Positions 1 to 64,000 of a stretch of 64,000 bases of DNA are shown piece after piece; position 1 is the first letter of the stretch, and each line of letters opens with the position of its first letter. The notes below the pieces were generated by a model, which worked only from the letters and a program-made list of their open reading frames with translations, was not told the origin of the DNA and ran no database searches. The stretch is from Planctomycetota bacterium. Lineage in GTDB: Bacteria > Planctomycetota > PUPC01 > DSUN01. The stretch is taken from positions 10,545-74,544 of the forward strand of contig DAOOIT010000016.1 of the NCBI GenBank assembly GCA_035384565.1. Direction: 5' to 3'. The translations under genes were made by a program, and so were the position numbers.

Positions 1-249
1 CAGAACCAGACCTCGCCCGCGTCCCAGCTCGCCGAGAGGGCCACGCGGGCGCTCACCAAGGTGCTGCATACGGTGCTGCCGCCATTCCACAAGTACTCTC
101 CCTCGGAACTGGTGAGCTCGGGCGAGGAGGTCTCGCTGGGCCTTGTGCTCGACGCCACGTGGAGCATCGCGCTCCTCTACGGCGGCGTCCTGATGCTGCT
201 GGGAACCTTCATATTCGAGCGCCGCGAGATCGCGTTGGCGAGCCCATGA
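1..249 (+). CDS. 3' end (about 80 codons) of an upstream gene running off the window start; hydrophobic C-terminus ending ...FIFERREIALASP, possibly an ABC-2-type permease
   Basis: Frame 1 is open from position 1 to the stop at 247-249. The tail is hydrophobic (LLYGGVLMLLGTFIF). The stop overlaps the next start as ATGA (246-249). Confidence 0.35.
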   Translation, partial: QNQTSPASQLAERATRALTKVLHTVLPPFHKYSPSELVSSGEEVSLGLVLDATWSIALLYGGVLMLLGTFIFERREIALASP

Positions 250-1940
250 GACCCACGAGCGCCACGACCCTTCGCCGGTGGATGTTTGCGGGGGCGGCCC
301 TGGCCTTCGCCATCGTCGCCAGCCAGGTGCAGTTGCATCTCCAGCGCCGGATGGAGCAGGCGGAGCTCCGCGGCTACGCGGGCGCCGCCAAGGTGCCGCC
401 CGCCATCGAGTTCGCCACCAAGACGCTCGGGTGCTTCCGCGCCCTGGCCATCATCGGCCTCTGGGTGCGCTCGTCGGACCTTCAGGAGGCGGGCAAGTTC
501 TTCGAACTCAACGACCTCTTCCGCATGATCAGCCAGCTCGAGCCGCGATTCCCGGGCGTCTGGGCCTACTGGGCATGGAACGTGGCCTACAACTGCTCGG
601 TCAAATTCCCAGCCAGCCAGCCCGAGGAGCGTTGGCGCTGGATCAAGTTCGGCATCGAGATTCTCCGCGACGAAGGCATCCCCATCAACCCCAAGGCCCC
701 CACCCTCTACCGCGAACTGGCCTGGATCTACAATCACAAGATCGGCGGCGACACCGACGATGCCCACATCTACTATAAGGTGCAGCTCGCCCTCGAAACC
801 GAGCAGGCTCTCGGCAAGCCCCCGTATCTCGACCGCCTCAAGGCCATGGCGGCCGCCCCGCCGACCGAGCGCGAGCTGCTCAACGACCCCGCTGTGCGCG
901 TCCTCGTGGACGCGCTGCGGGCCGCGGGCGTGAACCCGTTCAGCAAGCCGCTGGAGATCGCCAACAGGGCCGCCGAGCTGCCCGCGCCCGTCCTGGCCCT
1001 GCTCAACGACCCGGCTAACGCCGACGCCGCAGGCCGTCTCGAAGCCTACCTACGCGCCGCCAACCTCCGCGACCGCCTCAAGCTCGACACGGGGCGGATG
1101 ATTCGCCTGATGGACTTCGGGCCGATCGACTGGCGCCTGCCCGACGCCCACTCGCTCTACTGGGCGGGCCGCAGTGTGGAGATCTTCGGCACCGACGCGT
1201 TCGCCGCCGCCAACTCCGACCGCATGCTCTTCCACTCGCTCAGCGAACTCTACCGCCGCGGCCGGCTGCGCTTCGAGGCCGGCAACGACGAAGAGCCCGA
1301 CACCTGGGTCGCCGCGCCCAACTTCGGCTTCATCGAGTCGATCATCCGCCTTCACCAGGAGATCGTCGCCCGCCATGCCAAGAGCGACTGGGCCGAGCCC
1401 ACGCGCGAGGGCTACCTCAACTTCCTCCGCGATGTCGTCGTCAACCTCTATGTCCACAACGACGTCAAGAACGCGGCGCGGTACTTCAAGATGCTCCTCG
1501 ACCTCGGCGGCGAGACCCCGGTCCCGCTTCAGGAGTTCGTCTACAGCCGCTACACGAAGCTGCTGGAGGCCATGACCACCGAGCAGGCGCTCAACCTCAT
1601 CCGCGGCTTCCTCTTCCGCTCGCTGATGTGGGCGTCCCTCGGCGACAACGACCAGGCCGCGGGCGAGGACAATCTGGCCCGGTACGTCTACAACAAGTAC
1701 CGCGAAGAGCGGGTCAGCCCGCGCATCCGGGCGCAAATCCCGCCGCTGCGCACCCTCTGGCTCGACGCCTTGCGCGAGGCCCTGCGGTCCTTCCGCAGGT
1801 TCCAGGTGGACGAGCTCCGCCGCCTCTATCCCACGGACGTCAAGGCCATCGAGGACGAGTTCAAGAAGCTCGCCGAGGAAGAGGCGGCCAAGCGCGCCGC
1901 CCCCGAGGGCCCCCCCGCGCCCATCGCACCGAAGAAGTGA
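246..1940 (+). CDS. hypothetical membrane-anchored protein (N-terminal TM helix, large soluble domain)
   Basis: ATG at 246 is coupled by ATGA overlap to the upstream permease-like fragment. The N-terminus RRWMFAGAALAFAIVASQ is a TM/signal anchor. A 1.7 kb ORF with good codon periodicity. I recognise no family. Confidence 0.65.
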   Translation: MRPTSATTLRRWMFAGAALAFAIVASQVQLHLQRRMEQAELRGYAGAAKVPPAIEFATKTLGCFRALAIIGLWVRSSDLQEAGKFFELNDLFRMISQLEPRFPGVWAYWAWNVAYNCSVKFPASQPEERWRWIKFGIEILRDEGIPINPKAPTLYRELAWIYNHKIGGDTDDAHIYYKVQLALETEQALGKPPYLDRLKAMAAAPPTERELLNDPAVRVLVDALRAAGVNPFSKPLEIANRAAELPAPVLALLNDPANADAAGRLEAYLRAANLRDRLKLDTGRMIRLMDFGPIDWRLPDAHSLYWAGRSVEIFGTDAFAAANSDRMLFHSLSELYRRGRLRFEAGNDEEPDTWVAAPNFGFIESIIRLHQEIVARHAKSDWAEPTREGYLNFLRDVVVNLYVHNDVKNAARYFKMLLDLGGETPVPLQEFVYSRYTKLLEAMTTEQALNLIRGFLFRSLMWASLGDNDQAAGEDNLARYVYNKYREERVSPRIRAQIPPLRTLWLDALREALRSFRRFQVDELRRLYPTDVKAIEDEFKKLAEEEAAKRAAPEGPPAPIAPKK

Positions 1941-1965
1941 AACCGGGGGCGCACCCAACGGCCCC

Positions 1966-3552
1966 CTATCGGTCCGCCACGAGCCGAAGCGCGCCCAGGA
2001 GAAGGCTGCTGCCACCCGGGTCGGGGTTGGGCTGGAACTCGATCTTGCGCAGGCTCAGGGCCGGATCGTACGGCGCGCCGTTGCGAAGCAGCCTGGCGAA
2101 GGGGATGGCCAGCTCCTGCCACTCGGCGCCCACCGGGAAGACGCCGCTGTACGCCTCCCCGTCTGCGTGGTACGCTTTCACCTCGAGCCGGCACGGCTTC
2201 TCGCTGCGGATCTCGAGCGCGAGACCCGAATGCCCCGCGCAGCCCAGTCCTCCAAAGTAGACCCCCACGCCGACCCAGGCGATCGCGCCTTTGTGCTTGT
2301 AAGTGATCATGCGCGCCTTGCGACCGCCGCCTTCGACCGTCTCGCTGGCGAACTCCGAGCCCTCGTTCGAGTAGTGGTAAGACTCCCCCTTCGCGGCGAA
2401 GTCGTGGACGATCCCCCCGCGCGACCCCGCCGGGACACGGTTGGCCCCCTCGCGGGCCGCCCGCTCGGCTTCGGCTGCGGCGGCCAGCCAGGGCTTCGGC
2501 CCGGTCGGGTCGCCCCCCACGCCGTAGCGCTCCAGCACGGCCATCTGCGGCCGGTCGCGTCCGTCGCGTGGTTCGACGGACTGTGCGTACCTGCCCCACC
2601 ACGGCCCGGCGGCCCAATAGGTGCCGCCGATGCCGTGCTCCCGCATCGCGGCGAGGAAGTTGTCGAGGACGACGAGCCAGCGGGGGTCGTCGTCGGGCAC
2701 GCCGAACTCGCCGATGAAGCCGCGGGCGTGGCGCGCCTTGAGCCAATCGGCAAAGGGCTTCAGCCGCTCGACGCCGACCGTGGGCGTCGCGCCGCTCGCG
2801 TCATAGCTCTCCTTGTACGTGCCCGAGCTGTCGCGGTCGAAGTACTGGTGCGCCTCGTAGACCAGGTTGCCCTCGGGGTCGCGGATGGCCAGGTCTTTGT
2901 TGACCGCCTGCCACGAATGGGCGCCGCCCCAGCCGTCGCCGCAGACGAGGATCGTGTGCGTCCTGTCCACCGAGCGAATCGCATCCGCCCCTGCCTGGGC
3001 GGCCGCGGGCCACAGGCCGCCCGTATCGTGCGGCTCGTTCATCAGGCCGTAGCCGAAGATTGCCGCCTCGTCTCTGTAGCGGGTGGCGAGCTTCCGCCAC
3101 AGGTCGGCGAATGCCTCGTTGGGGAGCTCCGTCGTGCCGATGAGCTTGCCGCGGTAGCGGGCGTAGTTATGCACGTCGAGCAGCAACTTGATGCCGTGCT
3201 TGCGGGCGTGCGCCACGACCCCGTCGAGCCGCGCCATCTCGGCCTCGTCCAGCGGCGCCAGCGGCTCGCGCTGAATCCGCTCCCACTTGAATGGCAGGCG
3301 CACCACAAGCAGCCCTTTGCCCTTGAGGTAGGCGAAGTGCCTCTCGCCCGGATACGTGTAGTCGCGATCCACCACGCCCGGCACCTTGCCGAACTCGGCG
3401 CCGGCCAGATTCACGCCAACCATTGCCGCCTCCGGCGGAACGCGCATCAGCCTCGCCTTCGGGGCAGAGGCCGTCGGTGTCGGCGTTTCCCTCGATGTAC
3501 AGCCAACCGCACACAGAGCCACCACAGCCGGCAACCAGACGCGCGAAGTCAT
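1966..3552 (-). CDS. GH5-family (cellulase-like, clan GH-A) glycoside hydrolase lipoprotein with C-terminal beta-sandwich domain
   Basis: Lipoprotein signal MTSRVWLPAVVALCAVGC. A GH5-type block ...FGYGLMNEPHD... carries the NEP acid/base motif, and ...IGEFGV... is the likely nucleophile region. About 150 residues of C-terminal extra domain. Confidence 0.8.
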   Translation of the reverse strand: MTSRVWLPAVVALCAVGCTSRETPTPTASAPKARLMRVPPEAAMVGVNLAGAEFGKVPGVVDRDYTYPGERHFAYLKGKGLLVVRLPFKWERIQREPLAPLDEAEMARLDGVVAHARKHGIKLLLDVHNYARYRGKLIGTTELPNEAFADLWRKLATRYRDEAAIFGYGLMNEPHDTGGLWPAAAQAGADAIRSVDRTHTILVCGDGWGGAHSWQAVNKDLAIRDPEGNLVYEAHQYFDRDSSGTYKESYDASGATPTVGVERLKPFADWLKARHARGFIGEFGVPDDDPRWLVVLDNFLAAMREHGIGGTYWAAGPWWGRYAQSVEPRDGRDRPQMAVLERYGVGGDPTGPKPWLAAAAEAERAAREGANRVPAGSRGGIVHDFAAKGESYHYSNEGSEFASETVEGGGRKARMITYKHKGAIAWVGVGVYFGGLGCAGHSGLALEIRSEKPCRLEVKAYHADGEAYSGVFPVGAEWQELAIPFARLLRNGAPYDPALSLRKIEFQPNPDPGGSSLLLGALRLVADR

Positions 3553-3704
3553 AGGCGACTGCTCTCCTCATGCCATGTCTTGATCATAGCGGCCCGGACC
3601 CTCCGCCGCAACCGCAGCCACTCTTGACAAAGCATCGGCCATGAGCTACAAGGGCACGCGACGCAACGGGGTTCCCGGGCCATCTAAACGAAGGAGAAGA
3701 TTCC

Positions 3705-5174
3705 TTGGCTATCAAGGTCGCCTTCATCGGCGCAGGCAGCATCGGCTTCACGCGGGGCCTGTTCCGCGACATCCTGAGCGTCCCAGAGCTTCAGGACACG
3801 CAGTTCGCCTTCCACGACATCAACCAGCGCAATCTCGACATGGTCGTGGCCCTGTGCGAGAAGGAGTTGAAGGCGGCCAGGCTGCCCGCCACGATCACGG
3901 CCACGCTCGACCGCCGCCGCGCGGTGGCCGATGCCGACTACGTGCTCAACGTCGTCCGCGTGGGCGGCCTCGACGCCTTCAAGCTCGATATTGACATCCC
4001 GCTCAAGTACGGCGTGGACCAGTGCGTGGGCGACACCCTGGCCCCCGGCGGCATCATGTACGGCCAGCGCAACATCCCGTGCATTCTGGACTTCTGCCGC
4101 GACATGCGCGAGGTGGCCAAGCCCGACGTTCTGTTCCTCAACTACGCCAACCCCAACGCAATGAACACCTGGGCCGCCATCGAGTATGGCAAGGTGAACA
4201 CCGTGGGCCTCTGCCACGGCGTCATCGGCGGCCACCACCAGATCGCCCAGGTGCTCGGGGCCAAGAGCGCCAAGGAAGTGGACATCATCTGCGCCGGCAT
4301 CAACCACCAGACCTGGTACATTCAGATCATCTACCAGGGGCGCAAGATCACGAGCGAGGAACTGCTTAGGGCGTTCGAGAAACACCCCGTCTACTCGAAG
4401 ACCGAGAAGGTGCGCATTGACGTCCTCCGCCGCTTCGGGTACTACTCCACCGAATCCAACGGCCACCTCTCCGAATACGTGCCGTGGTACCGCAAGCGCC
4501 CCGCCGAGATCAAGCGCTGGATTGACCTGTCGAGCTGGATCAACGGCGAGACGGGCGGCTACCTGCGCGTGTGCACCGAGGGGCGCAACTGGTTCAAGAC
4601 CGAGTTCCCCAACTGGCTCAAGGCCGACCCCAAGCCCATCTCGCCCGAGACCCGCGGCCACGAGCACGGCTCCTACATCATCGAAGGGCTGGAGACAGGC
4701 CGCCTCTACCGCGGCCACTTCAACGTCCGCAACAACGGCACCATCTCGAACCTGCCCGACGACTGCATCGTCGAGGTACCCGGCTACGTGGACCGCAACG
4801 GCATCAACATCCCGCGCGTGGGCGACCTGCCGCTCGCGTGCGCCGCCACGCTCATGGCCAGCATCAACGTCCAGCGCATGGCCGTCAAGGCCGCCGTCGA
4901 GGGGAACGTGACGCTGCTCAAACAGGCCATGCTCCACGACCCGCTGACCGCGGCGTGCCTGAACCCGCCCGAGATCTGGCAGATGACCGATGAGATGCTC
5001 GTCGCACAGGCCCAATGGCTGCCGCAGTACAAAGGCGAGATCGCGAAGGCCAGGAAGCGCCTCGCCCGCGAGAAGCCCCTCGGCACCCGAAAGTGGAAAG
5101 GCGCCGCCCGCCTCCACACCAAGTCCGTCGCGGAGATGAAGGCCGAGCGACGCAAGAGAGCACGGAGCAAGTAG
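3705..5174 (+). CDS. GH4-family NAD(+)/Mn-dependent glycosidase (alpha-glucosidase/alpha-galactosidase type)
   Basis: N-terminus MAIKVAFIGAGSIGFTR is a Rossmann NAD site, and ...NTVGLCHGV... is the GH4 catalytic Cys-His region. TTG start at 3705 sits 8 nt after the AAGGAGA Shine-Dalgarno at 3691. Confidence 0.85.
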   Translation: MAIKVAFIGAGSIGFTRGLFRDILSVPELQDTQFAFHDINQRNLDMVVALCEKELKAARLPATITATLDRRRAVADADYVLNVVRVGGLDAFKLDIDIPLKYGVDQCVGDTLAPGGIMYGQRNIPCILDFCRDMREVAKPDVLFLNYANPNAMNTWAAIEYGKVNTVGLCHGVIGGHHQIAQVLGAKSAKEVDIICAGINHQTWYIQIIYQGRKITSEELLRAFEKHPVYSKTEKVRIDVLRRFGYYSTESNGHLSEYVPWYRKRPAEIKRWIDLSSWINGETGGYLRVCTEGRNWFKTEFPNWLKADPKPISPETRGHEHGSYIIEGLETGRLYRGHFNVRNNGTISNLPDDCIVEVPGYVDRNGINIPRVGDLPLACAATLMASINVQRMAVKAAVEGNVTLLKQAMLHDPLTAACLNPPEIWQMTDEMLVAQAQWLPQYKGEIAKARKRLAREKPLGTRKWKGAARLHTKSVAEMKAERRKRARSK

Positions 5175-5323
5175 CGAGCGAGCATGCCGCGTGCGCTCCG
5201 ACTGCTCCCTCAGCAGCTTGCCTGGCACCGGACCCGAATCACCAGGCCTCGTGGCCTTCAACGCTGGACCCTGTGCGGGCTGCCAGGCGCCGGGACGCCC
5301 CGGTCGCCCGATGGAGGCGCATC

Positions 5324-6913
5324 GTGAGCCATCCGGGTCGGTATCTCGCCACACTTGCGTTTGTCGGATTCGCCACTGTGTCAGTTCCAGGTGCCGCCGG
5401 GTCGCTAGGCCTTGCGCAGAACCCGATTCTCTGGACAGATCTCCCTGACCTCGCGATCATGCGCGTCGGCGCCAACTACTACATGAGCAGCACCACGATG
5501 CACATGAGTCCCGGCCTGCCGATCATGAAATCAAGTGACCTGGTGAACTGGGAACTGGTTGGCTATGCCTACGACACGCTCGCAGACAACGACGCCCTGA
5601 CCCTCACGAACGGCAGAAACGCCTACGGCGCCGGGTCCTGGGCCAGCAGTCTCCGCTACCACGGCGGGGTCTTCTATGCAACCACCTTCTCGAGTACGAC
5701 CGGCAGGACTCATGTCTACACGACGAAGGACATCGAGAAGGGCCCGTGGAAGGAGACGTCGTTCCCCCCCTCGCTGCACGATCACTCGCTGTTCTTCGAT
5801 GACGACGGCCGCGTATACATGGTGCACGGCAGTGGTGACATTCGTCTCACCGAGCTCTGTGCCGATGCTTCGGGGGTCAAGCCCGGCGGCCTCAGCCAGG
5901 TGATCATCAGGAACGCCAGTCGCGTGGCCGGCGAAAGGGTTGGCCTGCCCGCCGAGGGCTCCCAACTCCACAAGATCGGCGGCAAGTACTACCTGATGAA
6001 CATCACTTGGCCTCGCAACGACGTCCGCACGCAGATCATCCACCGGGCCGACCGGATCACGGGTCCGTACGAGGGCAGGGTGATTCTCAGAGACCGCGGC
6101 ATCGCGCAGGGGGGACTTGTTGATACAGCGGACGGCCGGTGGTATGCGCTGTTGTTCGAGGACCACGGCGCCGTCGGCCGCATCCCCCATCTTGTTCCGG
6201 TGAGGTGGGAGGACGGCTGGCCTGTCTTAGGCGTGGATGGCAAAGTGCCAGCGACCCTCGACATCCCTGCCGGCAAGGGGGGCCTCGCCAACATCGTGGC
6301 CTCCGACGAATTCGACCGCCGCCCCGGCGACCGCGCGCTCCCGCTGGCCTGGCAATGGAACCACAACCCCGACAATCGGCACTGGTCGCTCACCCATCGC
6401 CCAGGCTGGCTGCGGCTGACCACAGGCAGAGTCGACCCCGACATCACCAGCGCCAGGAACACCCTCACGCAGAGGACCTTCGGTCCGCAGTGTTCGGGCA
6501 CCGTGGCGCTGGATGTGAGCCGTATGAGGGACGGCGACCTCGCTGGCCTCAGCGTGTTCCAGCGGAAGTATGGATTCGTCGCCGTCAAGACGGTTGGCGC
6601 CGCCAGGTCCGTTGTCATGGTGAGCGCCGAAACGGGTGTTCCCCTGGAGGCGGAATCCGTTCCCTTGAGGCAGGAAGTCGTCTTCCTCAGAGCGGACTGC
6701 GATTACAGGAACCGCGCCGACAGAGCCTCCTTCTACTACAGCCTCGACGGCAGACGCTGGACTGCCATTGGGGGCCCGCTGAAGATGTCCTACACACTCC
6801 CACACTTCATGGGCTACCGCTTCGCGTTGTTCAATCTCGCAACCAAGGTGGCAGGCGGTTCCGTGGACTTCGACTACTTTCGCGTGAGCGATCGGATCAC
6901 GGACGGGAACTGA
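5324..6913 (+). CDS. GH43-family glycoside hydrolase (beta-xylosidase/alpha-L-arabinofuranosidase type) with C-terminal beta-sandwich (GH43_C2-like) domain
   Basis: NPILWTDLPDLAIMRVGANYYM is the canonical start of the GH43 five-bladed propeller. The C-terminal half resembles the beta-xylosidase C-terminal domain. GTG at 5324 is preceded by GGAGG (5313-5317). The ORF is open back to 5015, so the exact start is uncertain. Confidence 0.8.
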   Translation: MSHPGRYLATLAFVGFATVSVPGAAGSLGLAQNPILWTDLPDLAIMRVGANYYMSSTTMHMSPGLPIMKSSDLVNWELVGYAYDTLADNDALTLTNGRNAYGAGSWASSLRYHGGVFYATTFSSTTGRTHVYTTKDIEKGPWKETSFPPSLHDHSLFFDDDGRVYMVHGSGDIRLTELCADASGVKPGGLSQVIIRNASRVAGERVGLPAEGSQLHKIGGKYYLMNITWPRNDVRTQIIHRADRITGPYEGRVILRDRGIAQGGLVDTADGRWYALLFEDHGAVGRIPHLVPVRWEDGWPVLGVDGKVPATLDIPAGKGGLANIVASDEFDRRPGDRALPLAWQWNHNPDNRHWSLTHRPGWLRLTTGRVDPDITSARNTLTQRTFGPQCSGTVALDVSRMRDGDLAGLSVFQRKYGFVAVKTVGAARSVVMVSAETGVPLEAESVPLRQEVVFLRADCDYRNRADRASFYYSLDGRRWTAIGGPLKMSYTLPHFMGYRFALFNLATKVAGGSVDFDYFRVSDRITDGN

Positions 6914-6988
6914 GGGATTCAGATTCACTCCCCCGTCCCTCACCGCGGTGGAAGGAACATGCGAGGGATGCGCCTGCTCGCCGAGAGG

Positions 6989-7100
6989 TGAGCAAGTATG
7001 GCGCTTGGGCGATCCGGGCGGGTTTACGGCCTTTCCGCCCATACTTGCTCAATTCCCTCCCCCTCCAGGTTGAGCAAGTATGGCGCCCGGGCGATCCGGG
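6989..7100. repeat. Family-A hairpin repeat cluster: three alternating-orientation copies of TGAGCAAGTATGGCGCYYGGGCGATCCGGG / CCATACTTGCTCA
   Basis: Direct copies at 6989-7018 and 7071-7100 and an inverted copy at 7038-7052, forming nested stem-loops. The same core recurs at 45861-45983 and, degenerate, at 12414-12447. Confidence 0.7.
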
Positions 7101-7146
7101 ACCTTCGGTGGCCGTCCCTGCCCATCTGCGCCACTCCCGCCCTCAC

Positions 7147-7245
7147 CACTACTCCGGCCGCGAACCCGTCTGCATCCTTCCGTGTAGCGACAAGCGTCTC
7201 GCTTGCCGAAAACCATCGCAAGCGGGACGCTTGCGGCTACGCTTG
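7147..7245. repeat. Family-B double-hairpin repeat (ACTACTCCGGCCGC...GCGACAAGCGTCTCGCTTGCC...CGCAAGCGGGACGCTTGCGG)
   Basis: Two short palindromes, CAAGCG-N4-CGCTTG and CCGCAAGC-GGGA-CGCTTGCGG. Related copies are at 47459-47600 and 60037-60110. Confidence 0.65.
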
Positions 7246-7481
7246 AGGCCCTGGCCGACGTAGCCTGGTCCCGGCGGCCACTCCAGGATGGCTCGCTGCC
7301 GGAGTAGGATGTGATACGGGCAGGGAACGGGCAGGGCCTGAATGCCTCTATGGCGCGGCTGGCCGAGTCTGGGACCCGTACTCGGCGCGCCAGGCGGGCC
7401 ACAGCGCTGCTCCTGCGAGGCTCCGCCCGACAGCGTACCGAGCAGACGGGAGGGTTGGGAGTGCAGCACCCCCTCCCCTCG

Positions 7482-9401
7482 TCAGCGCGCGGCCACGAGC
7501 CTCTTGACGGCAGCGACGACGGACGCGGGGTCAATGCCCTGCTCGGCATAGAGGTCATCGGGCGTGCCCGAGCTGGCGTAGCGGCGCACGCCGAGCATCT
7601 CGAGCTTGCATGCGATGCCGCTGAGGGCCAGGGTCTCGGCCACCGAGGCGCCGAGGCCAGTCCAGACGTTGTGGTCCTCGCAGGTCACGAGGACGCCCGT
7701 CCTCGCGGCGGCCTTGATGGCCTCCACATCGGGGTCCTTGGGGCAGCTCATGGCCAGGAGGCCCACGCTCAGGCCCGCGGCGTTGAGCTCGGCCACGGCC
7801 TTCTGGCAATAGCCCACCATCGTGCCCATCGCGATCACCACGGCGTCGGTGCCCTCCGCGATGACATCGGCCTTTCCTGGTTGGAAGGTGTAGTCGCCGG
7901 CGTAGAAGGGCCGGCCCTTCGCGTCGGTGACGATGGGGAGCTTGGAGCGGCCCATGGCGACGGCGAAGTTGCCCGGCTGCTGCGAGATGTAGCGCACCAC
8001 GCGGTCGGTCTGGTTGCCGTCGGCGGGCACGATGATCTGGAAGCCGAACAGGTTGCGCATGGCGCCCACGTAGTCGAGGCACTGGTGGGTCTTGCCGTCC
8101 TCGCCCACGTCGAGGCCGCAGTGGGTGCACACGAGCTTGAGGTTGGTCTCGTTGATGTCGTTGAGCCGGTGCTGATTATAGGTTTCGTCGAAGCCGAAGA
8201 CCCCGAAGTCGGAGAAGTAGGTGAGCACGCCGCTGACCGACAGGGCGCCGGCGATGGTGGCGGCGTTGTGCTCCTGCACGCCGACCTGGAGGAAGTTGTT
8301 GGGCAGGGCCTTCTGGAAGTCGCCCGTGCGCACGGAGGGCAGCAGATCGCAGTCCACGCAGGCCATCGGCACCTTCTGGCCGTTGAGCTTGGCGAGGTCG
8401 CCGAGGGCGTTGCCCCAGGCCGAGCGGTTGTCAATGGGCGCCGTGTAAGTGCGGGGCGTGCCGGGGTCTATGGGGGCGGGGGCGTGGGCGAGGTGAATGG
8501 TCGAGCGCATGCCCGGGCCGGCCTTGCGCATCGCGGCGTAGCGCTCCAGGTCGTTCTCGACGCCCAGCACCTTCAGGGCGTCCTCGAACATGTCCTTGGG
8601 CAGCGCGGCGCCGTGGTACTTCTCCTTGTGCTCGATGGCGGGCACGCCCTTGCCCATCACGGTCGTGCACAGGATGGCCACGGGGTTCGCCGTGTCGAGC
8701 ACCGCCTCGCGCGTCGCCTGGTAGATGGCCTGGTAGTCGTGGCCGTCCACCTCGATCACCCGCCAGCCGTCGGCGAGGATCGTCGCCTTGATGTTCACGG
8801 GCATGATGTCCGAGGTCTTTCCGCTGATCTGGAGGCCGTTGAGGTCGAGCAGGACGGTGAGGTTGGACAGGTTGTACTTTCGGGCGAAGCGGCGGGCCTC
8901 GGCCACCTGGCCCTTGGCGTGCTCGCCGTCGCTCATCATGGCGAACACGTGGTAGTTGCGCCCCGTGAGGCGCGCGGCCATGGCCATGCCGGCCGCGGCC
9001 GACAGGCCCTGGCCCAGGTTGCCGCTCGACCATTCGCACCCGGGGATCGAGCGCTCGACGTGTCCCTCGAAGATGCTGCCGCTCTGGCGGAAGTGCGCCA
9101 CGGCCTCGTCAATCGGGAAGAAGCCCAGGCGCCCCAGCGTCGCATACACGCCGGGCGACGTGTGGCCGTGGCTCACGACGATCCGGTCGCGGTCGGGGTC
9201 CAGCGGGTTCCTCGGGTCAACGTTGGCCAGCGACCACACGACCAGATAGAAGTCAATGGATGACATGGAGCCGCCCGGGTGGCCGCAGGCGGCCAGCTCC
9301 GTCATCTTCAGGATATCGCCGCGGCACAGGCGGCCGAGTTCCTTGAGGCGTGCGAGTTGTTCGGGGGTCAAAGCAGGCGCCGCGAATCTGTTTCCGGCCA
9401 T
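7482..9401 (-). CDS. tkt: transketolase
   Basis: 639 aa with the HPGGSMSSIDFY thiamine-diphosphate motif and full-length collinearity with bacterial Tkt (N-terminal TPP domain, Pyr domain, C-terminal domain). Confidence 0.92.
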   Translation of the reverse strand: MAGNRFAAPALTPEQLARLKELGRLCRGDILKMTELAACGHPGGSMSSIDFYLVVWSLANVDPRNPLDPDRDRIVVSHGHTSPGVYATLGRLGFFPIDEAVAHFRQSGSIFEGHVERSIPGCEWSSGNLGQGLSAAAGMAMAARLTGRNYHVFAMMSDGEHAKGQVAEARRFARKYNLSNLTVLLDLNGLQISGKTSDIMPVNIKATILADGWRVIEVDGHDYQAIYQATREAVLDTANPVAILCTTVMGKGVPAIEHKEKYHGAALPKDMFEDALKVLGVENDLERYAAMRKAGPGMRSTIHLAHAPAPIDPGTPRTYTAPIDNRSAWGNALGDLAKLNGQKVPMACVDCDLLPSVRTGDFQKALPNNFLQVGVQEHNAATIAGALSVSGVLTYFSDFGVFGFDETYNQHRLNDINETNLKLVCTHCGLDVGEDGKTHQCLDYVGAMRNLFGFQIIVPADGNQTDRVVRYISQQPGNFAVAMGRSKLPIVTDAKGRPFYAGDYTFQPGKADVIAEGTDAVVIAMGTMVGYCQKAVAELNAAGLSVGLLAMSCPKDPDVEAIKAAARTGVLVTCEDHNVWTGLGASVAETLALSGIACKLEMLGVRRYASSGTPDDLYAEQGIDPASVVAAVKRLVAAR

Positions 9402-9875
9402 GGACTCCTCCGTGGATGGTGCAGAGGCGTTCGCAACTCATCCCGACGAAGTCATCATTATAGGCATTTGGCCTGATGCTTCAACTCTCGGCCTCTGTGC
9501 GGACTCACGGCCAGGCTTGCTGCCCGCAGGCAACCTGAGTCAGCGGGATTTGCCGTTCTTGACGGTATGGCACCGCGCAGACACGGACGACGCCTGGGAG
9601 CCTGTCCAAGAATCCGCGTGAGGCTGCGACGCCGCCGACTCTGGCCGCACGCAAGGAGCGAGGAGGAGGCGATGCAACGGAGCGCATCGCGGACGATGAG
9701 CGACACAGCGGGCGGCCTGAAGTCGCGGCGTCCCTTCGGGTTGCGGCGTCAGCGGGCCGGCTGCCACGTTGCGGCTCCTCAGCGATGCATTCCAGGGCAT
9801 CGCCTGCGTCGCCGCGCCTCGCATCCAGCCCGCTGACGCCGGCAACGCAGCCCACGGGGATACTTGGACAGGCTC

Positions 9876-11972
9876 CTAGCCACCCTGCTTGCGGCTGCGC
9901 CGCCGGCGGGCGAGGAGAGCGAGGCCGCCGAGGCCGAGGAGGGTGAGGGTGGCCGGCTCCGGGATCGCGCCCTGCTGCTGGACAGGGGAAAGGAGGAAGG
10001 CGAGCGGATCGCTGGGCGAGGGCTCCCCACTGCCGGCGATGTACTCGCCAGAAGGACTAATCGTCCACTGCAAGAAGTCCCACCCGTTGGCGGCCAGGCC
10101 GCCGTCCACCAGCGAGCCGAGGTCGTGCAGGCCGCCGGCGACGGTGAAGTAGAAGGGCCGCAAGCCGAGGTCGGTGTCCAGTGCGTCGAAGAGTTGGTAC
10201 TGGCCCAGCACCAGCCCGTTGTCGCCGAGCCACGTGACCTCGCTGTAGGCGTACCCGTCCGAGCGGGTGGAGAGGTCGAAGGGGTAGGTGGTGTCGGTTC
10301 CCGGGTCGTACATCCAGGCGCTGTAGCCGAGCGGGGTCTCGCCTCCGTTGTAGCGGGTGGCCTGGCCTGCGACCTGGCCGAGCGCGTTCAGAAGCAGGTT
10401 CCCCTCGTCTTCTCCGCCTATGCCCGCCCCGCTGCTGTAGCGGAATCCGTCGGCGCGCGTGCGCATGGGGTCGGCGAGGCCGACATTGAGGGTGGCCGTG
10501 CCGTTGTAGAGCCAGGCGGACTGCCCCAGGTAGCCGGTGCCCGCGGCGTCGAAGCGGATCGCCGTGCCGGCGACCCAGCCGGCGTCGTTCAGGGCATGGG
10601 GGTAGCTGGAGCGGTACTCGTTGACGGCGGTGTGCTCGGGGTCGGTGAGGCCCACGTTGAGGGTGGTCGTACCGTTGTAGAGCCAGGCGGTCTCGCCCAG
10701 GTCGTTGCCGGCGGCGTCGTACCGGTACGCCACGCCCACGACTCGGCCCGCGGCGTTCAGGCCAGCGACCCAGCTCTCGCGGTACCCATCGGCCGCGCGG
10801 GTGTGCTCAGGGTCGGTGGGGCCCACGTTCAGGGTCGTCGTGCCGTTGTAGAGCCAGGTGCTCCAGCCGTTGTAGTTGCCGGCGCCGTCGTAGCGTTCCG
10901 CCTGGCCCGCGACCTGGCCCGCAGCGTTCAGGAAGTACACGTCAGCATAGCGGCGGTTATCGGTGACGCGTGTGTGCTCAAGGTCGGTGGGGCCGACATT
11001 GAAGGTGGTCGTGCCGTTGTAGAGCCAGATGCTCGAGCCATTGTAGTTGCCCGCGCCGTCATAGCGGGCTGACCAACCCGCGGCCTGGCCCGCGGCGTTC
11101 ATGTTGTTCGCCCAACTCGAGCGGTAGCCATCGGTCACGCGCGTGTGCTCGGGGTCGGTGAGGCCGATATTGAGGGTCGTGGTGCCGTTGTAGAGCCAGG
11201 TGCTCGCGCCCAGGTCGTTGCCGGCGCCATCGTAGCGGAACGCACTGCCCACGACCTGGCCCGCGTCATTGAGGTAGTTCGGCCAACTGATGCGGGTGCC
11301 ATCGGTCGCGCGCGTGTGCTCTGGGTCAGTGAGGCCGATGTTGAGGGTCGTCGTGCCGTTGTAGAGCCAGGCGCTCGCGCCGTTGTGGTTGCCTGCGCTG
11401 TCGTAGCGGTCCGCCCAGCCCGCGACCTGGCCCGCGGCGTTCAGGCCGATGGCCCAACTGTGGCGGTACTCATTGGTCACGCGGGTGTGCTCGGGGTCGG
11501 TGAGGCCCACGTTTTGCGTCGTCGTGCCGTTGTAAAGCCAGGCGCTCACGCCGACGTCGTTGCCCGCGGCGTCGTAACGGTTTGCCCCGCCCACCACCTG
11601 GCCCGCAGCGTTGAGGCCTGTGACCCAACTGTAGCGGTAGGCGTTCGTGCCCGTGTGCTCGGCGTCGGTGAGGCCGACGTTGAGGAGGGCAGAGCCGTCG
11701 TAGAACCAGGCTGTCTGGCCCAAAGGGCCTTCGGGTGGGACGTAGCGCGTCTGGCTGCCCGCGACCTGGCCCGAAGCATTAACGTACCGGGGGAAGCTCT
11801 CGCGGGTGCCTCCAGGGCCCGTGTGCTCGGCGTCTTTGAAACCGAGGGAGGTGATGCTGAAGATGGGGGCGGCTGGCGCGCGGCCCGCCCCCCCGAGCAA
11901 GATTGCGCCCGCCACGCCGATGGCGAAGCAGAGGGAGAGTCGCCCGAATCGCCCGTTGACTGTGCCGCCCAT
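9876..11972 (-). CDS. extracellular tandem-repeat protein (HAF-family-like repeats) with C-terminal PEP-CTERM sorting signal
   Basis: About 11 tandem copies of a roughly 40-aa unit (..SAWLYNGTTTLNVGLTDPEHTR..GYR.SW..GLNAAGQVAG.A.RYD.AGN..G.). The C-terminus IPEPATLTLLGLGGLALLARRRRSRK is PEP, then a TM helix, then a basic tail. The signal peptide begins at MGGTVNGRFGRLSLCFAIGVAGAILL (start 11972); the ORF is open to 12059. Confidence 0.75.
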   Translation of the reverse strand: MGGTVNGRFGRLSLCFAIGVAGAILLGGAGRAPAAPIFSITSLGFKDAEHTGPGGTRESFPRYVNASGQVAGSQTRYVPPEGPLGQTAWFYDGSALLNVGLTDAEHTGTNAYRYSWVTGLNAAGQVVGGANRYDAAGNDVGVSAWLYNGTTTQNVGLTDPEHTRVTNEYRHSWAIGLNAAGQVAGWADRYDSAGNHNGASAWLYNGTTTLNIGLTDPEHTRATDGTRISWPNYLNDAGQVVGSAFRYDGAGNDLGASTWLYNGTTTLNIGLTDPEHTRVTDGYRSSWANNMNAAGQAAGWSARYDGAGNYNGSSIWLYNGTTTFNVGPTDLEHTRVTDNRRYADVYFLNAAGQVAGQAERYDGAGNYNGWSTWLYNGTTTLNVGPTDPEHTRAADGYRESWVAGLNAAGRVVGVAYRYDAAGNDLGETAWLYNGTTTLNVGLTDPEHTAVNEYRSSYPHALNDAGWVAGTAIRFDAAGTGYLGQSAWLYNGTATLNVGLADPMRTRADGFRYSSGAGIGGEDEGNLLLNALGQVAGQATRYNGGETPLGYSAWMYDPGTDTTYPFDLSTRSDGYAYSEVTWLGDNGLVLGQYQLFDALDTDLGLRPFYFTVAGGLHDLGSLVDGGLAANGWDFLQWTISPSGEYIAGSGEPSPSDPLAFLLSPVQQQGAIPEPATLTLLGLGGLALLARRRRSRKQGG

Positions 11973-12333
11973 GGTTCGGTCCCCTGGTGCCCCCATGCTG
12001 TTGCAGAATCGCGGGTTTGCCCATCGCCCACCGAAGCCGGCTCCCCGGCGATGGCGCACGACCAGGATTCAAGCGCTTTCTCCCCGCGCTGTCAAGTGCA
12101 CTTCAATTCTCGCGAGGCGGTTGCGATGTCACCTTGGGCCTTCGCCAGCAGCAGGACCTGAGGGCCTCACGAAGGTATTGGAATCTTCGGGACGGAACTT
12201 GAAAGAAGGGGGTCTTCGGGGTTTGCTGATCCTGCCTCGACTGGCCGGTGCAGGGCGTGGGCATGCCCTCTCCCTGCGGACCTGGCGGTTCCTGGGGAGG
12301 GCCCTGCCGAGGGGCTGGCGGGCGCAGCCTGCG

Positions 12334-12375
12334 CATGCTGTATCAACCCTGTGAGGGGGGAAGTGATACAGCATG
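12334..12375. repeat. perfect 12-bp inverted repeat (CATGCTGTATCA ... TGATACAGCATG) with an 18-nt loop
   Basis: Seen directly in the sequence. The loop (ACCCTGTGAGGGGGGAAG) resembles the loop of the family-A hairpin at 45877-45894 (TTCCTGTGAGGGTGGAAT). Confidence 0.5.
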
Positions 12376-12413
12376 GATAGAAGGACGAGGATTGGCGATT
12401 CTCGCGGTTCCGG

Positions 12414-12447
12414 CCATACCTGCTCATCTGGGGGATGAGCAAGCATG
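12414..12447. repeat. degenerate family-A hairpin (CCATACCTGCTCA-TCTGGGGGA-TGAGCAAGCATG)
   Basis: Inverted pair with two mismatches to the TGAGCAAGTATGG core. Confidence 0.5.
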
Positions 12448-12711
12448 TGAGCGGGAATGCCCGGAGGGCGTAAGGCGTTGGGGTATAGAGGGTTATGGGA
12501 CGGTCCTCACTGGCGCCACATCTCCCGTCGCGCGCTCCCCAACGGGGCCGCGTCAGGATGGTCAAACCGTGGCGAGTCCGACATCTGAAGCCTCAGGCAA
12601 GCGGTCCGCCCGCAGGAACGTCCGACATCGCAACCGCCTGAGTTTTCGCCCAGCAAGAGCTGAGGCGAAGCGCCGCAGAGGCGTGGGATGCAGCCCGGGG
12701 GCCTGGAATAC

Positions 12712-14334
12712 TCACCTGGGCAGGCGGTAGATATGGACGCCCAGCGGGGCAAAGGTGTCGGTGAAGGAGCCGGCGCTGGCCTTGAGCGTGCGGTTCTCGT
12801 CAACGACTGTCACCTCGCCCCCTGCGGGCAGGCCCTCGACTTTGATGGTGGCTTTGGCCTCCCTCAGGCGCTCGTCGTAGTTGACGGTGAAGAGGTAGAG
12901 GCCATCGGGGCCTTCTTTGGCCAGGAGGTCGAGCTTCACGTCGCCCTCGGCCGCAATGGAGGCGGCCTGCTTCGGCGCGGCGCCGAGGATGGCGGGCGCG
13001 AGCCGCGTGATCTGTTCGTTGATCTCGCGGATCGCCTTGCGGTTCTCGTCGGGCACACCGAACTGGCTGTAAGAGGGCTTCCAGATGTGGGTGAAGTAGC
13101 CAATGGCTGTGGCCCCGCGGGTGATGGACATCCACACCTCGGCGCGGATGTGGGTGGGCGTGACCTCCTTCTGGTTCTCGAGGGCGCCTGTCCATTGTCC
13201 TCCCCTGCCCGTCTCGATCCAGGCATACACGGGCTTGTCGCCGGCCATCTTCACCAGCAGGTCGGTCGCCTCCTGAACGAGGTGGATCCACTCGGGCTTG
13301 TTCCAGCCGTAGATGGGGTAGATGTCGTAGCCCACGACGTCGGCGGCCTTCACGTACTCGGGATACGCCCGCCGCAGGTCATCGGGAATGCGTTTGAAGA
13401 AGGGATGGAAGTTGCCCGTGAGGGTCATGAAGACCGGCCGCGTGGGGTCGGCGGCCTTCATCGCGTTGTACTTTGCGAGCGTCTCGGCGGGGGTGGCGCG
13501 CGGCACGGTGCGCGGCGGCGACAGGAGGACGTTTCTCCCCGCCTTGTCGAAGCCCTCGATCTCGCCGAGCGAGCCCCACTCCTGATCGCCGGGGTAGGTG
13601 GACACCACCTTGAGGGTAAGTTCCTTGAAGGTGGCAGGCTTGGCAAGCGCGAACTTCTGCTCGCCCTTCTTGTTCTCGACCGTAGCCTTGAGGATTTCGG
13701 CGCCATCGCCCTCGAAGACGACCTCCTTCATCACGGCCAGGCCCTTCGAGATGGTGGGCCAGACCGCCAGGGCCTCGACGGTGATCGGCGCCTTGAGCTT
13801 GATCGCGATGACGGCACCCTGAAGCGGGTCGAGCACCGACCAGCTCGTCCTGTCGCCGTCGAGGACCTTCCACAGCGGCGTACGGTTGTTGATCTTCAGG
13901 TGCTTCGCGGGCACGACCTCGGCGTCGCTCGCCTGGTGGGTGAGGTCGGGCTCGTCGTCGTGGATGTAGCCGAGCAGCGCGGGGTGGCCTTTGAGCTTCG
14001 GCTCAAACGGCATCACGCCGTAGAGGCCGGCCGCGGCCACAAGCGGCAGGTAGCCCGTCACGTCCTGCGTGCCGGACGACTTGGGCCAGTAGCCGGCCAC
14101 CGTGTTCATCGCGCATTCGGCGACCAGCGGGAAGTTCCGCGCGTCCTGGAGCCACGCCATCAGTGGAAAGAATGGCTTGCCGTTGACCAGGAACGCTCGG
14201 CCCGGGCCGATGGCGACCTTCTCGATGGGCGGCAGCTTGGCCTCGCCCGCCGATGCGAGAGCAGGGACAAGCACGAGTGCGACCGCAAGGCATCTGGCCA
14301 CGGCGGTTCCTCCTGAGAAGCGCGCAGTTGACAA
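12712..14334 (-). CDS. secreted hypothetical protein, putative glycoside-hydrolase-like (TIM-barrel plus beta-sandwich)
   Basis: Signal peptide MSTARFSGGTAVARCLAVALVLVPALASA. A 540-aa ORF with strong codon bias. I assign no family with confidence. Confidence 0.65.
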   Translation of the reverse strand: MSTARFSGGTAVARCLAVALVLVPALASAGEAKLPPIEKVAIGPGRAFLVNGKPFFPLMAWLQDARNFPLVAECAMNTVAGYWPKSSGTQDVTGYLPLVAAAGLYGVMPFEPKLKGHPALLGYIHDDEPDLTHQASDAEVVPAKHLKINNRTPLWKVLDGDRTSWSVLDPLQGAVIAIKLKAPITVEALAVWPTISKGLAVMKEVVFEGDGAEILKATVENKKGEQKFALAKPATFKELTLKVVSTYPGDQEWGSLGEIEGFDKAGRNVLLSPPRTVPRATPAETLAKYNAMKAADPTRPVFMTLTGNFHPFFKRIPDDLRRAYPEYVKAADVVGYDIYPIYGWNKPEWIHLVQEATDLLVKMAGDKPVYAWIETGRGGQWTGALENQKEVTPTHIRAEVWMSITRGATAIGYFTHIWKPSYSQFGVPDENRKAIREINEQITRLAPAILGAAPKQAASIAAEGDVKLDLLAKEGPDGLYLFTVNYDERLREAKATIKVEGLPAGGEVTVVDENRTLKASAGSFTDTFAPLGVHIYRLPR

Positions 14335-14373
14335 GCGCGGAACAACTTGCCAGCATTATAGCCCGGGAGGCCC

Positions 14374-16893
14374 ATGGGAGAAAGCAAGGAGCGCAGAATG
14401 CGGCAGCCTGTGGCGTGTCTCGGGCTCTGGCTCTCGACCCTCGCAGCGGGGATCGCGGGCGAACCAGGTGTGACGCCCATCCTCGACGACGGCAGCTACT
14501 ATCGCTACTTCATCGCCTGGCGAACGGAGTTCCTGCGAAAGAGCGACGGTTCCCTCGAGCCGATTGACGACAAGGGGAAAGGCCCCGCGCCCGTCGTGGC
14601 CTCGGACCTGCCGCCTGCGAACTGGGCGGCGCCGGATTTCGACGATTCGGCCTGGGCGCGGCGGCGCGGCCCGCTCAAGGCTGCCGCCACCGAGATGTCC
14701 CTCATTTGCCTTCGCTCGCGCTTCGAGGTGAGCGACCCCGCCAAAGTCGGCGACCTGTGCGTCTCCGCCGTTTTCACCGCCGGCGGCGTGCTGTACGTCA
14801 ATGGCGTCGAGGTGGCGCGCGTGGGCCTGCCTCAGGGCGCGACCCTGGATGCCGAGGCCGAAGACCTGCCCAAAGAGGCGTATCTCGACCCCGACGGCAA
14901 CCTCTACCGCATCGGTTGGGGCGACGAGAAGAAGTTCGAGGAGCGCCAGAAGGCGCGGCTGCGCGCCTTCGACGCCGTGAAGATTCCCCCTGCCGCGCTG
15001 CGCAAGGGCGTCAACGTCATCGCCCTCGAGATCCACCGCGCGCCCGCGAGCGAGCTGCTGCTCACGGCCAAGCCGCTGCGCTGGCGCGAGGAGGCCTGGC
15101 GCGGGCGCAGCTACTACTGGTGGAGCCGCCTCGGCCTCGAGGGCGTCAAGGTGACGGCGACAGGCGAGGGCGTCGTGCCCAACGTGGGCCGCCCGCCGAA
15201 GCTCCAGGTGTGGAACCACCCGCTGATCGAGCGCCCGATGATGAGCGATTGGGGCGACCCGTGCGAAGCCTTGCGTCCCGTGCGCTTCGCCGGGCAGCGC
15301 GGCGCCGTGCTGTCGCAGGCTCTCTGCGTCGGCTCCCCGACGGCCATCAAGGGACTCAAGGTGGCGGCGGAGGCGACGCTGCCTGGCACGGTCATCGAGG
15401 TGGCCTATCTCCAGGCCGACGGCGACGTGCGCGGCTCGTTCGGCAGCCTGGTCGCCGAACCTCCCGAGGGCAGTGCGGTGCAACCCGTATGGCTGCGTCT
15501 GCGTGTGCCGGCCGACGCCAAGCCCGGCGACTACACAGGGAAGGTGACCGTCGCCTGCGAGGGCGCCGCTCCCGTCATTGTGCCCGTCGAGATGACGGTC
15601 TATGGCTGGACAATGCCTGCGCCCCGGGACTTCACAGCGCACGTCGGCCTCATCCAGTCGCCCGACACGCTGGCGCTGCACTACGGCGTCGAAATGTGGT
15701 CGGAGGCGCACTGGAAGCTCATCGAGCGCTCGTTCCAGCTTCTCGGCGAAGTGGGCAACAAGGTGGTCTTCATCCCCGCCATCCGCCGCACGCACTTCGG
15801 CAACGAGCACGGCATGGTGCGTTGGGCGAAGGCCGACGGCGGCCACAAGCTCGACTTCTCACTCGTCGAGAAATACCTCGACCTGGCGCTCAAGCACCAA
15901 GGCAAGCCCCAGGTCGCGTGCCTCTACTGCTGGGAGCCGTACACGGGCGGCAAGTACCTCGACCACGCGGCGAAAGGCAGCGGCAAGGGCATGTGTTACA
16001 CCGTGCTCGACCCGAAGACGGGCCAGCTCGAAGAGGCCGAAGGGCCAAGATGGGGCGAGCCCGCCGTCCGCGAGTTCTGGAAGCCCGTGATGGACGGGTT
16101 CCGCGACCTGCTCGCCAGGCGCGGCATCGAGGGGGCGATGATGCTCGGACTCGCCGGCGACACCCGCCCCACGCGGGAGGCGGGCGAGGACCTCCTGGCC
16201 GTCGCTCCGAACGCCAAGTGGGTCGTCCACTCCCACGCCACGGCCGACAGCCTCTGGGGAATGCCCGTGGGCTACCTGTGCGACGTGTGGGGCGCCCCCC
16301 AGGCCCCCGACCCACCCAAACGGCTCTACGGCTGGCAGAACCCCTTCCTGCGGGCCACGTTCCCCCGGGCCGGCAGCAACACGGTCGGCTCGATGCATCC
16401 GGACGCACCGCTCGCCATGTGGTACCTGTCGCTTGAGGCCATGCAGGCAGCCGGCATCCACGGCTTCGGGCGCGTGGGGGCCGATTTCTGGCCCGTCGTG
16501 CCAGGCCCCGAGAACCGCAAGAAGACCATTCTCGGCCGATTCCCCGAGAGCGGCTGGGGGCAGCTCAGCATGACCGAGAGCGCCCCCTGGACCCTCGCCC
16601 CGGGCAAGGACGGCGCTTTGCCGACGCTTCGCTTCGAGATGCTTCGCATGGCGCAGCAGCAGACGGAGGCACGCATCTTCATCGAGAGGGCACTCGCCGA
16701 TGGCGCGAAGCGGGCCAAGCTGGGCGATGTCGCGGCACGGGTTGAGAGACTGCTGGATGACCGCACCCGCGCCCTCAACTACGCTCGTTCGCGCGGCTGG
16801 GACTACTTTGCCAGCTCGGGCTGGCAGGCCCGCGAGGAGGCCCTCTACGCCGCCGCGAGCGAAGTCGCCGCAAAGCTCGAGGGAGCACGCTAG
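14374..16893 (+). CDS. large secreted glycoside-hydrolase-like protein, paralog 1 of a three-member family (N-terminal galactose-binding/PA14-like beta-sandwich with a PDFDDSAW motif; C-terminal catalytic-like domain of uncertain family, possibly GH123/DUF4091-like)
   Basis: Signal peptide is present. Conserved blocks are shared with 30278-32905 and 34418-37138 (e.g. VYGWTMPAPRDF..SPDTLALHYGVEMWSEAHW..RTHFGNEHGMVRW; QQQTEARIFIERAL). Confidence 0.8.
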   Translation: MGESKERRMRQPVACLGLWLSTLAAGIAGEPGVTPILDDGSYYRYFIAWRTEFLRKSDGSLEPIDDKGKGPAPVVASDLPPANWAAPDFDDSAWARRRGPLKAAATEMSLICLRSRFEVSDPAKVGDLCVSAVFTAGGVLYVNGVEVARVGLPQGATLDAEAEDLPKEAYLDPDGNLYRIGWGDEKKFEERQKARLRAFDAVKIPPAALRKGVNVIALEIHRAPASELLLTAKPLRWREEAWRGRSYYWWSRLGLEGVKVTATGEGVVPNVGRPPKLQVWNHPLIERPMMSDWGDPCEALRPVRFAGQRGAVLSQALCVGSPTAIKGLKVAAEATLPGTVIEVAYLQADGDVRGSFGSLVAEPPEGSAVQPVWLRLRVPADAKPGDYTGKVTVACEGAAPVIVPVEMTVYGWTMPAPRDFTAHVGLIQSPDTLALHYGVEMWSEAHWKLIERSFQLLGEVGNKVVFIPAIRRTHFGNEHGMVRWAKADGGHKLDFSLVEKYLDLALKHQGKPQVACLYCWEPYTGGKYLDHAAKGSGKGMCYTVLDPKTGQLEEAEGPRWGEPAVREFWKPVMDGFRDLLARRGIEGAMMLGLAGDTRPTREAGEDLLAVAPNAKWVVHSHATADSLWGMPVGYLCDVWGAPQAPDPPKRLYGWQNPFLRATFPRAGSNTVGSMHPDAPLAMWYLSLEAMQAAGIHGFGRVGADFWPVVPGPENRKKTILGRFPESGWGQLSMTESAPWTLAPGKDGALPTLRFEMLRMAQQQTEARIFIERALADGAKRAKLGDVAARVERLLDDRTRALNYARSRGWDYFASSGWQAREEALYAAASEVAAKLEGAR

Positions 16894-17128
16894 TAACGTC
16901 TGCATGAGTGATGCGAAGATAGGAGGGGCGTCATTTCGGGCGTAGCGCAGTCGGGGAGTCTCTTTTCTCTGGCGGCACAGGAGAGATGCCCCGCCTTAGC
17001 TCGGCATGACCGCCCTTTGCACTATTCATGCAGAAGGCTGTAGGCTGCGTACCGGATCCAGTTGGCAGTTCGAGCGACATGGGTTATACTGTAATGGCGG
17101 CGCGGGAAGGTGCTGATATGAGACGGCC

Positions 17129-17689
17129 ATGACCCTGAACTTCAAGACGACGGTGGTGCTTCTGCTCATCGTGGCGGGGGGGTACTACGCGTACTCCTTG
17201 TACTTCCCTGGTGTGGATACTGGGGACGTCGCGAAGCTGTTGCGCAGCCACCGCCGAGCCGAACCCGGGGCGCAGACGGTGCTCAAGCACCGGATCATGA
17301 CGACGTATGACTCGAAGAGGGACTACGCGATCATCTTTCGCGCCCTGGACAGCCCCAGCCCGGCCACGCAGGCCCTGGCAGTCGAGATTCTCACCGAGAA
17401 GGTGGAGCGCCGGGCCCTCCCCAAGCTGCTGGAGATGCTGAACGATCCGACACGGGCGGAGTTCGTCCTGGAGACGGTCGCAGCCGCCATGGGCACGCTG
17501 GATGTACGCGAGGCGGTGCCACGCCTCGTCGAACTCACCGACACGTCGGAGCCTCCAGCCGTGCGCTCGGCGGCGCACAATGCCCTGGTGAGAATGACCG
17601 GGGCGGGCGCTCAGGTGAAGTTCGGGCCCAACTCTCGCGAGCAGTGGACCTTGTGGCTCCGCACCCAACAATCTGGCGGGACACGCTGA
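17129..17689 (+). CDS. membrane-anchored HEAT-repeat protein
   Basis: N-terminal TM helix (TTVVLLLIVAGGYYAYSLYF). HEAT-like repeats (ALAVEILTEK..LPKLLEMLNDP..VRSAAHNALVRM). Confidence 0.55.
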   Translation: MTLNFKTTVVLLLIVAGGYYAYSLYFPGVDTGDVAKLLRSHRRAEPGAQTVLKHRIMTTYDSKRDYAIIFRALDSPSPATQALAVEILTEKVERRALPKLLEMLNDPTRAEFVLETVAAAMGTLDVREAVPRLVELTDTSEPPAVRSAAHNALVRMTGAGAQVKFGPNSREQWTLWLRTQQSGGTR

Positions 17690-17709
17690 CCTGAAACAGC
17701 CGCGGCCGG

Positions 17710-18540
17710 CTACTGGCGTTGCGCAGTGCCGGGAGTGGGGCTCGCCTCCTCCGGCAGAGCAGGAGTCTCGGCGATCACTTGCTCCTTGATCAGCGTCAGC
17801 CCGAATAGCGTCTTCTCCTTCAGCACCTCGCCGTTGTCTGACACCCACGCTTGCGCCTTCAGGTAGCCCGACCGAATCTCCACCACGTGCGTATCCCAGG
17901 AGCGGCCGGCCCATTGCAGCGGTTCCCGGCCCACCACCTCCAGTTCCACCTCCGTGGGCTCCAGCGTCAGGGGGTTCAGCACGATCACCGACCAGCGCAG
18001 CCCCACGCGAAGCGGCGGCAGGGCCAAGAGGGGCGACAGCCCCGTCGCCACCAGGCCCCCGCGAGGCAGGGGCAGCTTGTGCACCTGCTCACCCTCGCCC
18101 TGGACCGCCGCGCGCAACACCAGGTCCCCGTCCACCACCTCGCCGCGGCACTCCGCGTCAATCACGGGCGAATGCAGCACCATGGAGAACCGCTCCAGCG
18201 CGTATCCCTTGTCCACCACGACCACCATGTCCAGAGCGAAAGCCGACAGCTTCTCCAGGAATCCCGGCACGGGCGCCCGCAGCCGGGTGGCATTGCTGAT
18301 GCGGTACTTCCCGTCCTCGGAATAGAGGAACACCGTCTCGGTGTACCCCATCTTTTCTCGAACGCCCGGCAGGTAGATTGCCATGCGGTTCTGGTAGTTC
18401 TGCCGATCCGCCGTCAGCACCGAGCGATAGGTGCCTGGGATGGACTCGGGCTTGACCTCAAGCAGCCACCGCCGGACAAGGGAGGTCGTCATGACCGCCC
18501 AGAACCCGATCACCGCCACCACCACGAGCCGATGGAGCAT
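17710..18540 (-). CDS. hypothetical membrane-anchored protein
   Basis: Start MLHRLVVVAVIGFWAVM at 18540 is preceded by AGGAG 8 nt upstream. It lies 14 bp downstream of the CYTH gene on the same strand, so the two are probably co-transcribed. The ORF is open to 18573. Confidence 0.55.
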   Translation of the reverse strand: MLHRLVVVAVIGFWAVMTTSLVRRWLLEVKPESIPGTYRSVLTADRQNYQNRMAIYLPGVREKMGYTETVFLYSEDGKYRISNATRLRAPVPGFLEKLSAFALDMVVVVDKGYALERFSMVLHSPVIDAECRGEVVDGDLVLRAAVQGEGEQVHKLPLPRGGLVATGLSPLLALPPLRVGLRWSVIVLNPLTLEPTEVELEVVGREPLQWAGRSWDTHVVEIRSGYLKAQAWVSDNGEVLKEKTLFGLTLIKEQVIAETPALPEEASPTPGTAQRQ

Positions 18541-18554
18541 CTTCCCGGCTCCTG

Positions 18555-19109
18555 CTACCCCGCGGGGGGACATGATGCCGCGTCACCTGGCCCGGTCGTC
18601 TGCCCTGGCTGCATGTCGCCGTAGGACTGGCTCAGAATGTCCTCGGGAGCCACTCCCAGTTCGGCCAGAAGCCGCCGGAGGAGAGCGTGGGCCGCGGCGT
18701 CGGACTCGACCCCATCCATAACGGCCTCAAGCTCGATGAACGTGCCCAGTCCCTCCACCTCGTCCAGGTGAACCCGCACGTTCTCCAGCATGTAGAGCGC
18801 ACGTTCCTTCTGCACGTGCGCGCAGGAGCCGTGACGGGCCTCGAGCTCTCGGAGCGTCTCCTCTGCGTCGGGCACGGACAGCAGCTCATAGTGGCTGTCG
18901 CGGATTCCGGCCACGTCGGCGCGCCGATAGCGCACCAGGGTCGCCTCCCCGGGCTGCTCGATGCGGAGTTTCAGCCGCCCGTCAGGCACGGCGAAGTAGA
19001 CGTCGGTTTGACGACGCGTCCACACGTGAAGCGCTCCTGCACGCCGGCAGATCGCCTCCGCGCGCGCCAGATCGCGGCACCTGGCTTTGACCTCGATGTT
19101 CCTCTTCAT
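18555..19109 (-). CDS. CYTH-domain protein (class IV adenylyl cyclase / triphosphate tunnel metalloenzyme family)
   Basis: 184 aa. The N-terminal EIEVKA motif is the ExExK signature of CYTH/CyaB/ThTPase. The size is typical for the family. Confidence 0.65.
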   Translation of the reverse strand: MKRNIEVKARCRDLARAEAICRRAGALHVWTRRQTDVYFAVPDGRLKLRIEQPGEATLVRYRRADVAGIRDSHYELLSVPDAEETLRELEARHGSCAHVQKERALYMLENVRVHLDEVEGLGTFIELEAVMDGVESDAAAHALLRRLLAELGVAPEDILSQSYGDMQPGQTTGPGDAASCPPAG

Positions 19110-19237
19110 ACCGCCATCTTACGCCTGCCCATGAGCGGCGTCAAGGGAGGCACCCAACTTGATCGGCTGCTGCCCCATGAGTATCATGGGGCGGTTCAAA
19201 CGTGTCCGGGCAGTATCCAGCACGCTGGAGGAAGCGC

Positions 19238-21541
19238 ATGGTTCGCGAGTTGACAGTGCTGCCCAGCTTCGACCCGAAGATCGTCGAGCTTGGCCAGATT
19301 CCTGTGTACCAATACAACCGCACGCTCGAGCAGGAACTTGCCGACGGGCGGCTGACCGAGCGCGATGCCAGGCAGTTCCTCGAGTTCATGATGACGATCC
19401 GCGCCTTCGAGGAGATGATCGTCGCGGCGCGCAACCAGGCCTATGAGCCGCTCAAGGGCATCGCGTTCGAGTATCGCGGCCCCACCCACCTCTCGATAGG
19501 CCAGGAGGCCACCAGCGTGGGCGGGTGCGCCGCCCTCCGCCTCACCGACTACATTACCAGCACCCACCGCGGGCACGGCGACGGCATCGCCAAGGGCTGC
19601 TTCGCCGTCTACCAGCGCGACCCCGCCACGCTGCGCAAGGTGCTGGGTCTCTCGGAGGCCGAGAAGCTCAGCGAGGAGGCCCTGCGCGAGAGGGCCATGG
19701 AGCACCACCTCTTCCGCACGGCTGCCGAGCTGTTCGGGCGCGACGCCGGCTACTGCCGGGGCCGCGGGGGCGGGATGCACATCGCCGATTTCAGCGTCGG
19801 CCACCTGGGCGCCAATGCCATCGTCGGCGGCAGCATCGGCATCGCGGCAGGGGCGGGAATGTCGGCACGCTATCGCCACAGCGGCCAGGTGTGCCTCTGC
19901 TTCGCGGGCGACGGCGCCTACTGCAACGGCATTTCCTTCGAAGCCCTCAACATCGCCTCGATGGGACAGTTCACCAACGAGCTGGCGTCGCACCCCTTTG
20001 GCGTCCCCACCATCTTCGCCATCGTCAACAACCAGTACGCCATGACCGGCCAGGTAGACGGCGAGGTAACAGGGGTGGACCACATGGCCCGCCGCGGCGC
20101 GGCCTTCCGGCCGGACAACCTGCACGCCGAGGTGATCAACGGCATGGACGTTCTGGCCGTCCTCGACGGCGTGCGCCGCGCCGCCGAACTCGCCCAGGAG
20201 GGCAAGGGCCCCGTCATCCGCGAGCTAGTGACCTATCGCTACCACGGCCACTCGCTGAGCGACCCTCGCATCGAGTACCGCTCGAAAGAGGAGGAGGCCG
20301 CCTGGCGGCAGGTGGACCCCATCGCCCGCCTCTCCGGCCAGCTTGTCGAAGCCAAGGTGTGCACCCAGGACGAGATCGAGGCGCTCCAGAGGAAGGTGGA
20401 TGAGCGGCAGGGCCGCGCCGCGCGCCGCGCGGCAGAGGCCCCTGAGCCGAAGGCCGAGGACGTGCTCGTATTCATGTACAGCAGCGGCACGTCGGACACG
20501 GTTCCCGCCGCGGCCAAGGAGCCCCGCCAACTCACCACGCCTGAGCCTCTCCCGCGCAAGGGCGGCAAACTGAGCTTCAAGGATGCCATCAAGGAGGCCC
20601 TCATCGAGGAGATGGTGCGCGACAACCGCGTGATCTTCTACGGCGAGGACGTGGCCGACTACGGCGGCGCCTTCAAAGTCACCAAGGGGCTGATTGACAT
20701 CTTCGGGCGTGATCGCGTGTTCAACACCTCCATCTCCGAGGCTGCGATCATCGGCACCGCGGTCGGTGCGGCCATGACGGGCCTCCGCCCCGTGGTGGAG
20801 CTGATGTATTCGGACTTCGAGTACCAGGCGGGCGACCAGATCTACAACCAGGCGGCCAAGTGGTCGTACATGTCGGGGGGCTCCCTGTCGGTGCCCCTCG
20901 TCATCCGCTCGTCGGTGGGCGCGGGCAAGGGCTATGGAGGCCAGCATTCGCAGAGCCTCGAATCGCATTCCACGCACACGCCCGGCATCAAGGTGGTCTT
21001 CCCCAGCACGCCGTACGACGCGAAGGGCCTGCTCAAGACGGCCATCCGCGATGACAATCCCGTGATGTTCTGCGAGAGCCAAGCCCTCTACAACGATCTG
21101 GGCGAGGTGCCGGCCGAGGACTACACAATCCCCTTCGGCCGGGCGGCCGTCCGCCGCGAGGGCTCCGACCTCACCATTGTGGTCTGGGGCAAGGTGGCGT
21201 CCGACGTCCTCGAGGCCGCCCGAGTCCTCGAAGCCGAGCACAGCATCGCTGTCGAGGTCATTGATCCCCGCACCCTCATCCCGTTCGACATCGAGACCGT
21301 GTTGCGCTCGGTGCGCAAGACCGGCCGAGCCATCGTGGCCTCACAGGCCTGCCGCACCGGCAGCTACACGGGCGAGATCGCCGCGCAGATTCAGGAGCTG
21401 GCCTTCGACTACCTCGACGCCCCGGTCGGCAGGATTGGCGCCCTGGATGGGGTGTCGCCGCAATCCTACGTCCTCGAGCAGGCTTTCCTGCCAAGCGTAG
21501 CCACCATCATCGAGACCGCGCGCAAACTGGTCGGGCGGTGA
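19238..21541 (+). CDS. thiamine-diphosphate-dependent 2-oxoacid dehydrogenase E1 component, fused alpha and beta subunits
   Basis: The N-terminal half carries the E1-alpha TPP-binding region (YRGHGDGIAKG; GGGMHIAD; GDGAYCNG). The C-terminal half is the E1-beta transketolase-like Pyr and C-terminal domains (FGEDVADYGGAFKVTKGL...). ATG at 19238 follows GGAGGA at 19227. Confidence 0.85.
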   Translation: MVRELTVLPSFDPKIVELGQIPVYQYNRTLEQELADGRLTERDARQFLEFMMTIRAFEEMIVAARNQAYEPLKGIAFEYRGPTHLSIGQEATSVGGCAALRLTDYITSTHRGHGDGIAKGCFAVYQRDPATLRKVLGLSEAEKLSEEALRERAMEHHLFRTAAELFGRDAGYCRGRGGGMHIADFSVGHLGANAIVGGSIGIAAGAGMSARYRHSGQVCLCFAGDGAYCNGISFEALNIASMGQFTNELASHPFGVPTIFAIVNNQYAMTGQVDGEVTGVDHMARRGAAFRPDNLHAEVINGMDVLAVLDGVRRAAELAQEGKGPVIRELVTYRYHGHSLSDPRIEYRSKEEEAAWRQVDPIARLSGQLVEAKVCTQDEIEALQRKVDERQGRAARRAAEAPEPKAEDVLVFMYSSGTSDTVPAAAKEPRQLTTPEPLPRKGGKLSFKDAIKEALIEEMVRDNRVIFYGEDVADYGGAFKVTKGLIDIFGRDRVFNTSISEAAIIGTAVGAAMTGLRPVVELMYSDFEYQAGDQIYNQAAKWSYMSGGSLSVPLVIRSSVGAGKGYGGQHSQSLESHSTHTPGIKVVFPSTPYDAKGLLKTAIRDDNPVMFCESQALYNDLGEVPAEDYTIPFGRAAVRREGSDLTIVVWGKVASDVLEAARVLEAEHSIAVEVIDPRTLIPFDIETVLRSVRKTGRAIVASQACRTGSYTGEIAAQIQELAFDYLDAPVGRIGALDGVSPQSYVLEQAFLPSVATIIETARKLVGR

Positions 21542-21563
21542 GCAGCGGAAAGGGACTTCCCGG

Positions 21564-22004
21564 ATGGCCGACAGCCCTTCGACCTATCATCGGGCGCTGC
21601 CGCTCACGACCGGGCAACTTGAGGCGCTCTGCCCCGCCAGCGTCTTCCGCCAGGCGGCGCGGTACGCCAAGAGCGCGCACATGGTGGACCGGCTGCGAAT
21701 CGGCGAGGCCCTCTACGCGCGGTTCCACGGCACCCGAGGCATCTACTCGACTCGCATCGCCGTGGCCGAGCGCGACCTCAAGTTCGAATGCACGTGTCCG
21801 CTGGCCAACCCCCGCCAGCCCTGCAAACACGCCATCGCGCTGGGCCTGGGCTGGCTCGAGAGCCCTGGCAGCTTTCACGACCTGGACCTCACGCTGGCAC
21901 GCCTGGCCCACGCGCGCAAGGCTGAAATCCTCACGCTGTTGCGCCAGGCCGCCCAGCAGTTGCCAGAGCTCGTTCCCCTGCTCGACCGGCGCCGCCCCTC
22001 GTAA
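21564..22004 (+). CDS. SWIM zinc-finger protein
   Basis: CxCx(n)CxH motif in FECTCPLANPRQPCKHAIAL. A 146-aa ORF immediately downstream of the E1 gene. Confidence 0.6.
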   Translation: MADSPSTYHRALPLTTGQLEALCPASVFRQAARYAKSAHMVDRLRIGEALYARFHGTRGIYSTRIAVAERDLKFECTCPLANPRQPCKHAIALGLGWLESPGSFHDLDLTLARLAHARKAEILTLLRQAAQQLPELVPLLDRRRPS

Positions 22005-22007
22005 CCG

Positions 22008-24503
22008 TCATTCCATTCCGCAGACCGCCTCAGCCGCCCACCGAAGCTCCAGCCGCACGACGCGGCGGTTCATCGCGTCAGCGACGTAGAGGCGCCCTCT
22101 CTGCACCTGCCCCGCGCTCACGGCCATCGGCCAGCCGAGCGGCACGTCGGGCTCGGGCACGGGGCTCTGTGGGCCGGCGGAGTCGGGGTTGCCGTAGTAG
22201 CCGAAACGCAGGATCTCATTCCCCGCGTTGTCCACCACCGCCACATAGTAGTCCAGAGCGTTGGGGATGTAGAGGCGCCCCCACGGGTCGAGGTCGAAGC
22301 GGCCCTCCTTGCACACGCAGCCGCCTTCCACCTGCGGCGCCAGGATGGGATAGGCGGCAAGAGCGCCCTTCACATAGTCCCCCACCTGACTCCCCGCCCA
22401 GGCCATGCCCTGGCCCTCCGCCTCTTCGCCCTGCGCGAGCTTCACGTAGCCGCCACCTTCGGGGCCGAACTTGACAATGGCGCCCTTGGTGCGCCGCTTG
22501 TCAGCGGCCGCGGGAGAGCCCGCCGGGGCGCCGTGGAGGCCAACATAGATGTTGCCCGCTGCATCCACGCACAGCCCGCCGCCTTGGGGGTCCGTCGGCC
22601 CCACCAAACCATCGGCGGGGCCGGAGTGCTTCTCGGCCTGCCCATTCGCGTCCCACACGCTGACATGGTACTTGCACCAGTCGAACATGTGATGGACGTA
22701 GATTCGGCCGCTCGGGGCGACCCAGAGGCCCTTGTTCGACCACCCGTGGCCGTAGCGGCCATAGACGTCTTTGCCTGTAGTGGTCAGCGTGGTCGTGTTC
22801 TTGCCTGTGGCGGCGAACGGCACAGGCTTGAACTCGCAGTCGAAGCGGGTCACGAGTTCGTGCCAGCCCTGCTGGCCATAGACGTAGAGGCGGCCGTCGG
22901 GGCCGAAGGCCAACTCCATCCCCTTGAGCGGGAAGGGCCTCTTCTCGCCCGTGAGGCCGTCGCAGCGGGTGAGGCCGCTCCAGCCGTCGCTCACCACGAT
23001 GTCGTCGGAGAAGGGGTCGGCCCACACCTTGACCACGGCCTCGGGCATCAGAACCTCCTCGCCGCCCAGCTTGCCGGTGACGACGAACGCCGTCCCACGG
23101 TCCTCGATGCGGGTGACGCCCTCCGTCTTCATCCCGCGCCCTTCGGGATGAATGGCCTCCTGGCACACGTTGCTGAGCCAGATAACGGCGGGGTCCTGCG
23201 AGGCATCCACGGCCATCGCAGGAGCGTTCAGGCAGCCGAGCGTCAACTCGGCGAGCACCTTGCCGTCCTTCCACCCCGAGAGCTTGAGCAGCTTGACCTC
23301 GTTGACGGCCTTGTAGCCGTTGACGATTCTCCGTGTGGTGACGTAGACCCCCGGCCCCTTGGGGCTGAGAGCCACCAGGTCGGGCCACTCGACAGGCGTA
23401 GAGCCGAGCAGCTTGCCGGCAGGGTCGTACACGGCGAGGCGCTGGTTCACCCGGTCGCACACGTAGATGCGCCCCTCCCTGTCGGCGGCGAGTCCGTGCA
23501 AGGCGCTGAGGCCGTTCTTGCGGCCCCAGTTGGTGTAGTGATACCAGCCGTTCTTCTCCTTCGCCCAGAAGTTATCGGCAGGCACGTCAATCGCAATGAA
23601 GGGGGAGCGTTCGCCGGTCGCTGGGTCCACCTTGAAGACCTGTCCGTCAGCGATCTTGCGGCTCTCGTGATACCAGCCGGCGAGATAGAGGCTCCTGCCG
23701 TCAGGCGCGGCGGCCCAGCAGATCGGCCCCTGGGCGGGCGGCGCAGGCGTCTTCGTGTCGCCCCAGGCGATGCACGCGCCGTCGGCCGCGCGAATGCGGC
23801 ACAACTCGCCGCGGCCGTTCGTGAGCCACAGCACCCCGCTCTGCACGCGACTCCCGATGAAGCCGCCGATGGCCTCGGGGTGAATCCACGGCAGGAGTGC
23901 GTTGTGCTGCGGGGGACTGAGCTTCCCGTCGCGAAGCGCCGGCTTGCCAAAGCCTTCGACCTCCCCTGCCTTCAGGTTGGCGGGATAGGGGAAGATCGTT
24001 CGCAGGTACTTGCCCGTGCGGTCGAACACCTTGATGGTGAAGATGTTTCCCCCATAGCCGCCGCCCGTGGCCACGTAGACCTCGCCCTGGTCGTCGGTCG
24101 CAAGGCCGTAGACCTTGCTCGCGATGGCCTCGGGGCCGCCGATGATGCCGGAGAACACCGCCTGCGCGCCGAGGCGGACATAAGCTTTGAAAGGCGCGCC
24201 CTTGGCCGGCTGGCCGAGGTCATCGGAACCATCCCACTCGAGGCTCTGCGTCAGCCCGGGCCTCAGGGGCGGCGGCGGCGCGTTCTGGCCGCCGAGCGCC
24301 CCGGCGGCCAGATGCCGCACGACGTTGCTCTGGACATCGAGGATGCTCACCTCGGCATCCGTCGGCGCGTTGACCGCAAACTCGACGAGCCGTTTCGCCC
24401 CGTCCGTGCGCACGGTCGGCTTCTGCGCGAAGTCGGGCTTCACCTCGCCGGCCAATGCCGTGCCGACAAGCAACGCACACGTTGCCGCAAGGGTGGTTCT
24501 CAT
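22008..24503 (-). CDS. secreted NHL-repeat beta-propeller protein
   Basis: Signal peptide MRTTLAATCALLVGTALA. NHL-like repeats (GRIYVCDRVNQRLAVYD; GRLYVADAMNRRVVRL; GNIYVGLHG). 831 aa. Confidence 0.7.
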   Translation of the reverse strand: MRTTLAATCALLVGTALAGEVKPDFAQKPTVRTDGAKRLVEFAVNAPTDAEVSILDVQSNVVRHLAAGALGGQNAPPPPLRPGLTQSLEWDGSDDLGQPAKGAPFKAYVRLGAQAVFSGIIGGPEAIASKVYGLATDDQGEVYVATGGGYGGNIFTIKVFDRTGKYLRTIFPYPANLKAGEVEGFGKPALRDGKLSPPQHNALLPWIHPEAIGGFIGSRVQSGVLWLTNGRGELCRIRAADGACIAWGDTKTPAPPAQGPICWAAAPDGRSLYLAGWYHESRKIADGQVFKVDPATGERSPFIAIDVPADNFWAKEKNGWYHYTNWGRKNGLSALHGLAADREGRIYVCDRVNQRLAVYDPAGKLLGSTPVEWPDLVALSPKGPGVYVTTRRIVNGYKAVNEVKLLKLSGWKDGKVLAELTLGCLNAPAMAVDASQDPAVIWLSNVCQEAIHPEGRGMKTEGVTRIEDRGTAFVVTGKLGGEEVLMPEAVVKVWADPFSDDIVVSDGWSGLTRCDGLTGEKRPFPLKGMELAFGPDGRLYVYGQQGWHELVTRFDCEFKPVPFAATGKNTTTLTTTGKDVYGRYGHGWSNKGLWVAPSGRIYVHHMFDWCKYHVSVWDANGQAEKHSGPADGLVGPTDPQGGGLCVDAAGNIYVGLHGAPAGSPAAADKRRTKGAIVKFGPEGGGYVKLAQGEEAEGQGMAWAGSQVGDYVKGALAAYPILAPQVEGGCVCKEGRFDLDPWGRLYIPNALDYYVAVVDNAGNEILRFGYYGNPDSAGPQSPVPEPDVPLGWPMAVSAGQVQRGRLYVADAMNRRVVRLELRWAAEAVCGME

Positions 24504-24659
24504 GCCACTTCGCTCCAGGCTCCTGGGTTACCCTCGCCGTGCGCCGTATCGTATTCCGTCCTGCGGCCCTGTCAAGGCTTGATTTGCCTCCCCCCTTCGG
24601 CTAAGCTGGCGCTCAGTCGCCGGCACACCCATAGATTTCCCTGTGGAAGGAGACCCCTG

Positions 24660-25394
24660 ATGCGTGCGATGGCTCTTGCCGCGTTGGTATTCGTCGGCCT
24701 GGTGAGCGGAACCGTTCGAGCCGCGGAGGCCGAGGGGAAGCTCAAGGTGCTCGTCGTGTGGGGCGGCCACGGCTTCAACCAGCCCGCCTTCTGGCAGATG
24801 TTCAAGGACAACCCCGACATCGCCTACACCGAGGCCAAGCACGAGAAGACCTCCGAGGTCTACGACCGCGACGACCTGCTCACCTACAATGCCATCGTGC
24901 TCTACGACTTCTGGCAGAACATCACGGACGACCAGAAGAAGAGGTTCGAATCCCTGCTCGACAAGGGCGTAGGTCTCGTCGTCCTCCACCACGCCCTGGC
25001 CACCTACCAGGACTGGCCTGTGTTCGAGAAGACGGTCGGCGGCAAGTTCCTCCTCCGCGACGAGGAGCGCAACGGCATCAAGGTGCCCAAGTCGGGCACC
25101 GGCGGCGGCGAGATCGCCCTGCACGTGTGCTCGAAGGACCACCCGATCACGAAGGGGATGGACGACTTCAAACTCCAGGACGAGTACTACAACAAGTGCC
25201 TCGTGAGCAAGGACGTGACGCTGCTCCTCACCACCGACTGCCCGGGGAATCAGAGGGAAGTGGCCTGGTGCCACGAACAGGGCAAGTCGCGCGTCGTCTA
25301 CATCATGAGCGGCCACGACCAGAAGGTCTATAACGACGCCAACTACCGCCGGCTCCTGGCCAACGCGATCCAGTGGGCCGCCCGAAAGCTCTGA
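24660..25394 (+). CDS. ThuA-like (trehalose-utilisation, class-I glutamine-amidotransferase-like) secreted protein
   Basis: Signal peptide MRAMALAALVFVGLVSG. Blocks KVLVVWGGHGF...VVLHHA match the ThuA family. ATG at 24660 follows GGAAGGA. The N-terminal 2.1 kb of the long ORF 22533-25394 is antisense to the NHL gene. Confidence 0.75.
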   Translation: MRAMALAALVFVGLVSGTVRAAEAEGKLKVLVVWGGHGFNQPAFWQMFKDNPDIAYTEAKHEKTSEVYDRDDLLTYNAIVLYDFWQNITDDQKKRFESLLDKGVGLVVLHHALATYQDWPVFEKTVGGKFLLRDEERNGIKVPKSGTGGGEIALHVCSKDHPITKGMDDFKLQDEYYNKCLVSKDVTLLLTTDCPGNQREVAWCHEQGKSRVVYIMSGHDQKVYNDANYRRLLANAIQWAARKL

Positions 25395-25499
25395 GCAGAG
25401 ATTGGCGGTTGATCTCCTGCTCCTCTTCCGGGATAATCCGAGGTGGCGTTGTGGCCCGAGGGGCACGCTTCGGCCATCCCTGAACCTAGGAGGAATCGC

Positions 25500-26759
25500 A
25501 TGCGGCGTACGGCGCTGGTCTGTCTGGGGCTCATTGCGGGCGCTTCTGCCCTGGCGGCCGACTGGCCCCGCTGGCGTGGGCCCAAGAACGACGGCATCTG
25601 CACCGAGACCGGCCTCCTCAAGGAATGGCCCGCCGAGGGCCCTAAGCTGCTCTGGACCGCCACCGGCGTGGGCAAGGGCTTCTCCAGCATGTCCATTGTC
25701 GCCGGCAAGCTCTACACCATGGGCGACCTCAAGACCGAGGAGGGCGAACGCCAGCACGTCATCGCCCTCGACCTCGCGTCGCAGAAGATCATCTGGACCG
25801 CGCTCGTCGGCCCGCCGCACGGCGACGGCTCACGTTGCACACCCACCTTCGACGAGGGGCTCCTCTACGCCGTCGGCACCGATGGCGACCTGGTGTGTGT
25901 GCAGGCCGCGGACGGCAAGGTGGTCTGGAGGAAGAACTTCAGCAAGGACTTCGGCGGGCGCATGATGTCGGGCTGGAAGTACAGCGAGTCGCCGCTCGTG
26001 GATGGCGACAAGCTCCTATGCACGCCCGGCAGCGACCAGGCGGCTATCGTGGCGCTGAACAAGAAGACCGGCGAGACGATCTGGAAGTGCGCCTCGCCCA
26101 AGCCCGTGGGCGGCGCCGGCTATGCCTCGATTGTCGTGTCGGAAGGCGCCGGGGTGCGCCAGTACATCACCCTTTTCGGCCGCGGCGCCCTGAGCGCCAG
26201 GGCCGACGACGGCAAGTGCCTCTGGCACTACCCCCGCATCGGCAACGGCACCGCCAACATTCCCACGCCCGTGGCGGATGGCGACTACGTGTTCGTCTCC
26301 ACCGCCTACGGCACCGGAGCGGCCCTGCTCAAGCTCTCGCCGGCCGACGGCGGCGTGAAGGCTGAGGAGGTCTACTTCCTCGACGCCAAGACGTTCCAGA
26401 ACCACCACGGCGGCTTCGTGAAGGTGGGCGACTACATCTACGGCGGCAGCGGCCACAATGCCGGCAAGCCCACTTGCCTTGAAATGAAGACGGGCAGAGT
26501 CGTGTGGCAGGAGGACCAGCCGGGCGGCGGCTCGGGGGCCGTGCTCTATGCCGACGGCAACCTGATCATCCGTTATCAGGGCAAGGAGGTGTGCCTCATC
26601 GGCGCCACGCCCGAAGGCTACAAGCTCAAGGGCAAGTTCACGCCCCCCGGCCAGCCCGGCATGGGCGGCCCCGCCTGGGCGCACCCCGTCATCAGCGACG
26701 GCAAGCTCTATCTCCGCCACGCCAACTACGTCTTCTGCTACGACATCAAGGGGAACTGA
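25500..26759 (+). CDS. secreted PQQ-like (BamB-type) beta-propeller repeat protein
   Basis: Signal peptide is present. ADWPRWRGPKNDG is the typical start. There are repeated W..G and G.LY...DG.L.A.D..TG blades. ATG at 25500 follows AGGAGGA. Confidence 0.75.
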   Translation: MRRTALVCLGLIAGASALAADWPRWRGPKNDGICTETGLLKEWPAEGPKLLWTATGVGKGFSSMSIVAGKLYTMGDLKTEEGERQHVIALDLASQKIIWTALVGPPHGDGSRCTPTFDEGLLYAVGTDGDLVCVQAADGKVVWRKNFSKDFGGRMMSGWKYSESPLVDGDKLLCTPGSDQAAIVALNKKTGETIWKCASPKPVGGAGYASIVVSEGAGVRQYITLFGRGALSARADDGKCLWHYPRIGNGTANIPTPVADGDYVFVSTAYGTGAALLKLSPADGGVKAEEVYFLDAKTFQNHHGGFVKVGDYIYGGSGHNAGKPTCLEMKTGRVVWQEDQPGGGSGAVLYADGNLIIRYQGKEVCLIGATPEGYKLKGKFTPPGQPGMGGPAWAHPVISDGKLYLRHANYVFCYDIKGN

Positions 26760-26800
26760 GCGAGGCGACGCCCCGTTATCGCTGCCCGCCGACAGCCACG

Positions 26801-26836
26801 AACCCACCCGAAGGTTCCAACGCCTTCGGGTGGGTT
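26801..26836 (+). terminator. GC-rich stem-loop (AACCCACCCGAAGG-TTCCAACG-CCTTCGGGTGGGTT) 42 nt downstream of the 25500-26759 gene
   Basis: A 14-bp perfect stem seen in the sequence. It belongs to a hairpin family sharing the loop GGTTCCAAC (see 55056-55157, 12170-12189). Confidence 0.4.
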
Positions 26837-26900
26837 TCGCTTTGGCCTCTGAGCGGTCACACGGCTGGTGCCGTGCCGCCATGACGCGGGCGGTGCCACG

Positions 26901-28187
26901 CTACCTGCCAACGCAGAACACGCTCTTCTGGCCGACAAGGAACAGGCACCCGCCCGCCACAGCCGGCGAAGGATGGCTTCCGTCGCCCAGGTCGTTGGTG
27001 GCGAGAACTCTGAACTCCGGGCCGGCCTGGACGACGTAGCTCTTGCCCGCGTTGGCGAAGAAAAGGCGGCCCTCCGGGTCGGCGATGGGGCTCGCCCAGC
27101 CGGAGGAAATGCCCTCCAGCCGCTGTGTGTAGACCTCCTTGCCCGTCGCCGCCTCCCAGCACCGCAGCGTGCCCTGGTCGTAGAGCCGGTAGACGTGGCC
27201 TCCGACGATGATCGGCGAACTGAGCCCGCCGCCCGAAGCGACCTTCCACTTGACGTGCGTCGCCGTCACGTCGCCCTCGCCTGTGGGGTCCACGGCAGCG
27301 CCTGGGCCGCCGCGCCCGTTGTCGAAGTAGACGATCCCCGCGCCATAGGCCGGGGACGATGTCTCCCCTGCCCCAGCGCACCACCAGAGGGTCTTGCCCG
27401 TGGCGGGGTCGAGGCTCCGCAAGGCGTCGGGCAGGCGCCCGAGACCGCCGGCGAGGACGAGCATCTGCGGCTTGCCCTTCACCTCGATGAGCGTGGGCGT
27501 GCTGTGGCCGAAGCCCATCGTGGGCTGCTTCGCCTCCCACTTCACCTCGCCCGTCGCCTTGTCGTAGGCCGACACCCGCGAGTTCTGCGGCACGGTCTCA
27601 TAGGCGAAGATCAGCGTGTCCTCGTAGAGAATCGGGCTGCTGCCCACCGTGACGTCGAAGTCACCCGGCACGAGTTCCCGGCGCCACACGATCTTGCCTT
27701 CGTAGTCGAGGGCGGCGAGCACCTTGGATCCGAAGGCGGCATAGACGAGCTTGCCGTCGGTGCAAGGCGTAGGCGCGGCATAGCCGCCGCCGGGGCCGCT
27801 GCGAAAGTCGTTCCGCAGCCAGGGGCCGGGCGGCACCTGCGTGTCCCAGAGCAGCTTGCCGTCGCTCGTGTCGTAGCACAGCACGTGATGCTCGGGCATC
27901 ATCTTGCCGTCCGGCTTGCCCTCCCCCGGCCACCGCACGGTGGAGATGAACAGGCGATTGCCCCAGACAATGGGGCTGGCATGCCCCTGGCCGACGAGCG
28001 GCGACTTCCAGCGCACATTCTCATTCTTCGGCCCGCCCCAGGTGAGGGGCAGGCTGGCTTCCTTCGTATAGCCCAGCCCCGTCGGCCCGCGGAACTGCGG
28101 CCAGTTCTCCTCCCGTGCCCAGGCGAGCCTGGCGGCCACAGCGGCCAGGCACAGCGTTGCTGCGGCTGTTAGTCGGTGGCATGCCAC
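26901..28187 (-). CDS. secreted PQQ-like beta-propeller repeat protein (second copy, divergent from 25500-26759)
   Basis: GTG start (VACHRLTAAATLCLAAVAARLAWA signal peptide) preceded by GGAGGA. ENWPQFRGPTGLGY is the typical PQQ-propeller start. The upstream 1.4 kb of the 902-aa ORF is low-complexity S/P/A/T/R read-through and was rejected. Confidence 0.75.
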   Translation of the reverse strand: MACHRLTAAATLCLAAVAARLAWAREENWPQFRGPTGLGYTKEASLPLTWGGPKNENVRWKSPLVGQGHASPIVWGNRLFISTVRWPGEGKPDGKMMPEHHVLCYDTSDGKLLWDTQVPPGPWLRNDFRSGPGGGYAAPTPCTDGKLVYAAFGSKVLAALDYEGKIVWRRELVPGDFDVTVGSSPILYEDTLIFAYETVPQNSRVSAYDKATGEVKWEAKQPTMGFGHSTPTLIEVKGKPQMLVLAGGLGRLPDALRSLDPATGKTLWWCAGAGETSSPAYGAGIVYFDNGRGGPGAAVDPTGEGDVTATHVKWKVASGGGLSSPIIVGGHVYRLYDQGTLRCWEAATGKEVYTQRLEGISSGWASPIADPEGRLFFANAGKSYVVQAGPEFRVLATNDLGDGSHPSPAVAGGCLFLVGQKSVFCVGR

Positions 28188-28215
28188 GTTGGGTCCTCCT
28201 TCGCAGTTGCTCGGA

Positions 28216-29622
28216 TCAACCTCTGGCAAGCGCCAGGTCCAGCGCCAGCAGTTCGCGGGTGAGTTCGTCGTGGGCGTTGGCGTAGGGGAGGCTGGCGCAG
28301 ATGAAGGGGACCATGTCGGCGGCGTAGCCGCCGCGGGCCGCGGCAGTACGGTCGGGCGCATAGCCCACGCTGTCGTTGACGAAACTGCACACCAGCGTGG
28401 GCTTGCCCTGCGCGGCGGCCACCACGTCGTTCTTGATGGCCTGGAAGGTTTCGAAGCCGGAGCCGAGAATGGCGAGGGACCCGATGCGCATCCCCGCGAC
28501 CTCGGTGGGGTCAGCCAATGGCTGGTTGGCCGCCGCCTTGGCGAGCAGTCGCCGCAGGGCCGTGACGTAGACCATGGCGATCCGGACCTCGTGCGGGGCG
28601 TCCGTGGCGTCGAGCTTGTGGAGCTTGGGCTCGCATTCGGCGAGGAGTTCGCGCAGCTTCTCAACGCCCCACGGCTTGCGGCTGAATGTGACTTTGCGGC
28701 GGGCCGACGAAATGCGATCAACGCCGAGGGGCTTCGCCGCCGCGATGCCGTTGCGAACCGCGTTGGCGTAGCGGCCGGCGATGATGTCGAGAGCAAGAAG
28801 CGAGTCGGTCTCGGGCTTGTGGCAGACGCAGGTGTTGACATCGCCCTGGGCGCCCTGAAGGAAGAGACCGACGGCGCCGGGGTGCTCGCGCTCGATGAGA
28901 TTGGTGGCCACGCCGGCGTAGTCGCCGTGGATGTAGCGCGTGGCCTCGCAGCACACGACGGGGTGGCAGCCGAAGTAGCTGACGAAGCCGAGGATGCCGT
29001 CTCCTTGTGGGCGGGGCGTCTCTGCCCCGCGGGGCGCGGAGGCCCCGCCCACAGCGCCGAGGCCCCGCCCACGCCTGGTGGCGACGAGCACGTGGCAGGT
29101 GGTGTCGGTGAGTTCGGGCTTGGCGGGGCGCCAGTCGTCGCGGAGCACCACGTCGAGGGGCTGAGCGTCCTTGTCGTATTCGCGGTTGCAGCCGATGCCG
29201 TGGCAGGGCACTTCGGCGTGGGCGAGTTCGGCCTCCTCGAGGCGTTCGAGGGCATGAAGGCAGGCGGTGGCAATTCGTGACGGAAGGGTCTCGACGTAGG
29301 GCGGGTCGGGCTCTCCCCAGCCGATGTACGGGCCGGTGCAGGGGCCGCTGTGAGTGTGGGACGAACAGAGGAGCACGGCGTCGGGGGCAAGGCCGGCACG
29401 TTCGCCGAGGATCGTGCGCACGCGCTCGGTGATGGGCAGTGCCGTGCCGATGAGGTCGAGGGCAACAAGGACTTGGCGGAGGCCGCCGAGTTCCAGCGCC
29501 ATGGCCCGCGCCCACAAGTGGTCGCGGACCTCGATGCTCTTGCGGCAGCGGAACGGCCCGAAGCCGCACAGTTCCACGCCCACCCGCGGCGTGATGTCGT
29601 TCTTCGCAAAGCCGATGCGCAT
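28216..29622 (-). CDS. neutral/alkaline ceramidase N-terminal-domain-like hydrolase
   Basis: Start MRIGFAKNDITP..ELCGFG and the overall architecture match the neutral ceramidase N-terminal family. It contains a G/A-rich low-complexity insertion (RGRGLGAVGGASAPRGAETPRPQGDG). Confidence 0.6.
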   Translation of the reverse strand: MRIGFAKNDITPRVGVELCGFGPFRCRKSIEVRDHLWARAMALELGGLRQVLVALDLIGTALPITERVRTILGERAGLAPDAVLLCSSHTHSGPCTGPYIGWGEPDPPYVETLPSRIATACLHALERLEEAELAHAEVPCHGIGCNREYDKDAQPLDVVLRDDWRPAKPELTDTTCHVLVATRRGRGLGAVGGASAPRGAETPRPQGDGILGFVSYFGCHPVVCCEATRYIHGDYAGVATNLIEREHPGAVGLFLQGAQGDVNTCVCHKPETDSLLALDIIAGRYANAVRNGIAAAKPLGVDRISSARRKVTFSRKPWGVEKLRELLAECEPKLHKLDATDAPHEVRIAMVYVTALRRLLAKAAANQPLADPTEVAGMRIGSLAILGSGFETFQAIKNDVVAAAQGKPTLVCSFVNDSVGYAPDRTAAARGGYAADMVPFICASLPYANAHDELTRELLALDLALARG

Positions 29623-29798
29623 CGCGGGGCCTCCTGGGGTTCGCTGACAGAACCAACACGACTGGGAACATACCTGCCCTGTGAGCAGGTGTCAACTGGG
29701 ACTGATGCGCCTCATAGGGCCGACGTGGTGCATGGAATGGACGCGATGGAAATCGTGGACGCGCGCAAGGAGCGAGTCCACAGTGTCCATCGGGTGCA

Positions 29799-30266
29799 TT
29801 ATGCCCAGTCGAGGGAGCGCGCGATGACCATAGCTCGCCTTGGGCTTCTGGTCGTGCCGCGGCACGTTCCCTTGTCACTGGTTGGGCACGAGCTTGACGA
29901 CGAAGGCTTGGCCAGAAAACCGTCGTTCATGCCCCTCAGCTCGCGTTGAACCGCCGCGTCGGTCGTCGGAAAGTCGGGCGATGCAGTGACGCCGGAGAGG
30001 AGGAAGGAGCCATCGGCCAAGAGGAGCGGGCGGTGCTCGGCGCGGTTGCCGCTCGGAGGCCCGAGGCGCTGGCCCGTCAAGCCAAGATCGTCCACCAGAA
30101 CGCCCGGCACCTGCGCCTGCACTGCCTCAAGGGCATCGGGCACGTGAGCGGTGCCGCCCCAGCCTAGGACCTTCTGGTAGCGCGTAGAGGAGTCCACGGT
30201 CACGGTAGCTGCCGTCGCGACGAGGCACCCACCGCACAGAGCAAGCCAGCTCAAGGCAGGCCGCAT
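29799..30266 (-). CDS. truncated paralog of the SBBP beta-propeller gene 32918-34414 (signal peptide plus one repeat; possible remnant or pseudogene)
   Basis: Residues ..RPLLLADGSFLLSGVTASPDFPTTDAAVQRELRGMNDGFLAK are near-identical to the 33-34 kb protein. About 130 bp (29.93-30.06 kb) are almost identical to 33.36-33.49 kb. The original C-terminal codons (..FVVKLVPNQ*) persist out of frame. ATG at 30266 has a GGAG Shine-Dalgarno and is coupled to the stop of the upstream gene (30278). Confidence 0.45.
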   Translation of the reverse strand: MRPALSWLALCGGCLVATAATVTVDSSTRYQKVLGWGGTAHVPDALEAVQAQVPGVLVDDLGLTGQRLGPPSGNRAEHRPLLLADGSFLLSGVTASPDFPTTDAAVQRELRGMNDGFLAKPSSSSSCPTSDKGTCRGTTRSPRRAMVIARSLDWA

Positions 30267-30277
30267 GGCTTCTCCTC

Positions 30278-32905
30278 TCAAGGCCTTCCGCTGGCGGTCG
30301 CAGCGGCCTGATAGAGTCGGCGCGAACGGGCCTGCCAGCCGAGATGGTACTGCTCCATGCTGTAGATGACCGAGTTCCCGACGAAGAAGGTCGTCTCGCT
30401 GAAGTGGTCGGCGAGCACCTGCTTCAGGCGCGTGTTGGCCGCCTTGGGGAATTGCAGACGGTCCAGTGCTTGCTCGATGGCGATGCGGGCCTCGGCCTCC
30501 TGGATGCCCTCGAGGAGCGCTTCGAACCGGGCGCTGGATTCGGCCCCCGCCTCGCCCGGCCAGAGGAGGAAGAGGACTGGAACACCCGTGATCCAGCGTG
30601 GCGGCTCCATCGCCTCATAGTGGATGCCGGCCCATTCGTCGGCGCCGACCCACGCGAAGCCGTTCCGCCCCATCGCCAGCGCGCGGTCCACCATCGCCCG
30701 GTAGGCAAAGGGGTGCGAGGTGGTGTGCAAGGCGAACGACGTGCCGCCGACGCGCGGGCTGGCCAGATGGATGCAGGGGCTGCGCCAACCCTGGTCGTCG
30801 CGGAAGTTCCGCCAGCCGCCCTGGTAGCGGATGTCGGTGATCAGCTTGTAGAAGCGGTCGTTGAGGCAGTACTTTGCGTTGTACATGATCTCGTGGCCAT
30901 AGGCGGTCCAGAAGACCTCTGGCGCAGCGGCGGCAAGAATGTCCTTGAGCTGTGGGTCAGCCTCAGCCTCGAGGGGTGCGCCCCAATACATGCTCTTGTC
31001 GAGCCCGCGGGCCTTCATGTGGGCGACGAGCGAGCGGGCGAATGCCTCCCACATCGGGCGGTCCACAGGCGCGAGAGCGGCCTCACCCGTCGCCTCGTCG
31101 AGCACGCACACCTGCGCGGGCGCATCAGGGTTGATCTGGCTTTTCATCCCCTGCATCACGACGAACTGAATGACCCGAGGCGGCCCGCAGTGCTTGACGG
31201 CCAGGTCCAGATAGCGGTCGAGAATGGCGTAGTCGAACGCAATCTGGCCGCCCTTGCGCTTCCAGCGGACCATCGAGTCCGAGCGGTTGCCGAACTCGGT
31301 GCGCGCGATGACGGGCACGTTGAGCCAGGCGTTGCCGATGCGCGCGAGCTGGCGGAAGCTAGCATCAAGGAGCCTGAAGTGTTCGTCGGACCAGAGCTTC
31401 ACCCTATATTGCTTCGCCACTCCGTAGGGGTTCTGCATGCAGGCGACGAAGGTCTTGAAGTCCCTGGGGTCGGGCAGTCGCCACGGCAGGACCTCGGCCT
31501 CGACAGGCAGACTCGCCGGCTCCATCCCATTCGCCGTCACCTCGACAGCGCCGCGGTAGGTGCCCGGCACCGCATCCGCTGGCACGCGCAGCGAGAGCCA
31601 GATGGGGCGCGCTGCATTGGCAGGGAGCACGACGGAAGCATCGGGAATGAGGTGGTCGAAGAGCCAGGGGCCGTCGTCCTGCATCTTCGCGTAGGCCGCG
31701 AGCTGCGCCGCATCGGGAAACGAGGCGCCGAGCCCCCGCTCATCGCCCAGTTTCCTCAAGCTCCAGGCGGACACCGGAAAAGGGGCCATGTGCGTGGCAC
31801 GGATGGCGGAGGCGGGGAGCTTGGCGCCGCCCTCGATGGCGAGGTCGGTCACCCGCGCCCGAAGATCGGTGAGCGGGGCCGCGCTGCGGATCACCACTTG
31901 AGCGGAGTACGTGCCGTTTCGCGCGGCCACAAAACGCACGGTGCCCGGCGTCTCACCGGGCGGCAGGAAGTCGCTGGAGAGCGTCCGGTGGTGCATGTCC
32001 TCGGCCCACACCTGGACATGCCCAGGGCGATCAGAGGCGGGTCTTGCCTCATGTGGGGCAGCGCGAAGCTCGAGGCTGATGAGGCGGCCGTGCGGCCACG
32101 GGCGCTGTGGCCCGCCCCAGTTTGGCTGGATCGGGTTCATGAGGACCACGGGATGGAAGCAGCTTGCGCGAACCTCGACGGCGAGGACGTTGAGACCTCT
32201 GCGCAGTGCAACCGCGGGGACAGCGATCGGCCCGAGCGAGCGCTGAGACAGTTCGGCGCCCTTCGGGCCGTAGGCCTCGGGCGGGTAGTCGTCGCCCGGG
32301 GTGTCGGGCGCCAGTTCGCCCTTGGGCAGATGGCCGCGGGCGACCTCGTAGCCGTTGACGAACACGCGGACCCCGCCGCTGTAGGCCAACCGAAGGGTAA
32401 GGGCCTCAGGCTCCGTGAGGGCGAATCGCGTGCGGTAGCAGGCCACGAGGAGCCGCAGGTCCACGCTCTCGTCGTACTGGCCGAGGTTGATCATCGTGAG
32501 TTCGGGCGCCGGGCCGCCCTGGAAGGGCCGACGGTCGCGGACCCACCCGCCATCATCGAAGTCGGCCGCCATCCAGTCCGCAGGCGGCGGAGGCGTGGGA
32601 ACGGGGTCGTTCGAGCGGAACCCGCCGCCGCCCATGCTCAACACCGCGTGGTCGCGCCAGTCCACCACGGCAGGGTCTATGCCCTTGGCCTTGAGCGCCC
32701 TTTCGGTGTCGGCCTTGAGCCTGGCAGCGAGGCGCGGCTCGATCGGCTTGCCTGCCTGAGCCTTCAGGGGGACCGGCGAGATGCGGTTGAGGCCGAACTG
32801 GTAGTACCGCCGCCAGTAGCACGTCTCGTCGAGCACAAGCAGGGAGCTCTCGCCGCCGAACGCTTGAGCAAGGAGCAGACCACAGCCGAGAACTAGCCGC
32901 CGCAC
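30278..32905 (-). CDS. large secreted glycoside-hydrolase-like protein, paralog 2 (same family as 14374-16893)
   Basis: Signal peptide MRRLVLGCGLLLAQAFG. N-terminal ADFDDGGW motif. Conserved blocks LPWRLPDPRDFKTFV..NPYGVAKQYRVKLWSDEHF..RTEFGNRSDSMVRW and QEAEARIAIEQAL. Confidence 0.8.
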   Translation of the reverse strand: MRRLVLGCGLLLAQAFGGESSLLVLDETCYWRRYYQFGLNRISPVPLKAQAGKPIEPRLAARLKADTERALKAKGIDPAVVDWRDHAVLSMGGGGFRSNDPVPTPPPPADWMAADFDDGGWVRDRRPFQGGPAPELTMINLGQYDESVDLRLLVACYRTRFALTEPEALTLRLAYSGGVRVFVNGYEVARGHLPKGELAPDTPGDDYPPEAYGPKGAELSQRSLGPIAVPAVALRRGLNVLAVEVRASCFHPVVLMNPIQPNWGGPQRPWPHGRLISLELRAAPHEARPASDRPGHVQVWAEDMHHRTLSSDFLPPGETPGTVRFVAARNGTYSAQVVIRSAAPLTDLRARVTDLAIEGGAKLPASAIRATHMAPFPVSAWSLRKLGDERGLGASFPDAAQLAAYAKMQDDGPWLFDHLIPDASVVLPANAARPIWLSLRVPADAVPGTYRGAVEVTANGMEPASLPVEAEVLPWRLPDPRDFKTFVACMQNPYGVAKQYRVKLWSDEHFRLLDASFRQLARIGNAWLNVPVIARTEFGNRSDSMVRWKRKGGQIAFDYAILDRYLDLAVKHCGPPRVIQFVVMQGMKSQINPDAPAQVCVLDEATGEAALAPVDRPMWEAFARSLVAHMKARGLDKSMYWGAPLEAEADPQLKDILAAAAPEVFWTAYGHEIMYNAKYCLNDRFYKLITDIRYQGGWRNFRDDQGWRSPCIHLASPRVGGTSFALHTTSHPFAYRAMVDRALAMGRNGFAWVGADEWAGIHYEAMEPPRWITGVPVLFLLWPGEAGAESSARFEALLEGIQEAEARIAIEQALDRLQFPKAANTRLKQVLADHFSETTFFVGNSVIYSMEQYHLGWQARSRRLYQAAATASGRP

Positions 32906-32917
32906 ATGGTTCTCCTG

Positions 32918-34414
32918 TCATTGGCTTGGCACGAGCTTGACGATGAAGGCGTCGCCACTGCCGGCGTGGGTCTTCTGGACGGCATTCGGGGTCACGGGGA
33001 AGTCGGGCGACGAAGTGTTGCCGACGAGGTAGACCTCGCCCTTGGAGCCAAGGGCAAGGCTGCGAATCAGGTCGCCCCCGCTCCCGCCGAAGTAGGTGGC
33101 GTAAAGCAGTCTTGAGCCATCGGGGCTCACAATGGCCAGCACCCCGTCGCCCTCCCCTGCTTCCTCGGGGCCGCGGAAGGTGGGCTGCACAGCATCCGGG
33201 GTCACGGGGAAGTCGCGCGAGGTGGTCGTTCCAACGACGTAGAGGTTGCCGTCGGCATCCTGTGTCGGCATGAGGAAGAACTCACCCCCAGTTCCTCCGA
33301 GGAGGGTGGAGAAGATGAAGCGTCGTCCGTCGGGCGAGAGCTTGGCCAGGAAGCCGTCGTTCCTACCCCTCAGCTCGCGTTGAACCGCCGCGTTCGTCGT
33401 CGGGAAGTCGGGCGATGCGGTGACGCCGGAGAGGAGGAAGGAGCCATCGGCCAAGAGGAGCGGGCAGTGCTCGGCGAACTCGTTACCGCGGCCTCCGAGA
33501 TAGGTGGCGTGGAGGATGCGGGAGGCGTCGGGCGAGAGCTTGGCCAGGTAGCAGTCGAACTCCCCGCCGAGCTTGGGCTGGGGCGCGCCGGCCGTCACGG
33601 GGAAGTCATCGGACCTCGTGTGGCCCGCGACGTAAAGGTTCCCAGCGGCGTCGAGGCGGATGCCCATGATGGCGTCGTCCTCGCCGCTGCCGCCGAGGAG
33701 GGTGGCGAAGACGAGGCCGGAGCCGTCGGGTTTGAGCCTCACGATGGCGGAGTCGCGCGGCCCGCTCCGTTTCGGCTGCACGACGCCCCGGGTCGTGGGG
33801 AAATCGGGCGAGTTGCTGGTGCCGACGACGTAGACCGTGTCGTCCGGCCCGACAGCCAGGCCGCCGCGTGGGAAGTCGTCGCCCGAGCCGCCCACATAGG
33901 TGCACCAGAGGAGCTTCTTGAGGTCGGGCGAGAGCTTGGCCACGAGCATGTCGGACGGCCCGCCGCCGAACGTGGGCTGGAAGCAGCCCGAGGTGGTCGG
34001 CGCATCGGGCGAGCGGGTGGCGCTCGTGATGACCACGTTGCCCTTCGAGTCGATGCCCATGCCGTAGACGTTGCGCTCCTGCTTCGAGCCGCCGAAGTAA
34101 GTGGCGGCGAGCACCTTCGAGCCGTCGGGGCTGAGGCGGAGAAGGAAGCAGTCGCCGCCATAGATGCCGCCGTGGCCGAGGGCAGGGTCGTCGCCCGCGT
34201 AGGCCGGCTGCACAACGCCCTCCGTGGTCGGAAGGCCGGGTGAGCACACCTGTGCACCCACGAGCACGGAGCCGTCGGGACACGGGATTACCTCGCGCGC
34301 CTGGTCCCAACCGCTGCCGCCGAAGTAGGTGGCGTACTCCAGTTTGAACCTGGGCTGGGCGGCGGAGGCCGCCCCACACGAGAGGCACAGGAAGAGCACG
34401 AGTGTTCGCGACAT
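32918..34414 (-). CDS. secreted SBBP (beta-propeller repeat) protein
   Basis: Signal peptide MSRTLVLFLCLSCGAASA. Repeated YFGGSG..D.....DG.VYV.G.T.S.DFP.T.GA.Q units are typical of the SBBP repeat. Confidence 0.75.
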   Translation of the reverse strand: MSRTLVLFLCLSCGAASAAQPRFKLEYATYFGGSGWDQAREVIPCPDGSVLVGAQVCSPGLPTTEGVVQPAYAGDDPALGHGGIYGGDCFLLRLSPDGSKVLAATYFGGSKQERNVYGMGIDSKGNVVITSATRSPDAPTTSGCFQPTFGGGPSDMLVAKLSPDLKKLLWCTYVGGSGDDFPRGGLAVGPDDTVYVVGTSNSPDFPTTRGVVQPKRSGPRDSAIVRLKPDGSGLVFATLLGGSGEDDAIMGIRLDAAGNLYVAGHTRSDDFPVTAGAPQPKLGGEFDCYLAKLSPDASRILHATYLGGRGNEFAEHCPLLLADGSFLLSGVTASPDFPTTNAAVQRELRGRNDGFLAKLSPDGRRFIFSTLLGGTGGEFFLMPTQDADGNLYVVGTTTSRDFPVTPDAVQPTFRGPEEAGEGDGVLAIVSPDGSRLLYATYFGGSGGDLIRSLALGSKGEVYLVGNTSSPDFPVTPNAVQKTHAGSGDAFIVKLVPSQ

Positions 34415-34417
34415 GGC

Positions 34418-37138
34418 TCACTCCTTGTGTGAAGCGAGGGCTGTGGCCACCTCGCCGGCCGCGTCGAAGAGGCGTCGGCTGCGCTCTTGCCAGCCGAAGG
34501 GCGCGATGTCCTGGCAGCGCAGGCGCCAGAGGCGCATCAGGTTGGTTCGCACGTCGAGGAGTTGCTGACAGCTACGAGCGAGGTCGGCGGGCAGGGGTTG
34601 GTGCTTGTTCAACAAGGCTTTCTCGATGAAGACTCGGGCCTCGGCCTCCTGGTTGCCCTCGCGGGCGCACTCGAGGCGAATGGTCGTCACAGGGCCATCG
34701 GGGCCCGGGGCGAAGAGGTCGGTGCAGCTCCGCCCGAGGCCGGTCTCGTCGGCGTGCGAATGGAAGTAACGGTTGAAGAGCGTGCCGCCGCTGCCGCCCA
34801 CAATGCCCCAGTCAGGCTTGCCGTCGCCGAGGAGTTGCGCGCCGATGTGCCAGTAGTCGCCGCCGACGCGGCCGTTGCCGGCCCGGCCATAGACCAGCGT
34901 GCTCTCCATCCACATACGGAATGACCAGGGCGGCGGGAAGCCGATCAGCAGCAGGGCCGAGCCGCTGCGGTTGAAGTTGAGGATAACCTGGTTCGGGTCG
35001 TACTGCCAGCCATAGAGGCGCCGCACGGCGGGGTCGGGGATGTCGCCGCCGTAGACCACCGAGTTCCAGCGGACGGGCACGGTGGCCTTGGTCGCCGGGT
35101 CGTAGACGTAGGCTCGCTGGGGCTGGTGCGACTCGGCGAGCCAGCCGGCCTCGGGCAGAATGCGGCGGAACATGGCCGCCGTGGGCGGGTCAGGCCCCAT
35201 GTCGCCAGCGATCCCGAGTACGACCCGGTCGCCCAGCCCTTTGGCCTTCAGCCGTTCGTGAAGCGCGACGAGCAGGGGGCGCCAGGCGGCCTCGCACTCG
35301 GGCGTGCCGTACTGGGGGAGCTTGACGCTCTCGCGCCTGCCCGTGGCGGGGTCAATGACTGTGACGCGGGCGCCATAGAAGGAGGCGTAATCGCGCGGCC
35401 CCTTCCACGTGCGGTTCGACGCCTCGTAGCCCCAGGCGTTCAGCGAGACGAATCGCAAGCGGCCGTGGGTCTTGAGCGCCGCGTCGAGATAGCGGTCGAA
35501 CCGGCTGAAGTCGTAGCGATACGAGCCGTCGGGCTGCTTGAGCCAGGGCACGAGCGATTCGGGGTTGCCCATTTGGGATTCGGCGAGCAAGGGGATGAGG
35601 AGGCCAATGTTGCCCATCTCGCCCATCAGCGCCAGGCTCTTCTCGATGAGCCGCCAATGCGCGTCGGACCAGGGCTCGACCTTGTAGTATCGAGCCAGGG
35701 TGTCGGGCGACTGATAGATGTGGAGGAGCGTCGCATAGTCCTTCACGTCGGGAAGGGTCCAGTCGCACACATGTAGTTCGAGGGTGCCGGCGAAGGCCCG
35801 GCCTTGCGCTTCGATGGCCAGTTCGCCGGTGTAGCGGCCGGCAGGAGCGCCCTTAGGCACCCTGGCCGATACCCAGATGGCCACGGCCGTGGCGTTGGCT
35901 GGCGGGGCGTCGAGAAGCATGTCGAAACGGGTGCCGCCCTCGGCGCCGGCATCGCGCTTCCAACGGGGCGGCGTGACGGGCATGCCCATCTGGCGCAGCG
36001 CGTCGGGCCAGAAGGGGTTGGGCACGCCGTAGCGCACGCGGATCGCCTCGGCGGGGATGAGGCCGCTGCCGCTTACCTGCTTGAGAGCCGCGGCCCTGGC
36101 CGAGAGGCCCCTCAGCGGCTCGTCGCTGGCCACGATGGCCTGGCCGGCGAAGGTGCCGTTGCGGGCGCCCACGATGCGCACCTTGCCTCGGCTCTCGTTG
36201 GCCGCCGACAGCGCGGGCTCGAAGAGCGTGCGCGTCGTGTCCACGGTCCACACCTGGATGCCGCCCGGTCCGGTCCTTGTGGCTCCATCCTGAGCGTCCA
36301 GGCGGAGTTCGAGGCGGCCCAGGCCCACCGTGGCGGCGATGGCGTCGGGCTGCCGCATGCACTGGGGCGGGTAGGTGCCGCGGTGCATCTCGATGGCGAG
36401 CACGTTCGCGCCGTTGCGCAGGGGGCCGAGCGGGATCGCGACGGGACCGAATGCCCGCTCGCGCAGCGCCCACTGCGGGCACCGGAGGTCGTTGGTGTCG
36501 AGGGGTCGGGGGCGGCCCTTCTCCAGGCTGTCGCGGTAGAAGAAGGCTTCGGGCGGGTATGCCTCAGCGGGGGTGCCGGGGCGCAGATTGCCCTCTGGCA
36601 GGTGCGCGCGGGCGACTTCGACGCCGTTGAGGTAGGCCACGAAGCCGCCGCGGCAGCTCAGCGCGAGCGTGAGCCTGCGCACCTTCGTGCGGTCGGCCAC
36701 GGCGAAGCGGCCGCGCAGGCACACCAGGCCCACGGCGGGCAGAAACGGGTCCGTGCCGCGGAGGCGCGTGCTGATTCCCTCCTGGCTCATCTCGCCGATG
36801 AGCTTGAGGTCTTTCACGCCGTGCTCGAACTCCTGGCCGGGGGCGAGGAGCCAGTCGTCATCGTCGAAGTCGGGTGCGGCCCAGTTCGATGGCGGCGCCT
36901 CGGGGAACATCGCGGCCAGGCTGTCGGGTCTGGGTGCCTGGGCACCCTCGTCCGCGAACACAGGTGGGAACGTGGTGTAGTGCTTGCGCCAGTAGTGGCG
37001 CTGGGTAAGGAGGGCTTCGCCGCCGCTCAGCGGCTCGGCTCCAGAGACGGGAGGGCCGCCGAGCGCCGACACCAGAAGAGCCATGAGCACTACGAGGGGG
37101 GGGCGCACAAGGAGCGAAGGCCCCCCAGACATGGTCAT
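34418..37138 (-). CDS. large secreted glycoside-hydrolase-like protein, paralog 3
   Basis: PDFDDDDW motif. Blocks HVCDWTLPDVKDY..SPDTLARYYKVEPWSDAHW and QEAEARVFIEKAL. The likely start is MTMSGGPSLLVRPPLVVLMALLVSALG at 37138; the ORF is open to 37396 but the upstream codons are R-rich low complexity. Confidence 0.78.
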   Translation of the reverse strand: MTMSGGPSLLVRPPLVVLMALLVSALGGPPVSGAEPLSGGEALLTQRHYWRKHYTTFPPVFADEGAQAPRPDSLAAMFPEAPPSNWAAPDFDDDDWLLAPGQEFEHGVKDLKLIGEMSQEGISTRLRGTDPFLPAVGLVCLRGRFAVADRTKVRRLTLALSCRGGFVAYLNGVEVARAHLPEGNLRPGTPAEAYPPEAFFYRDSLEKGRPRPLDTNDLRCPQWALRERAFGPVAIPLGPLRNGANVLAIEMHRGTYPPQCMRQPDAIAATVGLGRLELRLDAQDGATRTGPGGIQVWTVDTTRTLFEPALSAANESRGKVRIVGARNGTFAGQAIVASDEPLRGLSARAAALKQVSGSGLIPAEAIRVRYGVPNPFWPDALRQMGMPVTPPRWKRDAGAEGGTRFDMLLDAPPANATAVAIWVSARVPKGAPAGRYTGELAIEAQGRAFAGTLELHVCDWTLPDVKDYATLLHIYQSPDTLARYYKVEPWSDAHWRLIEKSLALMGEMGNIGLLIPLLAESQMGNPESLVPWLKQPDGSYRYDFSRFDRYLDAALKTHGRLRFVSLNAWGYEASNRTWKGPRDYASFYGARVTVIDPATGRRESVKLPQYGTPECEAAWRPLLVALHERLKAKGLGDRVVLGIAGDMGPDPPTAAMFRRILPEAGWLAESHQPQRAYVYDPATKATVPVRWNSVVYGGDIPDPAVRRLYGWQYDPNQVILNFNRSGSALLLIGFPPPWSFRMWMESTLVYGRAGNGRVGGDYWHIGAQLLGDGKPDWGIVGGSGGTLFNRYFHSHADETGLGRSCTDLFAPGPDGPVTTIRLECAREGNQEAEARVFIEKALLNKHQPLPADLARSCQQLLDVRTNLMRLWRLRCQDIAPFGWQERSRRLFDAAGEVATALASHKE

Positions 37139-37263
37139 TCCGAGTGGTGTCTTGCGAAGTCGAGGAATCTGCCGTCTGCTGGAGCCGAGAAGAGTCGCCT
37201 CGCCTTCGTTCGGCATGCGCAACCCCATTGCTGCGTCCACCGTGCGCCAGGGCATCATGAGAG

Positions 37264-39508
37264 TTACTGCTCCGGGAAGTTCAGGGGGTTCAGCGGGTCG
37301 GTGCCTGCCTTCTTCTCCTCTTCGTTCGAGTAGCCGTCGCCATCGGCGTCCGGGTCGGCGTTGTCGCCGATGCCGTCGCCATCGGTGTCGCGCCACTCCT
37401 TCGGGTCGCGGGGGAAGGCGTCCCAGGGCACGGCCGAGGCGTTCGGCACCCCGTCGCCGTCCCAGTCGAGTTCCTCGTTGTCGGGCACGCCGTTCTTGTT
37501 CAAGTCGTCCGCCTTGCCGTCGCCGTCAATGTCGGCGTCGAGGTTGTCGCCGATGCGGTCACCATCCACGTCGGCCTGCTCCTCACGCTCGAGGGGGAAG
37601 GCATCTTTGGCATCGGGCGCGCCGTCGTTATCGTCGTCATCGTCCTGATCGTTGGGCTGGCCGTCGCCGTCGCTGTCGGGCGGGGCGCCCTCGGTGACAA
37701 GGAGGGCGATGTCCACACTGAAGGGCGGTGCGACGAAGGTCTGCGTGCCGGCGGGGGCGTCGAGGCGGGCGAGGATGGCGGCGTCGGTGGGGCTGTACCA
37801 GTAGGCTTTGGCGGCCTGAGGCACGTCTACGGTGACTTGGAGGTCTTTGACCTCGCCGCGGTCGTGGTCCCACGTGTGGTGACGGGGCTGGCCGGCGGGC
37901 GTCTGTGCGCATTGGGCGCAGGCGCCGTGGTGGAGGTAGACGCCGGCGCGCCGGTCGGAGCGGAGGCCGTACGCCCGCACATCCTTGGCCTGCAACCCGG
38001 CCAGGTGGACGGGCATCGGCCTCACGCCGGCATCCAGGCAGTGGGCGAAGTCCTGGAGGGCCTTGGTGTACTGCCGCTCTTCGGGGCCGATCCAGATGTT
38101 CATGTGGTGGCCGTCCTTGGCGTAGGACGTTTCCCAGAAGATGAAGGAGACTTGGTTGAAGAAGGCGCTCCAGAGTCGGACGCGCATGCGGCGGGCGGAG
38201 CCTGGGTCCCACACGCCGCCGATGCCCTGGGGGATGAGTTCGGGTTTGCCGCCGCCGTTGCCCTGCTCGCCGTAGACGACGGGCTTGCCGTGCCGTTTGT
38301 GGTTCCTGGCGTTGCCGGCCGATGCCTGGTCGGAGGCGAGTTCGTCTTCGCGGCCGTACCAGTGGGGGGCCGAGATGTCAATGCCGGCCAGATCGGGTCG
38401 CTCCCAGCTCGTGGCCAGGGGCTTGCCGTAGGGGTCAATGGACTTCAGGTAGGGGATGGTGATGGCGTACCAGCCGTCGGCGGCTTTCTGCTCGTTGAGG
38501 AGTTCCCAGAAGTCCACGTAGGCGCCCCAGCGGTCCACCGAGTACTTGATGAGGGCTTTGACTTTGGCCATGCCCACGGCGTCGTCGGGCTGGTCATTGA
38601 AGACGCGGGCAAAGCCGAAGATGCCATAGAAATTGCGGATGCCATACTTCATCGTGAGCTGGAGCATCTCGTCCACCATCGCCGCCTGTTCCCAGCGGAT
38701 GCGGGCGGGGGTGGCGGCTTTGGGGTCGTAGTGGATGTCGAAGACGGGGATGGAGAAGTTGTGGGGCGAGAAGCGCCAGAGGTTGAAGCCGGCGCGAGCG
38801 TGGCGGCCGAAGTAGACGTCGCCGTTTTGCGGATTCATCGAGGGGCCGCGGGCAAACATCGCTCCAGGCGGCGGGGCGGGGCGCTCGCCGCCATGTGTGT
38901 CGAGGCGGAAGGGACCCTCCATGGACTTCTGGTCCATCGCTGATCCGTTGTGGTTGCCATCGAAGACGCCGTCCTGGGTGCCGATGGGCCAGAAGGGGCT
39001 GCCGTCTTCGTAGATGAAGGTGAAGGGGTTCGCGGGGTTGATGCGCACCCAGCCCTTGGGCGGGATGCGGGGTTTGACGACCTTGAAGGCTCCCTTGCCC
39101 TCCGTGCTCTGGCCCTGGGCATTGCGGAAGACCCATTCGTAGGACCACTCGCCCACCTCGCTCGGGGCGTAGCGGGCCTTCCAGGTGTCGGCGGGGTCGC
39201 AGGGCCAGACGGCGTCGGATCGCTCGCGGCCCTTGGCATCCTTGAACTGGTGGATGACCGGCTTCTGGGGCTTCGAGGAGCCGTAGAAGAAGCCACCGAC
39301 CTTGGGCTTCTTGCCGCTGGGCGACGTGAGGGCCACGTCAATCGTCACGTCCCAGTTCGGGTCGGTATACCTGCCCTCATGCTGGAAGGTCAGCTCAATG
39401 ACCTGGTAAGGCATGAGGCGCGGGGTGTTCTGGGTGACCTTCACCTCGAGGGCCCAGGCGGGCGCGAGCCCGCCGAAAGCCAACGCCAATGCCACCGGCC
39501 ATCGCATC
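37264..39508 (-). CDS. secreted GH-A-clan (cellulase-like TIM-barrel) hydrolase-like protein with C-terminal thrombospondin type-3 calcium-binding repeats
   Basis: Signal peptide MRWPVALALAFGGLAPAWA (ATG at 39508, GGAGG 9 nt upstream). Central TIM-barrel-like region has ..FWELLNEQK.. and ..VVYGEQGNGG... The C-terminal 150 aa are D-rich DxDGDGxxDxxD repeats typical of TSP3 Ca-binding motifs. Confidence 0.75.
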
Positions 39509-39521
39509 AGTGTCGCCTCCG

Positions 39522-41270
39522 TCACTTGAGGAAATCGGGCAGGTAGCTATCGCCGGAGTCCTTGGGCTGGAGCTTCTTGCGCTGCTCCTCGCGCTGGCGG
39601 CGCTCGGCCTCGCGGAGTGCGCGGTAGGAGCCGCGCGTGAGGCGATCCTCGTTGCCCGGCCCGGCGATGACGACGATGGAGCTCTCGGCCATCAGGTGCT
39701 TCTGCTTGGCATTGATGTGGTAGCAGCGGCTCTGGCACAGGCCGCAGCCGTTGCACTTGTCGGCGAGCACGACGGGCGCGGAGAAGCCGCTGCCTTCGAC
39801 CGGCTGGCCGTCGTCGCCGATCTCGACGTGGACGCGGACGAACTCGATGGCGTCGTAGCCGGCGGCCTTGCACTCGTCGAAGCACATCTGGCAGGCCTCG
39901 GTGCCGAGGTGCGGCAGGCAGGTGGCCTCGTTGACGATGGCCAGGCCGATGCGGGCGGCGCGCTTCTCGTCGAGCGGCAGGGCGCGAATCGCGCCCGTGG
40001 GGCACACCTGGCCGCAGTTGTTGCACTTCGGCTCGCAGCCGACCCAGTCGGGCACCACCTGCGGCGTCCACAGGCTCTCAAGGCCGTGCTCGAAGCCCAT
40101 CGGCTGAAGGACGTTGAACGGACAGGCCTTGAGGCACTGGCCGCAGCGGACGCACAGGCGCAGGAAGTCGGGCTCGGGCACGCTGCCCGGCGGGCGCAGC
40201 GGCGGGTGGTCGGGCGGCGCGCCGCGGAGCTGGCGAATCCCGACCGCTGCGGCCAGACCCGCCCCCAAGCCCATCGCGAAGCCGCGGCGCGAAACAGGGC
40301 CGTCGCTGGCGCCGGATGTGCGACGCGCGAGGCGCCGCCAGCCGAACTCGATGGCGTTGACGGGACACACCTTGCCACAGGTCTGGCAGAAAGTGCAGTC
40401 GAGGGCGCGGGTGGTGAAATCGGGCCTGATGGCGTCGAAGGAACATGCCCGCGCACACTTGCCGCATTGGATGCACGCCGGCGTCACCTTGCGCTCGGTC
40501 AGCCGGAGGACGTTCGCCACGGAGAAGACTGCGCCACTGGGACACAGGTACCGGCACCAGAAGCGGGCGGCGAGCAGGCCCAGCGCGATCGTGAGCACGA
40601 ACAGCCCGATGGAGAGGTAGTGCCCCGCGTGCATCGGCGGGATGAGGTACCAGCCCTTCGCCAGACCGAGTTGCACGGGGGCGGCCAGATACATCATCCC
40701 GCGCGTGAACACGGGGATGGCGGCGACGAAGCCCGACAGCAGCACGCCGCACGCCGCGGCGGCGAGGAGGCCGCCGAGCACATAGTACCGCAGATGCACC
40801 CACCAGCCGCGGCGCCGCGCTTCCCCCACCTTCTCGTCCCTGCGCTCTGCGTGGGAGCGTGTCTGCCGACGCTCTGCGTCGCGGGCACGGAGGGCCGCGG
40901 AGCGGCCGAAGAGGCGTCCCCAGGCGGAGCGCAGGGATGAGAGCGCGACATGGAACAGGTCGAGGAGGGTGCCGAAGGGGCAAACATAAGCGCAGAAGCC
41001 GCGCGGGATGACCAGGCACACGGCCAGCAGTGCGGCCGCCCAGGCGAGCGACCAGACCCAGGCTCGCGCCGCAATGGCCGTCGAGACGCTCACGAGCGGG
41101 TCGAGTGCGAGGAATGCCTCGGCCTCGACCATCTCGCGCGCGGCCCGCGCCTCCGCGTGGTGGCGCACGTCATAGGGCCAGCAGACGGAGAAGAAGAGGG
41201 CGAGGAAGAGGAGGAAGCAAGCAGATTGAATCGGCCGGCGGAGTCTGCCAATGGCGCGGAGCAGGAACAA
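39522..41270 (-). CDS. membrane-bound polyferredoxin, a NapH/MauN-like N-terminal half fused to a NapG/MauM-like C-terminal half
   Basis: Two CX3CP motifs in TM helices (CAYVCPFG, CRYLCPSG). Six CxxCxxCxxxC(P) 4Fe-4S motifs follow (CIQCGKCARAC, CTFCQTCGKVCP, CVRCGQCLKACP, CNNCGQVCP, CQMCFDEC, CNGCGLCQSRC). There is an internal twin-arginine-like motif, SRRGFAMGLGAGLAAAVG. Confidence 0.8.
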   Translation of the reverse strand: MFLLRAIGRLRRPIQSACFLLFLALFFSVCWPYDVRHHAEARAAREMVEAEAFLALDPLVSVSTAIAARAWVWSLAWAAALLAVCLVIPRGFCAYVCPFGTLLDLFHVALSSLRSAWGRLFGRSAALRARDAERRQTRSHAERRDEKVGEARRRGWWVHLRYYVLGGLLAAAACGVLLSGFVAAIPVFTRGMMYLAAPVQLGLAKGWYLIPPMHAGHYLSIGLFVLTIALGLLAARFWCRYLCPSGAVFSVANVLRLTERKVTPACIQCGKCARACSFDAIRPDFTTRALDCTFCQTCGKVCPVNAIEFGWRRLARRTSGASDGPVSRRGFAMGLGAGLAAAVGIRQLRGAPPDHPPLRPPGSVPEPDFLRLCVRCGQCLKACPFNVLQPMGFEHGLESLWTPQVVPDWVGCEPKCNNCGQVCPTGAIRALPLDEKRAARIGLAIVNEATCLPHLGTEACQMCFDECKAAGYDAIEFVRVHVEIGDDGQPVEGSGFSAPVVLADKCNGCGLCQSRCYHINAKQKHLMAESSIVVIAGPGNEDRLTRGSYRALREAERRQREEQRKKLQPKDSGDSYLPDFLK

Positions 41271-41436
41271 GAGAGAGCCCTCGACTTTGCTTGGCTCCGC
41301 TCGGGATCACGAAGGCCGACTGGGCCGCGTCCCCTCAGTACCGCCCCACAAGGAAGGGCGTGCAGTTCTGGTGGCACAGCCCCTAGGCTGTGGACGAAGC
41401 GGGGCGTGCGCCCAGGCGGCGTTCATGAGCAGGCGT

Positions 41437-42849
41437 TCATTTCATCGCCCCGGCGAGGGCCTTCGCGGTGGCGTTCACGATGGCCTCGGAGGTGATGGTG
41501 GCGCAGGTGACGGCGTCAATCCCCTTGACGCTCTGCTTGGCGACGATCTGCTCGGGGACGGCGACGAGCGAGCTGTAGTATTGCTTGTCTTCGAAGCGGC
41601 TGACTCGGACCGATTCGATGCGGCCGGCGGCGACGGTGACGGTGACCTCGAGCGGCCCGGCGTAGGAGATGCTGGTCGCGCGGTAGGCGCCGTCGGGGAT
41701 GCGCTTGAGGTCCAGGGCATCGTAGACCTTGATGGCGTCTATGTTGGCCTGGGCGCGGTTGCGGAGGCGCTCGATCTGGCCCTTGCGCTGGCCGATGGGC
41801 TGGATTTCGAGGACCTTCTGGTAGCGGGCGACGGCGTCGGAGTAGCGGCCGTGGAGGCGGCAGACGTCCCCGGCGGCGAGGTGGCCTTCGGCCACCCAGC
41901 TCTGGTCGCCGCGCTCGTCGGGCCGCGCCATGGCGGCGGCGAGTCGGAGGGCCTTCTCAGGCTCGCCCATTTCGGACCAGAGCTTGACGATGCCGGCCGA
42001 CACATAGCCGTCCACCTCGCGCATCTTGGCCACGGCCATGGCCTTGCTACCGAGGCGCCAGTAGCATTCGGCCAGGCGCACCGTGTTGAACACGCTGAGC
42101 TTCTGGCGGGCGGCCACCTTCTCCCACCAGAAGGCGGCCCGCGCCCAGTCCTGCATCAGGTTGAAGTAGCTGTTGGCCAACGCCTCCATGGTGCGCGTGA
42201 GCACGGGGGGATTGTCTTTGTGCACGGTGAGGAGGTGGTGGAGGAAGCGGATGCCGCTCTTCCAGCGGCTGGGGTTCTCGTTGATGGTGCTCCAGAGGTA
42301 TTGCCCGATGTTCTTCGAGGGGTTCCAGGGGCCTTGGGGCTTCTCGGGCCACGAGAGGTCGAGGCTCTGGGGATAGTCGAGGGGCGTGGCCTCGTACCAG
42401 TCGGGCGGCGTAGCGCCCGCCTTACGGATGAGCGCAGCCACCTCGGCTTGCGAACGTGCGCCGGCCTTGGGGCTGGGCTCCGACTTGGCCTCCGGCTCGG
42501 GGTCCGATGCCACCGGGGTCTTGGCGGCCTGCGGGGTCTCCTCGTCGTCGGGCGCCTCGCCGTGCTCAGGAGGCTGGGCCTTTGTGGCGGCCTTCGATTC
42601 GGCGCCGGGCTTCTCATTCAGCACGATGCGCCGGCCGCCGATGGTGACGGCGTGGACGCGCGAGACGGGGAACCGCATCTTCGTCTCGGCCCCGCCCATC
42701 GTCACGTTGAAGGTGATGGAGTCTTTGGACTCCTCGACCACGCTGCCGCGGATCCGCTGGCCGTTGAGGAGTTCGACCTCGTCGGCGAGCGCAAGGCCCG
42801 ACATCAGCAGCGAACCCGCAAGAAGCACTGCCATCACGTAGACCCGCAT
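41437..42849 (-). CDS. exported FMN-binding-domain protein (NosR/RnfG/NqrC-type FMN_bind domain at the C-terminus, TPR-like middle region)
   Basis: Signal peptide MRVYVMAVLLAGSLLMSGLALA (ATG at 42849, GGAGAAA upstream). The C-terminal block ..KGIDAVTCATITSEAIVNATAKAL is the conserved FMN_bind motif carrying the flavinylated Thr. A low-complexity P/E/A linker is present. Confidence 0.65.
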   Translation of the reverse strand: MRVYVMAVLLAGSLLMSGLALADEVELLNGQRIRGSVVEESKDSITFNVTMGGAETKMRFPVSRVHAVTIGGRRIVLNEKPGAESKAATKAQPPEHGEAPDDEETPQAAKTPVASDPEPEAKSEPSPKAGARSQAEVAALIRKAGATPPDWYEATPLDYPQSLDLSWPEKPQGPWNPSKNIGQYLWSTINENPSRWKSGIRFLHHLLTVHKDNPPVLTRTMEALANSYFNLMQDWARAAFWWEKVAARQKLSVFNTVRLAECYWRLGSKAMAVAKMREVDGYVSAGIVKLWSEMGEPEKALRLAAAMARPDERGDQSWVAEGHLAAGDVCRLHGRYSDAVARYQKVLEIQPIGQRKGQIERLRNRAQANIDAIKVYDALDLKRIPDGAYRATSISYAGPLEVTVTVAAGRIESVRVSRFEDKQYYSSLVAVPEQIVAKQSVKGIDAVTCATITSEAIVNATAKALAGAMK

Positions 42850-42956
42850 GCTCGGTTTCTCCAAGGCCCTGGGTCGCAATTCAAGCACGAAGGGGCGCTG
42901 GCCGTCAAGCGCGAAGGCCGACGGAGCGACCCGGCCATCCCACGAAGGGGCTGGCG

Positions 42957-45221
42957 TCACTCGCCCTGTATCTTGCGCAGCACCTCGACGAGACGGACGA
43001 CCTTGCCCTCCTGGTGGGCGATGCCGGCCGCCACGCGGTCGCCTGCGCGCACGGTGCCCAGGGCCTCCGCGAGAGCGGGGGGCAGCCCGTCGCGGTTCAC
43101 CGACACGGTGAGCAGCTTGCCGGCGAGGCCCTCGGGATTCCTGGCGGTGTTGGACTGCCAGACTCTCGTGACCTTGTCGGCGCGGAGGACCAGGACGCCT
43201 TCGCCCTTGCCGACCACCACGCCCTCGATCATCCCGCGGAAGCCTGCCACGTCGTCGGCCGTGGCCGGGCCGGCGGCTTCGGTGCGGGTTTCGGGCTTCG
43301 GCTCGTCGCGGCGCTCGCCGTCGCGGGCGACCTTCTTCTCGCGCCAGAACGCCTCGTCGTCGCCGTCGCGTCGCACGGGCTTCTCGCGGCGTTCGCCCTC
43401 GCCGTCGGGCGCGACCTTCTTCTCACGTCTCTCGCCGTCGCCCTCGGGGGCGGTCTTCTTCTCGCGCCAGCCGCCGTCGCCCTCGCCTTCGGTGCGAACC
43501 TTTTTCTCGCGCCAGCCGCCTTCGCCCTCGCCCGAGCGCTTGTCGCGCTTGGGCTGATCGGGCGCGTCGAGCACGCGGTACCTCTTCACCACGAGGCCCG
43601 GCTCGATGCCGTCCTCGCCCGGCGTCGCCTCGCCCACGAGGCGCACGCGGCGGCCGTTCGCCTCGTCCACCAGCTTCGCGCCGTCGGCCTCCTTGAGGAT
43701 GCGGTAGACGGTGACCTTCTCGCGCACGCCCTCGTCGGTCTCCTTGCGTTCGACGACTTTGAGGATGCCGGCGCAGTCGCGGTCGGGCGTGGCCTTCACC
43801 CAGCCCTCGAGTTCGCGCAGCCGACCGCTCTCGGCCTCGACCTTCTTGACGCGGGCGTGGCCTTCGCCTTCGCTCTCGCGGACGGGTTCGACCTTCTTGA
43901 CGCGCGCATGGCCTTCGCCCTCGCCCTCGCCCTCCGGCGCGATCCTCTTCTCACGATGGTGGCCTTCGCCCTCGCCTTCGCGGACGGGTTCGACCTTCTT
44001 GACGCGCGCATGGCCTTCGCCTTCGCCCTCGCCCTCGCCCTCGGAGCGAGCCGGCTTGTCGCGCTCGCCCTCGCCGCCTTCGGTTTCGGCCTTGCGAAGG
44101 AGCTCCATTACGGAGAGGCGGAAGCCCTGGATGTCGAATGCCTCGACGATGATCTGGTCGCCCTGTCGGAGCGACTTGAGGGTTTCGAGGTGCTTCTCGA
44201 GCATGCGGTTCTCGGGCACGACGACCTCGATCGTCTTGCCAACGGCCTGTTCGGGGTGTCGGGCCGTGCTCTGGGGCCAGGTGGCGGCCACTTTGTCAAT
44301 CTTCAGCAGGAACTCGCGTGTGACCTTGCTGGTGATGGTGCCGACGAGGATGCCCTTGAAGCCTTTGAGTTCGGGGGGCAGGGTCGGGCGCTCGGCGTCG
44401 CCGCCGGCGAACACCTGGCTCATGCCGGGGCCCAGCACCGCCACGTCGCCGAAGTGGCAGGCCACCATCCCCGTCACCACCATCACCGTCACCACGGCCG
44501 ACTTCTTCAGCGTCCCCATGTCGCGTTCTCCTTTCTGCGATTCGGGGTATTCGACGCTGGTGAGAAACTCGGTGCCTTTGACCTCGATGGAGCCGATGGG
44601 CGTGAGGAGCGTGAAGCGCCCCCTGCCCGGGTCAATGCGGGAGATGGCGCGGCCGCGCTGGAGCTCGATGGCCTCGTGGCGCGGCTGGCCGCGCACGACG
44701 GCCTGGGCGTTGGGGTCGAGGGCCACGCGGCAGTAGCCGCCGAGGGCGAGTTCGGCGCCGCCGGCTTCGGCGACGATGCGCTGGCCCCGCGAGAGCGCGG
44801 CGGAGCCGGTGCGGAGGGTGTCACCGTCGCCGAGGCGGAATGCGCCCGTGGCGATGAGCGAGTGTGCGCGCCCGCGGCTCGCCTGCCAGACGCCGTGGGC
44901 GGCATAGAGCGCGCCGAGGAGGACGGCGGCGGCCGCGGCCCAGCGCAGCCCTCGGCCTCGGCGGGCCGGGCGGCGCTGGATGGCGTGGGCTTTGGCGCGC
45001 AGGGTGGCCTTGGCGAGGAGACGCTCGCGGCTGTGGGCCAGGGCGTCGGCCTGGCGGCCTGCCAGGCGCTGGCGGAGCTGGCCCTCGAAGCACACGGCGG
45101 CCGCGGCCTCCTGGCGCCGGGCCGGGTCGGCGAGGGCGGCGGCCAGGGCGCGGGCTTCGGCCTCCGAGAGCGGCTCGCCCTCCAGCGCGCGGTCGAGGAG
45201 ATCGTGCCAGTGGCTGCTCAT
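42957..45221 (-). CDS. anti-sigma factor (N-terminal anti-sigma domain, one TM helix, FecR-like domain) with a long C-terminal extension of three repeated ~70-aa domains separated by EG-rich tandem repeats
   Basis: Start MSSHWHDLL at 45221 overlaps the sigma-factor stop (ATGA). TM LRWAAAAAVLLGALYAA. A FecR-like block (GSIEVKGTEF). Repeats (EGEGEGEGHARVKKVEPVRE)x4 and (GEGDGGWREKKxAPE)x4. Upstream in-frame codons (to 45527) are R/P-rich and were rejected. Confidence 0.7.
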   Translation of the reverse strand: MSSHWHDLLDRALEGEPLSEAEARALAAALADPARRQEAAAAVCFEGQLRQRLAGRQADALAHSRERLLAKATLRAKAHAIQRRPARRGRGLRWAAAAAVLLGALYAAHGVWQASRGRAHSLIATGAFRLGDGDTLRTGSAALSRGQRIVAEAGGAELALGGYCRVALDPNAQAVVRGQPRHEAIELQRGRAISRIDPGRGRFTLLTPIGSIEVKGTEFLTSVEYPESQKGERDMGTLKKSAVVTVMVVTGMVACHFGDVAVLGPGMSQVFAGGDAERPTLPPELKGFKGILVGTITSKVTREFLLKIDKVAATWPQSTARHPEQAVGKTIEVVVPENRMLEKHLETLKSLRQGDQIIVEAFDIQGFRLSVMELLRKAETEGGEGERDKPARSEGEGEGEGEGHARVKKVEPVREGEGEGHHREKRIAPEGEGEGEGHARVKKVEPVRESEGEGHARVKKVEAESGRLRELEGWVKATPDRDCAGILKVVERKETDEGVREKVTVYRILKEADGAKLVDEANGRRVRLVGEATPGEDGIEPGLVVKRYRVLDAPDQPKRDKRSGEGEGGWREKKVRTEGEGDGGWREKKTAPEGDGERREKKVAPDGEGERREKPVRRDGDDEAFWREKKVARDGERRDEPKPETRTEAAGPATADDVAGFRGMIEGVVVGKGEGVLVLRADKVTRVWQSNTARNPEGLAGKLLTVSVNRDGLPPALAEALGTVRAGDRVAAGIAHQEGKVVRLVEVLRKIQGE

Positions 45222-45712
45222 GGCGCCAGTTCCCCGGCCAGTTGGCCCTCGACGCATCGCTTGAGGGCTTGGCGGATGCGGAAGAGCTGGACCCGTACGG
45301 TGGCGGCGTTCCGGGAGAGCTGCTCGGCGATCTGGGTGACCCGCAGGCCGTGCTCGTAGCGGCGGGCCACGAGGTCGCGGTCCTCGGGCGATAGGGTGCC
45401 GAGGCAGTGGTCGAGGGCGGCGTGAAGCTCGCGGCTGGCGGCGCGCGAGAGTGCGTCGTCGGCCTCCTCGGCCAGGAGAGCGAGGCGGTCGGCGGCGTCC
45501 TGCGTCAGCTTCTGATGCTCGCGCCACCAGGTCTTCACCAGGTTACGCACGGTGCCGCGGAGCCAGGCGCCGGGGTCGCCGGTGAACTCGCGCCCCTCTT
45601 CCAGGCGGTCGAAGGCGATGAGGAATGCCTCGTGCACGATGTCCTCGGCCTCGGGGGCGCCGCGGGTGAGGAAGCGCGCGTAGCGCCACGCGCCTTCGTA
45701 GTGGCGGTCCAC
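45218..45712 (-). CDS. ECF-type RNA polymerase sigma factor (sigma-70 family group 4)
   Basis: ..RFEALVDRHYEGAWRYARFL.. is region 2.1/2.2, and ..LSPEDRDLVARRYEHGLRVTQIAEQLSRNAATVRVQLFRIRQAL.. is the region-4 HTH. GTG at 45710-45712. The in-frame upstream codons (..RLRHRFEALV..) suggest the true start lies a few codons further 5' at a non-ATG codon. Confidence 0.75.
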   Translation of the reverse strand: MDRHYEGAWRYARFLTRGAPEAEDIVHEAFLIAFDRLEEGREFTGDPGAWLRGTVRNLVKTWWREHQKLTQDAADRLALLAEEADDALSRAASRELHAALDHCLGTLSPEDRDLVARRYEHGLRVTQIAEQLSRNAATVRVQLFRIRQALKRCVEGQLAGELAP

Positions 45713-45860
45713 CAGGGCTTCGAAGCGGTGGCGCAGGCGGCTGATGGCGAGTCTCCTGGTATGTGCGGCCAGCTTCCTTCATAGGGTACTGTGGCGCGGG
45801 AATCAAATGTTTCACGGTTCTCCGCCTGCGGCGCCGGCATGTTGCTGCTTGGCAACATGC

Positions 45861-45983
45861 CACCCATACTTGCTCATTCCTGTGAGGGTGGAATTGAGCA
45901 AGTATGGGTGGAACGCCCCCGGAGGCCGCCGGATCGCCAAAGCGCCATACTTGCTCACCTGGGGGGATGAGCAAGTATGGGGG
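45861..45983. repeat. Family-A hairpin repeat cluster (four alternating copies of CCATACTTGCTCA / TGAGCAAGTATGG) in the divergent promoter region between the ECF sigma gene and the 46169 gene
   Basis: Copies at 45863-45876(-), 45895-45908(+), 45945-45958(-) and 45968-45980(+). The 45929-45958 copy carries the full 30-bp unit including GGCGATCCGG. Confidence 0.7.
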
Positions 45984-46168
45984 ACGGGGTGTCTGATTTG
46001 TCGGACTCGTTGGACGTGTCGGACTGGTCGGACGCATCGGACTTGTCGGGTTCGCCGGCTTCGGGGGCTAATTGGCCTTGCACGAGATGGGCGGGCTGAC
46101 ATGAATAGAGTCGCTGCCCCGCACGAGGGCGGAGAGACCGAGGGTGAAGGGGAGAAGGAGGAGTGGCG

Positions 46169-47434
46169 ATGAAGCAACGGGTTCTTTCGCGCCGCGGCTG
46201 GCTGGCGCGGGCCGGGGCGGGCGCGGCAGCCTTGGCCGTGGTGAACCGCTCCGCCCTCGGCGGCGAGGGGCGCCGGGCGCCCAGCGATGTGCTCACCCGC
46301 GCCACCATCGGCATCGGCGGCGCGCTGGCGGGCACCGTGCGCCCCAACGAGCCGGGGAAGCCCCCCTTCATGCTCGCGGTGTGCGATGTGAATGAGTCTC
46401 GCTTGCAGGCAGCACTCAACAAGGCGGGCTCGCCGTGCGAGGGCTATGTGGACTTCCGCCGGGTGCTGGACCGCCAGGATATTGACGTGGTCTACATCGG
46501 CACGCCGCCGCACTGGCACGCGCTGATCTCGATCATGGCGATGCAGGCGGGGAAGGACGTGTTGTGCGAGAAGCCGATGACGCGGTTCATCGCGGAGGGC
46601 CGGGCCGTGGCGGAGACGGCCCGCCGCTACGGCCGGCTCTTCCAGATCGGCACCTACGGGCGCTTCGGCGTCGGGGGCAACGACCGCACCTACAAGGTCA
46701 TGGCCAGCGGCGCGATCAAGGAGAACGGCCCGGTCGTGCGCTTCACGCGCCCCCAGTACGACTGGAAGGTGAAGATGTGGAGCGGCCGCACGCATCTCGA
46801 GCCGCAGCCCGTGCCGAAGGGGTTCCACTACGACCTGTGGCTCGGCCCCTCCCCTTCCAAGCCCTACCACCCGCACCGCGTGCACGGGAGCTTCCGCGGC
46901 TACTGGGACTACGATGGCGGCGGCCTGGCCGACATGGGCGAGCACTACCTCGACGGGCCGCAGTGTCGCTACGCGAAGGACCACACCAGCCCGGTCGAGA
47001 TCGAGGCTTCGGCCCCCCGGCCCCAGCACGACGAGGCCGTGCAGATGTGGGGCTGGGTGACGCTGAAGTACGCCGACGGCACCACGTTCATCCTCGAGAG
47101 CGGCGAGTGGGGCGAGCCGTGCCCGCTCCAGGAGCGCGGCTTGCCGCCGCTGACAGACGAGCAGGAGAAGCTGGTGGCCGCCGTGCCTGACATGCCGCGC
47201 AAGTACGGCGCCGGCGAGGGCAGCTTCGAGGAGGCCGTGCGCCTGCGCGTCCAGTGCGCGGGCAACGCCGACGTGTCGCACCGCTGCGCCACCCTGCTGC
47301 ACCTGGCCAACATCGCCATCCGCCTCGGACGCAAGCTGCGCTACGACCCCGACAAGGAGCAGTTCATCGGCGACGACGAGGCGAACCGCCTGGTGAACGT
47401 GCCCATGAGGGCGCCGTGGCATTTGCCTGTGTGA
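46169..47434 (+). CDS. Gfo/Idh/MocA-family oxidoreductase with twin-arginine (Tat) signal
   Basis: MKQRVLSRRGWLARAGAGAAALAV is a Tat signal (SRRGWL). ..DIDVVYIGTPPHWHA.. is the Gfo/Idh/MocA Rossmann block. ATG at 46169 is 7 nt after GGAGG. The long antisense ORF 45812-47422 was rejected. Confidence 0.8.
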   Translation: MKQRVLSRRGWLARAGAGAAALAVVNRSALGGEGRRAPSDVLTRATIGIGGALAGTVRPNEPGKPPFMLAVCDVNESRLQAALNKAGSPCEGYVDFRRVLDRQDIDVVYIGTPPHWHALISIMAMQAGKDVLCEKPMTRFIAEGRAVAETARRYGRLFQIGTYGRFGVGGNDRTYKVMASGAIKENGPVVRFTRPQYDWKVKMWSGRTHLEPQPVPKGFHYDLWLGPSPSKPYHPHRVHGSFRGYWDYDGGGLADMGEHYLDGPQCRYAKDHTSPVEIEASAPRPQHDEAVQMWGWVTLKYADGTTFILESGEWGEPCPLQERGLPPLTDEQEKLVAAVPDMPRKYGAGEGSFEEAVRLRVQCAGNADVSHRCATLLHLANIAIRLGRKLRYDPDKEQFIGDDEANRLVNVPMRAPWHLPV

Positions 47435-47458
47435 GGTGAGCGGCCGAGGCAGGTCTTA

Positions 47459-47600
47459 CTACTCCGGCCGCCAACCAGTTTGCAGTGGCCGGGATCACGC
47501 TGCGTCGGCCAGGGCATCAAATGTTCCGCTTGCGGTGGTTTTCGACAAGCGAGACGCTTGTCGCAACGCGGAAGAATGCGAACTGATTCGCGGCCGTGGC
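47459..47600. repeat. Family-B double-hairpin repeat (ACTACTCCGGCCGCCAACC..CCGCTTGCGG..CGACAAGCGAGACGCTTGTCG)
   Basis: It shares the ACTACTCCGGCCGC leader and the CAAGCG/CGCTTG palindromes with 7147-7245 and 60037-60110. Confidence 0.6.
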
Positions 47601-47685
47601 AGTATCTGTCCCCATCGGTGCCATCGGTCCTATAGAACAGATAGGACGGATAGGGCCGATAGGACGCCAGAGAGGAGAGAAAGCA

Positions 47686-50310
47686 ATGGTCGTCAGCCGC
47701 ACGGGCGTCGTGTTGGGAGCACTCGTCTTCGGGCTGGGCCTTGCGGGCCTGGCCTCCGCCGCTGAGCCGCCCCAGGGCGTTGCCGCCCTCGTGGAGAAGC
47801 TGCCCTGCGACAAGCCGGAGGAGGCACAGGCCATCCTCCAGGAGATCCTCAAGGGGGCGCCCGACAGCCTCGTGGAGCTGACGAAGATGCTCAAGGCGCC
47901 CGGCCCGGACGACGACAGCAAGGCCCGCTTCGCCCTCCACGGCCTGGCGACCTGGGTGCAGCGCGCCGACGCGGAGGCCGAACGCGAGCTCTTCGCGGAG
48001 ACCGTCGCGAAGCAGCTCGACGCCGACCTGGCGCCCGCGGTCAAGGGCTTCCTCATCCGCCAGCTCCAGCTCGCGGGCAAAGCCGAGTCCATCGCGCCGC
48101 TCGGCAAGTTCCTCACCGACGCGGAGCTGGGCGAGTACGCCGCCCAGGCCCTTCTGGCGATGAACGACAAGGCGGTCGTCCCGGTCTTCCAGGAGGCGCT
48201 GCCCAAGGCGACCGGCCCATGCCGCGTGGCCATCCTCCAGGCCCTCGGCGTGCTGCGCGCCGCGAAGGGCAACAGCATCGCCCTCAACGCCTTGGGCGAC
48301 AAGGACCGCGAGACGCGTCTCGTGGCGGCGTTCGCTCTGGCGAACTCCGCTGACCCCTCGGCCGTGGCGCCGCTGCTCAAGGGCGCGGAGGCCGAGGAGC
48401 AGTACGAACGCAGCCAGATGACCGACGCAGCACTTCTCCTCGCCCGCCGCCTGGGCGAGACGGGCGAGAAGGCGGCCGGGGCGAAGCTGGCACGCCAGCT
48501 CCTCGCGGGCAAGGCCAGCGGCATCCACGTCCGCTGCGCGGCCCTCGTCGCCCTGGCGGCCGCGGCCGGCGAAGAGGCGATGGATGAGGTGCTGGCCGCG
48601 ATGGGCAGCGAGGACCTGGACATCCGGGCCAGCGGCATCTCCGCCGCCATCGCCATGCCCGGCGAGAAGGCCACCCAGCGCTGGGTCGGCCAGCTCAAGG
48701 CCGCCAAGCCGGCGGCCAAGGTCGCCATCCTCGACCTGTTGGCCAAGCGCGGCGACCCGGCCGCGTGCCCGGCCGTCATCGAGGCGATGGGCGACGCCGA
48801 CGAGGCGGTGCGCCTGGCCGCCATCCGCGCCGCCGCCACCGCCGGCACCGAGGCTGCCGTGCCGCCTCTGGCTGCGAAACTCGCGGGCGAGAGCGCCGCC
48901 GAGCGCTCCGCCGCGCAGGGCAGCCTCCTCCGCCTTCCCGGGGAAGCCGCCACCGCGGCCCTCGTGAAGCAGCTCGAGGCCGCCGCGCCCGACGCCAAGG
49001 CCCCGCTCTTCGACATCCTGGCCGGCCGCAAGGGCCGCGAGCACCTGAAGACCATCCTGGGCTACACGGCCGACGCGAATCCCAAGATCGCCGCCGCCGC
49101 CGTCGCCGCCCTCGGCAAGCTGGCAGACGAGAGCGACCTGCCGGCCCTCGGCAAGCTCCTCCTGGAGGCGAAGGACGACGCCGTGCGCTCCGCCGCCGAA
49201 CGCGGCCTCGCCTCCGCCTGCTCCCGCTTGGCCGACAAGGAGAAGGCCACGGTCGCCGTCGCCGCCGCACTCAAGGACACCCAGGGCGCCGCCCGCGCCG
49301 CCCTCCTGCGCGTCCTGGGCGGCCTCGGCACCCAGGGCGCCTGCGAGACCCTCCGCGCCAGCCTGAACGACCCCAGCGCCGACGTGAAGAACGCCGCGAT
49401 CCGGGCACTGGCCGACTGGCGCGACGACGCCCCGGCGGCCGACCTCCTCCAGGTCGCGAAGACCGCCACGGATGACGTCCACCACGTCCTCGCCCTGCGC
49501 GGCTACGTGCGCCTGATCGCCGTGCGCAAGGACCGGCCGGCCGACGAGCGCCTGAAGATGTGCCAGGAGGCCATGGCCGCTGCAAAACGCGATGACGAGC
49601 GGCGCGCCGTCCTCTCCGCCGTCGGCGACATTCCCACCGCCGAAGCGCTGACGATGGCGGAGGCCAGCCTCGGCAATGCCGCCCTCAAGAACGAGGCGGC
49701 CATTGCCGCCATCAAGATCGCGCGTGCCCTCAGCGGCGCCGACCGCGACGCCGCCAGGCAGGCCATCGGCAAGGCCGCCGCCGCGAGTGACAACCCCGAA
49801 GTCCAGAAGCAGGCCAAGGAGGCCGTCGCTTTCCTCGAACGCAACGAGGGCTTCATCACCGCCTGGCTCGCCAGCGGCCCCTACAAGGGCGCCAAGACCG
49901 CCACCGTCCATGAGCCCGAGAAGCCCGAGGCCAAGGACGTGAAGTGGAAGCTCGTGGCCGCCACGGGCGACCAGCCGGGCTTCGTGGACCTCAACAAGGA
50001 GCTGGGCGCGCCCGGCGATTGCGCCGGCTACCTCAAGTGCCAGGTCTACTCGCCCAAGGAACAGCCCGCCGTCATCGAAAGCGGCAGCGACGACGGCATG
50101 AAAATCTGGCTCAACGGCGCCGTGGTCATGGACAAGGACGTGCCGCGCTCCTTCAAGCTCAACGAGGACCAGACCAAGGTCACCCTCAAGGAGGGCTGGA
50201 ACCAGTTGCTCATCAAAGTCGTCAACGGCGGGGGCGGCTGGGAGGCCGCGGTGCGGCTGCGCGCGCCTGACGGCGGGGCGCTGCCCGGCCTCAAGCTCAA
50301 GGCGGAGTGA
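47686..50310 (+). CDS. secreted HEAT-repeat (PBS-lyase-like) protein with C-terminal PA14-like domain
   Basis: Signal peptide MVVSRTGVVLGALVFGLGLAGLASA (ATG at 47686 after GAGGAGAG). About 700 aa of alanine-rich HEAT-like repeats. The C-terminal ..DDGMKIWLNGAVVMD..WNQLLIKVVNGGGGW resembles PA14. The antisense 1182-aa ORF was rejected. Confidence 0.7.
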   Translation: MVVSRTGVVLGALVFGLGLAGLASAAEPPQGVAALVEKLPCDKPEEAQAILQEILKGAPDSLVELTKMLKAPGPDDDSKARFALHGLATWVQRADAEAERELFAETVAKQLDADLAPAVKGFLIRQLQLAGKAESIAPLGKFLTDAELGEYAAQALLAMNDKAVVPVFQEALPKATGPCRVAILQALGVLRAAKGNSIALNALGDKDRETRLVAAFALANSADPSAVAPLLKGAEAEEQYERSQMTDAALLLARRLGETGEKAAGAKLARQLLAGKASGIHVRCAALVALAAAAGEEAMDEVLAAMGSEDLDIRASGISAAIAMPGEKATQRWVGQLKAAKPAAKVAILDLLAKRGDPAACPAVIEAMGDADEAVRLAAIRAAATAGTEAAVPPLAAKLAGESAAERSAAQGSLLRLPGEAATAALVKQLEAAAPDAKAPLFDILAGRKGREHLKTILGYTADANPKIAAAAVAALGKLADESDLPALGKLLLEAKDDAVRSAAERGLASACSRLADKEKATVAVAAALKDTQGAARAALLRVLGGLGTQGACETLRASLNDPSADVKNAAIRALADWRDDAPAADLLQVAKTATDDVHHVLALRGYVRLIAVRKDRPADERLKMCQEAMAAAKRDDERRAVLSAVGDIPTAEALTMAEASLGNAALKNEAAIAAIKIARALSGADRDAARQAIGKAAAASDNPEVQKQAKEAVAFLERNEGFITAWLASGPYKGAKTATVHEPEKPEAKDVKWKLVAATGDQPGFVDLNKELGAPGDCAGYLKCQVYSPKEQPAVIESGSDDGMKIWLNGAVVMDKDVPRSFKLNEDQTKVTLKEGWNQLLIKVVNGGGGWEAAVRLRAPDGGALPGLKLKAE

Positions 50311-50347
50311 GCTGCCGGGCCGCGGCCCGCGATGAAGGGAGCCGACC

Positions 50348-53005
50348 GTGAGAACCCCCTCGAAGGTTGCGTGGGCGGGATGGGGCATGCTCTGCTCCCT
50401 CGCCCTGGCCGGCGAGCCGCCCCAGACCCTGTGGCAGACGACGCTGAAGGACCGCATCGGCCACGCCTGGTCGGGCGAACTCGTGCATTTCGATATCCCG
50501 ATCCGCCTCGCCGCCGACCCGGCCCACCACCGCCTGATCGTCGCCGAGGGCGACACCGCGGCCGAAATCCCGTTCCAGACCACCGTGTCGCCGGACAGGA
50601 AGCGCCAGCTCTGGTGCGTGGTGAACCTGTCGCCCTTCGCGGAGAAGACGCTGCGCCTCGAAGCGAGACCGGCCGCCACGGACATCACAACCCCAATGCC
50701 GGCCACCGAGGCCAAGGACCGCTGGCAGATCGAAAGCGGCGCGCTCCGCATCGAGGTGCCGCGAAGCATCGCCGACAGGACGGCCGAGAACGACGCCCCC
50801 CCTCCCCTCCTCCGCCTCCAGAACGCCGCGGGAAGCCCCTGGGTCGGCGCGGGCCGCTTCAAGGGCACGGGCGACCTCCTCTCCCTCAAGGCCGCCGTTC
50901 ACCGCGGCCCCGTGACCACCGAGGCCACGCTCCACTATGAGTTCGAGAAGGGCAAGTACGACGCCTGGCTCCGCCTCATCCGCGGCCAGCCCGAGGTCCT
51001 CTGGATGGAGCGCGGCGAGTTCCAGAGCAGCGATGCCTCGCTCGAATGGGACCTTGCAGGCTTCGAGCCTGGCACAGGCGTGTGGGACTACTATCGCACC
51101 CAGAGCGAATGGCGCAAGACCGCCCTCGGCGTCTCCAAAGCCTATCCCATCGAGGACGGGCAGGCCGAGACGACCACCTTCACGCCCTGGGTCCAGTGGT
51201 GGATGGACGACGTTTCGACATGGCTCGAGCTGTGGGACAAGGAGAAGGCCTGGGCCATAGGCATCTTCACGGGCGACCCGCTCGACTGGGGACCCGAGGA
51301 CCGTGAAGCCTATCGCGCCGCCGCCTTCCGTCTCGACCGCCAGGGCCGCCGGGCCAAGCTGCACCTGCCGCTGCGGAAGGGCACCCGCACCTGGGGCCTC
51401 TCGCTCGCGCCCCGCACCCCCGACGAGCGCATCGGCCCGAACACCACGGTAGGCCCCGCCGACACCGCCCGCCGCCAGATCAAGTACGCCGAGTCGCCCC
51501 TCGACGAGGTCAAAGACTATGTACTCACCGACGCCACGCCGCCCACGTCCTATCCCCTCTTCGCCATCACGAAGGCCGACCGCGAGCGGCTGCGCGGGGC
51601 GGCGCCGCAGGGCATCCCGTTCCTCCAGAAGCTTGCCGAAGCGGCCGAATGGGCGAGGAAGGCCAGGCCCATCGAGGATGCCGAGGGCTTCTGGCACCTG
51701 GGCGTGCCGCCCGACCAGCGTCCCTGGCCCGCGCTGCCGCCCAAGGACACCCTTGCCGCCGCCGCCCTCCTCGGCATCCCCTGGGCCGCCGAGAGCCACC
51801 TCCGCTGCATGGTCCTGCGCGAGAGCCTGGGCTGCGTCGAGAACATCCTGCGCCACGTGACCGGCCCCGGCATGGGCATCGCCCCGCACAACTGGATGTG
51901 CGGCGGCCCGTTGGCCTACTTGCCGCCGCTGGCCGACCTGGCCATGCCGCACCTGAGCAGCCGCGAGCGCGACGTGCTGTGCGCCCGCCTGCTGTTCCTT
52001 GCCTACAAGCTCGCCTCCGAGAGATACTGGGCGCCGCGTCTCGGCTTCTCGGCCAACCCGAACATGACGACGCTCGTCTACGCCGAGCTGGCCTTCCTGT
52101 CGTTCCTCTTCCCCAAGCACCCGATGGCCGCCGAGTGGCGCAAGGCGGGCGTGGGCGAGATGTTCCACGAGGTCGAAACATGGTCCGGCCCGAACGGCGG
52201 CTGGCTCGAGGCGCCCCATTACGCCACCGTAGCCCTCGACCACATCGTGGCCATCGGCTACGCGACGAAGAACCTCGGGCTCGGCGACAAGCTGCTCTAC
52301 CACGAGCGCCTCAAGAAGTCCATCGAGTGGCTCGCCAAGATCGCCACGCCGCCCGACCCGCGCTTCCACGGCCTCCGTCACTCGCCTCCCATCGGCAACA
52401 CCTGGCTCTACGAGACCACCTGCCTCCCCGGCTACATGGCCAAGGTCTGGCGCGACCGCGACCCTGCCTACGCCAACGCCATGCAATGGATGTGGGAGCA
52501 GCAGGGCCGCCCCCTCCACCCCGGCATCGGCGGCGCCTATCCCACCACCGACGGCTTCCGCGAGGCGCTCTTCAGCCCCTTCCCCTCGCTCGGGCCGCCC
52601 CAGTGGGGCAGCGAGCAGTTCCCCGGCAGCGGCGCCATCCTTCGCGCCCATTTCCCCGGCGACCGCGAGACCCAGCTCTACCTCATCCAGGGCAAGCTCC
52701 ACGACCACTACGACGACGACCAGGGCAGCTTCGAGCTCTGGGGCAAAGGCCGCCCGCTCCTGTGCGACTTCGGCTATAACGGCTATGACCCCGCCGAGCA
52801 CCACAACCGCATGGACATCAATGGCCCCGGCGACATCGTGGCCTTCGCCACCACGCCCGCCGCCGACTTCCTCCACAACCGGCAAGGCGCCTGGGACCGT
52901 CGCATCCTGTTCGTCAAGGACCCCGACCCCCTCGGCCCCAACTACGTCCTCATCCGCGACACCGTGGGCAAGGACGCCGCGCGCCCGGGCAACTGGCGCC
53001 TGTAG
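50348..53005 (+). CDS. secreted polysaccharide-lyase-like protein (heparinase II/III-like alpha/alpha-toroid, tentative), interrupted by an in-frame TAG at 53003-53005
   Basis: Signal peptide (GTG start, ..AWAGWGMLCSLALAGEP). 885 aa. The following ORF 53006-53533 is in the same frame, separated only by TAG. Confidence 0.6.
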   Translation: MRTPSKVAWAGWGMLCSLALAGEPPQTLWQTTLKDRIGHAWSGELVHFDIPIRLAADPAHHRLIVAEGDTAAEIPFQTTVSPDRKRQLWCVVNLSPFAEKTLRLEARPAATDITTPMPATEAKDRWQIESGALRIEVPRSIADRTAENDAPPPLLRLQNAAGSPWVGAGRFKGTGDLLSLKAAVHRGPVTTEATLHYEFEKGKYDAWLRLIRGQPEVLWMERGEFQSSDASLEWDLAGFEPGTGVWDYYRTQSEWRKTALGVSKAYPIEDGQAETTTFTPWVQWWMDDVSTWLELWDKEKAWAIGIFTGDPLDWGPEDREAYRAAAFRLDRQGRRAKLHLPLRKGTRTWGLSLAPRTPDERIGPNTTVGPADTARRQIKYAESPLDEVKDYVLTDATPPTSYPLFAITKADRERLRGAAPQGIPFLQKLAEAAEWARKARPIEDAEGFWHLGVPPDQRPWPALPPKDTLAAAALLGIPWAAESHLRCMVLRESLGCVENILRHVTGPGMGIAPHNWMCGGPLAYLPPLADLAMPHLSSRERDVLCARLLFLAYKLASERYWAPRLGFSANPNMTTLVYAELAFLSFLFPKHPMAAEWRKAGVGEMFHEVETWSGPNGGWLEAPHYATVALDHIVAIGYATKNLGLGDKLLYHERLKKSIEWLAKIATPPDPRFHGLRHSPPIGNTWLYETTCLPGYMAKVWRDRDPAYANAMQWMWEQQGRPLHPGIGGAYPTTDGFREALFSPFPSLGPPQWGSEQFPGSGAILRAHFPGDRETQLYLIQGKLHDHYDDDQGSFELWGKGRPLLCDFGYNGYDPAEHHNRMDINGPGDIVAFATTPAADFLHNRQGAWDRRILFVKDPDPLGPNYVLIRDTVGKDAARPGNWRL

Positions 53006-53533
53006 ATGAACGCCTCCGAGCCCCCCCAACTCGACCGCCAGGACGACACGACCGTGCGCGCCAGGGGCCGGCACGACGTGGACCTCGACCTCTGGTTCCC
53101 CCCGGCCGCGAAAGCCTTGTTGCCGCTGGACAAAGGGTCCCTCAAGACCGACTTCCTCTCCATCAAGACGCACAGCGCCGGCCCCCCCTCGACCGACCAG
53201 TATGGCCTGCACCTCGTGCTGGAGCCGGGCGCAAGCCTGCCCTTCATCCTCTACCCGCGCCTGCGCGACGAGAAGCCCCCGGCCCTCTTCGTCCACGGCA
53301 CGCCCGAGGCCATCGAGCTCGCCAGCCCGGCGGGCACGGACTACCTGTTCCTTTCGCCCGAGTCGCGCGAACTGCGCGTCGCCAACATCCGATTCAAGGG
53401 CACCGTCGGTGTCGTGCAGGCGCGCGGGAAGCAAGTCACGCTCACCCTCTGCGCACCGGGGGAATTGAGCTTCGGCCGCCTGGAACTGGCGGGCGAGAGG
53501 CCGGTCTCTCGGGCCTTTGCCCGACAGGATTGA
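53006..53533 (+). CDS. C-terminal beta-sandwich continuation of the 50348-53005 protein (same frame, begins at the codon after the TAG)
   Basis: ATG at 53006 directly abuts the TAG, and no Shine-Dalgarno of its own is apparent. Either a split/pseudogenised gene or a read-through. Confidence 0.4.
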   Translation: MNASEPPQLDRQDDTTVRARGRHDVDLDLWFPPAAKALLPLDKGSLKTDFLSIKTHSAGPPSTDQYGLHLVLEPGASLPFILYPRLRDEKPPALFVHGTPEAIELASPAGTDYLFLSPESRELRVANIRFKGTVGVVQARGKQVTLTLCAPGELSFGRLELAGERPVSRAFARQD

Positions 53534-53540
53534 AATGGCG

Positions 53541-53569
53541 TTGAAACCGGGCGGTCAGTCTGCTAGAAT
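53541..53569 (+). promoter_or_regulatory. sigma-70-like promoter: TTGAAA, 17 bp spacer, TAGAAT
   Basis: Near-consensus -35/-10 pair 29 bp upstream of the ATG at 53598. An AT-rich island in otherwise GC-rich DNA. Confidence 0.45.
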
Positions 53570-53597
53570 GCACGGAGACAGGGTGGAGACTTGACAG

Positions 53598-54305
53598 ATG
53601 CGTCTGACCCGATCTTCTTGGGTGTGCATCTTCATCGTCGTCGCATCGCGGCTCGGCCTCGCCGTTCCCATCACCCTGCTCGAGTACACTTTCCCCACGG
53701 CGGGCGGCGCGGGGGTCGAAGTCCACTCCTCGCTCAACCCAACCACCGTCGCCGTAGGCCTCAACCCGTCGTTCAACATGGCGATTCGAGACACGGCGGG
53801 CACCATCACCCTCGGCACCGAGAACCCCACGCCGAACTACGCCACGCAGCCTGTGCTGCGCGTGGACCCCGATGGCAATTCCAGTAGCCTGGCTCAGGCC
53901 ATTACGAACAACAAGTACTTCGTCTTCGCGCTGCAGCCCGACCTCAACTACGAGCTGGACCTGCTCCAGCTCGAGTTCCTCACTGCGCGCGGGGGCGCGG
54001 GCACGCCGCGCGGTTGGGGGCTGCGGTCGAGCGTTGACGGCTATGCCTCCACCATCGCGGGGGCGGACATCACAACCGTGCGCGCGACATGGTCGAGCGT
54101 CACGGTGCCCCTGCCCGCTTCGTACTTCGAGGGCATCACGGGCCCCGTCACGTTTCGCATGTACGTGTACTCGCCCGCGGACGGCTCGACCATCGAGTTC
54201 GACAACATCCGCCTCATCGGCGAGGCGACGCTACTGCCCGAGCCCGCCACCATGTCGCTCCTCGCCGTGGGGGCGCTGATCCTCGTTCGTCGCCGCCGCA
54301 AGTGA
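53598..54305 (+). CDS. secreted PEP-CTERM-anchored protein
   Basis: Signal peptide MRLTRSSWVCIFIVVASRLGLA. The C-terminus LPEPATMSLLAVGALILVRRRRK is PEP, then a TM helix, then an Arg-rich tail. Confidence 0.75.
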   Translation: MRLTRSSWVCIFIVVASRLGLAVPITLLEYTFPTAGGAGVEVHSSLNPTTVAVGLNPSFNMAIRDTAGTITLGTENPTPNYATQPVLRVDPDGNSSSLAQAITNNKYFVFALQPDLNYELDLLQLEFLTARGGAGTPRGWGLRSSVDGYASTIAGADITTVRATWSSVTVPLPASYFEGITGPVTFRMYVYSPADGSTIEFDNIRLIGEATLLPEPATMSLLAVGALILVRRRRK

Positions 54306-54403
54306 CCCTGGCCCGCGCCCGCGTCTCCCCCATTTCCCCCCGTTCCGAGCCCGTGGTATAATGCCGCCGTCGGCGGCCCCAGGACACTCCACGCGGAACA
54401 GCC

Positions 54404-55090
54404 ATGAAGAGCCGCTGGGCCATCTTCGCGAGCGCACTGGTCATCGGCCTCTCGGGCGCCATGATGCCCGGGCCGCTGCTCACGGCGAGCATCGGCTACA
54501 CGATGCAGCGCGGGTTCCTCGCGGGCGGACCGCTGCTGGTCCTCGGCCACGCCATCCTGGAGCTTGCGCTCGTGGTGCTAGTCCTCGCGGGCATCGGGCC
54601 GCTGCTGTCGCGGCCAAGGGTGGGCGCCGCCATCGGCCTCGTCGGAGGCGCCGTGCTCATCTGGATGGGCTACGGGATGATTTCCTCAGCCATGGGCGGG
54701 ATGCGGCTCGCTGCCGAGCCGCGCGCGGGCACACTGATGACCAGTCCCGTGCTCGCGGGAGCGCTCATCTCGCTTGCGAACCCCTACTGGTCGCTGTGGT
54801 GGGCGACGATTGGGCTGAAGTACATTGCTCTTTCGCGCGAAAGAGCCAACACCGGTGTCGTCGCATTCTACTGCGGCCATCAACTCTCGGACGTGGCCTG
54901 GTACTTCTTCGTCGCAGGCGCCGTGGCCCTGGGCCGCAAGGCCATCCCCGATGTGGTCTATCGCTGGGCCATCGGTGCCTGTGGCATCGTGCTCCTGGCC
55001 TTCGCCGCATACTTCATGGTCGGAGCGGTCCGCACCTTCGTTCGCGCGCGTCTCGCCCTCCCGAAGGTTCCAACACCTTCGGGAGGGTAA
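54404..55090 (+). CDS. LysE/RhtB-family amino-acid exporter
   Basis: 228 aa with six TM helices. The N-terminal ..GLSGAMMPGPLL.. is the LysE signature region. Confidence 0.8.
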   Translation: MKSRWAIFASALVIGLSGAMMPGPLLTASIGYTMQRGFLAGGPLLVLGHAILELALVVLVLAGIGPLLSRPRVGAAIGLVGGAVLIWMGYGMISSAMGGMRLAAEPRAGTLMTSPVLAGALISLANPYWSLWWATIGLKYIALSRERANTGVVAFYCGHQLSDVAWYFFVAGAVALGRKAIPDVVYRWAIGACGIVLLAFAAYFMVGAVRTFVRARLALPKVPTPSGG

Positions 55091-55157
55091 TCCGGCCGCG
55101 CCCTGGCCGGGGCGACGTGACGTTACCCTCCCGCAGGTACTGGAACCTGCGGGAGGG
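55056..55157 (+). terminator. two consecutive GC-rich hairpins (CCCTCCCGAAGG-TTCCAACA-CCTTCGGGAGGG and CCCTCCCGCAGG-TACTGGAA-CCTGCGGGAGGG) at the 3' end of the LysE gene
   Basis: 12-bp stems seen directly. The first overlaps the stop codon. Both belong to the GGTTCCAAC-loop hairpin family. Confidence 0.4.
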
Positions 55158-55187
55158 AGCGGACTCTCAACTGAAAGGGGAAACCGA

Positions 55188-56114
55188 ATGCGTCTCGTCA
55201 CATTCCGCAAGGGCAAGGCCAACCATCTCGGTGCGATCGTGGGCGACAGCGTGGCCGACATCGTGGCGGCCAGCCGCGCCAGCGGCGGCCCGGCCCTCCC
55301 GGCCGACATGATCGCGCTGCTCGACATGGGCGCCAAGGGCCTGCGCGCCGCCAAGGCCGCGGCCCGCTTCGCCCTCAAGAACCCCAAGCGCGGCCTCCTC
55401 GTGCCGCTCGAACTCGTGCGCCTCGAAGCCCCCGTGCCCTGCCCCCGCAAGCTCCTCGCCCTCGCGGGCAACTACTCCTCGCACCTCAAGGAGGAGGGCA
55501 AGAACGCCCGCGCCAAGCGCGAGCAGACGCCCCGCGTGTTCATGAAGCCCCCCTCCACCACCGTCAACCGTCCCGGCGGACCCATCCCCATCACCCGCTA
55601 TTCTCACTTCGTGGACTGGGAGGTGGAGCTGGGCATCGTTATCGGCCGCAAGGCGAGGGACGTGTCGGCTAAGGATGCTTCCCGCCACATCGCAGGCTAC
55701 ACCATCGTTAACGACATCTCGGAGCGCGAGTTCTGCGTCCAGAAGCGCACGAAGACCGAGGACTTCGACAAGTTCTTCGACTGGCTGAACGGCAAGTGGC
55801 CCGACGGCTTCGCCCCGATGGGGCCGTGCATCACCACGCCCGACGAGATCGGCGACCCGATGAACCTGGCCATCCGCCTGAGCGTGAACGGCACCGTGAT
55901 GCAGGACGCGAACACGAGCGGGATGATCTACAACTGTGCGGAAATCGTGTCCTTCATCTCGCGCTGGGTCACGCTGGAGCCGGGCGACATCATCGCCACG
56001 GGCACCCCCGCCGGCATCGGCAAGGTGCGCGGCATCCGCCTGAGGCCAGGCGACCTGGTGCGGTGCGAGATTGAGAAGATCGGTGTGCTGGAGAACAGGG
56101 TCGTGAAGAGCTGA
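55188..56114 (+). CDS. fumarylacetoacetate hydrolase (FAH) family protein (2-keto-4-pentenoate hydratase / 2-oxohepta-3-ene-1,7-dioate hydratase type)
   Basis: ..VDWEVELGIVIGRKARDVS.. and ..GDIIATGTPAGIG.. are FAH-fold metal-binding blocks. ATG at 55188 follows GAAAGGGG. Confidence 0.85.
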   Translation: MRLVTFRKGKANHLGAIVGDSVADIVAASRASGGPALPADMIALLDMGAKGLRAAKAAARFALKNPKRGLLVPLELVRLEAPVPCPRKLLALAGNYSSHLKEEGKNARAKREQTPRVFMKPPSTTVNRPGGPIPITRYSHFVDWEVELGIVIGRKARDVSAKDASRHIAGYTIVNDISEREFCVQKRTKTEDFDKFFDWLNGKWPDGFAPMGPCITTPDEIGDPMNLAIRLSVNGTVMQDANTSGMIYNCAEIVSFISRWVTLEPGDIIATGTPAGIGKVRGIRLRPGDLVRCEIEKIGVLENRVVKS

Positions 56115-56165
56115 TGCGTGATGCGTGAGAAGAGAGACTGCCGACTCGCTTTCCCGGGGCTCGCA

Positions 56166-57692
56166 TTACACAAGCTCGCCGTCGCGCAGGACGAGTCGGC
56201 CGCTCAGAAGCACGTGGTGGACCCCTTCGGCGAGGAGGAGCGGCTGGTCGTAGGTGGCGCGGTCGCGGATGGCCGTGGGGTCGAAAACCACGAGGTCCGC
56301 CGCCATGCCCTCGGCGATGACGCCCCGGCCATCCAGGCCATAGCGGCGGGCGGGAACCGACGTGATGCGGCGAATGGCCTCCTCGAGCGGCAAGAGACCA
56401 AGGTCCCTCACGTAGTGGCCAAGGTAGCGGGCGAAGCAGCCCGAGGCCCTCGGGTGGCGTGCGCCGCCCATCGGGATGCTGTCGCTGCCCACAAGGCACA
56501 GCGGGTGACGCAGCACCTCGCGTAGATCGCTCTCCTCGATCGGCCAGCCTACGACGCCCACGCGCAGCCGCTCCTCAACCAGAAGGTCCACGCAGGCGTC
56601 GAAGACGTCCTTGCCCACGGCCTCGGCGAAGGCGGGCAGGCGCAGGCCCTCGAAGCGCCGGTTCGCCTCGCTCCACACGCTGGCGATGTGGACCTCAGAC
56701 CAGTCGGCCGCGGGCGCAGCATCCCGCAGGCGACGCCGCTCGGCGGGCTCGCCCAACAGAGACAACGCCGCCTCGATGCCCCCCGCATACACCTCGGGCG
56801 CGAGGAACAGCGCCGACATGAGCGTGTAACCTTTGAGGTAGGTGTACATGTCGAAGGCGACGTCCACCCCCCTCGCCCGCCAGGACTCGATGTGGGTGAG
56901 CACATCGCCCGCGCGGTTGCGGAACCTGCCCTGCGGCCTCAGGTGGGAGATCTGGACGGGCAGGCCGGCGCGGCGGCCGATCTCGCACGCCTCATCTATC
57001 GCATCAAGGAACTGGTCAGTGTAGTTGCGCAGGTGCGTCACATAGACGCCCCCGCGCGCGGCCACGACCTCGGCCACCGCGACGAGTTCCTCGATGTCGG
57101 CCTCGGAGCCGGGGAAGTAGGTGAGCCCGGTCGAGAGCCCCCGGGCGCCTTGCTCCATTCCCTCGGCGGCGAGGGCCTTCATCCGGTCGAGCTGCCGCGA
57201 CGAGAGCGGGCCGCGGCGCATCCCCGCCACCTCCGCGCGCAGCAGCCCGTGCGGCAGGATGGCAACAACATGGGCCGCGCTGCCCCGGAGGAGCGCAAGG
57301 TAATCCGCCACGGTGCGGAACGGCGGCAACGCAGGATCGCCCGTGATGCCGGCCAGGTAGTCGCGAAACAGGGCCTGGGTCCCGGGCGATGCGGGCGCGA
57401 AGCCCAGGCCGCACTGGCCAACATGGTAGGTGGTGATCCCTTGCCGCAGGCCGTCGAGATGGGCCGGCTCGGCAACAAGCGACAGGTCGAAGTGGGTGTG
57501 AATGTCATGGAAGCCCGGAGCCACGGCCAGGCCCGTAGCCTCCAGCACCTCGCCGTCGGCGCCCTGGCCGCAGCCGCCGACAGCGGCGATGCGGCCGCCC
57601 TCCACGAGCACATCGGCCCGCCTTGCCGGCGCGCCCGTGCCGTCAATCACCGTGCCGCCTCGCACAAGAATGCGGCCCAATTTGCCCATCAC
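56166..57692 (-). CDS. N-acyl-D-amino-acid deacylase (D-aminoacylase), amidohydrolase superfamily
   Basis: ..LVRGGTVIDGTG..DVLVEGGRIAAVG..DIHTHFD.. is the amidohydrolase metal-binding start. 508 aa, collinear with D-aminoacylases. Confidence 0.8.
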   Translation of the reverse strand: MMGKLGRILVRGGTVIDGTGAPARRADVLVEGGRIAAVGGCGQGADGEVLEATGLAVAPGFHDIHTHFDLSLVAEPAHLDGLRQGITTYHVGQCGLGFAPASPGTQALFRDYLAGITGDPALPPFRTVADYLALLRGSAAHVVAILPHGLLRAEVAGMRRGPLSSRQLDRMKALAAEGMEQGARGLSTGLTYFPGSEADIEELVAVAEVVAARGGVYVTHLRNYTDQFLDAIDEACEIGRRAGLPVQISHLRPQGRFRNRAGDVLTHIESWRARGVDVAFDMYTYLKGYTLMSALFLAPEVYAGGIEAALSLLGEPAERRRLRDAAPAADWSEVHIASVWSEANRRFEGLRLPAFAEAVGKDVFDACVDLLVEERLRVGVVGWPIEESDLREVLRHPLCLVGSDSIPMGGARHPRASGCFARYLGHYVRDLGLLPLEEAIRRITSVPARRYGLDGRGVIAEGMAADLVVFDPTAIRDRATYDQPLLLAEGVHHVLLSGRLVLRDGELV

Positions 57693-57775
57693 CTGCCTTT
57701 CCTCTACAATCTCCGTCGTGGGTCGTCAGTATAGCACGGACGCTCTCCGGCTACCAGTCTCCTGAGGACGTTGCG

Positions 57776-58858
57776 ATGGGTTCTGTGGCGATTGCGGAAC
57801 TGGATACCCCCGCGTTGGTGATCGATCTGGACGCGCTGGAGCGCAACCTGCGGCGGATGGCCGCGTTCTTCGCGCCGCTGCCGTGCAAGCTGCGGCCCCA
57901 CGCGAAGACCCACAAGTGCACCGAGATCGCGCGCCGCCAGGTGGCGCTGGGGGCCATCGGCATCACGTGCGCCAAGCTGGGCGAGGCCGAGGCGATGGCC
58001 GCGGGCGGCATCGAGGACATCCTCATCGCCAATCAGGTGGTCGGCGAGCGCAAGCTCCAGCGCCTCGCAGCACTGGCCCGTCGCGCCCTGGTGACCGTGG
58101 CCGTGGACAATCTGGTCAACGCCGGCGCGATTGCCGAAGCCGCGCGCCGCGCCGGGGCCACGGTGGGGGCGCTCATCGAGGTGGACACGGGAATGGGGCG
58201 CTGCGGCATGCCCGCCGACCGAGCGACCATCGTGCGCGCCGCGCAGGAGGTCGCGCGCATGCCGGGGCTCCGCTTCCGCGGCCTGATGGGCTACGAGGGC
58301 CACGCCGTGCTGCTGGAGGACGCCACCGAGCGAAAGGCCCGGGCCGAAGCGGCCGCACGCACCCTGGTGGCCTGTGTCGAGGCGGTGCGGAAGGCGGGGA
58401 TCGCGGTGGAGATCGTCTCGGCCGGCGGCACAGGCACCTACGACCTCACCTCGCAGGTCGAAGGCATCACCGAAATCCAGGCCGGCTCGTACGTGTTCAT
58501 GGACGCCCGCTACGCGCGTGTGAAGCCCGAGTTCGAGAACGCCCTCTTCCTCGCCGCCACCGTGGTGAGCCGGCCCACGCCCGACCGCGTGGTGCTCGAC
58601 GCTGGGATGAAATCCGTCACCCACGAATTCGGCCTGCCCGCCGTGGCCGAGCCGCCGGGCCTGAGGCTGGCCAGCCTGTCGGAGGAGCACGCCACCTGCA
58701 CGGCCGAGGGGCTGTGCGACCTGGCGCCCGGCGACCAGGTGTGGCTCCTACCCACGCACTGCTGCACCACCGTGAACCTTCACGACCGCTACTGGTGCGT
58801 GCGCGACGGCCGGGTGGCGGCCTCCTGGCCCATCGAAGCCCGCGGCAAGTTCGCCTGA
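57776..58858 (+). CDS. PLP-dependent D-amino-acid aldolase / D-serine dehydratase-like (alanine-racemase-fold, DSD1 family)
   Basis: ..LVIDLDALERNLRRM..LRPHAKTHKC.. carries the PLP Lys in the alanine racemase N-terminal-like fold. C-terminal beta domain is present. Divergent from the D-aminoacylase gene. Confidence 0.78.
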   Translation: MGSVAIAELDTPALVIDLDALERNLRRMAAFFAPLPCKLRPHAKTHKCTEIARRQVALGAIGITCAKLGEAEAMAAGGIEDILIANQVVGERKLQRLAALARRALVTVAVDNLVNAGAIAEAARRAGATVGALIEVDTGMGRCGMPADRATIVRAAQEVARMPGLRFRGLMGYEGHAVLLEDATERKARAEAAARTLVACVEAVRKAGIAVEIVSAGGTGTYDLTSQVEGITEIQAGSYVFMDARYARVKPEFENALFLAATVVSRPTPDRVVLDAGMKSVTHEFGLPAVAEPPGLRLASLSEEHATCTAEGLCDLAPGDQVWLLPTHCCTTVNLHDRYWCVRDGRVAASWPIEARGKFA

Positions 58859-58929
58859 CCCCCGTTGACTCCCCTCCCCTGCGTGCGTAGAATCTGCCCT
58901 GCGCACTGACAGAGAGCGAAGAAGCCCAC

Positions 58930-60030
58930 ATGACCGTGACCACCATCGTCGGCGCCAGGCCGCAGTTCGTCAAGGCTGCCCCCGTCTCGCGCGCGCTCGC
59001 CGCACGCGGCGTGGCCGAAACGCTGGTCCACACCGGCCAACACTACGATCCGCAGCTCTCCGACGTCTTCTTCGCCGAGCTGCGCCTGCCAAAGCCCCAC
59101 CACCACCTGGGCATCGGCTCCGGCACCCACGCGGCGCAAACGGGGCGCATGCTCGCCGCCATCGAGGCCGTGCTCGTGGCGGAACGGCCCGACTGGGCGC
59201 TCGTCTACGGCGACACCAACTCGACCCTGGCCGGCGCCCTCGCTGCCGCCAAGCTAGGGATTCGAGTCGCCCACGTGGAGGCGGGACTGCGCAGCTTCAA
59301 CCGCACCATGCCCGAGGAGATCAACCGCGTGGTCGCCGACCACCTGGCCGACCTCCTCCTCTGCCCCACCCAGGCCGCCGTGAGAAATCTGGCCGCCGAG
59401 GGCATCCAGCGCGGCGTCCACCTCGTGGGCGATGTGATGTACGATTCCCTGCTCCATAACCTCCGCCTCGCCGACCAGGCGCCCAGCCCTCTCGAGGCCA
59501 TCGGCATCGCCCCGCGCGCCTACTACCTCGCCACCGTGCACCGCGCCGCCAACACCGACGACCCCGCCCGCCTCGCCCGCCTGCTCGGCCTGCTCGCGGG
59601 CCTCGATGCGCCCGTGCTCCTGCCGCTCCATCCCCGAACAGCAGGAGCCCTCGCCGCCGCGGGCATGGAGGCCCGACACGGAGTCCTCCGCCCCATCGAG
59701 CCCGCCTCGTACCTTCAGATGCTCCGCCTCGAGCGGCACGCCAGGGCCATCCTCACCGACTCGGGCGGCGTGCAGAAGGAGGCCTACCTCCTCGCCGTGC
59801 CCTGCATCACCCTCCGCGCCGAGACCGAGTGGGTGGAGACTGTGGAAGCAGGCTGGAACGCGCTGGTGGACGCGGATGCGGCGCGCTTCGCCGAGGCGAT
59901 GGAGGCCGTGGCCCGATGGGACGGGCAGCGCGCGCCTTTCGGCGCGGGCAGCGGACGCCCCGACCTCTACGGCGATGGCCACGCCGCCGAGGCCATCGCG
60001 GAAATCCTCACCCGAGTCCAGGAGGAGTAG
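58930..60030 (+). CDS. wecB: UDP-N-acetylglucosamine 2-epimerase (non-hydrolysing)
   Basis: MTVTTIVGARPQFVKAAPV..HTGQHYD..SDVFF.. and ..DSGGVQKEA.. are hallmark WecB/MnaA blocks. 366 aa. Confidence 0.88.
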   Translation: MTVTTIVGARPQFVKAAPVSRALAARGVAETLVHTGQHYDPQLSDVFFAELRLPKPHHHLGIGSGTHAAQTGRMLAAIEAVLVAERPDWALVYGDTNSTLAGALAAAKLGIRVAHVEAGLRSFNRTMPEEINRVVADHLADLLLCPTQAAVRNLAAEGIQRGVHLVGDVMYDSLLHNLRLADQAPSPLEAIGIAPRAYYLATVHRAANTDDPARLARLLGLLAGLDAPVLLPLHPRTAGALAAAGMEARHGVLRPIEPASYLQMLRLERHARAILTDSGGVQKEAYLLAVPCITLRAETEWVETVEAGWNALVDADAARFAEAMEAVARWDGQRAPFGAGSGRPDLYGDGHAAEAIAEILTRVQEE

Positions 60031-60036
60031 CCTCTC

Positions 60037-60110
60037 TTGCGGACGCATGTGGCGACAAGCGCCGCGCTTGTCGAGACGCCGAAGGGGACCGCAAGCGGGA
60101 TGCTTGCGGC
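60037..60110. repeat. Family-B double-hairpin repeat (GCGACAAGCGCCGCGCTTGTCG ... CCGCAAGCGGGATGCTTGCGG)
   Basis: Third copy of the element, between wecB and proB. Confidence 0.6.
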
Positions 60111-60139
60111 CACACAGAGAGATAGGAAGGCTCAGCGAC

Positions 60140-61279
60140 ATGGCTGTTGACCCCCGCCAACTGCTGGCACAGGCCCGCCGAGTAGTCGTCAAGATCGGCT
60201 CGAACGTCCTCACCTCGAAGACCGGCTCGCTGGACCGCCGCCGCGTGCACCACCTGGCGGACCAGATCTCTGAGCTCTGCGACGCGGGGCGCGAGATCAT
60301 CGTCGTCAGCTCCGGCGCCATCGCCGCCGGCATGGGCGAGCTGGGCCTGCCCAAGCGCCCGGCCACCCTGCCCGAGCTTCAGGCCGCCGCCGCCGTGGGC
60401 CAGAGCCGCCTGATCCGCACCTACAACGAGAGCTTCCGCCGCCACGGCCGCTGCGTGGGCCAGGTGCTGCTGACCCGCGAGGACATGGAACACCGCGCCC
60501 GCTTCCTCAACACCCGCAATACCCTCCACGCGCTCGTGGCCATGGGCTGCGTGCCGGTGATCAACGAGAACGACTCGGTGTCGGTGGACGAGATTCGCTA
60601 CGGCGACAACGACTTCCTGGCGGCGCACCTGGCCGCGCTGATCCTCGCCGACCTGCTGGTGATCCTGAGCACCGTGGACGGCCTGCTGGAGGAGGATGCC
60701 GCGGGCCGCCCGCACGTCGTGCCCCTGGTCGAAAGAATCTCGGACGACATCGTGAGGCTCGATACGGGCGAGAAGTCGGCGCGCGGCACGGGAGGCATGG
60801 GCAGCAAGCTGCGGGCGGCCGCTATGACGACCCGCGCGGGCGTGCCCGTGGTGATCGCGGGCGGCCGCCGCCGCGGCATCCTGCGCCGCATCGTCGCGGG
60901 CGAGAACGTCGGCACCCTCTTCCTGCCCGCGGCGCGCCGCATGGCCAGCCGCAAGCGCTGGATCGCCTTCACCGCCCGGCCCAGCGGCGAATTGGTGGTG
61001 GACGCGGGGGCACGGCGCGCGCTGGTCGAGGGCGGCAAGAGCCTGCTGGCCTCGGGGGTGCGGGCGGTCCGCGGCACGTTCGGCAAAGGCGCCGTGGTGG
61101 CTCTGGCCGTGGGCCAGGAGCCGCCCTTCGCGCGCGGCCTCACCAACTACTCCTCGGCCGAGCTGGCCCTCATCCAGGGCTACCACACGCGCGACATCCA
61201 GGCGCGTCTCGGCTACAAGGACTACGACGAGGTGGTCCACCGCGACAATCTGGTGATTCTCGGGGGCGGAGCCGGCTGA
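60140..61279 (+). CDS. proB: glutamate 5-kinase
   Basis: ..VVKIGSNVLT.. amino-acid kinase fold and a C-terminal PUA domain. ATG at 60140 follows AGGAAGG. The upstream part of ORF 59606-61279 is not coding. Confidence 0.9.
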   Translation: MAVDPRQLLAQARRVVVKIGSNVLTSKTGSLDRRRVHHLADQISELCDAGREIIVVSSGAIAAGMGELGLPKRPATLPELQAAAAVGQSRLIRTYNESFRRHGRCVGQVLLTREDMEHRARFLNTRNTLHALVAMGCVPVINENDSVSVDEIRYGDNDFLAAHLAALILADLLVILSTVDGLLEEDAAGRPHVVPLVERISDDIVRLDTGEKSARGTGGMGSKLRAAAMTTRAGVPVVIAGGRRRGILRRIVAGENVGTLFLPAARRMASRKRWIAFTARPSGELVVDAGARRALVEGGKSLLASGVRAVRGTFGKGAVVALAVGQEPPFARGLTNYSSAELALIQGYHTRDIQARLGYKDYDEVVHRDNLVILGGGAG

Positions 61280-61348
61280 GCCGGCGAAGGAGGCGCCGCG
61301 CCTCCCCTCTCTTCGGAGCGAAGCAGGCACTCGGCGCACCGCGGCCCG

Positions 61349-62068
61349 TCACACGACGCCGCTCGGCATGTAGAGCAGCCGCGAACAGCTCGGGCACTTG
61401 ACGATCTTGCGGCCCGCGCGCAGCGTGTGCGAGAGCTGGGGCGGGAGCTGCATGAAGCAGCCCTGGCACGAGTTGCCGACAACCGGGGCCAGGGCCGAGG
61501 AGCCCTTCTTCTGGGCGATCCGCTCGTACTCGCCGAGCAGGGCGGGCTCTACCCTGGCCACAGCGGCCTGCCGCGCCTCCTGAAGCTCCGCGATCTGCTC
61601 GTCGAGCTGGCCCACATCGGCCGACACGCCCTTGGCTTCCTCGGCGTGCTGACGCTCGAGCTGGGCGATGCCGCGCTCGAGCTCTCGCGCGTCGCTCTCG
61701 AGTTCCTCCACGTCCGCCATCATCGCCAGCAGGTCGTCCTCGATGCGCGACGCATCCGCCTTCTTCGCGGCGATCTCGTGCTGGAACGCCGTGTACTCTT
61801 TGTTGGTGCGCGCGGTGTTGAGCTGCGTGGTGAGCTTCTCGGTCTCCTGTTCGGCGGCGCGGAGGTCCACCTCGCGGGCGTGGATCTGGGTGCGGAGCTG
61901 CTTTACGCTCGCGCGCTTCTCCTCCAGGGCCTGCCGTTGCTGGGCGAGGTGGGTCTCGATGTGGCGCAGGGCGACGGGAAGCAGGTCCTTCTGCGCGGTG
62001 AGCTTGTCAATCTTGCTGTCGATGCTGTGCAGGCTCAGCAGGGCGTCAATCTCGGGGCTGTTGGGCAT
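61349..62068 (-). CDS. C4-type zinc-ribbon domain protein (zf-RING_7 / DUF164-like coiled-coil protein)
   Basis: Long coiled-coil then a C-terminal CQGC..(n)..CPSC zinc ribbon. This family is often encoded near rpoD or flagellar genes. Confidence 0.65.
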   Translation of the reverse strand: MPNSPEIDALLSLHSIDSKIDKLTAQKDLLPVALRHIETHLAQQRQALEEKRASVKQLRTQIHAREVDLRAAEQETEKLTTQLNTARTNKEYTAFQHEIAAKKADASRIEDDLLAMMADVEELESDARELERGIAQLERQHAEEAKGVSADVGQLDEQIAELQEARQAAVARVEPALLGEYERIAQKKGSSALAPVVGNSCQGCFMQLPPQLSHTLRAGRKIVKCPSCSRLLYMPSGVV

Positions 62069-62081
62069 GCAGGGTTCCTGT

Positions 62082-63716
62082 CTACTTCAATATGTCCTCC
62101 ATGAACCCCTCCAGCTTCCGGCTGCGGATGGGGTGCTGGAGCTTTCGAATGGCTTTGGCCTCGATCTGCCGGACGCGCTCGCGGGTGACGCGGAAGCGCC
62201 GGCCGACCTCTTCGAGGGTGTAGGTGTAGCCGTCGCCGATGCCGTAGCGGAGCTTGATGATCTCGCGCTCGCGGTACGTCAGGGTGTCGAGGACCGAGTG
62301 AATCTTGTCCTTGAGCATTTCGTGGGTGGCCGCACTCACGGGGTTCTCGGCGTTCTCGTCCTCGATGAAATCGCCGAAGTAGCTGTCCTCGCTCTCGCCG
62401 ATCGGGCGGTCGAGCGAGATGGGGTGCTTGGAGATCTTGAGCACGCGGCGCGCCTCTTCCATCGAGATGTCGGCCTCGGCCGCGATCTCGTCCACCGTGG
62501 GGTCGCGGCCCAGCTCCTGCACCAGGCGCTTGCTGACGTTGCGCAGCTTGCTCATCGTCTCCATCATGTGCACGGGGATGCGGATGGTGCGCGCCTGGTC
62601 GGCGATGGAGCGGGTGATGGCCTGGCGGATCCACCAGGTGGCGTAGGTGGAGAACTTGTAGCCGCGGCGGTACTCGTACTTTTCCACGGCCTTCATCAGG
62701 CCGGTGTTGCCTTCCTGGATCAGGTCGAGGAACGACAGGCCGCGGTTGCGGTACTTCTTGGCGATGGAGACGACGAGGCGCAGGTTGCCGCCGGAGAGCT
62801 TGCGCTTGGCCTGCTCGTAGCCCATGAAGCGCTCGGTGATGGCAGCCACGCGGCGCCGAAGCTGCTCGCGGTCCTCCAGGCACTCCTCCTCGAGCTGCGC
62901 GAGGTCCTCCTCGAGGCCCCGGATGCGCGCTCCGTCGCCATCGTTCGCGTTCTGCACCAGCCGGTCGCGCAGCTCGGCGCAGCGGTCCATCCGCTCGCTC
63001 AGCTCCTGGAGGTTGCGCATCATCGGCTGGATCTTGTCTATGTTGATGTTGAGTTCTTCGAGCAGCGCCACGGCCTTGCGGCGGCGCGAGCGCAGGCGGG
63101 CCAGCGCCTGGGCCCTCTCGCTGGGGCTGCTGCCGGGCCGGTTGATGATGCGGTAGTCGGCCTTGTTGCGCTCGTGGATCTTGCGCAGCGTGGCCAGGTT
63201 GAGCGGCAGCAGGCGCATGATCTCGTCGCGGCCCACCTCCACCGCCGTCGAGAGGCGCAGGGTGCGGTCGAACGGCAGCTTGCCGCTCTGCACGTCCTCA
63301 AGGATCCGGATGCCGGTGCGCAGTGAGTAGTCGGATTCGAGCACCTTGGTGCGGTAGCGTTTGCGCGTGACCTCGATCTTCTTGGCGAGAGAGATCTCCT
63401 CCTCGCGGCTCAGCAGGGGGATTTCGCCCATCTGCGTGAGGTACATGCGCACGGGGTCATCTATGCGGTCCGCGACCTCCTCCTCTTCGACCTCTTCGAG
63501 GACGTCCGGCTCCTCCTCCTTCGCGGCGCCCGGCTCCTCGGATTCGTCGAGGATATCAATCCCCATCTCGTCGAGGGTCATGAGGATCTTGTCAATCTTG
63601 TCGGGCGACACGGCGTCCTCGGGGAGCAGGTCGTTGAGCTCCTCGTAGGTGACGAAGCCCTTTTCCTTGCCCCTCTCGACGAGGAGTTTCAGGCTTTCAT
63701 CGAGCGTGGTCGGCAT
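62082..63716 (-). CDS. rpoD: RNA polymerase primary sigma factor (sigma-70)
   Basis: Regions 1.1, 1.2 ([11 protein letters not shown]), 2 (..[38 protein letters not shown]..), 3 and 4 (..[27 protein letters not shown]..) are all present. ATG at 63716 after GGAGTG. Confidence 0.93.
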
Positions 63717-63743
63717 GGCGCCATGCACTCCTGTGGCCGGCGA

Positions 63744-64000
63744 TTACGGGACGGGCGCGCCGCTGGGGCGGCCCGCTCGACGCCGGTGAAGTTGCTGTAT
63801 CGCGGCCAGGGCGCTCGGGTCGGCGCCCCGGGCCTGTTCCTTCAGTCGCTCGTACTCGGCCCGCTGCTGCCGCGCCTCGAGCCGGTCGAGGCAGTCCTGC
63901 ACCGATTTCTCGGCCTTCCCCCCACCCCCCTCAAAGTCCAGCGTGGCGATGATGGCGCTCAGTTCCCGGTCCTGGAGCGTGGAGCTGAGCATCGCCGGGT
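63744..64000 (-). CDS. dnaG: 3' end of a gene running off the window; likely DNA primase (dnaG) C-terminal region given its position immediately upstream of rpoD
   Basis: Open frame to the window edge. Synteny (dnaG-rpoD) only. The sequence itself is not diagnostic. Confidence 0.35.
   Translation of the reverse strand, partial: PAMLSSTLQDRELSAIIATLDFEGGGGKAEKSVQDCLDRLEARQQRAEYERLKEQARGADPSALAAIQQLHRRRAGRPSGAPVP

Follow-up and report, generated by a model that had tools for sequence, protein, structure and literature searches.

In the 64-kb window, by which we mean the whole stretch of planctomycete DNA that was analyzed, a gene on the minus strand (39522..41270) encodes a 582-amino-acid (aa) polytopic polyferredoxin (PFD) that carries a NapH-like and a NapG-like module on a single chain. 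The open reading frame (ORF) begins with a TTG start codon, is real according to the ORF list, and lies in the coding frame, with a GC3 of 0.90. An identical 582-aa protein (P0001) is present in the database under the name "4Fe-4S binding protein [Planctomycetota bacterium]." A gene-fusion artifact or a frameshift was ruled out by the existence of 120 full-length homologs.

Directly upstream of PFD, across a gap of 166 nt, lies a minus-strand gene (41437..42849) whose 470-aa product has a Sec-type signal peptide (MRVYVMAVLLAGSLLMSGLALA), TPR repeats, and, at the C-terminus, an FMN_bind domain (Pfam, E 5.9e-10). This gene is preceded on the same strand by one for a FecR-domain protein (42957..45527; Pfam FecR), which is a putative anti-sigma factor, and by one for an ECF-type sigma factor (45218..45778, minus strand; Sigma70_r2 and r4_2), which is the first gene of the run on this strand. 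Only in related locus L007, where the order is sigma-FecR-ApbE-FMN_bind-PFD, do the sigma factor and FecR genes recur, and they were rejected as conserved partners of PFD. On the downstream side, a minus-strand gene (37264..39507) for a secreted protein with DUF5060 and TSP3 repeats (Pfam) starts 17 nt past the PFD stop codon; its homolog sits beside the PFD gene in locus L001 only, and it is not a conserved neighbor. The minus-strand ORFs at 45812-47422, 47341-50889, and 50297-53434 had no Pfam match; GC3 puts the real genes of that region on the plus strand. A promoter and terminator scan of 37000-46500 returned nothing above shuffled expectation.

Anatomy and family matches of PFD

The NapH-like half (residues 1-312; 40335..41270, minus strand) contains four hydrophobic helices along with a pair of CX3CP motifs and a pair of ferredoxin-type cysteine motifs. 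Its N-terminus is basic, with RAIGRLRR ahead of the first helix, which predicts an N-in orientation. Hydropathy places TM1 at residues 13-32 (41175..41234; AF2 helix at 11-30), TM2 together with the first CX3CP motif (C93, C97, P98) at residues 70-98 (40977..41063), TM3 at residues 163-187 (40710..40784; also by AF2), and TM4 together with the second CX3CP motif (RFWC239RYLC243P) at residues 217-244 (40539..40622), all on the minus strand. Kyte-Doolittle (KD) peaks above 1.9 lie at 13-32, 70-88, 167-185, and 219-237, and without their CX3CP motifs TM2 and TM4 cover 70-90 and 217-237. AF2 also models all four as helices, and all four precede the twin-arginine motif. TM2 and TM3 are separated by a basic, R/E-rich loop (residues 98-160). 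An earlier note on this DNA had placed both CX3CP motifs in transmembrane helices; the motifs are present, but each one stands where its helix (TM2 or TM4) ends and not inside it. The two CxxCxxCxxxC motifs that follow (residues 262-306; 40353..40487, minus strand), with cysteines C266/269/272/276 and C292/295/298/302, are predicted cytoplasmic [4Fe-4S] sites.

Residues 327-349 (40224..40292, minus strand) comprise the twin-arginine motif S327-R328-R329-G-F, a Gly/Ala-rich fifth helix termed TMD5 (330-345), and the arginines R346 and R349; from S327, the chain reads S327-R328-R329-GFAMGLGAGLAAAVGI, followed by R346 and R349. The note had described the arginine pair as coming after a transmembrane segment. 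The internal pair is real, but the SRR sequence heads the fifth helix itself, for which the AF2 model has a helix at 328-347. Beyond it, the NapG-like domain (residues 359-520; 39711..40196, minus strand) opens with an RPPG motif (359-362) and holds 16 cysteines in four groups, at 373-383, 412-423, 451-467, and 506-516. While four NapG-like cysteine groups are indeed present, the strict CxxCxxCxxxCP motif that had been ascribed to all of them occurs only once (373-384), and the other three take the forms Cx3Cx2Cx3CP, Cx8Cx2Cx3C, and CxxCxxCxxxC. A charged C-terminal tail (residues 540-582; 39525..39653, minus strand) has a predicted helix at 549-567, with low confidence at the extreme end. As a whole, the AF2 model has a pLDDT of 87.9 and a pTM of 0.85.

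Family searches assign each half to a different Nap subunit. In an NCBIfam scan, the C-terminal half best matched NapG (NF007012; E between 4.5e-27 and 5.6e-27) and next MauM/NapG (TIGR00397; E between 1.5e-22 and 4e-22), with generic ferredoxin families scoring far below both. NapG/MauM is thus the top family for this half, as the earlier note had supposed, and the reading of it as a generic ferredoxin falls away. The N-terminal half best matched NapH/MauN (TIGR02163; E 2.8e-15 when searched as a half and 5e-12 within the whole protein), and Pfam Fer4_5 (PF12801, the NapH/NosR type) was detected at residues 72-108 with 45.8 bits against a cutoff of 22. Pairwise BLASTP with the Escherichia coli K-12 proteins gave E 3e-24 and 33% identity for NapG (PFD 308-516 with NapG 8-196) and E 3e-7 for NapH. 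PFD has the NapH/MauN layout of four transmembrane helices and two CX3CP motifs with two ferredoxin motifs after them, and then the NapG layout of a Tat signal, RPPG, and four cysteine groups with NapG spacing ([2,2,3]28[3,2,3]27[8,2,3]38[2,2,3] in PFD versus [2,2,3]27[2,4,3]27[7,2,3]31[2,2,3] in E. coli NapG). The matches, the NapG alignment, and the cysteine spacing bear out the proposal that a single polypeptide joins NapH-type and NapG-type parts collinearly. A PDB sequence search found no solved relative of this architecture, only generic ferredoxin matches, and a Foldseek search with the AF2 model found nothing at E<=0.001, the best match being the FwdF polyferredoxin (6.8e-3; TM about 0.1).

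One reading of these matches is that PFD is a genuine but fused NapGH quinol dehydrogenase that feeds a periplasmic nitrate reductase or some other reductase encoded nearby. NapG and NapH are the top named families for its two halves, and each of its CX3CP motifs and cluster sites corresponds to one in E. coli NapH or NapG. Nevertheless, PFD scores far under every curated cutoff: 94.5 bits versus 269 for NapG (NF007012), 80.2 versus 178.85 for MauM/NapG (TIGR00397), 56.6 versus 213.05 for NapH/MauN (TIGR02163), and 43.3 versus 234 for NapH (NF007013). The genomic context disagrees too. The 64-kb window was found to lack nap and mau genes and any other known reductase gene; napA, napB, napC, napD, and any recognizable terminal reductase are absent both from the window and from the 7 related contexts with precomputed annotation; and the annotated related loci of PFD have no nap or mau genes. 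The conserved neighbor is an FMN_bind protein instead. In the periplasmic nitrate reductase system of E. coli and Wolinella, NapG and NapH are two distinct polypeptides, each the best match of the corresponding half of PFD; PFD is a single chain whose Tat signal is internal and presumably kept as an anchor. A NapGH function for PFD is highly improbable, and the quinol-oxidizing electron input to the neighboring operon that the note had envisaged is unsupported.

The internal twin-arginine motif and the fifth helix

Conservation was assessed in a close-homolog set (120 full-length PFD homologs, 52 to 100% identity) and in a diverse alignment, A1, of 37 PFD sequences reaching down to 30% identity. 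Every homolog in both sets (120/120 close, 37/37 diverse) has the arginine pair R328-R329, the same degree of conservation as that of the Fe-S ligand cysteines. In total, 28 ligand cysteines are invariant in A1 and kept in at least 119/120 close homologs. Among these, C93 and C97, along with P98, are invariant in all 120 close homologs and in A1, the second CX3CP motif is kept in 119 of the 120, the eight cysteines of the two ferredoxin motifs (C266-C276 and C292-C302) are invariant in 120/120, and the 16 cysteines of the NapG-like domain are invariant in A1 and kept in at least 119/120 close homologs. The motif fits the Tat consensus S-R-R-x-F-L and lies 31 residues from RPPG, compared with 35 in the NapG signal peptide; the suggested likeness to that signal peptide is thus real. 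The description of the pair as vestigial is not, given this invariance and the fact that the corresponding pair of a relative drives Tat export.

That relative is the PFD of the delta proteobacterium MLMS-1 (Q1NSB0). Tooke et al. (2017, eLife 6:e26577; PMC5449189) described a "polytopic polyferredoxin" that combines NapH and NapG, and whose fifth helix is inserted by Tat via an internal arginine pair. The authors used reporters fused after TMD5 of the MLMS-1 protein to demonstrate that export depends on the arginine pair and on Tat. The handover from Sec to Tat is driven by the low hydrophobicity of TMD5 together with C-terminal positive charge (PMC5449189). Planctomycetota are not among the phyla named in that study (PMC5449189).

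When residues 1-364 of Q1NSB0, taken from the supplement of PMC5449189, were aligned with PFD by BLASTP, the two proteins matched collinearly (38-312 / 30-316) with E 1e-19 and 26% identity; the alignment ends before TMD5. The string RFWCRYLCP is common to both. Like PFD, the MLMS-1 protein has a four-helix NapH-like part with two CX3CP and two ferredoxin motifs, a twin-arginine right ahead of a weakly hydrophobic fifth helix that is followed by positive charge, and a C-terminal NapG-like domain with four clusters. It differs in an alignment gap where the planctomycete clade has its long R/E-rich cytoplasmic loop (98-160).

The features of the published type recur in PFD. Four helices with an N-in start precede the arginine pair, TMD5 is weak and trailed by charges, and the cysteine motifs, as predicted from sequence, would suffice for three clusters facing the cytoplasm and four beyond TMD5. 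By an unweighted Hessa-scale sum, a crude measure distinct from the published deltaG predictor, TMD5 scores +4.4 in PFD, +3.7 at the family median, and +3.8 in the MLMS-1 protein, compared with about -1 for TM1-4. TMD5 of PFD has a KD value of 1.25-1.4, both it and the MLMS-1 helix have trailing arginine, and at least one K/R follows TMD5 in 87% of PFD homologs. A nearby GFO/IDH/MocA gene in the window carries a canonical N-terminal SRRGWL signal, an observation that bears on Tat use by the source organism.

Weak hydrophobicity can also be read the other way. If the fifth helix were left uninserted, PFD would be a four-helix NapH/NosR-like anchor with a six-cluster polyferredoxin in the cytoplasm, and the arginine pair would be kept for some other purpose. 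The weak hydrophobicity of TMD5 agrees with such a topology, as does the fact that the PDB entries closest in structure and sequence are cytoplasmic polyferredoxins such as FwdF and MvhB. However, the Tat consensus in PFD is full and invariant, weak hydrophobicity with trailing positive charge is the very signature of Tat-dependent transmembrane segments, and the homologous NapG domain is a Tat substrate with its arginine pair about equally far from RPPG. Moreover, the conserved partner is exported, be it the FMN_bind protein or, in distant relatives, a DUF362 protein with a Tat signal, which argues for a periplasmic interaction surface on PFD. We consider a cytoplasmic location of the NapG-like domain quite unlikely.

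Judged by its sequence, then, PFD is a member of the published NapH+NapG polytopic polyferredoxin type. This type is widespread: PFD relatives form 676 clusters at 50% identity (E<=1e-30) and occur in at least 512 species genomes from many phyla. A regex census found the fusion architecture in 95/150 representatives, a rough lower bound because the regex misplaced the arginine pair in some sequences, and many of the others are contig fragments. The covalent fusion, which had been considered unusual, was already in print in 2017 (PMC5449189) and is common in bacteria.

The FMN_bind neighbor and its putative flavinylation motif

In 17 related loci, the gene that directly precedes PFD encodes an FMN_bind homolog; the neighbor was not found at related locus L005 or at verrucomicrobial locus L018. 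The family to which this TPR+FMN_bind partner belongs has 948 matches, annotated only as "FMN-binding protein." The flavinylation motif recognized by ApbE is written Dxx(s/t)gA(T/S). In the window protein, the putative motif is D-A-V-T-C-A-T (41497..41517, minus strand), and FMN is predicted to be attached to its last Thr, which is Thr488 of the 507-aa ORF. D-x-x-[ST]-x-A-T is present in 17/18 partner proteins, and the remaining one carries Ala in place of Ser/Thr. All 18 share the A-T pair. At the Gly position, G, S, Q, C, R, and N occur, with Cys in the window protein. ApbE itself adjoins the FMN_bind gene in three related loci (L007, L008, and L011); a search with the L007 ApbE as the query found none in the 64-kb window.

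"NapH-like" flavinylation systems, which include NosR and PceC/RdhC, are described by Meheust et al. (2021, eLife 10:e66878; PMC8238504), where the version with separate genes accounts for 539/2465 clusters. PFD and its partner fit the operational definition given there for a split "NapH-like" system (PMC8238504). Both comprise a PF12801 membrane Fe-S protein beside an exported FMN_bind protein, with ApbE next to it in some loci. The NapG-like four-cluster domain, the internal Tat motif, and the TPR-bearing partner, all found at the PFD locus, do not figure in that description. Also, NosR and PceC have FMN_bind within the membrane protein itself, as an N-terminal fusion, whereas at the PFD locus it is a separate gene.

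The resemblance raises the question of whether PFD is a split accessory of the NosR/RdhC (PceC) type, one that activates or maintains a nearby periplasmic enzyme (e.g., DUF5060, GH123-like, or GFO/IDH/MocA) and is not a general conduit. NosR is the second-best match for the N-terminal half (E 2e-12), and NosR and PceC both join FMN_bind with a NapH-like domain (PMC8238504). The window also has a nearby gene for a GFO/IDH/MocA oxidoreductase with a Tat signal, homologs of which are found close to PFD in L002/L003, L010, L015, and L018. On the other hand, the neighbors vary by locus, the FMN_bind gene excepted, and NosR and PceC have no NapG-like periplasmic domain. Planctomycete genomes are very rich in DUF5060, GH123-like, and GFO/IDH/MocA genes, so the presence of such enzyme genes near PFD may be due to chance. 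An accessory role of this kind is unlikely.

A proposed transmembrane electron conduit

We propose that PFD is a Sec/Tat dual-inserted, five-helix transmembrane electron conduit of the kind that Tooke et al. (2017) reported and that it serves a periplasmic flavoprotein; by analogy with the MLMS-1 protein and the flavinylation systems, we regard this as probable. By the same analogy, Sec would insert the NapH-like part cotranslationally, leaving the CX3CP motifs where the membrane borders the cytoplasm and the two [4Fe-4S] motifs in the cytoplasm, where the NapG-like domain would fold and be loaded with its four [4Fe-4S] clusters. Tat would then read the internal S-R-R-G-F sequence and the weak, Gly/Ala-rich fifth helix and export the folded domain, with the helix remaining as a membrane anchor. 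The resulting polypeptide might span the membrane with a chain of about seven Fe-S clusters, a count made by analogy, and could carry electrons between the periplasm and the cytoplasmic side, where it would meet the quinone pool or a cytoplasmic donor. The Sec-exported TPR+FMN_bind protein encoded upstream, presumably flavinylated by ApbE, is the most likely periplasmic partner in the planctomycete lineage, and its interaction with PFD is proposed by analogy.

The partner is not the same throughout the wider family. Whereas planctomycete PFD genes neighbor TPR+FMN_bind genes, distant relatives, including a Desulfobulbaceae locus, have a DUF362 gene with a Tat signal instead. Across 63 loci, a Tat-exported DUF362 protein, from a Pfam clan shared with the LarA N-terminal domain, is encoded directly upstream of PFD in 43, in most phyla. 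No description of a DUF362-PFD or TPR-flavoprotein-PFD pairing was found in the searchable literature. Tentatively, and with somewhat less than even confidence, we suggest that PFD may act as an all-purpose transmembrane "electron socket" and that its periplasmic client was swapped in evolution, with DUF362 on one side and TPR+FMN_bind in a Planctomycetota/Verrucomicrobiota clade on the other. If so, the pair in the window would be an uncharacterized periplasmic redox module that is conserved and abundant in planctomycetes.

These results correct a tempting annotation: the PFD gene is most probably not a Nap component, and it is no sign of quinol-driven nitrate respiration in the source organism. 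They also make a large, conserved planctomycete family, known so far as "4Fe-4S binding protein," a probable addition to the Sec/Tat dual-inserted membrane proteins, of which few families are known and one polyferredoxin has been tested. PFD is a reasonable structural target because its architecture has no structure and the AF2 model is confident. Finally, the analysis yields the hypothesis that electrons cross the membrane to reach a TPR protein with covalently bound flavin; related loci occur in cultured relatives too, such as Novipirellula (L013).

Anatomy and nearest relatives of the two halves

The polyferredoxin (PFD) is encoded by an open reading frame at 39522-41270 on the minus strand (582 amino acids, start TTG), whose frame is the coding frame as evidenced by codon-position GC (GC3 0.90). 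An identical protein, P0001, is already deposited as "4Fe-4S binding protein [Planctomycetota bacterium]." Read for motifs and helices, the protein has a basic N terminus ahead of TM1 (residues 13-32), TM2 (70-90) with C93-x3-C97-P directly after it, a long Arg/Glu-rich loop (98-160), TM3 (163-187), and TM4 (217-237), after which comes C239-x3-C243-P. Two CxxCxxCxxxC ferredoxin motifs (266-276 and 292-302) are followed by a twin-arginine segment (S327-R328-R329-G-F-A-M-G-L-G-A-G-L-A-A-A-V-G-I, then R346 and R349), by R359-P-P-G, and by 16 C-terminal cysteines in four groups (373-383, 412-423, 451-467, and 506-516). The reading frame and motif order bear out the substance of the earlier note, namely, that NapH-type and NapG-type halves share one polypeptide; the four C-terminal groups it described are also present, although only one is a strict CxxCxxCxxxCP.

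A confident AlphaFold2 model built on A1, an alignment of 37 diverse PFDs, has a pLDDT of 87.9, a pTM of 0.85, and a helix at 328-347. The TM2-TM3 loop (residues 98-162; 40785-40976, minus strand) is predicted to be helical, with a pLDDT of 51 to 62 over residues 121-150, and is missing from both the PFD of delta proteobacterium MLMS-1 (35-residue alignment gap) and Escherichia coli NapH. A PDB sequence search and Foldseek with the model found no solved structure resembling the whole protein.

Among NCBIfam models, the C-terminal half best matches NapG (NF007012; E 5.6e-27, 94.5 bits) and then MauM/NapG (TIGR00397; 80.2 bits), with NapF and generic ferredoxin families scoring far below these, while the N-terminal half best matches NapH/MauN (TIGR02163; E 2.8e-15), with NosR and NapH next. 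Every score for both halves falls far under the curated cutoff (NapG, 269; MauM/NapG, 178.85; NapH/MauN, 213; NosR, 1000; NapH, 234), so that, judged by these models, NapH and NapG types are the nearest families but membership is not reached. BLASTP against E. coli K-12 yielded NapH at E 3e-7 and NapG at E 3e-24 (33% identity, PFD 308-516 versus NapG 8-196), the latter alignment starting within the NapG signal peptide. Cysteine spacing is [2,2,3]-28-[3,2,3]-27-[8,2,3]-38-[2,2,3] in the PFD and [2,2,3]-27-[2,4,3]-27-[7,2,3]-31-[2,2,3] in NapG, and the RR-to-RPPG distance is 31 versus 35 residues. Thus, the C-terminal half is closer to NapG/MauM than to generic ferredoxins, and its RR region resembles a NapG signal peptide. 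That the protein is a true NapGH serving nitrate respiration is unlikely, given the subthreshold scores and the lack of nap context; nap, mau, and nos genes, like any other recognizable terminal oxidoreductase, are absent from the 64-kb window.

An internal twin-arginine signal in a known protein type

R328 and R329 are invariant among 120 close homologs, S327 occurs in 98 of them, and the 28 ligand cysteines are kept in at least 119. In A1, which reaches down to 30% identity, R328, R329, R359-P-P, and all ligand cysteines are invariant columns. Because the twin arginines are as conserved as the metal ligands, this pattern argues for a functioning signal, and the description of the motif as vestigial does not hold. 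The motif is indeed internal; rather than coming after a helix, however, it heads the fifth one (TMD5).

Work by Tooke et al. (2017, eLife, PMC5449189) characterized Q1NSB0 from MLMS-1 as a five-TMD "polytopic polyferredoxin" that has a conserved RR immediately before TMD5 and seven predicted clusters, of which three are cytoplasmic and four lie outside; in the authors' words, it "is a fusion of NapH ... with NapG." When MBP and AmiA were attached behind TMD5, their export depended on both the RR and Tat, and the Sec-to-Tat hand-over was attributed to low TMD5 hydrophobicity and the positive charges behind it. BLASTP of residues 1-364 of Q1NSB0 (Supplementary file 1 of that paper) and our protein gave a collinear match (our residues 38-312 versus 30-316 of Q1NSB0, E 1e-19), and both contain an identical RFWCRYLCP string. 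Summed crudely on the Hessa scale without weighting, TMD5 comes to +4.4 here versus +3.8 in the MLMS-1 protein; medians over 120 homologs are near -1 for TM1-4 and +3.7 for TMD5, and 87% of homologs carry at least one Lys or Arg after the helix.

The family is large. A word-indexed search returned 2284 proteins (E<=1e-10), the best 120 of which range in identity from 52% to 100%, almost all of them covering >90% of the query; an exhaustive search returned 676 clusters at 50% identity (E<=1e-30). Relatives occur in at least 512 species-representative genomes, from Planctomycetota, Verrucomicrobiota, Desulfobacterota, Nitrospirota, NC10, Acidobacteriota, Caldithrix, Ignavibacteria, Spirochaetota, Elusimicrobiota, Gemmatimonadota, Myxococcota, and others. 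The fusion, which the earlier note considered unusual, is therefore both published and common. The window protein is a planctomycete-clade member of the known Sec/Tat dual-targeted NapH-NapG polyferredoxin type, for which architecture and biogenesis have already been reported.

Gene neighborhood and the probable FMN_bind partner

The PFD gene lies in a minus-strand run with genes for an ECF sigma factor (45218-45778), a FecR-domain protein (42957-45527), and a TPR and FMN_bind protein (41437-42849). A DUF5060/TSP3 gene begins 17 nt past the PFD stop, followed by GH123-like, beta-propeller, GH123-like, and ceramidase-like genes. Between the FMN_bind and PFD genes lie 166 nt (41271-41436, minus strand) in which a short inverted repeat, CACAGCC-TAGG-GGCTGTG, is present and no terminator-like site was called. 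At 30278-37396 (minus) and 14362-16893 (plus) are genes for three large GH123-like proteins (GH123_cat and an N-terminal domain), and DUF5060/TSP3, SBBP and PQQ_2 beta-propeller, GH5, GH4, and heparinase-like proteins occur elsewhere in the window. The region is a glycan-degradation neighborhood typical of planctomycetes, without respiratory genes.

The FMN_bind gene is the sole constant neighbor of the PFD gene across related loci, lying directly upstream in 17 of them (L001-L004, L006-L016, L019, and L043; 16 distinct contexts) and in the window. L005, L017 (a short locus), and L018 yielded no such gene; L005 (8001-10166; P0105, 721 amino acids, about 140 longer than usual) and L018 (Verrucomicrobia) encode close PFD homologs with no detectable upstream FMN_bind gene. 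The FMN_bind flavoprotein is a probable lineage-specific partner of this planctomycete-clade PFD. Its signal peptide is of the Sec type (MRVYVMAVLLAGSLLMSGLALA|DE), and its family (948 matches, E<=1e-10) is annotated only as "FMN-binding protein"; the contigs listed for these matches agree in length with those for the PFD matches. That the NapG-like domain stays in the cytoplasm is unlikely, since the Tat consensus is invariant and the partners are exported.

ApbE is a flavin transferase. Its gene lies directly upstream of the partner gene in L007, L008, and L011, and L007 repeats the window's sigma-FecR-FMN_bind-PFD order with ApbE added before FMN_bind; no ApbE gene was found within the 64-kb window. 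The putative flavinylation motif D-x-x-[S/T]-x-A-T occurs in 17 of the 18 partners, with A-T invariant. In the window partner (41497-41517, minus strand), it reads D-A-V-T-C-A-T, with Cys at a Gly position that is Gly or Ser in most relatives and Q, R, or N in others; from these sequences, variation seems to be tolerated at this position, whereas the predicted acceptor A-T does not change. The pair fits what Meheust et al. (2021, PMC8238504) define operationally as the split form of a "NapH-like" flavinylation system; a NapG-like domain, Tat, and TPR go unmentioned in that paper.

Divergent from this run is a GFO/IDH/MocA oxidoreductase gene (46169-47434, plus strand). Its product has a canonical N-terminal twin-arginine signal (MKQRVLSRRGWLARAGAGAAALA) and so is probably an NAD(P)-dependent dehydrogenase of the periplasm. 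The proximity of this gene, together with homologs close to the PFD gene in five loci that represent four further distinct contexts (L002/L003, L010, L015, and L018), makes it possible that the PFD is a NosR- or PceC-like activator dedicated to some periplasmic enzyme encoded nearby. Such genes are, however, abundant in planctomycete genomes, these included, and the proximity may be due to chance.

DUF362 pairing and a proposed electron conduit

Architecture, conservation, homology, and gene linkage are observed directly for this PFD. By analogy with the MLMS-1 protein, Sec would insert TM1-4, the NapG-like domain would gain its clusters in the cytoplasm, and Tat would then export it via the internal RR and TMD5, which would stay behind as a membrane anchor. 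A chain of clusters, their number predicted, would link the cytoplasmic face with the periplasm, where the PFD may exchange electrons with the TPR protein, itself presumably flavinylated. Analogy with NapH makes quinol oxidation possible, although none of the present results speaks for it specifically.

More distant relatives (within L020-L087; about 30% identity, from many phyla) have a different neighbor. In 43 of 63 loci, the same-strand gene immediately upstream of the PFD gene encodes a DUF362 (PF04015) protein with a Tat signal and a length of about 310 amino acids (e.g., L020:4982-5920, plus strand), and 36 of these 43 proteins, as called, have an RR motif within their first 45 residues. 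A DUF362 gene is present somewhere in 61 of the distant-relative loci and is absent from all planctomycete-type loci. We know of no function for DUF362. It belongs to the same Pfam clan, CL0471, as the LarA N-terminal domain (PMC11770544), and a full-text search found no literature linking it to NapH-NapG polyferredoxins. The occupation of the upstream slot by DUF362 or FMN_bind suggests that the membrane conduit is conserved and that its periplasmic clients can be exchanged.

Follow-up and report, generated by a model that had tools for sequence, protein, structure and literature searches.

The stretch of DNA analysed here, called the window, comprises 64,000 nt from an uncultured Planctomycetota bacterium (assembly GCA_035384565.1, contig DAOOIT010000016.1, positions 10,545-74,544 of the forward strand). 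It carries genes for an ECF sigma factor and for a membrane-bound anti-sigma factor with a long periplasmic extension (table 1). The anti-sigma gene translates into 754 aa followed by a stop codon, over exactly the interval proposed by a first-pass annotation. Open reading frames that overlap it on the plus strand (43014-45359 and others) were rejected as shadow ORFs of a high-GC gene, because Pfam matches, conservation in orthologues and in-frame indels all favour the minus strand.

Table 1. Features of the sigma/anti-sigma locus, in window coordinates.
Feature	Position	Strand	Basis or remark
Promoter-like motif TGAAAC-N17-CAGTA upstream of the sigma gene	45787..45814	-	candidate ECF autoregulatory promoter
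ECF sigma factor gene	45218..45745	-	Pfam Sigma70_r2 and Sigma70_r4_2
Whole anti-sigma factor gene	42957..45221	-	translation; 13 full-length homologues of like architecture
Cytoplasmic anti-sigma domain, aa 1-85, four helices	44967..45221	-	AF2, conservation
Single transmembrane helix, aa ~94-117	44871..44942	-	hydrophobic stretch WAAAAAVLLGALYAAHGVW; AF2 helix 97-117
Periplasmic FecR beta-domain, aa ~120-275	44397..44864	-	Pfam FecR and Foldseek
Predicted OB-fold domain A, aa 281-380	44082..44381	-	six-frame hmmsearch, E 2.6e-35
Linker 1, aa 381-466, disordered polyampholyte, four EGEGEGHARVKKVEPVR-type units, 5 His	43824..44081	-	TRF, AF2
Domain B, aa ~467-552, small beta-domain, OB-like strand order	43566..43823	-	AF2
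Linker 2, aa 553-653, disordered polyampholyte, about five GEGDGGWREKKVAPD-type units, 3 Trp	43263..43565	-	TRF, AF2
Predicted OB-fold domain C, aa 655-752, C-terminal	42966..43259	-	six-frame hmmsearch, E 8.5e-28

The sigma/anti-sigma operon

The ATG of the anti-sigma gene overlaps the stop codon of a 164-aa ECF sigma ORF (45218-45712, minus strand) as ATGA, an arrangement by which the two genes appear to be translationally coupled. As listed, the sigma ORF starts with a GTG at 45712. The true start is probably the conserved ATC (Ile) codon at 45745-45743, which is preceded by a conserved AGGAG; over the 11 codons upstream of the listed start, the protein is kept in five loci and the DNA changes are synonymous. 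The closest NCBIfam model to the sigma factor is TIGR02989 (94 bits, under its cutoff).

The promoter-like motif TGAAAC-N17-CAGTA has a single match in the window, where 0.01 would be expected. In 12 fetched homologous loci it is likewise present a single time and in the corresponding place, and in a 13th (L013) the match lies on the opposite strand. It is the sole conserved block of the intergenic region upstream of the sigma gene, the rest of which is unalignable; an Rfam search of this region gave no match.

The neighbours of the pair in the window are genes for Gfo/Idh/MocA, HEAT, heparinase-like, FMN_bind/TPR, polyferredoxin, DUF5060, GH123 and SBBP proteins, and the operon probably runs from the anti-sigma gene into the TPR/FMN-binding, polyferredoxin, DUF5060 and GH123 genes. 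The cluster is conserved down to 42% identity, and its gene content is best read as that of a conserved glycan-degradation and redox gene cluster. The redox neighbours (FMN_bind, polyferredoxin) are not explained by the sensing of glycans.

The N-terminal part of the anti-sigma factor is of the FecR type. To judge from gene order, its anti-sigma domain is encoded beside, and co-expressed with, the ECF sigma factor, and it is followed by one transmembrane helix and a periplasmic FecR beta-domain. The AF2 model places the four helices of the anti-sigma domain at residues 5-13, 20-30, 33-53 and 65-82, with pLDDT values of 72-86 for aa 1-50 and 55-64 for aa 51-80. This N-terminus is invariant across 14 sequences; it matches the NCBIfam model 'antisigma' weakly (E 0.033). 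A second hydrophobic stretch (aa 241-257) was considered as a transmembrane helix and rejected, being modelled by AF2 as beta-strands within the FecR domain.

The Pfam FecR match (PF04773, aa 154-226; E 3.6e-5) barely passes the threshold, with 24.6 bits where 24 are required, and relatives match down to E 9e-13. The structural matches of the domain in Foldseek are the C-terminal signalling domain of PupR (6ovk, E 3e-5) and BDI_1681 (4m0h, E 8e-5); a sequence search of the FecR region against PDB found nothing significant. Residues Gly216-Thr217 are invariant in the 14 sequences. Their depth in the domain is about 96 residues and that of G191/T192 in FoxR about 84, a comparison of position and not an alignment.

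FecR is the only Pfam match of the protein at E<=1, with neither STN nor DUF4974 found in it, and the residues following the FecR domain are modelled as an OB barrel. Neither among the window neighbours nor in four orthologous loci is there a gene for a TonB-dependent receptor or transducer. The first-pass annotation of an anti-sigma domain, a transmembrane helix and a FecR-like sensor with an unusual C-terminal extension is supported; the extension measures about 470 aa. In its transducer core the protein is an ordinary anti-sigma factor, and no principle is overturned by it.

A beads-on-a-string arm

The extension forms an arm of the 'beads on a string' kind: domain A, a disordered linker of about 86 aa, domain B, a disordered linker of about 100 aa, and domain C. 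Domains A and C, each about 100 aa long, share 30% identity over 103 aa (BLASTP, E 8e-16). The AF2 model of domain A, built from a 70-sequence alignment, has a pLDDT of 96.6 and a pTM of 0.87, and shows the order b1-b2-b3-helix-b4-b5 (strands at domain residues 9-19, 23-34, 50-54, 76-83 and 89-97; helix at 61-70). Domain C is modelled with the same topology at pLDDT 81-89. All of the top-ranked Foldseek PDB matches of domain A that were inspected are OB-folds (among them SilB-C, Csl4, LysRS N-domain, SSB and IF1). These models describe a five-stranded barrel, and A and C are confidently predicted to be OB-folds. A profile of A and C found nothing significant among PDB sequences, and the window protein does not match the Pfam family DUF5666. 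The best structural match, the C-terminal domain of SilB (2l55), reaches a TM score of 0.67. Similarity to solved OB-folds is weak (E >= 1.8e-3, 10-20% identity) and does not allow a ligand class to be carried over from them.

The best-conserved positions of these domains are the motif W-K-x-N/S-K-A-x-x-P, after strand 2, and a His that ends strand 4. The candidate binding loop is less conserved here (WPQSTARHPE and WQSNTARNPE) than the family consensus WKQNKAxxPE, and domain A has an Asp at the position that is usually His in the family. Among 148 copies of the domain, no conserved Met or Cys was found.

Domain B shows the same order of elements as A and C in the full-length AF2 model (strands 468-477, 485-495, 498-508, 525-533 and 542-550, helix 514-521, pLDDT 82-88). 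Its sequence shows no similarity to A and C detectable by BLASTP (E 3.8 and 0.68) or by hhalign (probability 1.3%), and it has no match in Pfam or among PDB sequences. Among 158 proteins, it occurs only in the anti-sigma family with the layout anti-sigma domain-FecR-A-B-C. Domain B appears to be lineage-specific and is not a sequence homologue of A or C. The first-pass annotation had described three copies of a ~70-aa domain; two of them, longer than supposed, are related and the third is unrelated in sequence.

Both linkers consist of in-frame repeats in which acidic-glycine blocks (EGEGEG) alternate with basic blocks (REKK/RVKK). In linker 1, TRF finds a period of 51 bp (3.8 copies, 43837-44032) and one of 102 bp (2.2 copies, 43860-44082), and the four units, of consensus EGEGEGHARVKKVEPVR, are 21, 15, 19 and 17 aa long. 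Linker 2 has a period of 45 bp (5.1 copies, 43314-43532) and the unit GEGDGGWREKKVAPD. The EG-rich arrays reported at first pass are therefore real, with two corrections: the proposed clean 60-bp period of the first does not hold, its four units standing, and the second has five units instead of four. The arrays score 166-277 in TRF; for periods >=30, the best score is 277 in the real extension and 0 in 200 codon-shuffled versions. E, G, R, K and D make up 68% of linker 1 (net charge -6) and 69% of linker 2 (net charge -1), and the pLDDT of both is about 30.

The composition of the linkers is kept among orthologues, and their unit sequence and copy number turn over fast. The linkers of 14 homologues contain 58-93% E/G/R/K/D, with net charges from -6 to +1, and their lengths range over 28-119 aa for linker 1 and 45-112 aa for linker 2. 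The units are lineage-specific, 39-57 bp long and always multiples of 3; they are 69-91% alike, identity within an array reaching 90-91%. In a 99.6%-identical strain exactly one 45-bp unit is absent, by a clean in-frame deletion; the indel, placed at 43932-43976 by comparison with L006, lies inside linker 1. The expected variation in repeat length is thus observed. Its proposed cause, slipped-strand slippage, is less likely: for units of 39-57 bp that are only 69-91% alike, unequal recombination between units fits better. As all changes are in-frame, they would vary the length of the protein without switching its expression on and off, and we rejected a phase-variable slipped-strand contingency locus. 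Linkers of this kind, called atypical in the first-pass annotation, are so in relation to classical FecR proteins and not within the OB family, where the few members read also have charged E/G/R/K linkers.

An uncatalogued family of periplasmic domains

Domains A and C are members of a periplasmic family that is not yet catalogued. It makes up the extracytoplasmic end of anti-sigma factors, both FecR-type and zf-HC2/FecR, and of M56 sensor proteases of the BlaR1 type. In all, 468 cluster representatives among 1.84 billion match the family at E<=1e-3, and 281 do so at E<=1e-10; with clusters drawn at 50% identity, the first figure is a lower bound on its size. In 113 members, the fusion partners are Peptidase_M56 (25 proteins), FecR (19) and zf-HC2 (2), and no Pfam family covers the OB domain itself, nor does an NCBIfam model. 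One of the 113 matches DUF5666, at 28.4 bits against 27 and over half a domain, and one member has a sub-threshold match to CusF_Ec. The commonest members are free secreted proteins, and the number of OB domains per protein is 1-4. One BlaR1-type member is encoded directly behind a BlaI repressor gene. Members of the clusters are named 'hypothetical protein' or 'beta-lactamase regulating signal transducer'.

The A...C arrangement is kept in all 14 homologues of the window protein, down to 39-42% identity. Two of them (P0009 and P0010) are without domain B and have short linkers, yet retain the divergent Gfo/Idh/MocA-HEAT-~1060-aa genes; no downstream FMN_bind/GH123 arm was seen in L003. In some family members, for example P0014, P0027 and the BlaR1-type proteins, the OB domains are joined by very short linkers or by none. 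At L021 the order is sigma factor, anti-sigma factor with two OB domains, a separate secreted protein with two OB domains and an FMN_bind gene, and on this contig the equivalent linker is interrupted by a run of N. At L014 the gene following the anti-sigma gene also ends in an OB domain. A scan with the full-length alignment returned eight loci, all from MAGs and mostly labelled Planctomycetota, Pirellulaceae or Planctomycetaceae; the remainder are L015, labelled 'uncultured bacterium', and one Verrucomicrobia contig that matches the N-terminus only.

Proposed signal reception and known systems

In classical FecR, FoxR and PupR, a C-terminal STN-like domain docks a TonB-dependent transducer (for the FoxR layout see PMC11637429). 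The window protein resembles them in its co-encoded ECF sigma factor, N-terminal anti-sigma domain, single transmembrane helix and beta-solenoid-like periplasmic FecR domain, in which the conserved Gly-Thr is a candidate counterpart of theirs, and signalling is probably by regulated proteolysis in both. It differs in having neither the STN-like domain nor a transducer gene nearby, and its sigma factor is not FecI-like, the nearest model being TIGR02989. The arm, with its OB domains and disordered linkers, brings it to 754 aa instead of about 320 aa.

The explanation that we favour, and consider probable as a whole, is that this OB arm is a sensor that replaces both the STN domain and its TonB-transducer partner, within a glycan-degradation and redox cluster. 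The OB domains would be the signal-receiving modules and would bind a ligand or a partner. From the order of secondary-structure elements, and not from superposition, the conserved loop and His are expected on the canonical binding face of the OB-fold. The linkers would be flexible tethers with a contour length of roughly 30-35 nm each, so that the tethered domains could range through the wide planctomycetal periplasm, well away from the inner membrane. The layout of FoxR is known, and its periplasmic beta-domain cleaves itself at a Gly-Thr (G191/T192; PMC11637429), to which the invariant Gly216-Thr217 may correspond in kind. The freed sigma factor would then act on the conserved TGAAAC-N17-CAGTA promoter before its own operon. 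Judged from the gene neighbourhood alone, the likeliest class of ligand would be a signal derived from glycans.

Alternatively, the OB domains might pair with OB domains of other periplasmic proteins, or A with C, and signal by a switch of partner. Classical FecR signalling offers a parallel, its STN domain pairing with the homologous STN signalling domain of the transducer (PMC11637429), and the abundance of free secreted OB proteins and the adjacent OB-encoding genes at L021 and L014 would suit such pairing. Six-frame hmmsearch found no second OB-encoding gene in the window, however, and none was seen in the orthologous loci L001-L011; we regard this alternative as unlikely.

The linkers themselves could be the sensor, their polyampholyte repeats reporting the state of the envelope (peptidoglycan porosity, periplasm width or ionic strength) and the barrels serving as anchors or stoppers. 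Block polyampholytes of this kind change their dimensions with salt, and the linkers keep their composition and near-neutral net charge without keeping their sequence. A disordered extracytoplasmic region has also been proposed as the sensor of an anti-sigma factor in B. subtilis RsgI (PMC9732909). The family members with very short linkers or none tell against this reading, which we hold to be improbable; a four-fold spread of linker length among orthologues of the same cluster is hard to square with a ruler, and the OB domains show much stronger conservation than a role as anchors would call for.

Still less probable is a neutral, structural spacer, in which the disordered region merely tolerates the repeats as selfish, in-frame expansions and the FecR domain does all the sensing. 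The rapid turnover of units and copy number, and the persistence of the neighbouring genes beside the reduced proteins P0009 and P0010, would be in keeping with it. Against it stand the constancy of the A...C arrangement, the recurrence of the OB domain on three unrelated classes of signal transducer and the maintenance of linker composition under turnover.

We give little credence to metal sensing, with the OB domains binding metal in the periplasm as CusF/SilB modules do and the His of linker 1 as added capacity. The CusF-like SilB domain is the best solved structural match, one family member has the sub-threshold CusF_Ec match, a Trp and a His are conserved in the family, linker 1 has five His and redox genes lie downstream. 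The Foldseek E value of that match is only 1.8e-3, however, with generic OB-folds close behind, the number of His in linker 1 varies from 0 to 5 in orthologues, and homology to CusF itself was rejected: the family profile aligns to E. coli CusF with an hhalign probability of 2%, and the Met or Cys of a CusF-type site are lacking in the 148 copies. The window family shares with CusF, the SilB C-terminal domain, DUF5666 and tRNA_anti-like domains the periplasmic barrel of five strands, the helix of which falls between the third and the fourth; it has no significant sequence relationship to them and no metal-ligand residues.

That the arrays are collapsed or expanded by assembly, a doubt raised in the first-pass annotation and nourished by the short-read metagenomic origin of the assemblies and the N run at L021, can be practically dismissed, since three independent assemblies carry the same DNA for this gene, the 754-aa protein recurs unchanged on 12 contigs (NCBI GCA_035452185.1 and two JGI metagenomes among their sources), the arrays are in-frame, and 13 homologues from different samples are alike in architecture.

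The favoured sensor arm has functional analogues among unrelated systems. RsgI, the anti-sigma-I factor of Bacillus and Clostridium, is likewise a membrane anti-sigma factor whose modular extracytoplasmic part combines a disordered region with binding modules; it too is found in a polysaccharide-degradation context and carries a swappable sensor module on a conserved transducer core. The proteins are unrelated, and the likeness is one of function: the window protein has no SEAL domain, no sigma-I partner and a diderm host, and its modules are OB-folds where those of RsgI are CBM or PA14. RsgI-type membership was rejected, the sigma factor being of the ECF type and the juxtamembrane domain a FecR domain. 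In many planctomycetal proteins of the BlaR1 type that are paired with BlaI, domains of this OB family make up the extracytoplasmic sensor end, so that the array would take the positional role of the penicillin-binding sensor domain of BlaR1/MecR1. The window protein lacks the M56 protease, and its output is sequestration of a sigma factor instead of cleavage of a repressor. TonB has a proline-rich, periplasm-spanning spacer of the type (Glu-Pro)n/(Lys-Pro)n, which is similarly of low complexity with alternating acidic and basic blocks. The linkers described here are much longer, are present twice and are glycine-based; for this last reason they are predicted to be flexible and not rod-like.

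More tentatively, and with a good deal of doubt, we suggest that Planctomycetota may possess an undescribed, interchangeable periplasmic OB receptor module, often set on expandable polyampholyte spacers, that would be a common input for FecR, zf-HC2 anti-sigma and BlaR1/BlaI systems. At this locus it would replace the TonB-transducer arm and couple a glycan-derived signal to an operon of glycoside-hydrolase and flavin/Fe-S redox genes.

Pairs of ECF sigma and anti-sigma factors form a major signalling system, of which Planctomycetota encode a great many examples. The locus offers a concrete candidate for what replaces the missing partner-docking domain of planctomycetal FecR-type anti-sigma factors, which are without TonB-dependent partners. 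Its natural linker-length variants form a series for studying tethered periplasmic sensing, and the OB domains constitute a new family worth cataloguing, a candidate input module for a poorly understood phylum.

Gene organization and predicted architecture

The anti-sigma factor gene is translated without interruption into 754 aa followed by a stop codon, and its start codon, the ATG at 45221, shares bases with the stop codon of an ORF of 164 aa in which Sigma70_r2 and Sigma70_r4_2 are detected by Pfam. The closest NCBIfam model to this sigma ORF is TIGR02989, the Rhodopirellula/Verrucomicrobium ECF family (94 bits, under its cutoff). The exact 754-aa protein occurs on 12 public contigs, including the NCBI MAG GCA_035452185.1 (contig DAOTQA010000028.1) and two JGI metagenomes. 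Plus-strand ORFs overlapping the gene were rejected as shadow ORFs of a GC-rich gene.

Coordinates of the features discussed in the text.
Feature	Position	Strand	Description
Electron-transfer-like pair	39522-42960	-	Secreted TPR + FMN_bind protein (RnfG/NosR-like); membrane NapH-like polyferredoxin (Fer4_5 + several 4Fe-4S motifs)
Anti-sigma factor gene	42957-45221	-	FecR-type
Repeat array	43314-43532	- (gene)	TRF period 45 bp, 5.1 copies, unit GEGDGGWREKKVAPD
Second repeat array	43837-44082	- (gene)	TRF 51 bp x 3.8 or 102 bp x 2.2 copies, unit EGEGEGHARVKKVEPVR
Segment deleted in L006	43932-43976		One unit, EGEGEGHHREKRIAP
Short repeat in FecR domain	44462-44495	-	15 bp x 2.3 copies
Sigma ORF	45218-45712	-	164 aa
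Probable sigma start region	45713-45745	-	Non-canonical Ile codon
Candidate ECF promoter	45787-45814	-	TGAAAC-N17-CAGTA
Two hairpin palindromes	45860-45911, 45945-45980		Arms CCATACTTGCTCA/TGAGCAAGTATGG common to both; divergent intergenic region, sigma to Gfo/Idh/MocA
9-bp-period array	45990-46043		About 6 units of TGTCGGACN; adjoins the hairpins

FecR is the sole Pfam domain of the protein (aa 154-226, E 3.6e-5, 24.6 bits against a cutoff of 24). In the full-length AF2 model, whose mean pLDDT is 65, the confidently modelled parts are four N-terminal helices (aa 5-82), the FecR beta-domain (aa 120-272) and domains A, B and C of the extension (pLDDT 81-91). A single TM helix, aa 97-117, is predicted with low confidence (pLDDT about 40-44; all of 83-119 below 50). 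The two linkers have a pLDDT of about 30 (aa 381-466 and 553-649) and are therefore predicted to be disordered. The best Foldseek matches of the full-length model in the PDB are the PupR C-terminal signalling domain 6ovk (E 3e-5) and the Bacteroides anti-sigma factor BDI_1681 (4m0h), with OB-fold proteins ranking after them. [quoted passage not shown]

The short repeat in the FecR domain encodes VVTVMVVTGMV (aa 243-253) and is kept in the homologue P0001. This stretch was considered as a TM helix and rejected, as it sits in predicted beta-strands.

The OB-type domains and their wider family

Domain A spans aa 281-380 and domain C aa 655-752; the two are homologues that share 30% identity (E 8e-16). 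Of the three copies of a 70-aa domain reported in the first-pass annotation, these two stand, at about 100 aa each; B (aa ~467-552) has no similarity to A or C by BLASTP (E 3.8 and 0.68) or to their family profiles by hhalign (probability 1.3%), and no sequence match in Pfam or the PDB. Among 158 related proteins, B is confined to the present anti-sigma family, where it is missing from P0009 and P0010; P0011 has a third A/C-type copy where B would sit.

Modelled alone from an alignment of 70 sequences (pLDDT 96.6, pTM 0.87), domain A is predicted to be an OB-fold of order b1-b2-(short helix)-b3-helix-b4-b5, and in the full-length model the strands of domain B follow the order of those in A and C. 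The best Foldseek match of A is the SilB CusF-like C-terminal domain 2l55 (E 1.8e-3, TM 0.67), followed by exosome Csl4, the LysRS anticodon-binding domain, SSB and IF1. The predicted fold is clear, yet without a close solved relative, because the top-ranked matches inspected are all OB-folds at 10-20% identity.

A search of 1.84 billion cluster representatives with the A/C profile found 468 proteins at E<=1e-3 (281 at E<=1e-10), with one to four domain copies each. Among 113 members analysed with Pfam, 25 carry Peptidase_M56 (BlaR1-type), 19 FecR and two zf-HC2, with mostly nothing in the remainder; the few unannotated members inspected consist of a signal peptide and OB domain(s), sometimes after another beta-domain and a coiled coil. 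In these 113 members the A/C domain falls under no Pfam model, the only traces being isolated sub-threshold touches of DUF5666, CusF_Ec, tRNA_anti-like and OB_cyt-4, and no NCBIfam model was found. Public names are 'hypothetical protein' or describe the M56 part only, and our literature search returned no paper tying OB-folds to anti-sigma sensing. The family appears to be undescribed so far.

Its signature is P-[ED]-G-x-x-G-F-x-G ... W-K-x-[NS]-K-A-x-x-P-E-x-x-V-G-K ... G-D-x-V-x-V-E-A-F-H-x-x-G ... E-x-L-[RK]-K. Placed by secondary-structure position rather than superposition, the W...P segment falls in the loop that follows strand 2 and the His at the end of strand 4; both are expected on the canonical OB binding face.

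The module also heads a BlaI/BlaR1-type circuit, since at locus L019 (145-7041) the gene for a four-OB BlaR1-type M56 protein lies directly behind that for a BlaI repressor. A PSCyt2/PSD1 protein and DUF1501 follow, a pair common in planctomycetes.

Repeat arrays in the linkers

The tandem repeats are real and non-random: the extension has a TRF score of 277, and none of 200 codon shuffles gave an array of period >=30 at the minimum TRF score. Three contigs assembled independently carry the gene with identical DNA, so an assembly artefact, the caveat raised in the first-pass annotation, does not account for them. The 45-bp period described there is correct, with five units rather than four; its 60-bp array resolves into units of 21, 15, 19 and 17 aa.

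The predicted variation in repeat length is observed. Relative to the window gene, the homologous locus L006, encoding P0001, has 8 substitutions over 2220 nt and has lost a single unit through a clean in-frame deletion of 45 bp, flanked on either side by similar GGCGAGGGCGA-type sequence in the alignment. Among 14 homologues, linker 1 measures 28-119 aa and linker 2 45-112 aa. The repeat unit is lineage-specific (e.g. EGEGEVREKKPHR, RREGEGEGHEKVV or GEREGEGRAIKRDG), in arrays of period 39-57 bp and 2.3-6.5 copies with within-array identity of up to 90-91%. Every length change is in-frame, and what remains constant in these 14 is the composition (58-93% E/G/R/K/D) and the near-neutral net charge (-6 to +1). 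Such turnover in unit and copy number is typical of arrays that are still expanding, contracting and being homogenized. The data point to unequal recombination rather than the classical slippage first proposed, because the units are long and diverged.

Operon context and proposed signalling

The orthologous loci examined (L001, L004 and L005, down to 42% identity) share one cluster, and its window counterparts were confirmed by Pfam. The sigma arm reads ECF sigma, anti-sigma, TPR+FMN_bind, NapH-like polyferredoxin, DUF5060/TSP3, GH123 and SBBP propeller; on the other side of sigma, a divergent arm encodes a protein of about 1060 aa, a HEAT-repeat protein of about 875 aa and a Gfo/Idh/MocA oxidoreductase. 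The window's counterpart of about 885 aa has a weak Hepar_II_III_N (heparinase II/III-like) match. At L003, the P0010 locus, the divergent arm alone is visible and a radical-SAM gene follows the anti-sigma gene. The FMN_bind and polyferredoxin genes, directly downstream of the anti-sigma gene and conserved with it, together resemble a split NosR-type electron-transfer pair. Its position inside a glycoside-hydrolase cluster (DUF5060, two GH123 genes, SBBP propeller) is an unusual pairing.

The intergenic region upstream of sigma has a single conserved block, the motif TGAAAC-N17-CAGTA, which occurs nowhere else in the window (0.01 matches expected). Each of 13 related loci also has one match, and in 12 of them its position and strand correspond, L013 having it on the opposite strand; the motif is a plausible candidate for an autoregulatory ECF promoter. 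A non-canonical Ile codon is the probable start of the sigma gene: an invariant ATC/ATT lies 7-9 nt past a conserved AGGAG(G), the 11 codons 5' of the listed GTG (A-I-S-R-L-R-H-R-F-E-A-L) keep their protein sequence through synonymous DNA changes in 5 loci, and a codon-by-codon reading of the window found no in-frame ATG/GTG/TTG upstream of that GTG. The hairpins recur in the same place at L001 with other arms, ATCTGTATCAC/GTGATACAGAT, a compensatory change, and the hairpin region has no Rfam match. The adjoining array, possibly a cluster of sites bound by a regulator, aligns with a similar GTCCGAC-type repeat at L001.

The sigma and anti-sigma genes form a pair, and the periplasmic core of the anti-sigma factor is FecR-type, with OB-linker-B-linker-OB replacing the usual STN domain and transducer partner. 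By its core the protein is a FecR-domain anti-sigma factor; unlike FecR proteins of cell-surface signalling, it lacks two defining features, the STN domain and the TonB-dependent transducer, and no TonB-dependent receptor is found among the cluster genes of the window and the orthologous loci examined. The OB domains would act as signal receivers, for a ligand or a partner. Polyampholyte linkers of about 30-35 nm contour each would give them reach through the periplasm, and the freed sigma would switch on its own operon. Our best guess from gene context is a glycan-derived signal.

Alternatively, the OB domains may switch partners homotypically. At L021 (3782-6720), the gene for a two-OB anti-sigma factor, in whose linker a stretch of N marks an assembly gap within the repeat, precedes genes for a distinct secreted 2xOB protein (P0162) and then FMN_bind, and at L014 the gene after the anti-sigma gene ends in an OB domain. 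These arrangements connect OB modules to the operon by another route and lend support to homotypic switching, but the window has no partner gene, nor any further OB copy in its 64 kb. The disordered linker might itself sense envelope or ionic state, as RsgI provides a precedent (PMC9732909), a reading weakened by family members almost without a linker. The extension might also be a neutral spacer. CusF-like metal sensing by the OB domains is disfavoured by the weak structural match, non-conserved ligand residues and an hhalign probability of 2%.

With its OB domains as putative receivers, the protein would work like RsgI, an anti-sigma factor with a modular ectodomain, but is unrelated to it. 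An anti-sigma factor with an OB arm introduces no new principle; the value of the finding lies in the discovery of a domain family and in a testable input module for planctomycetal signalling.
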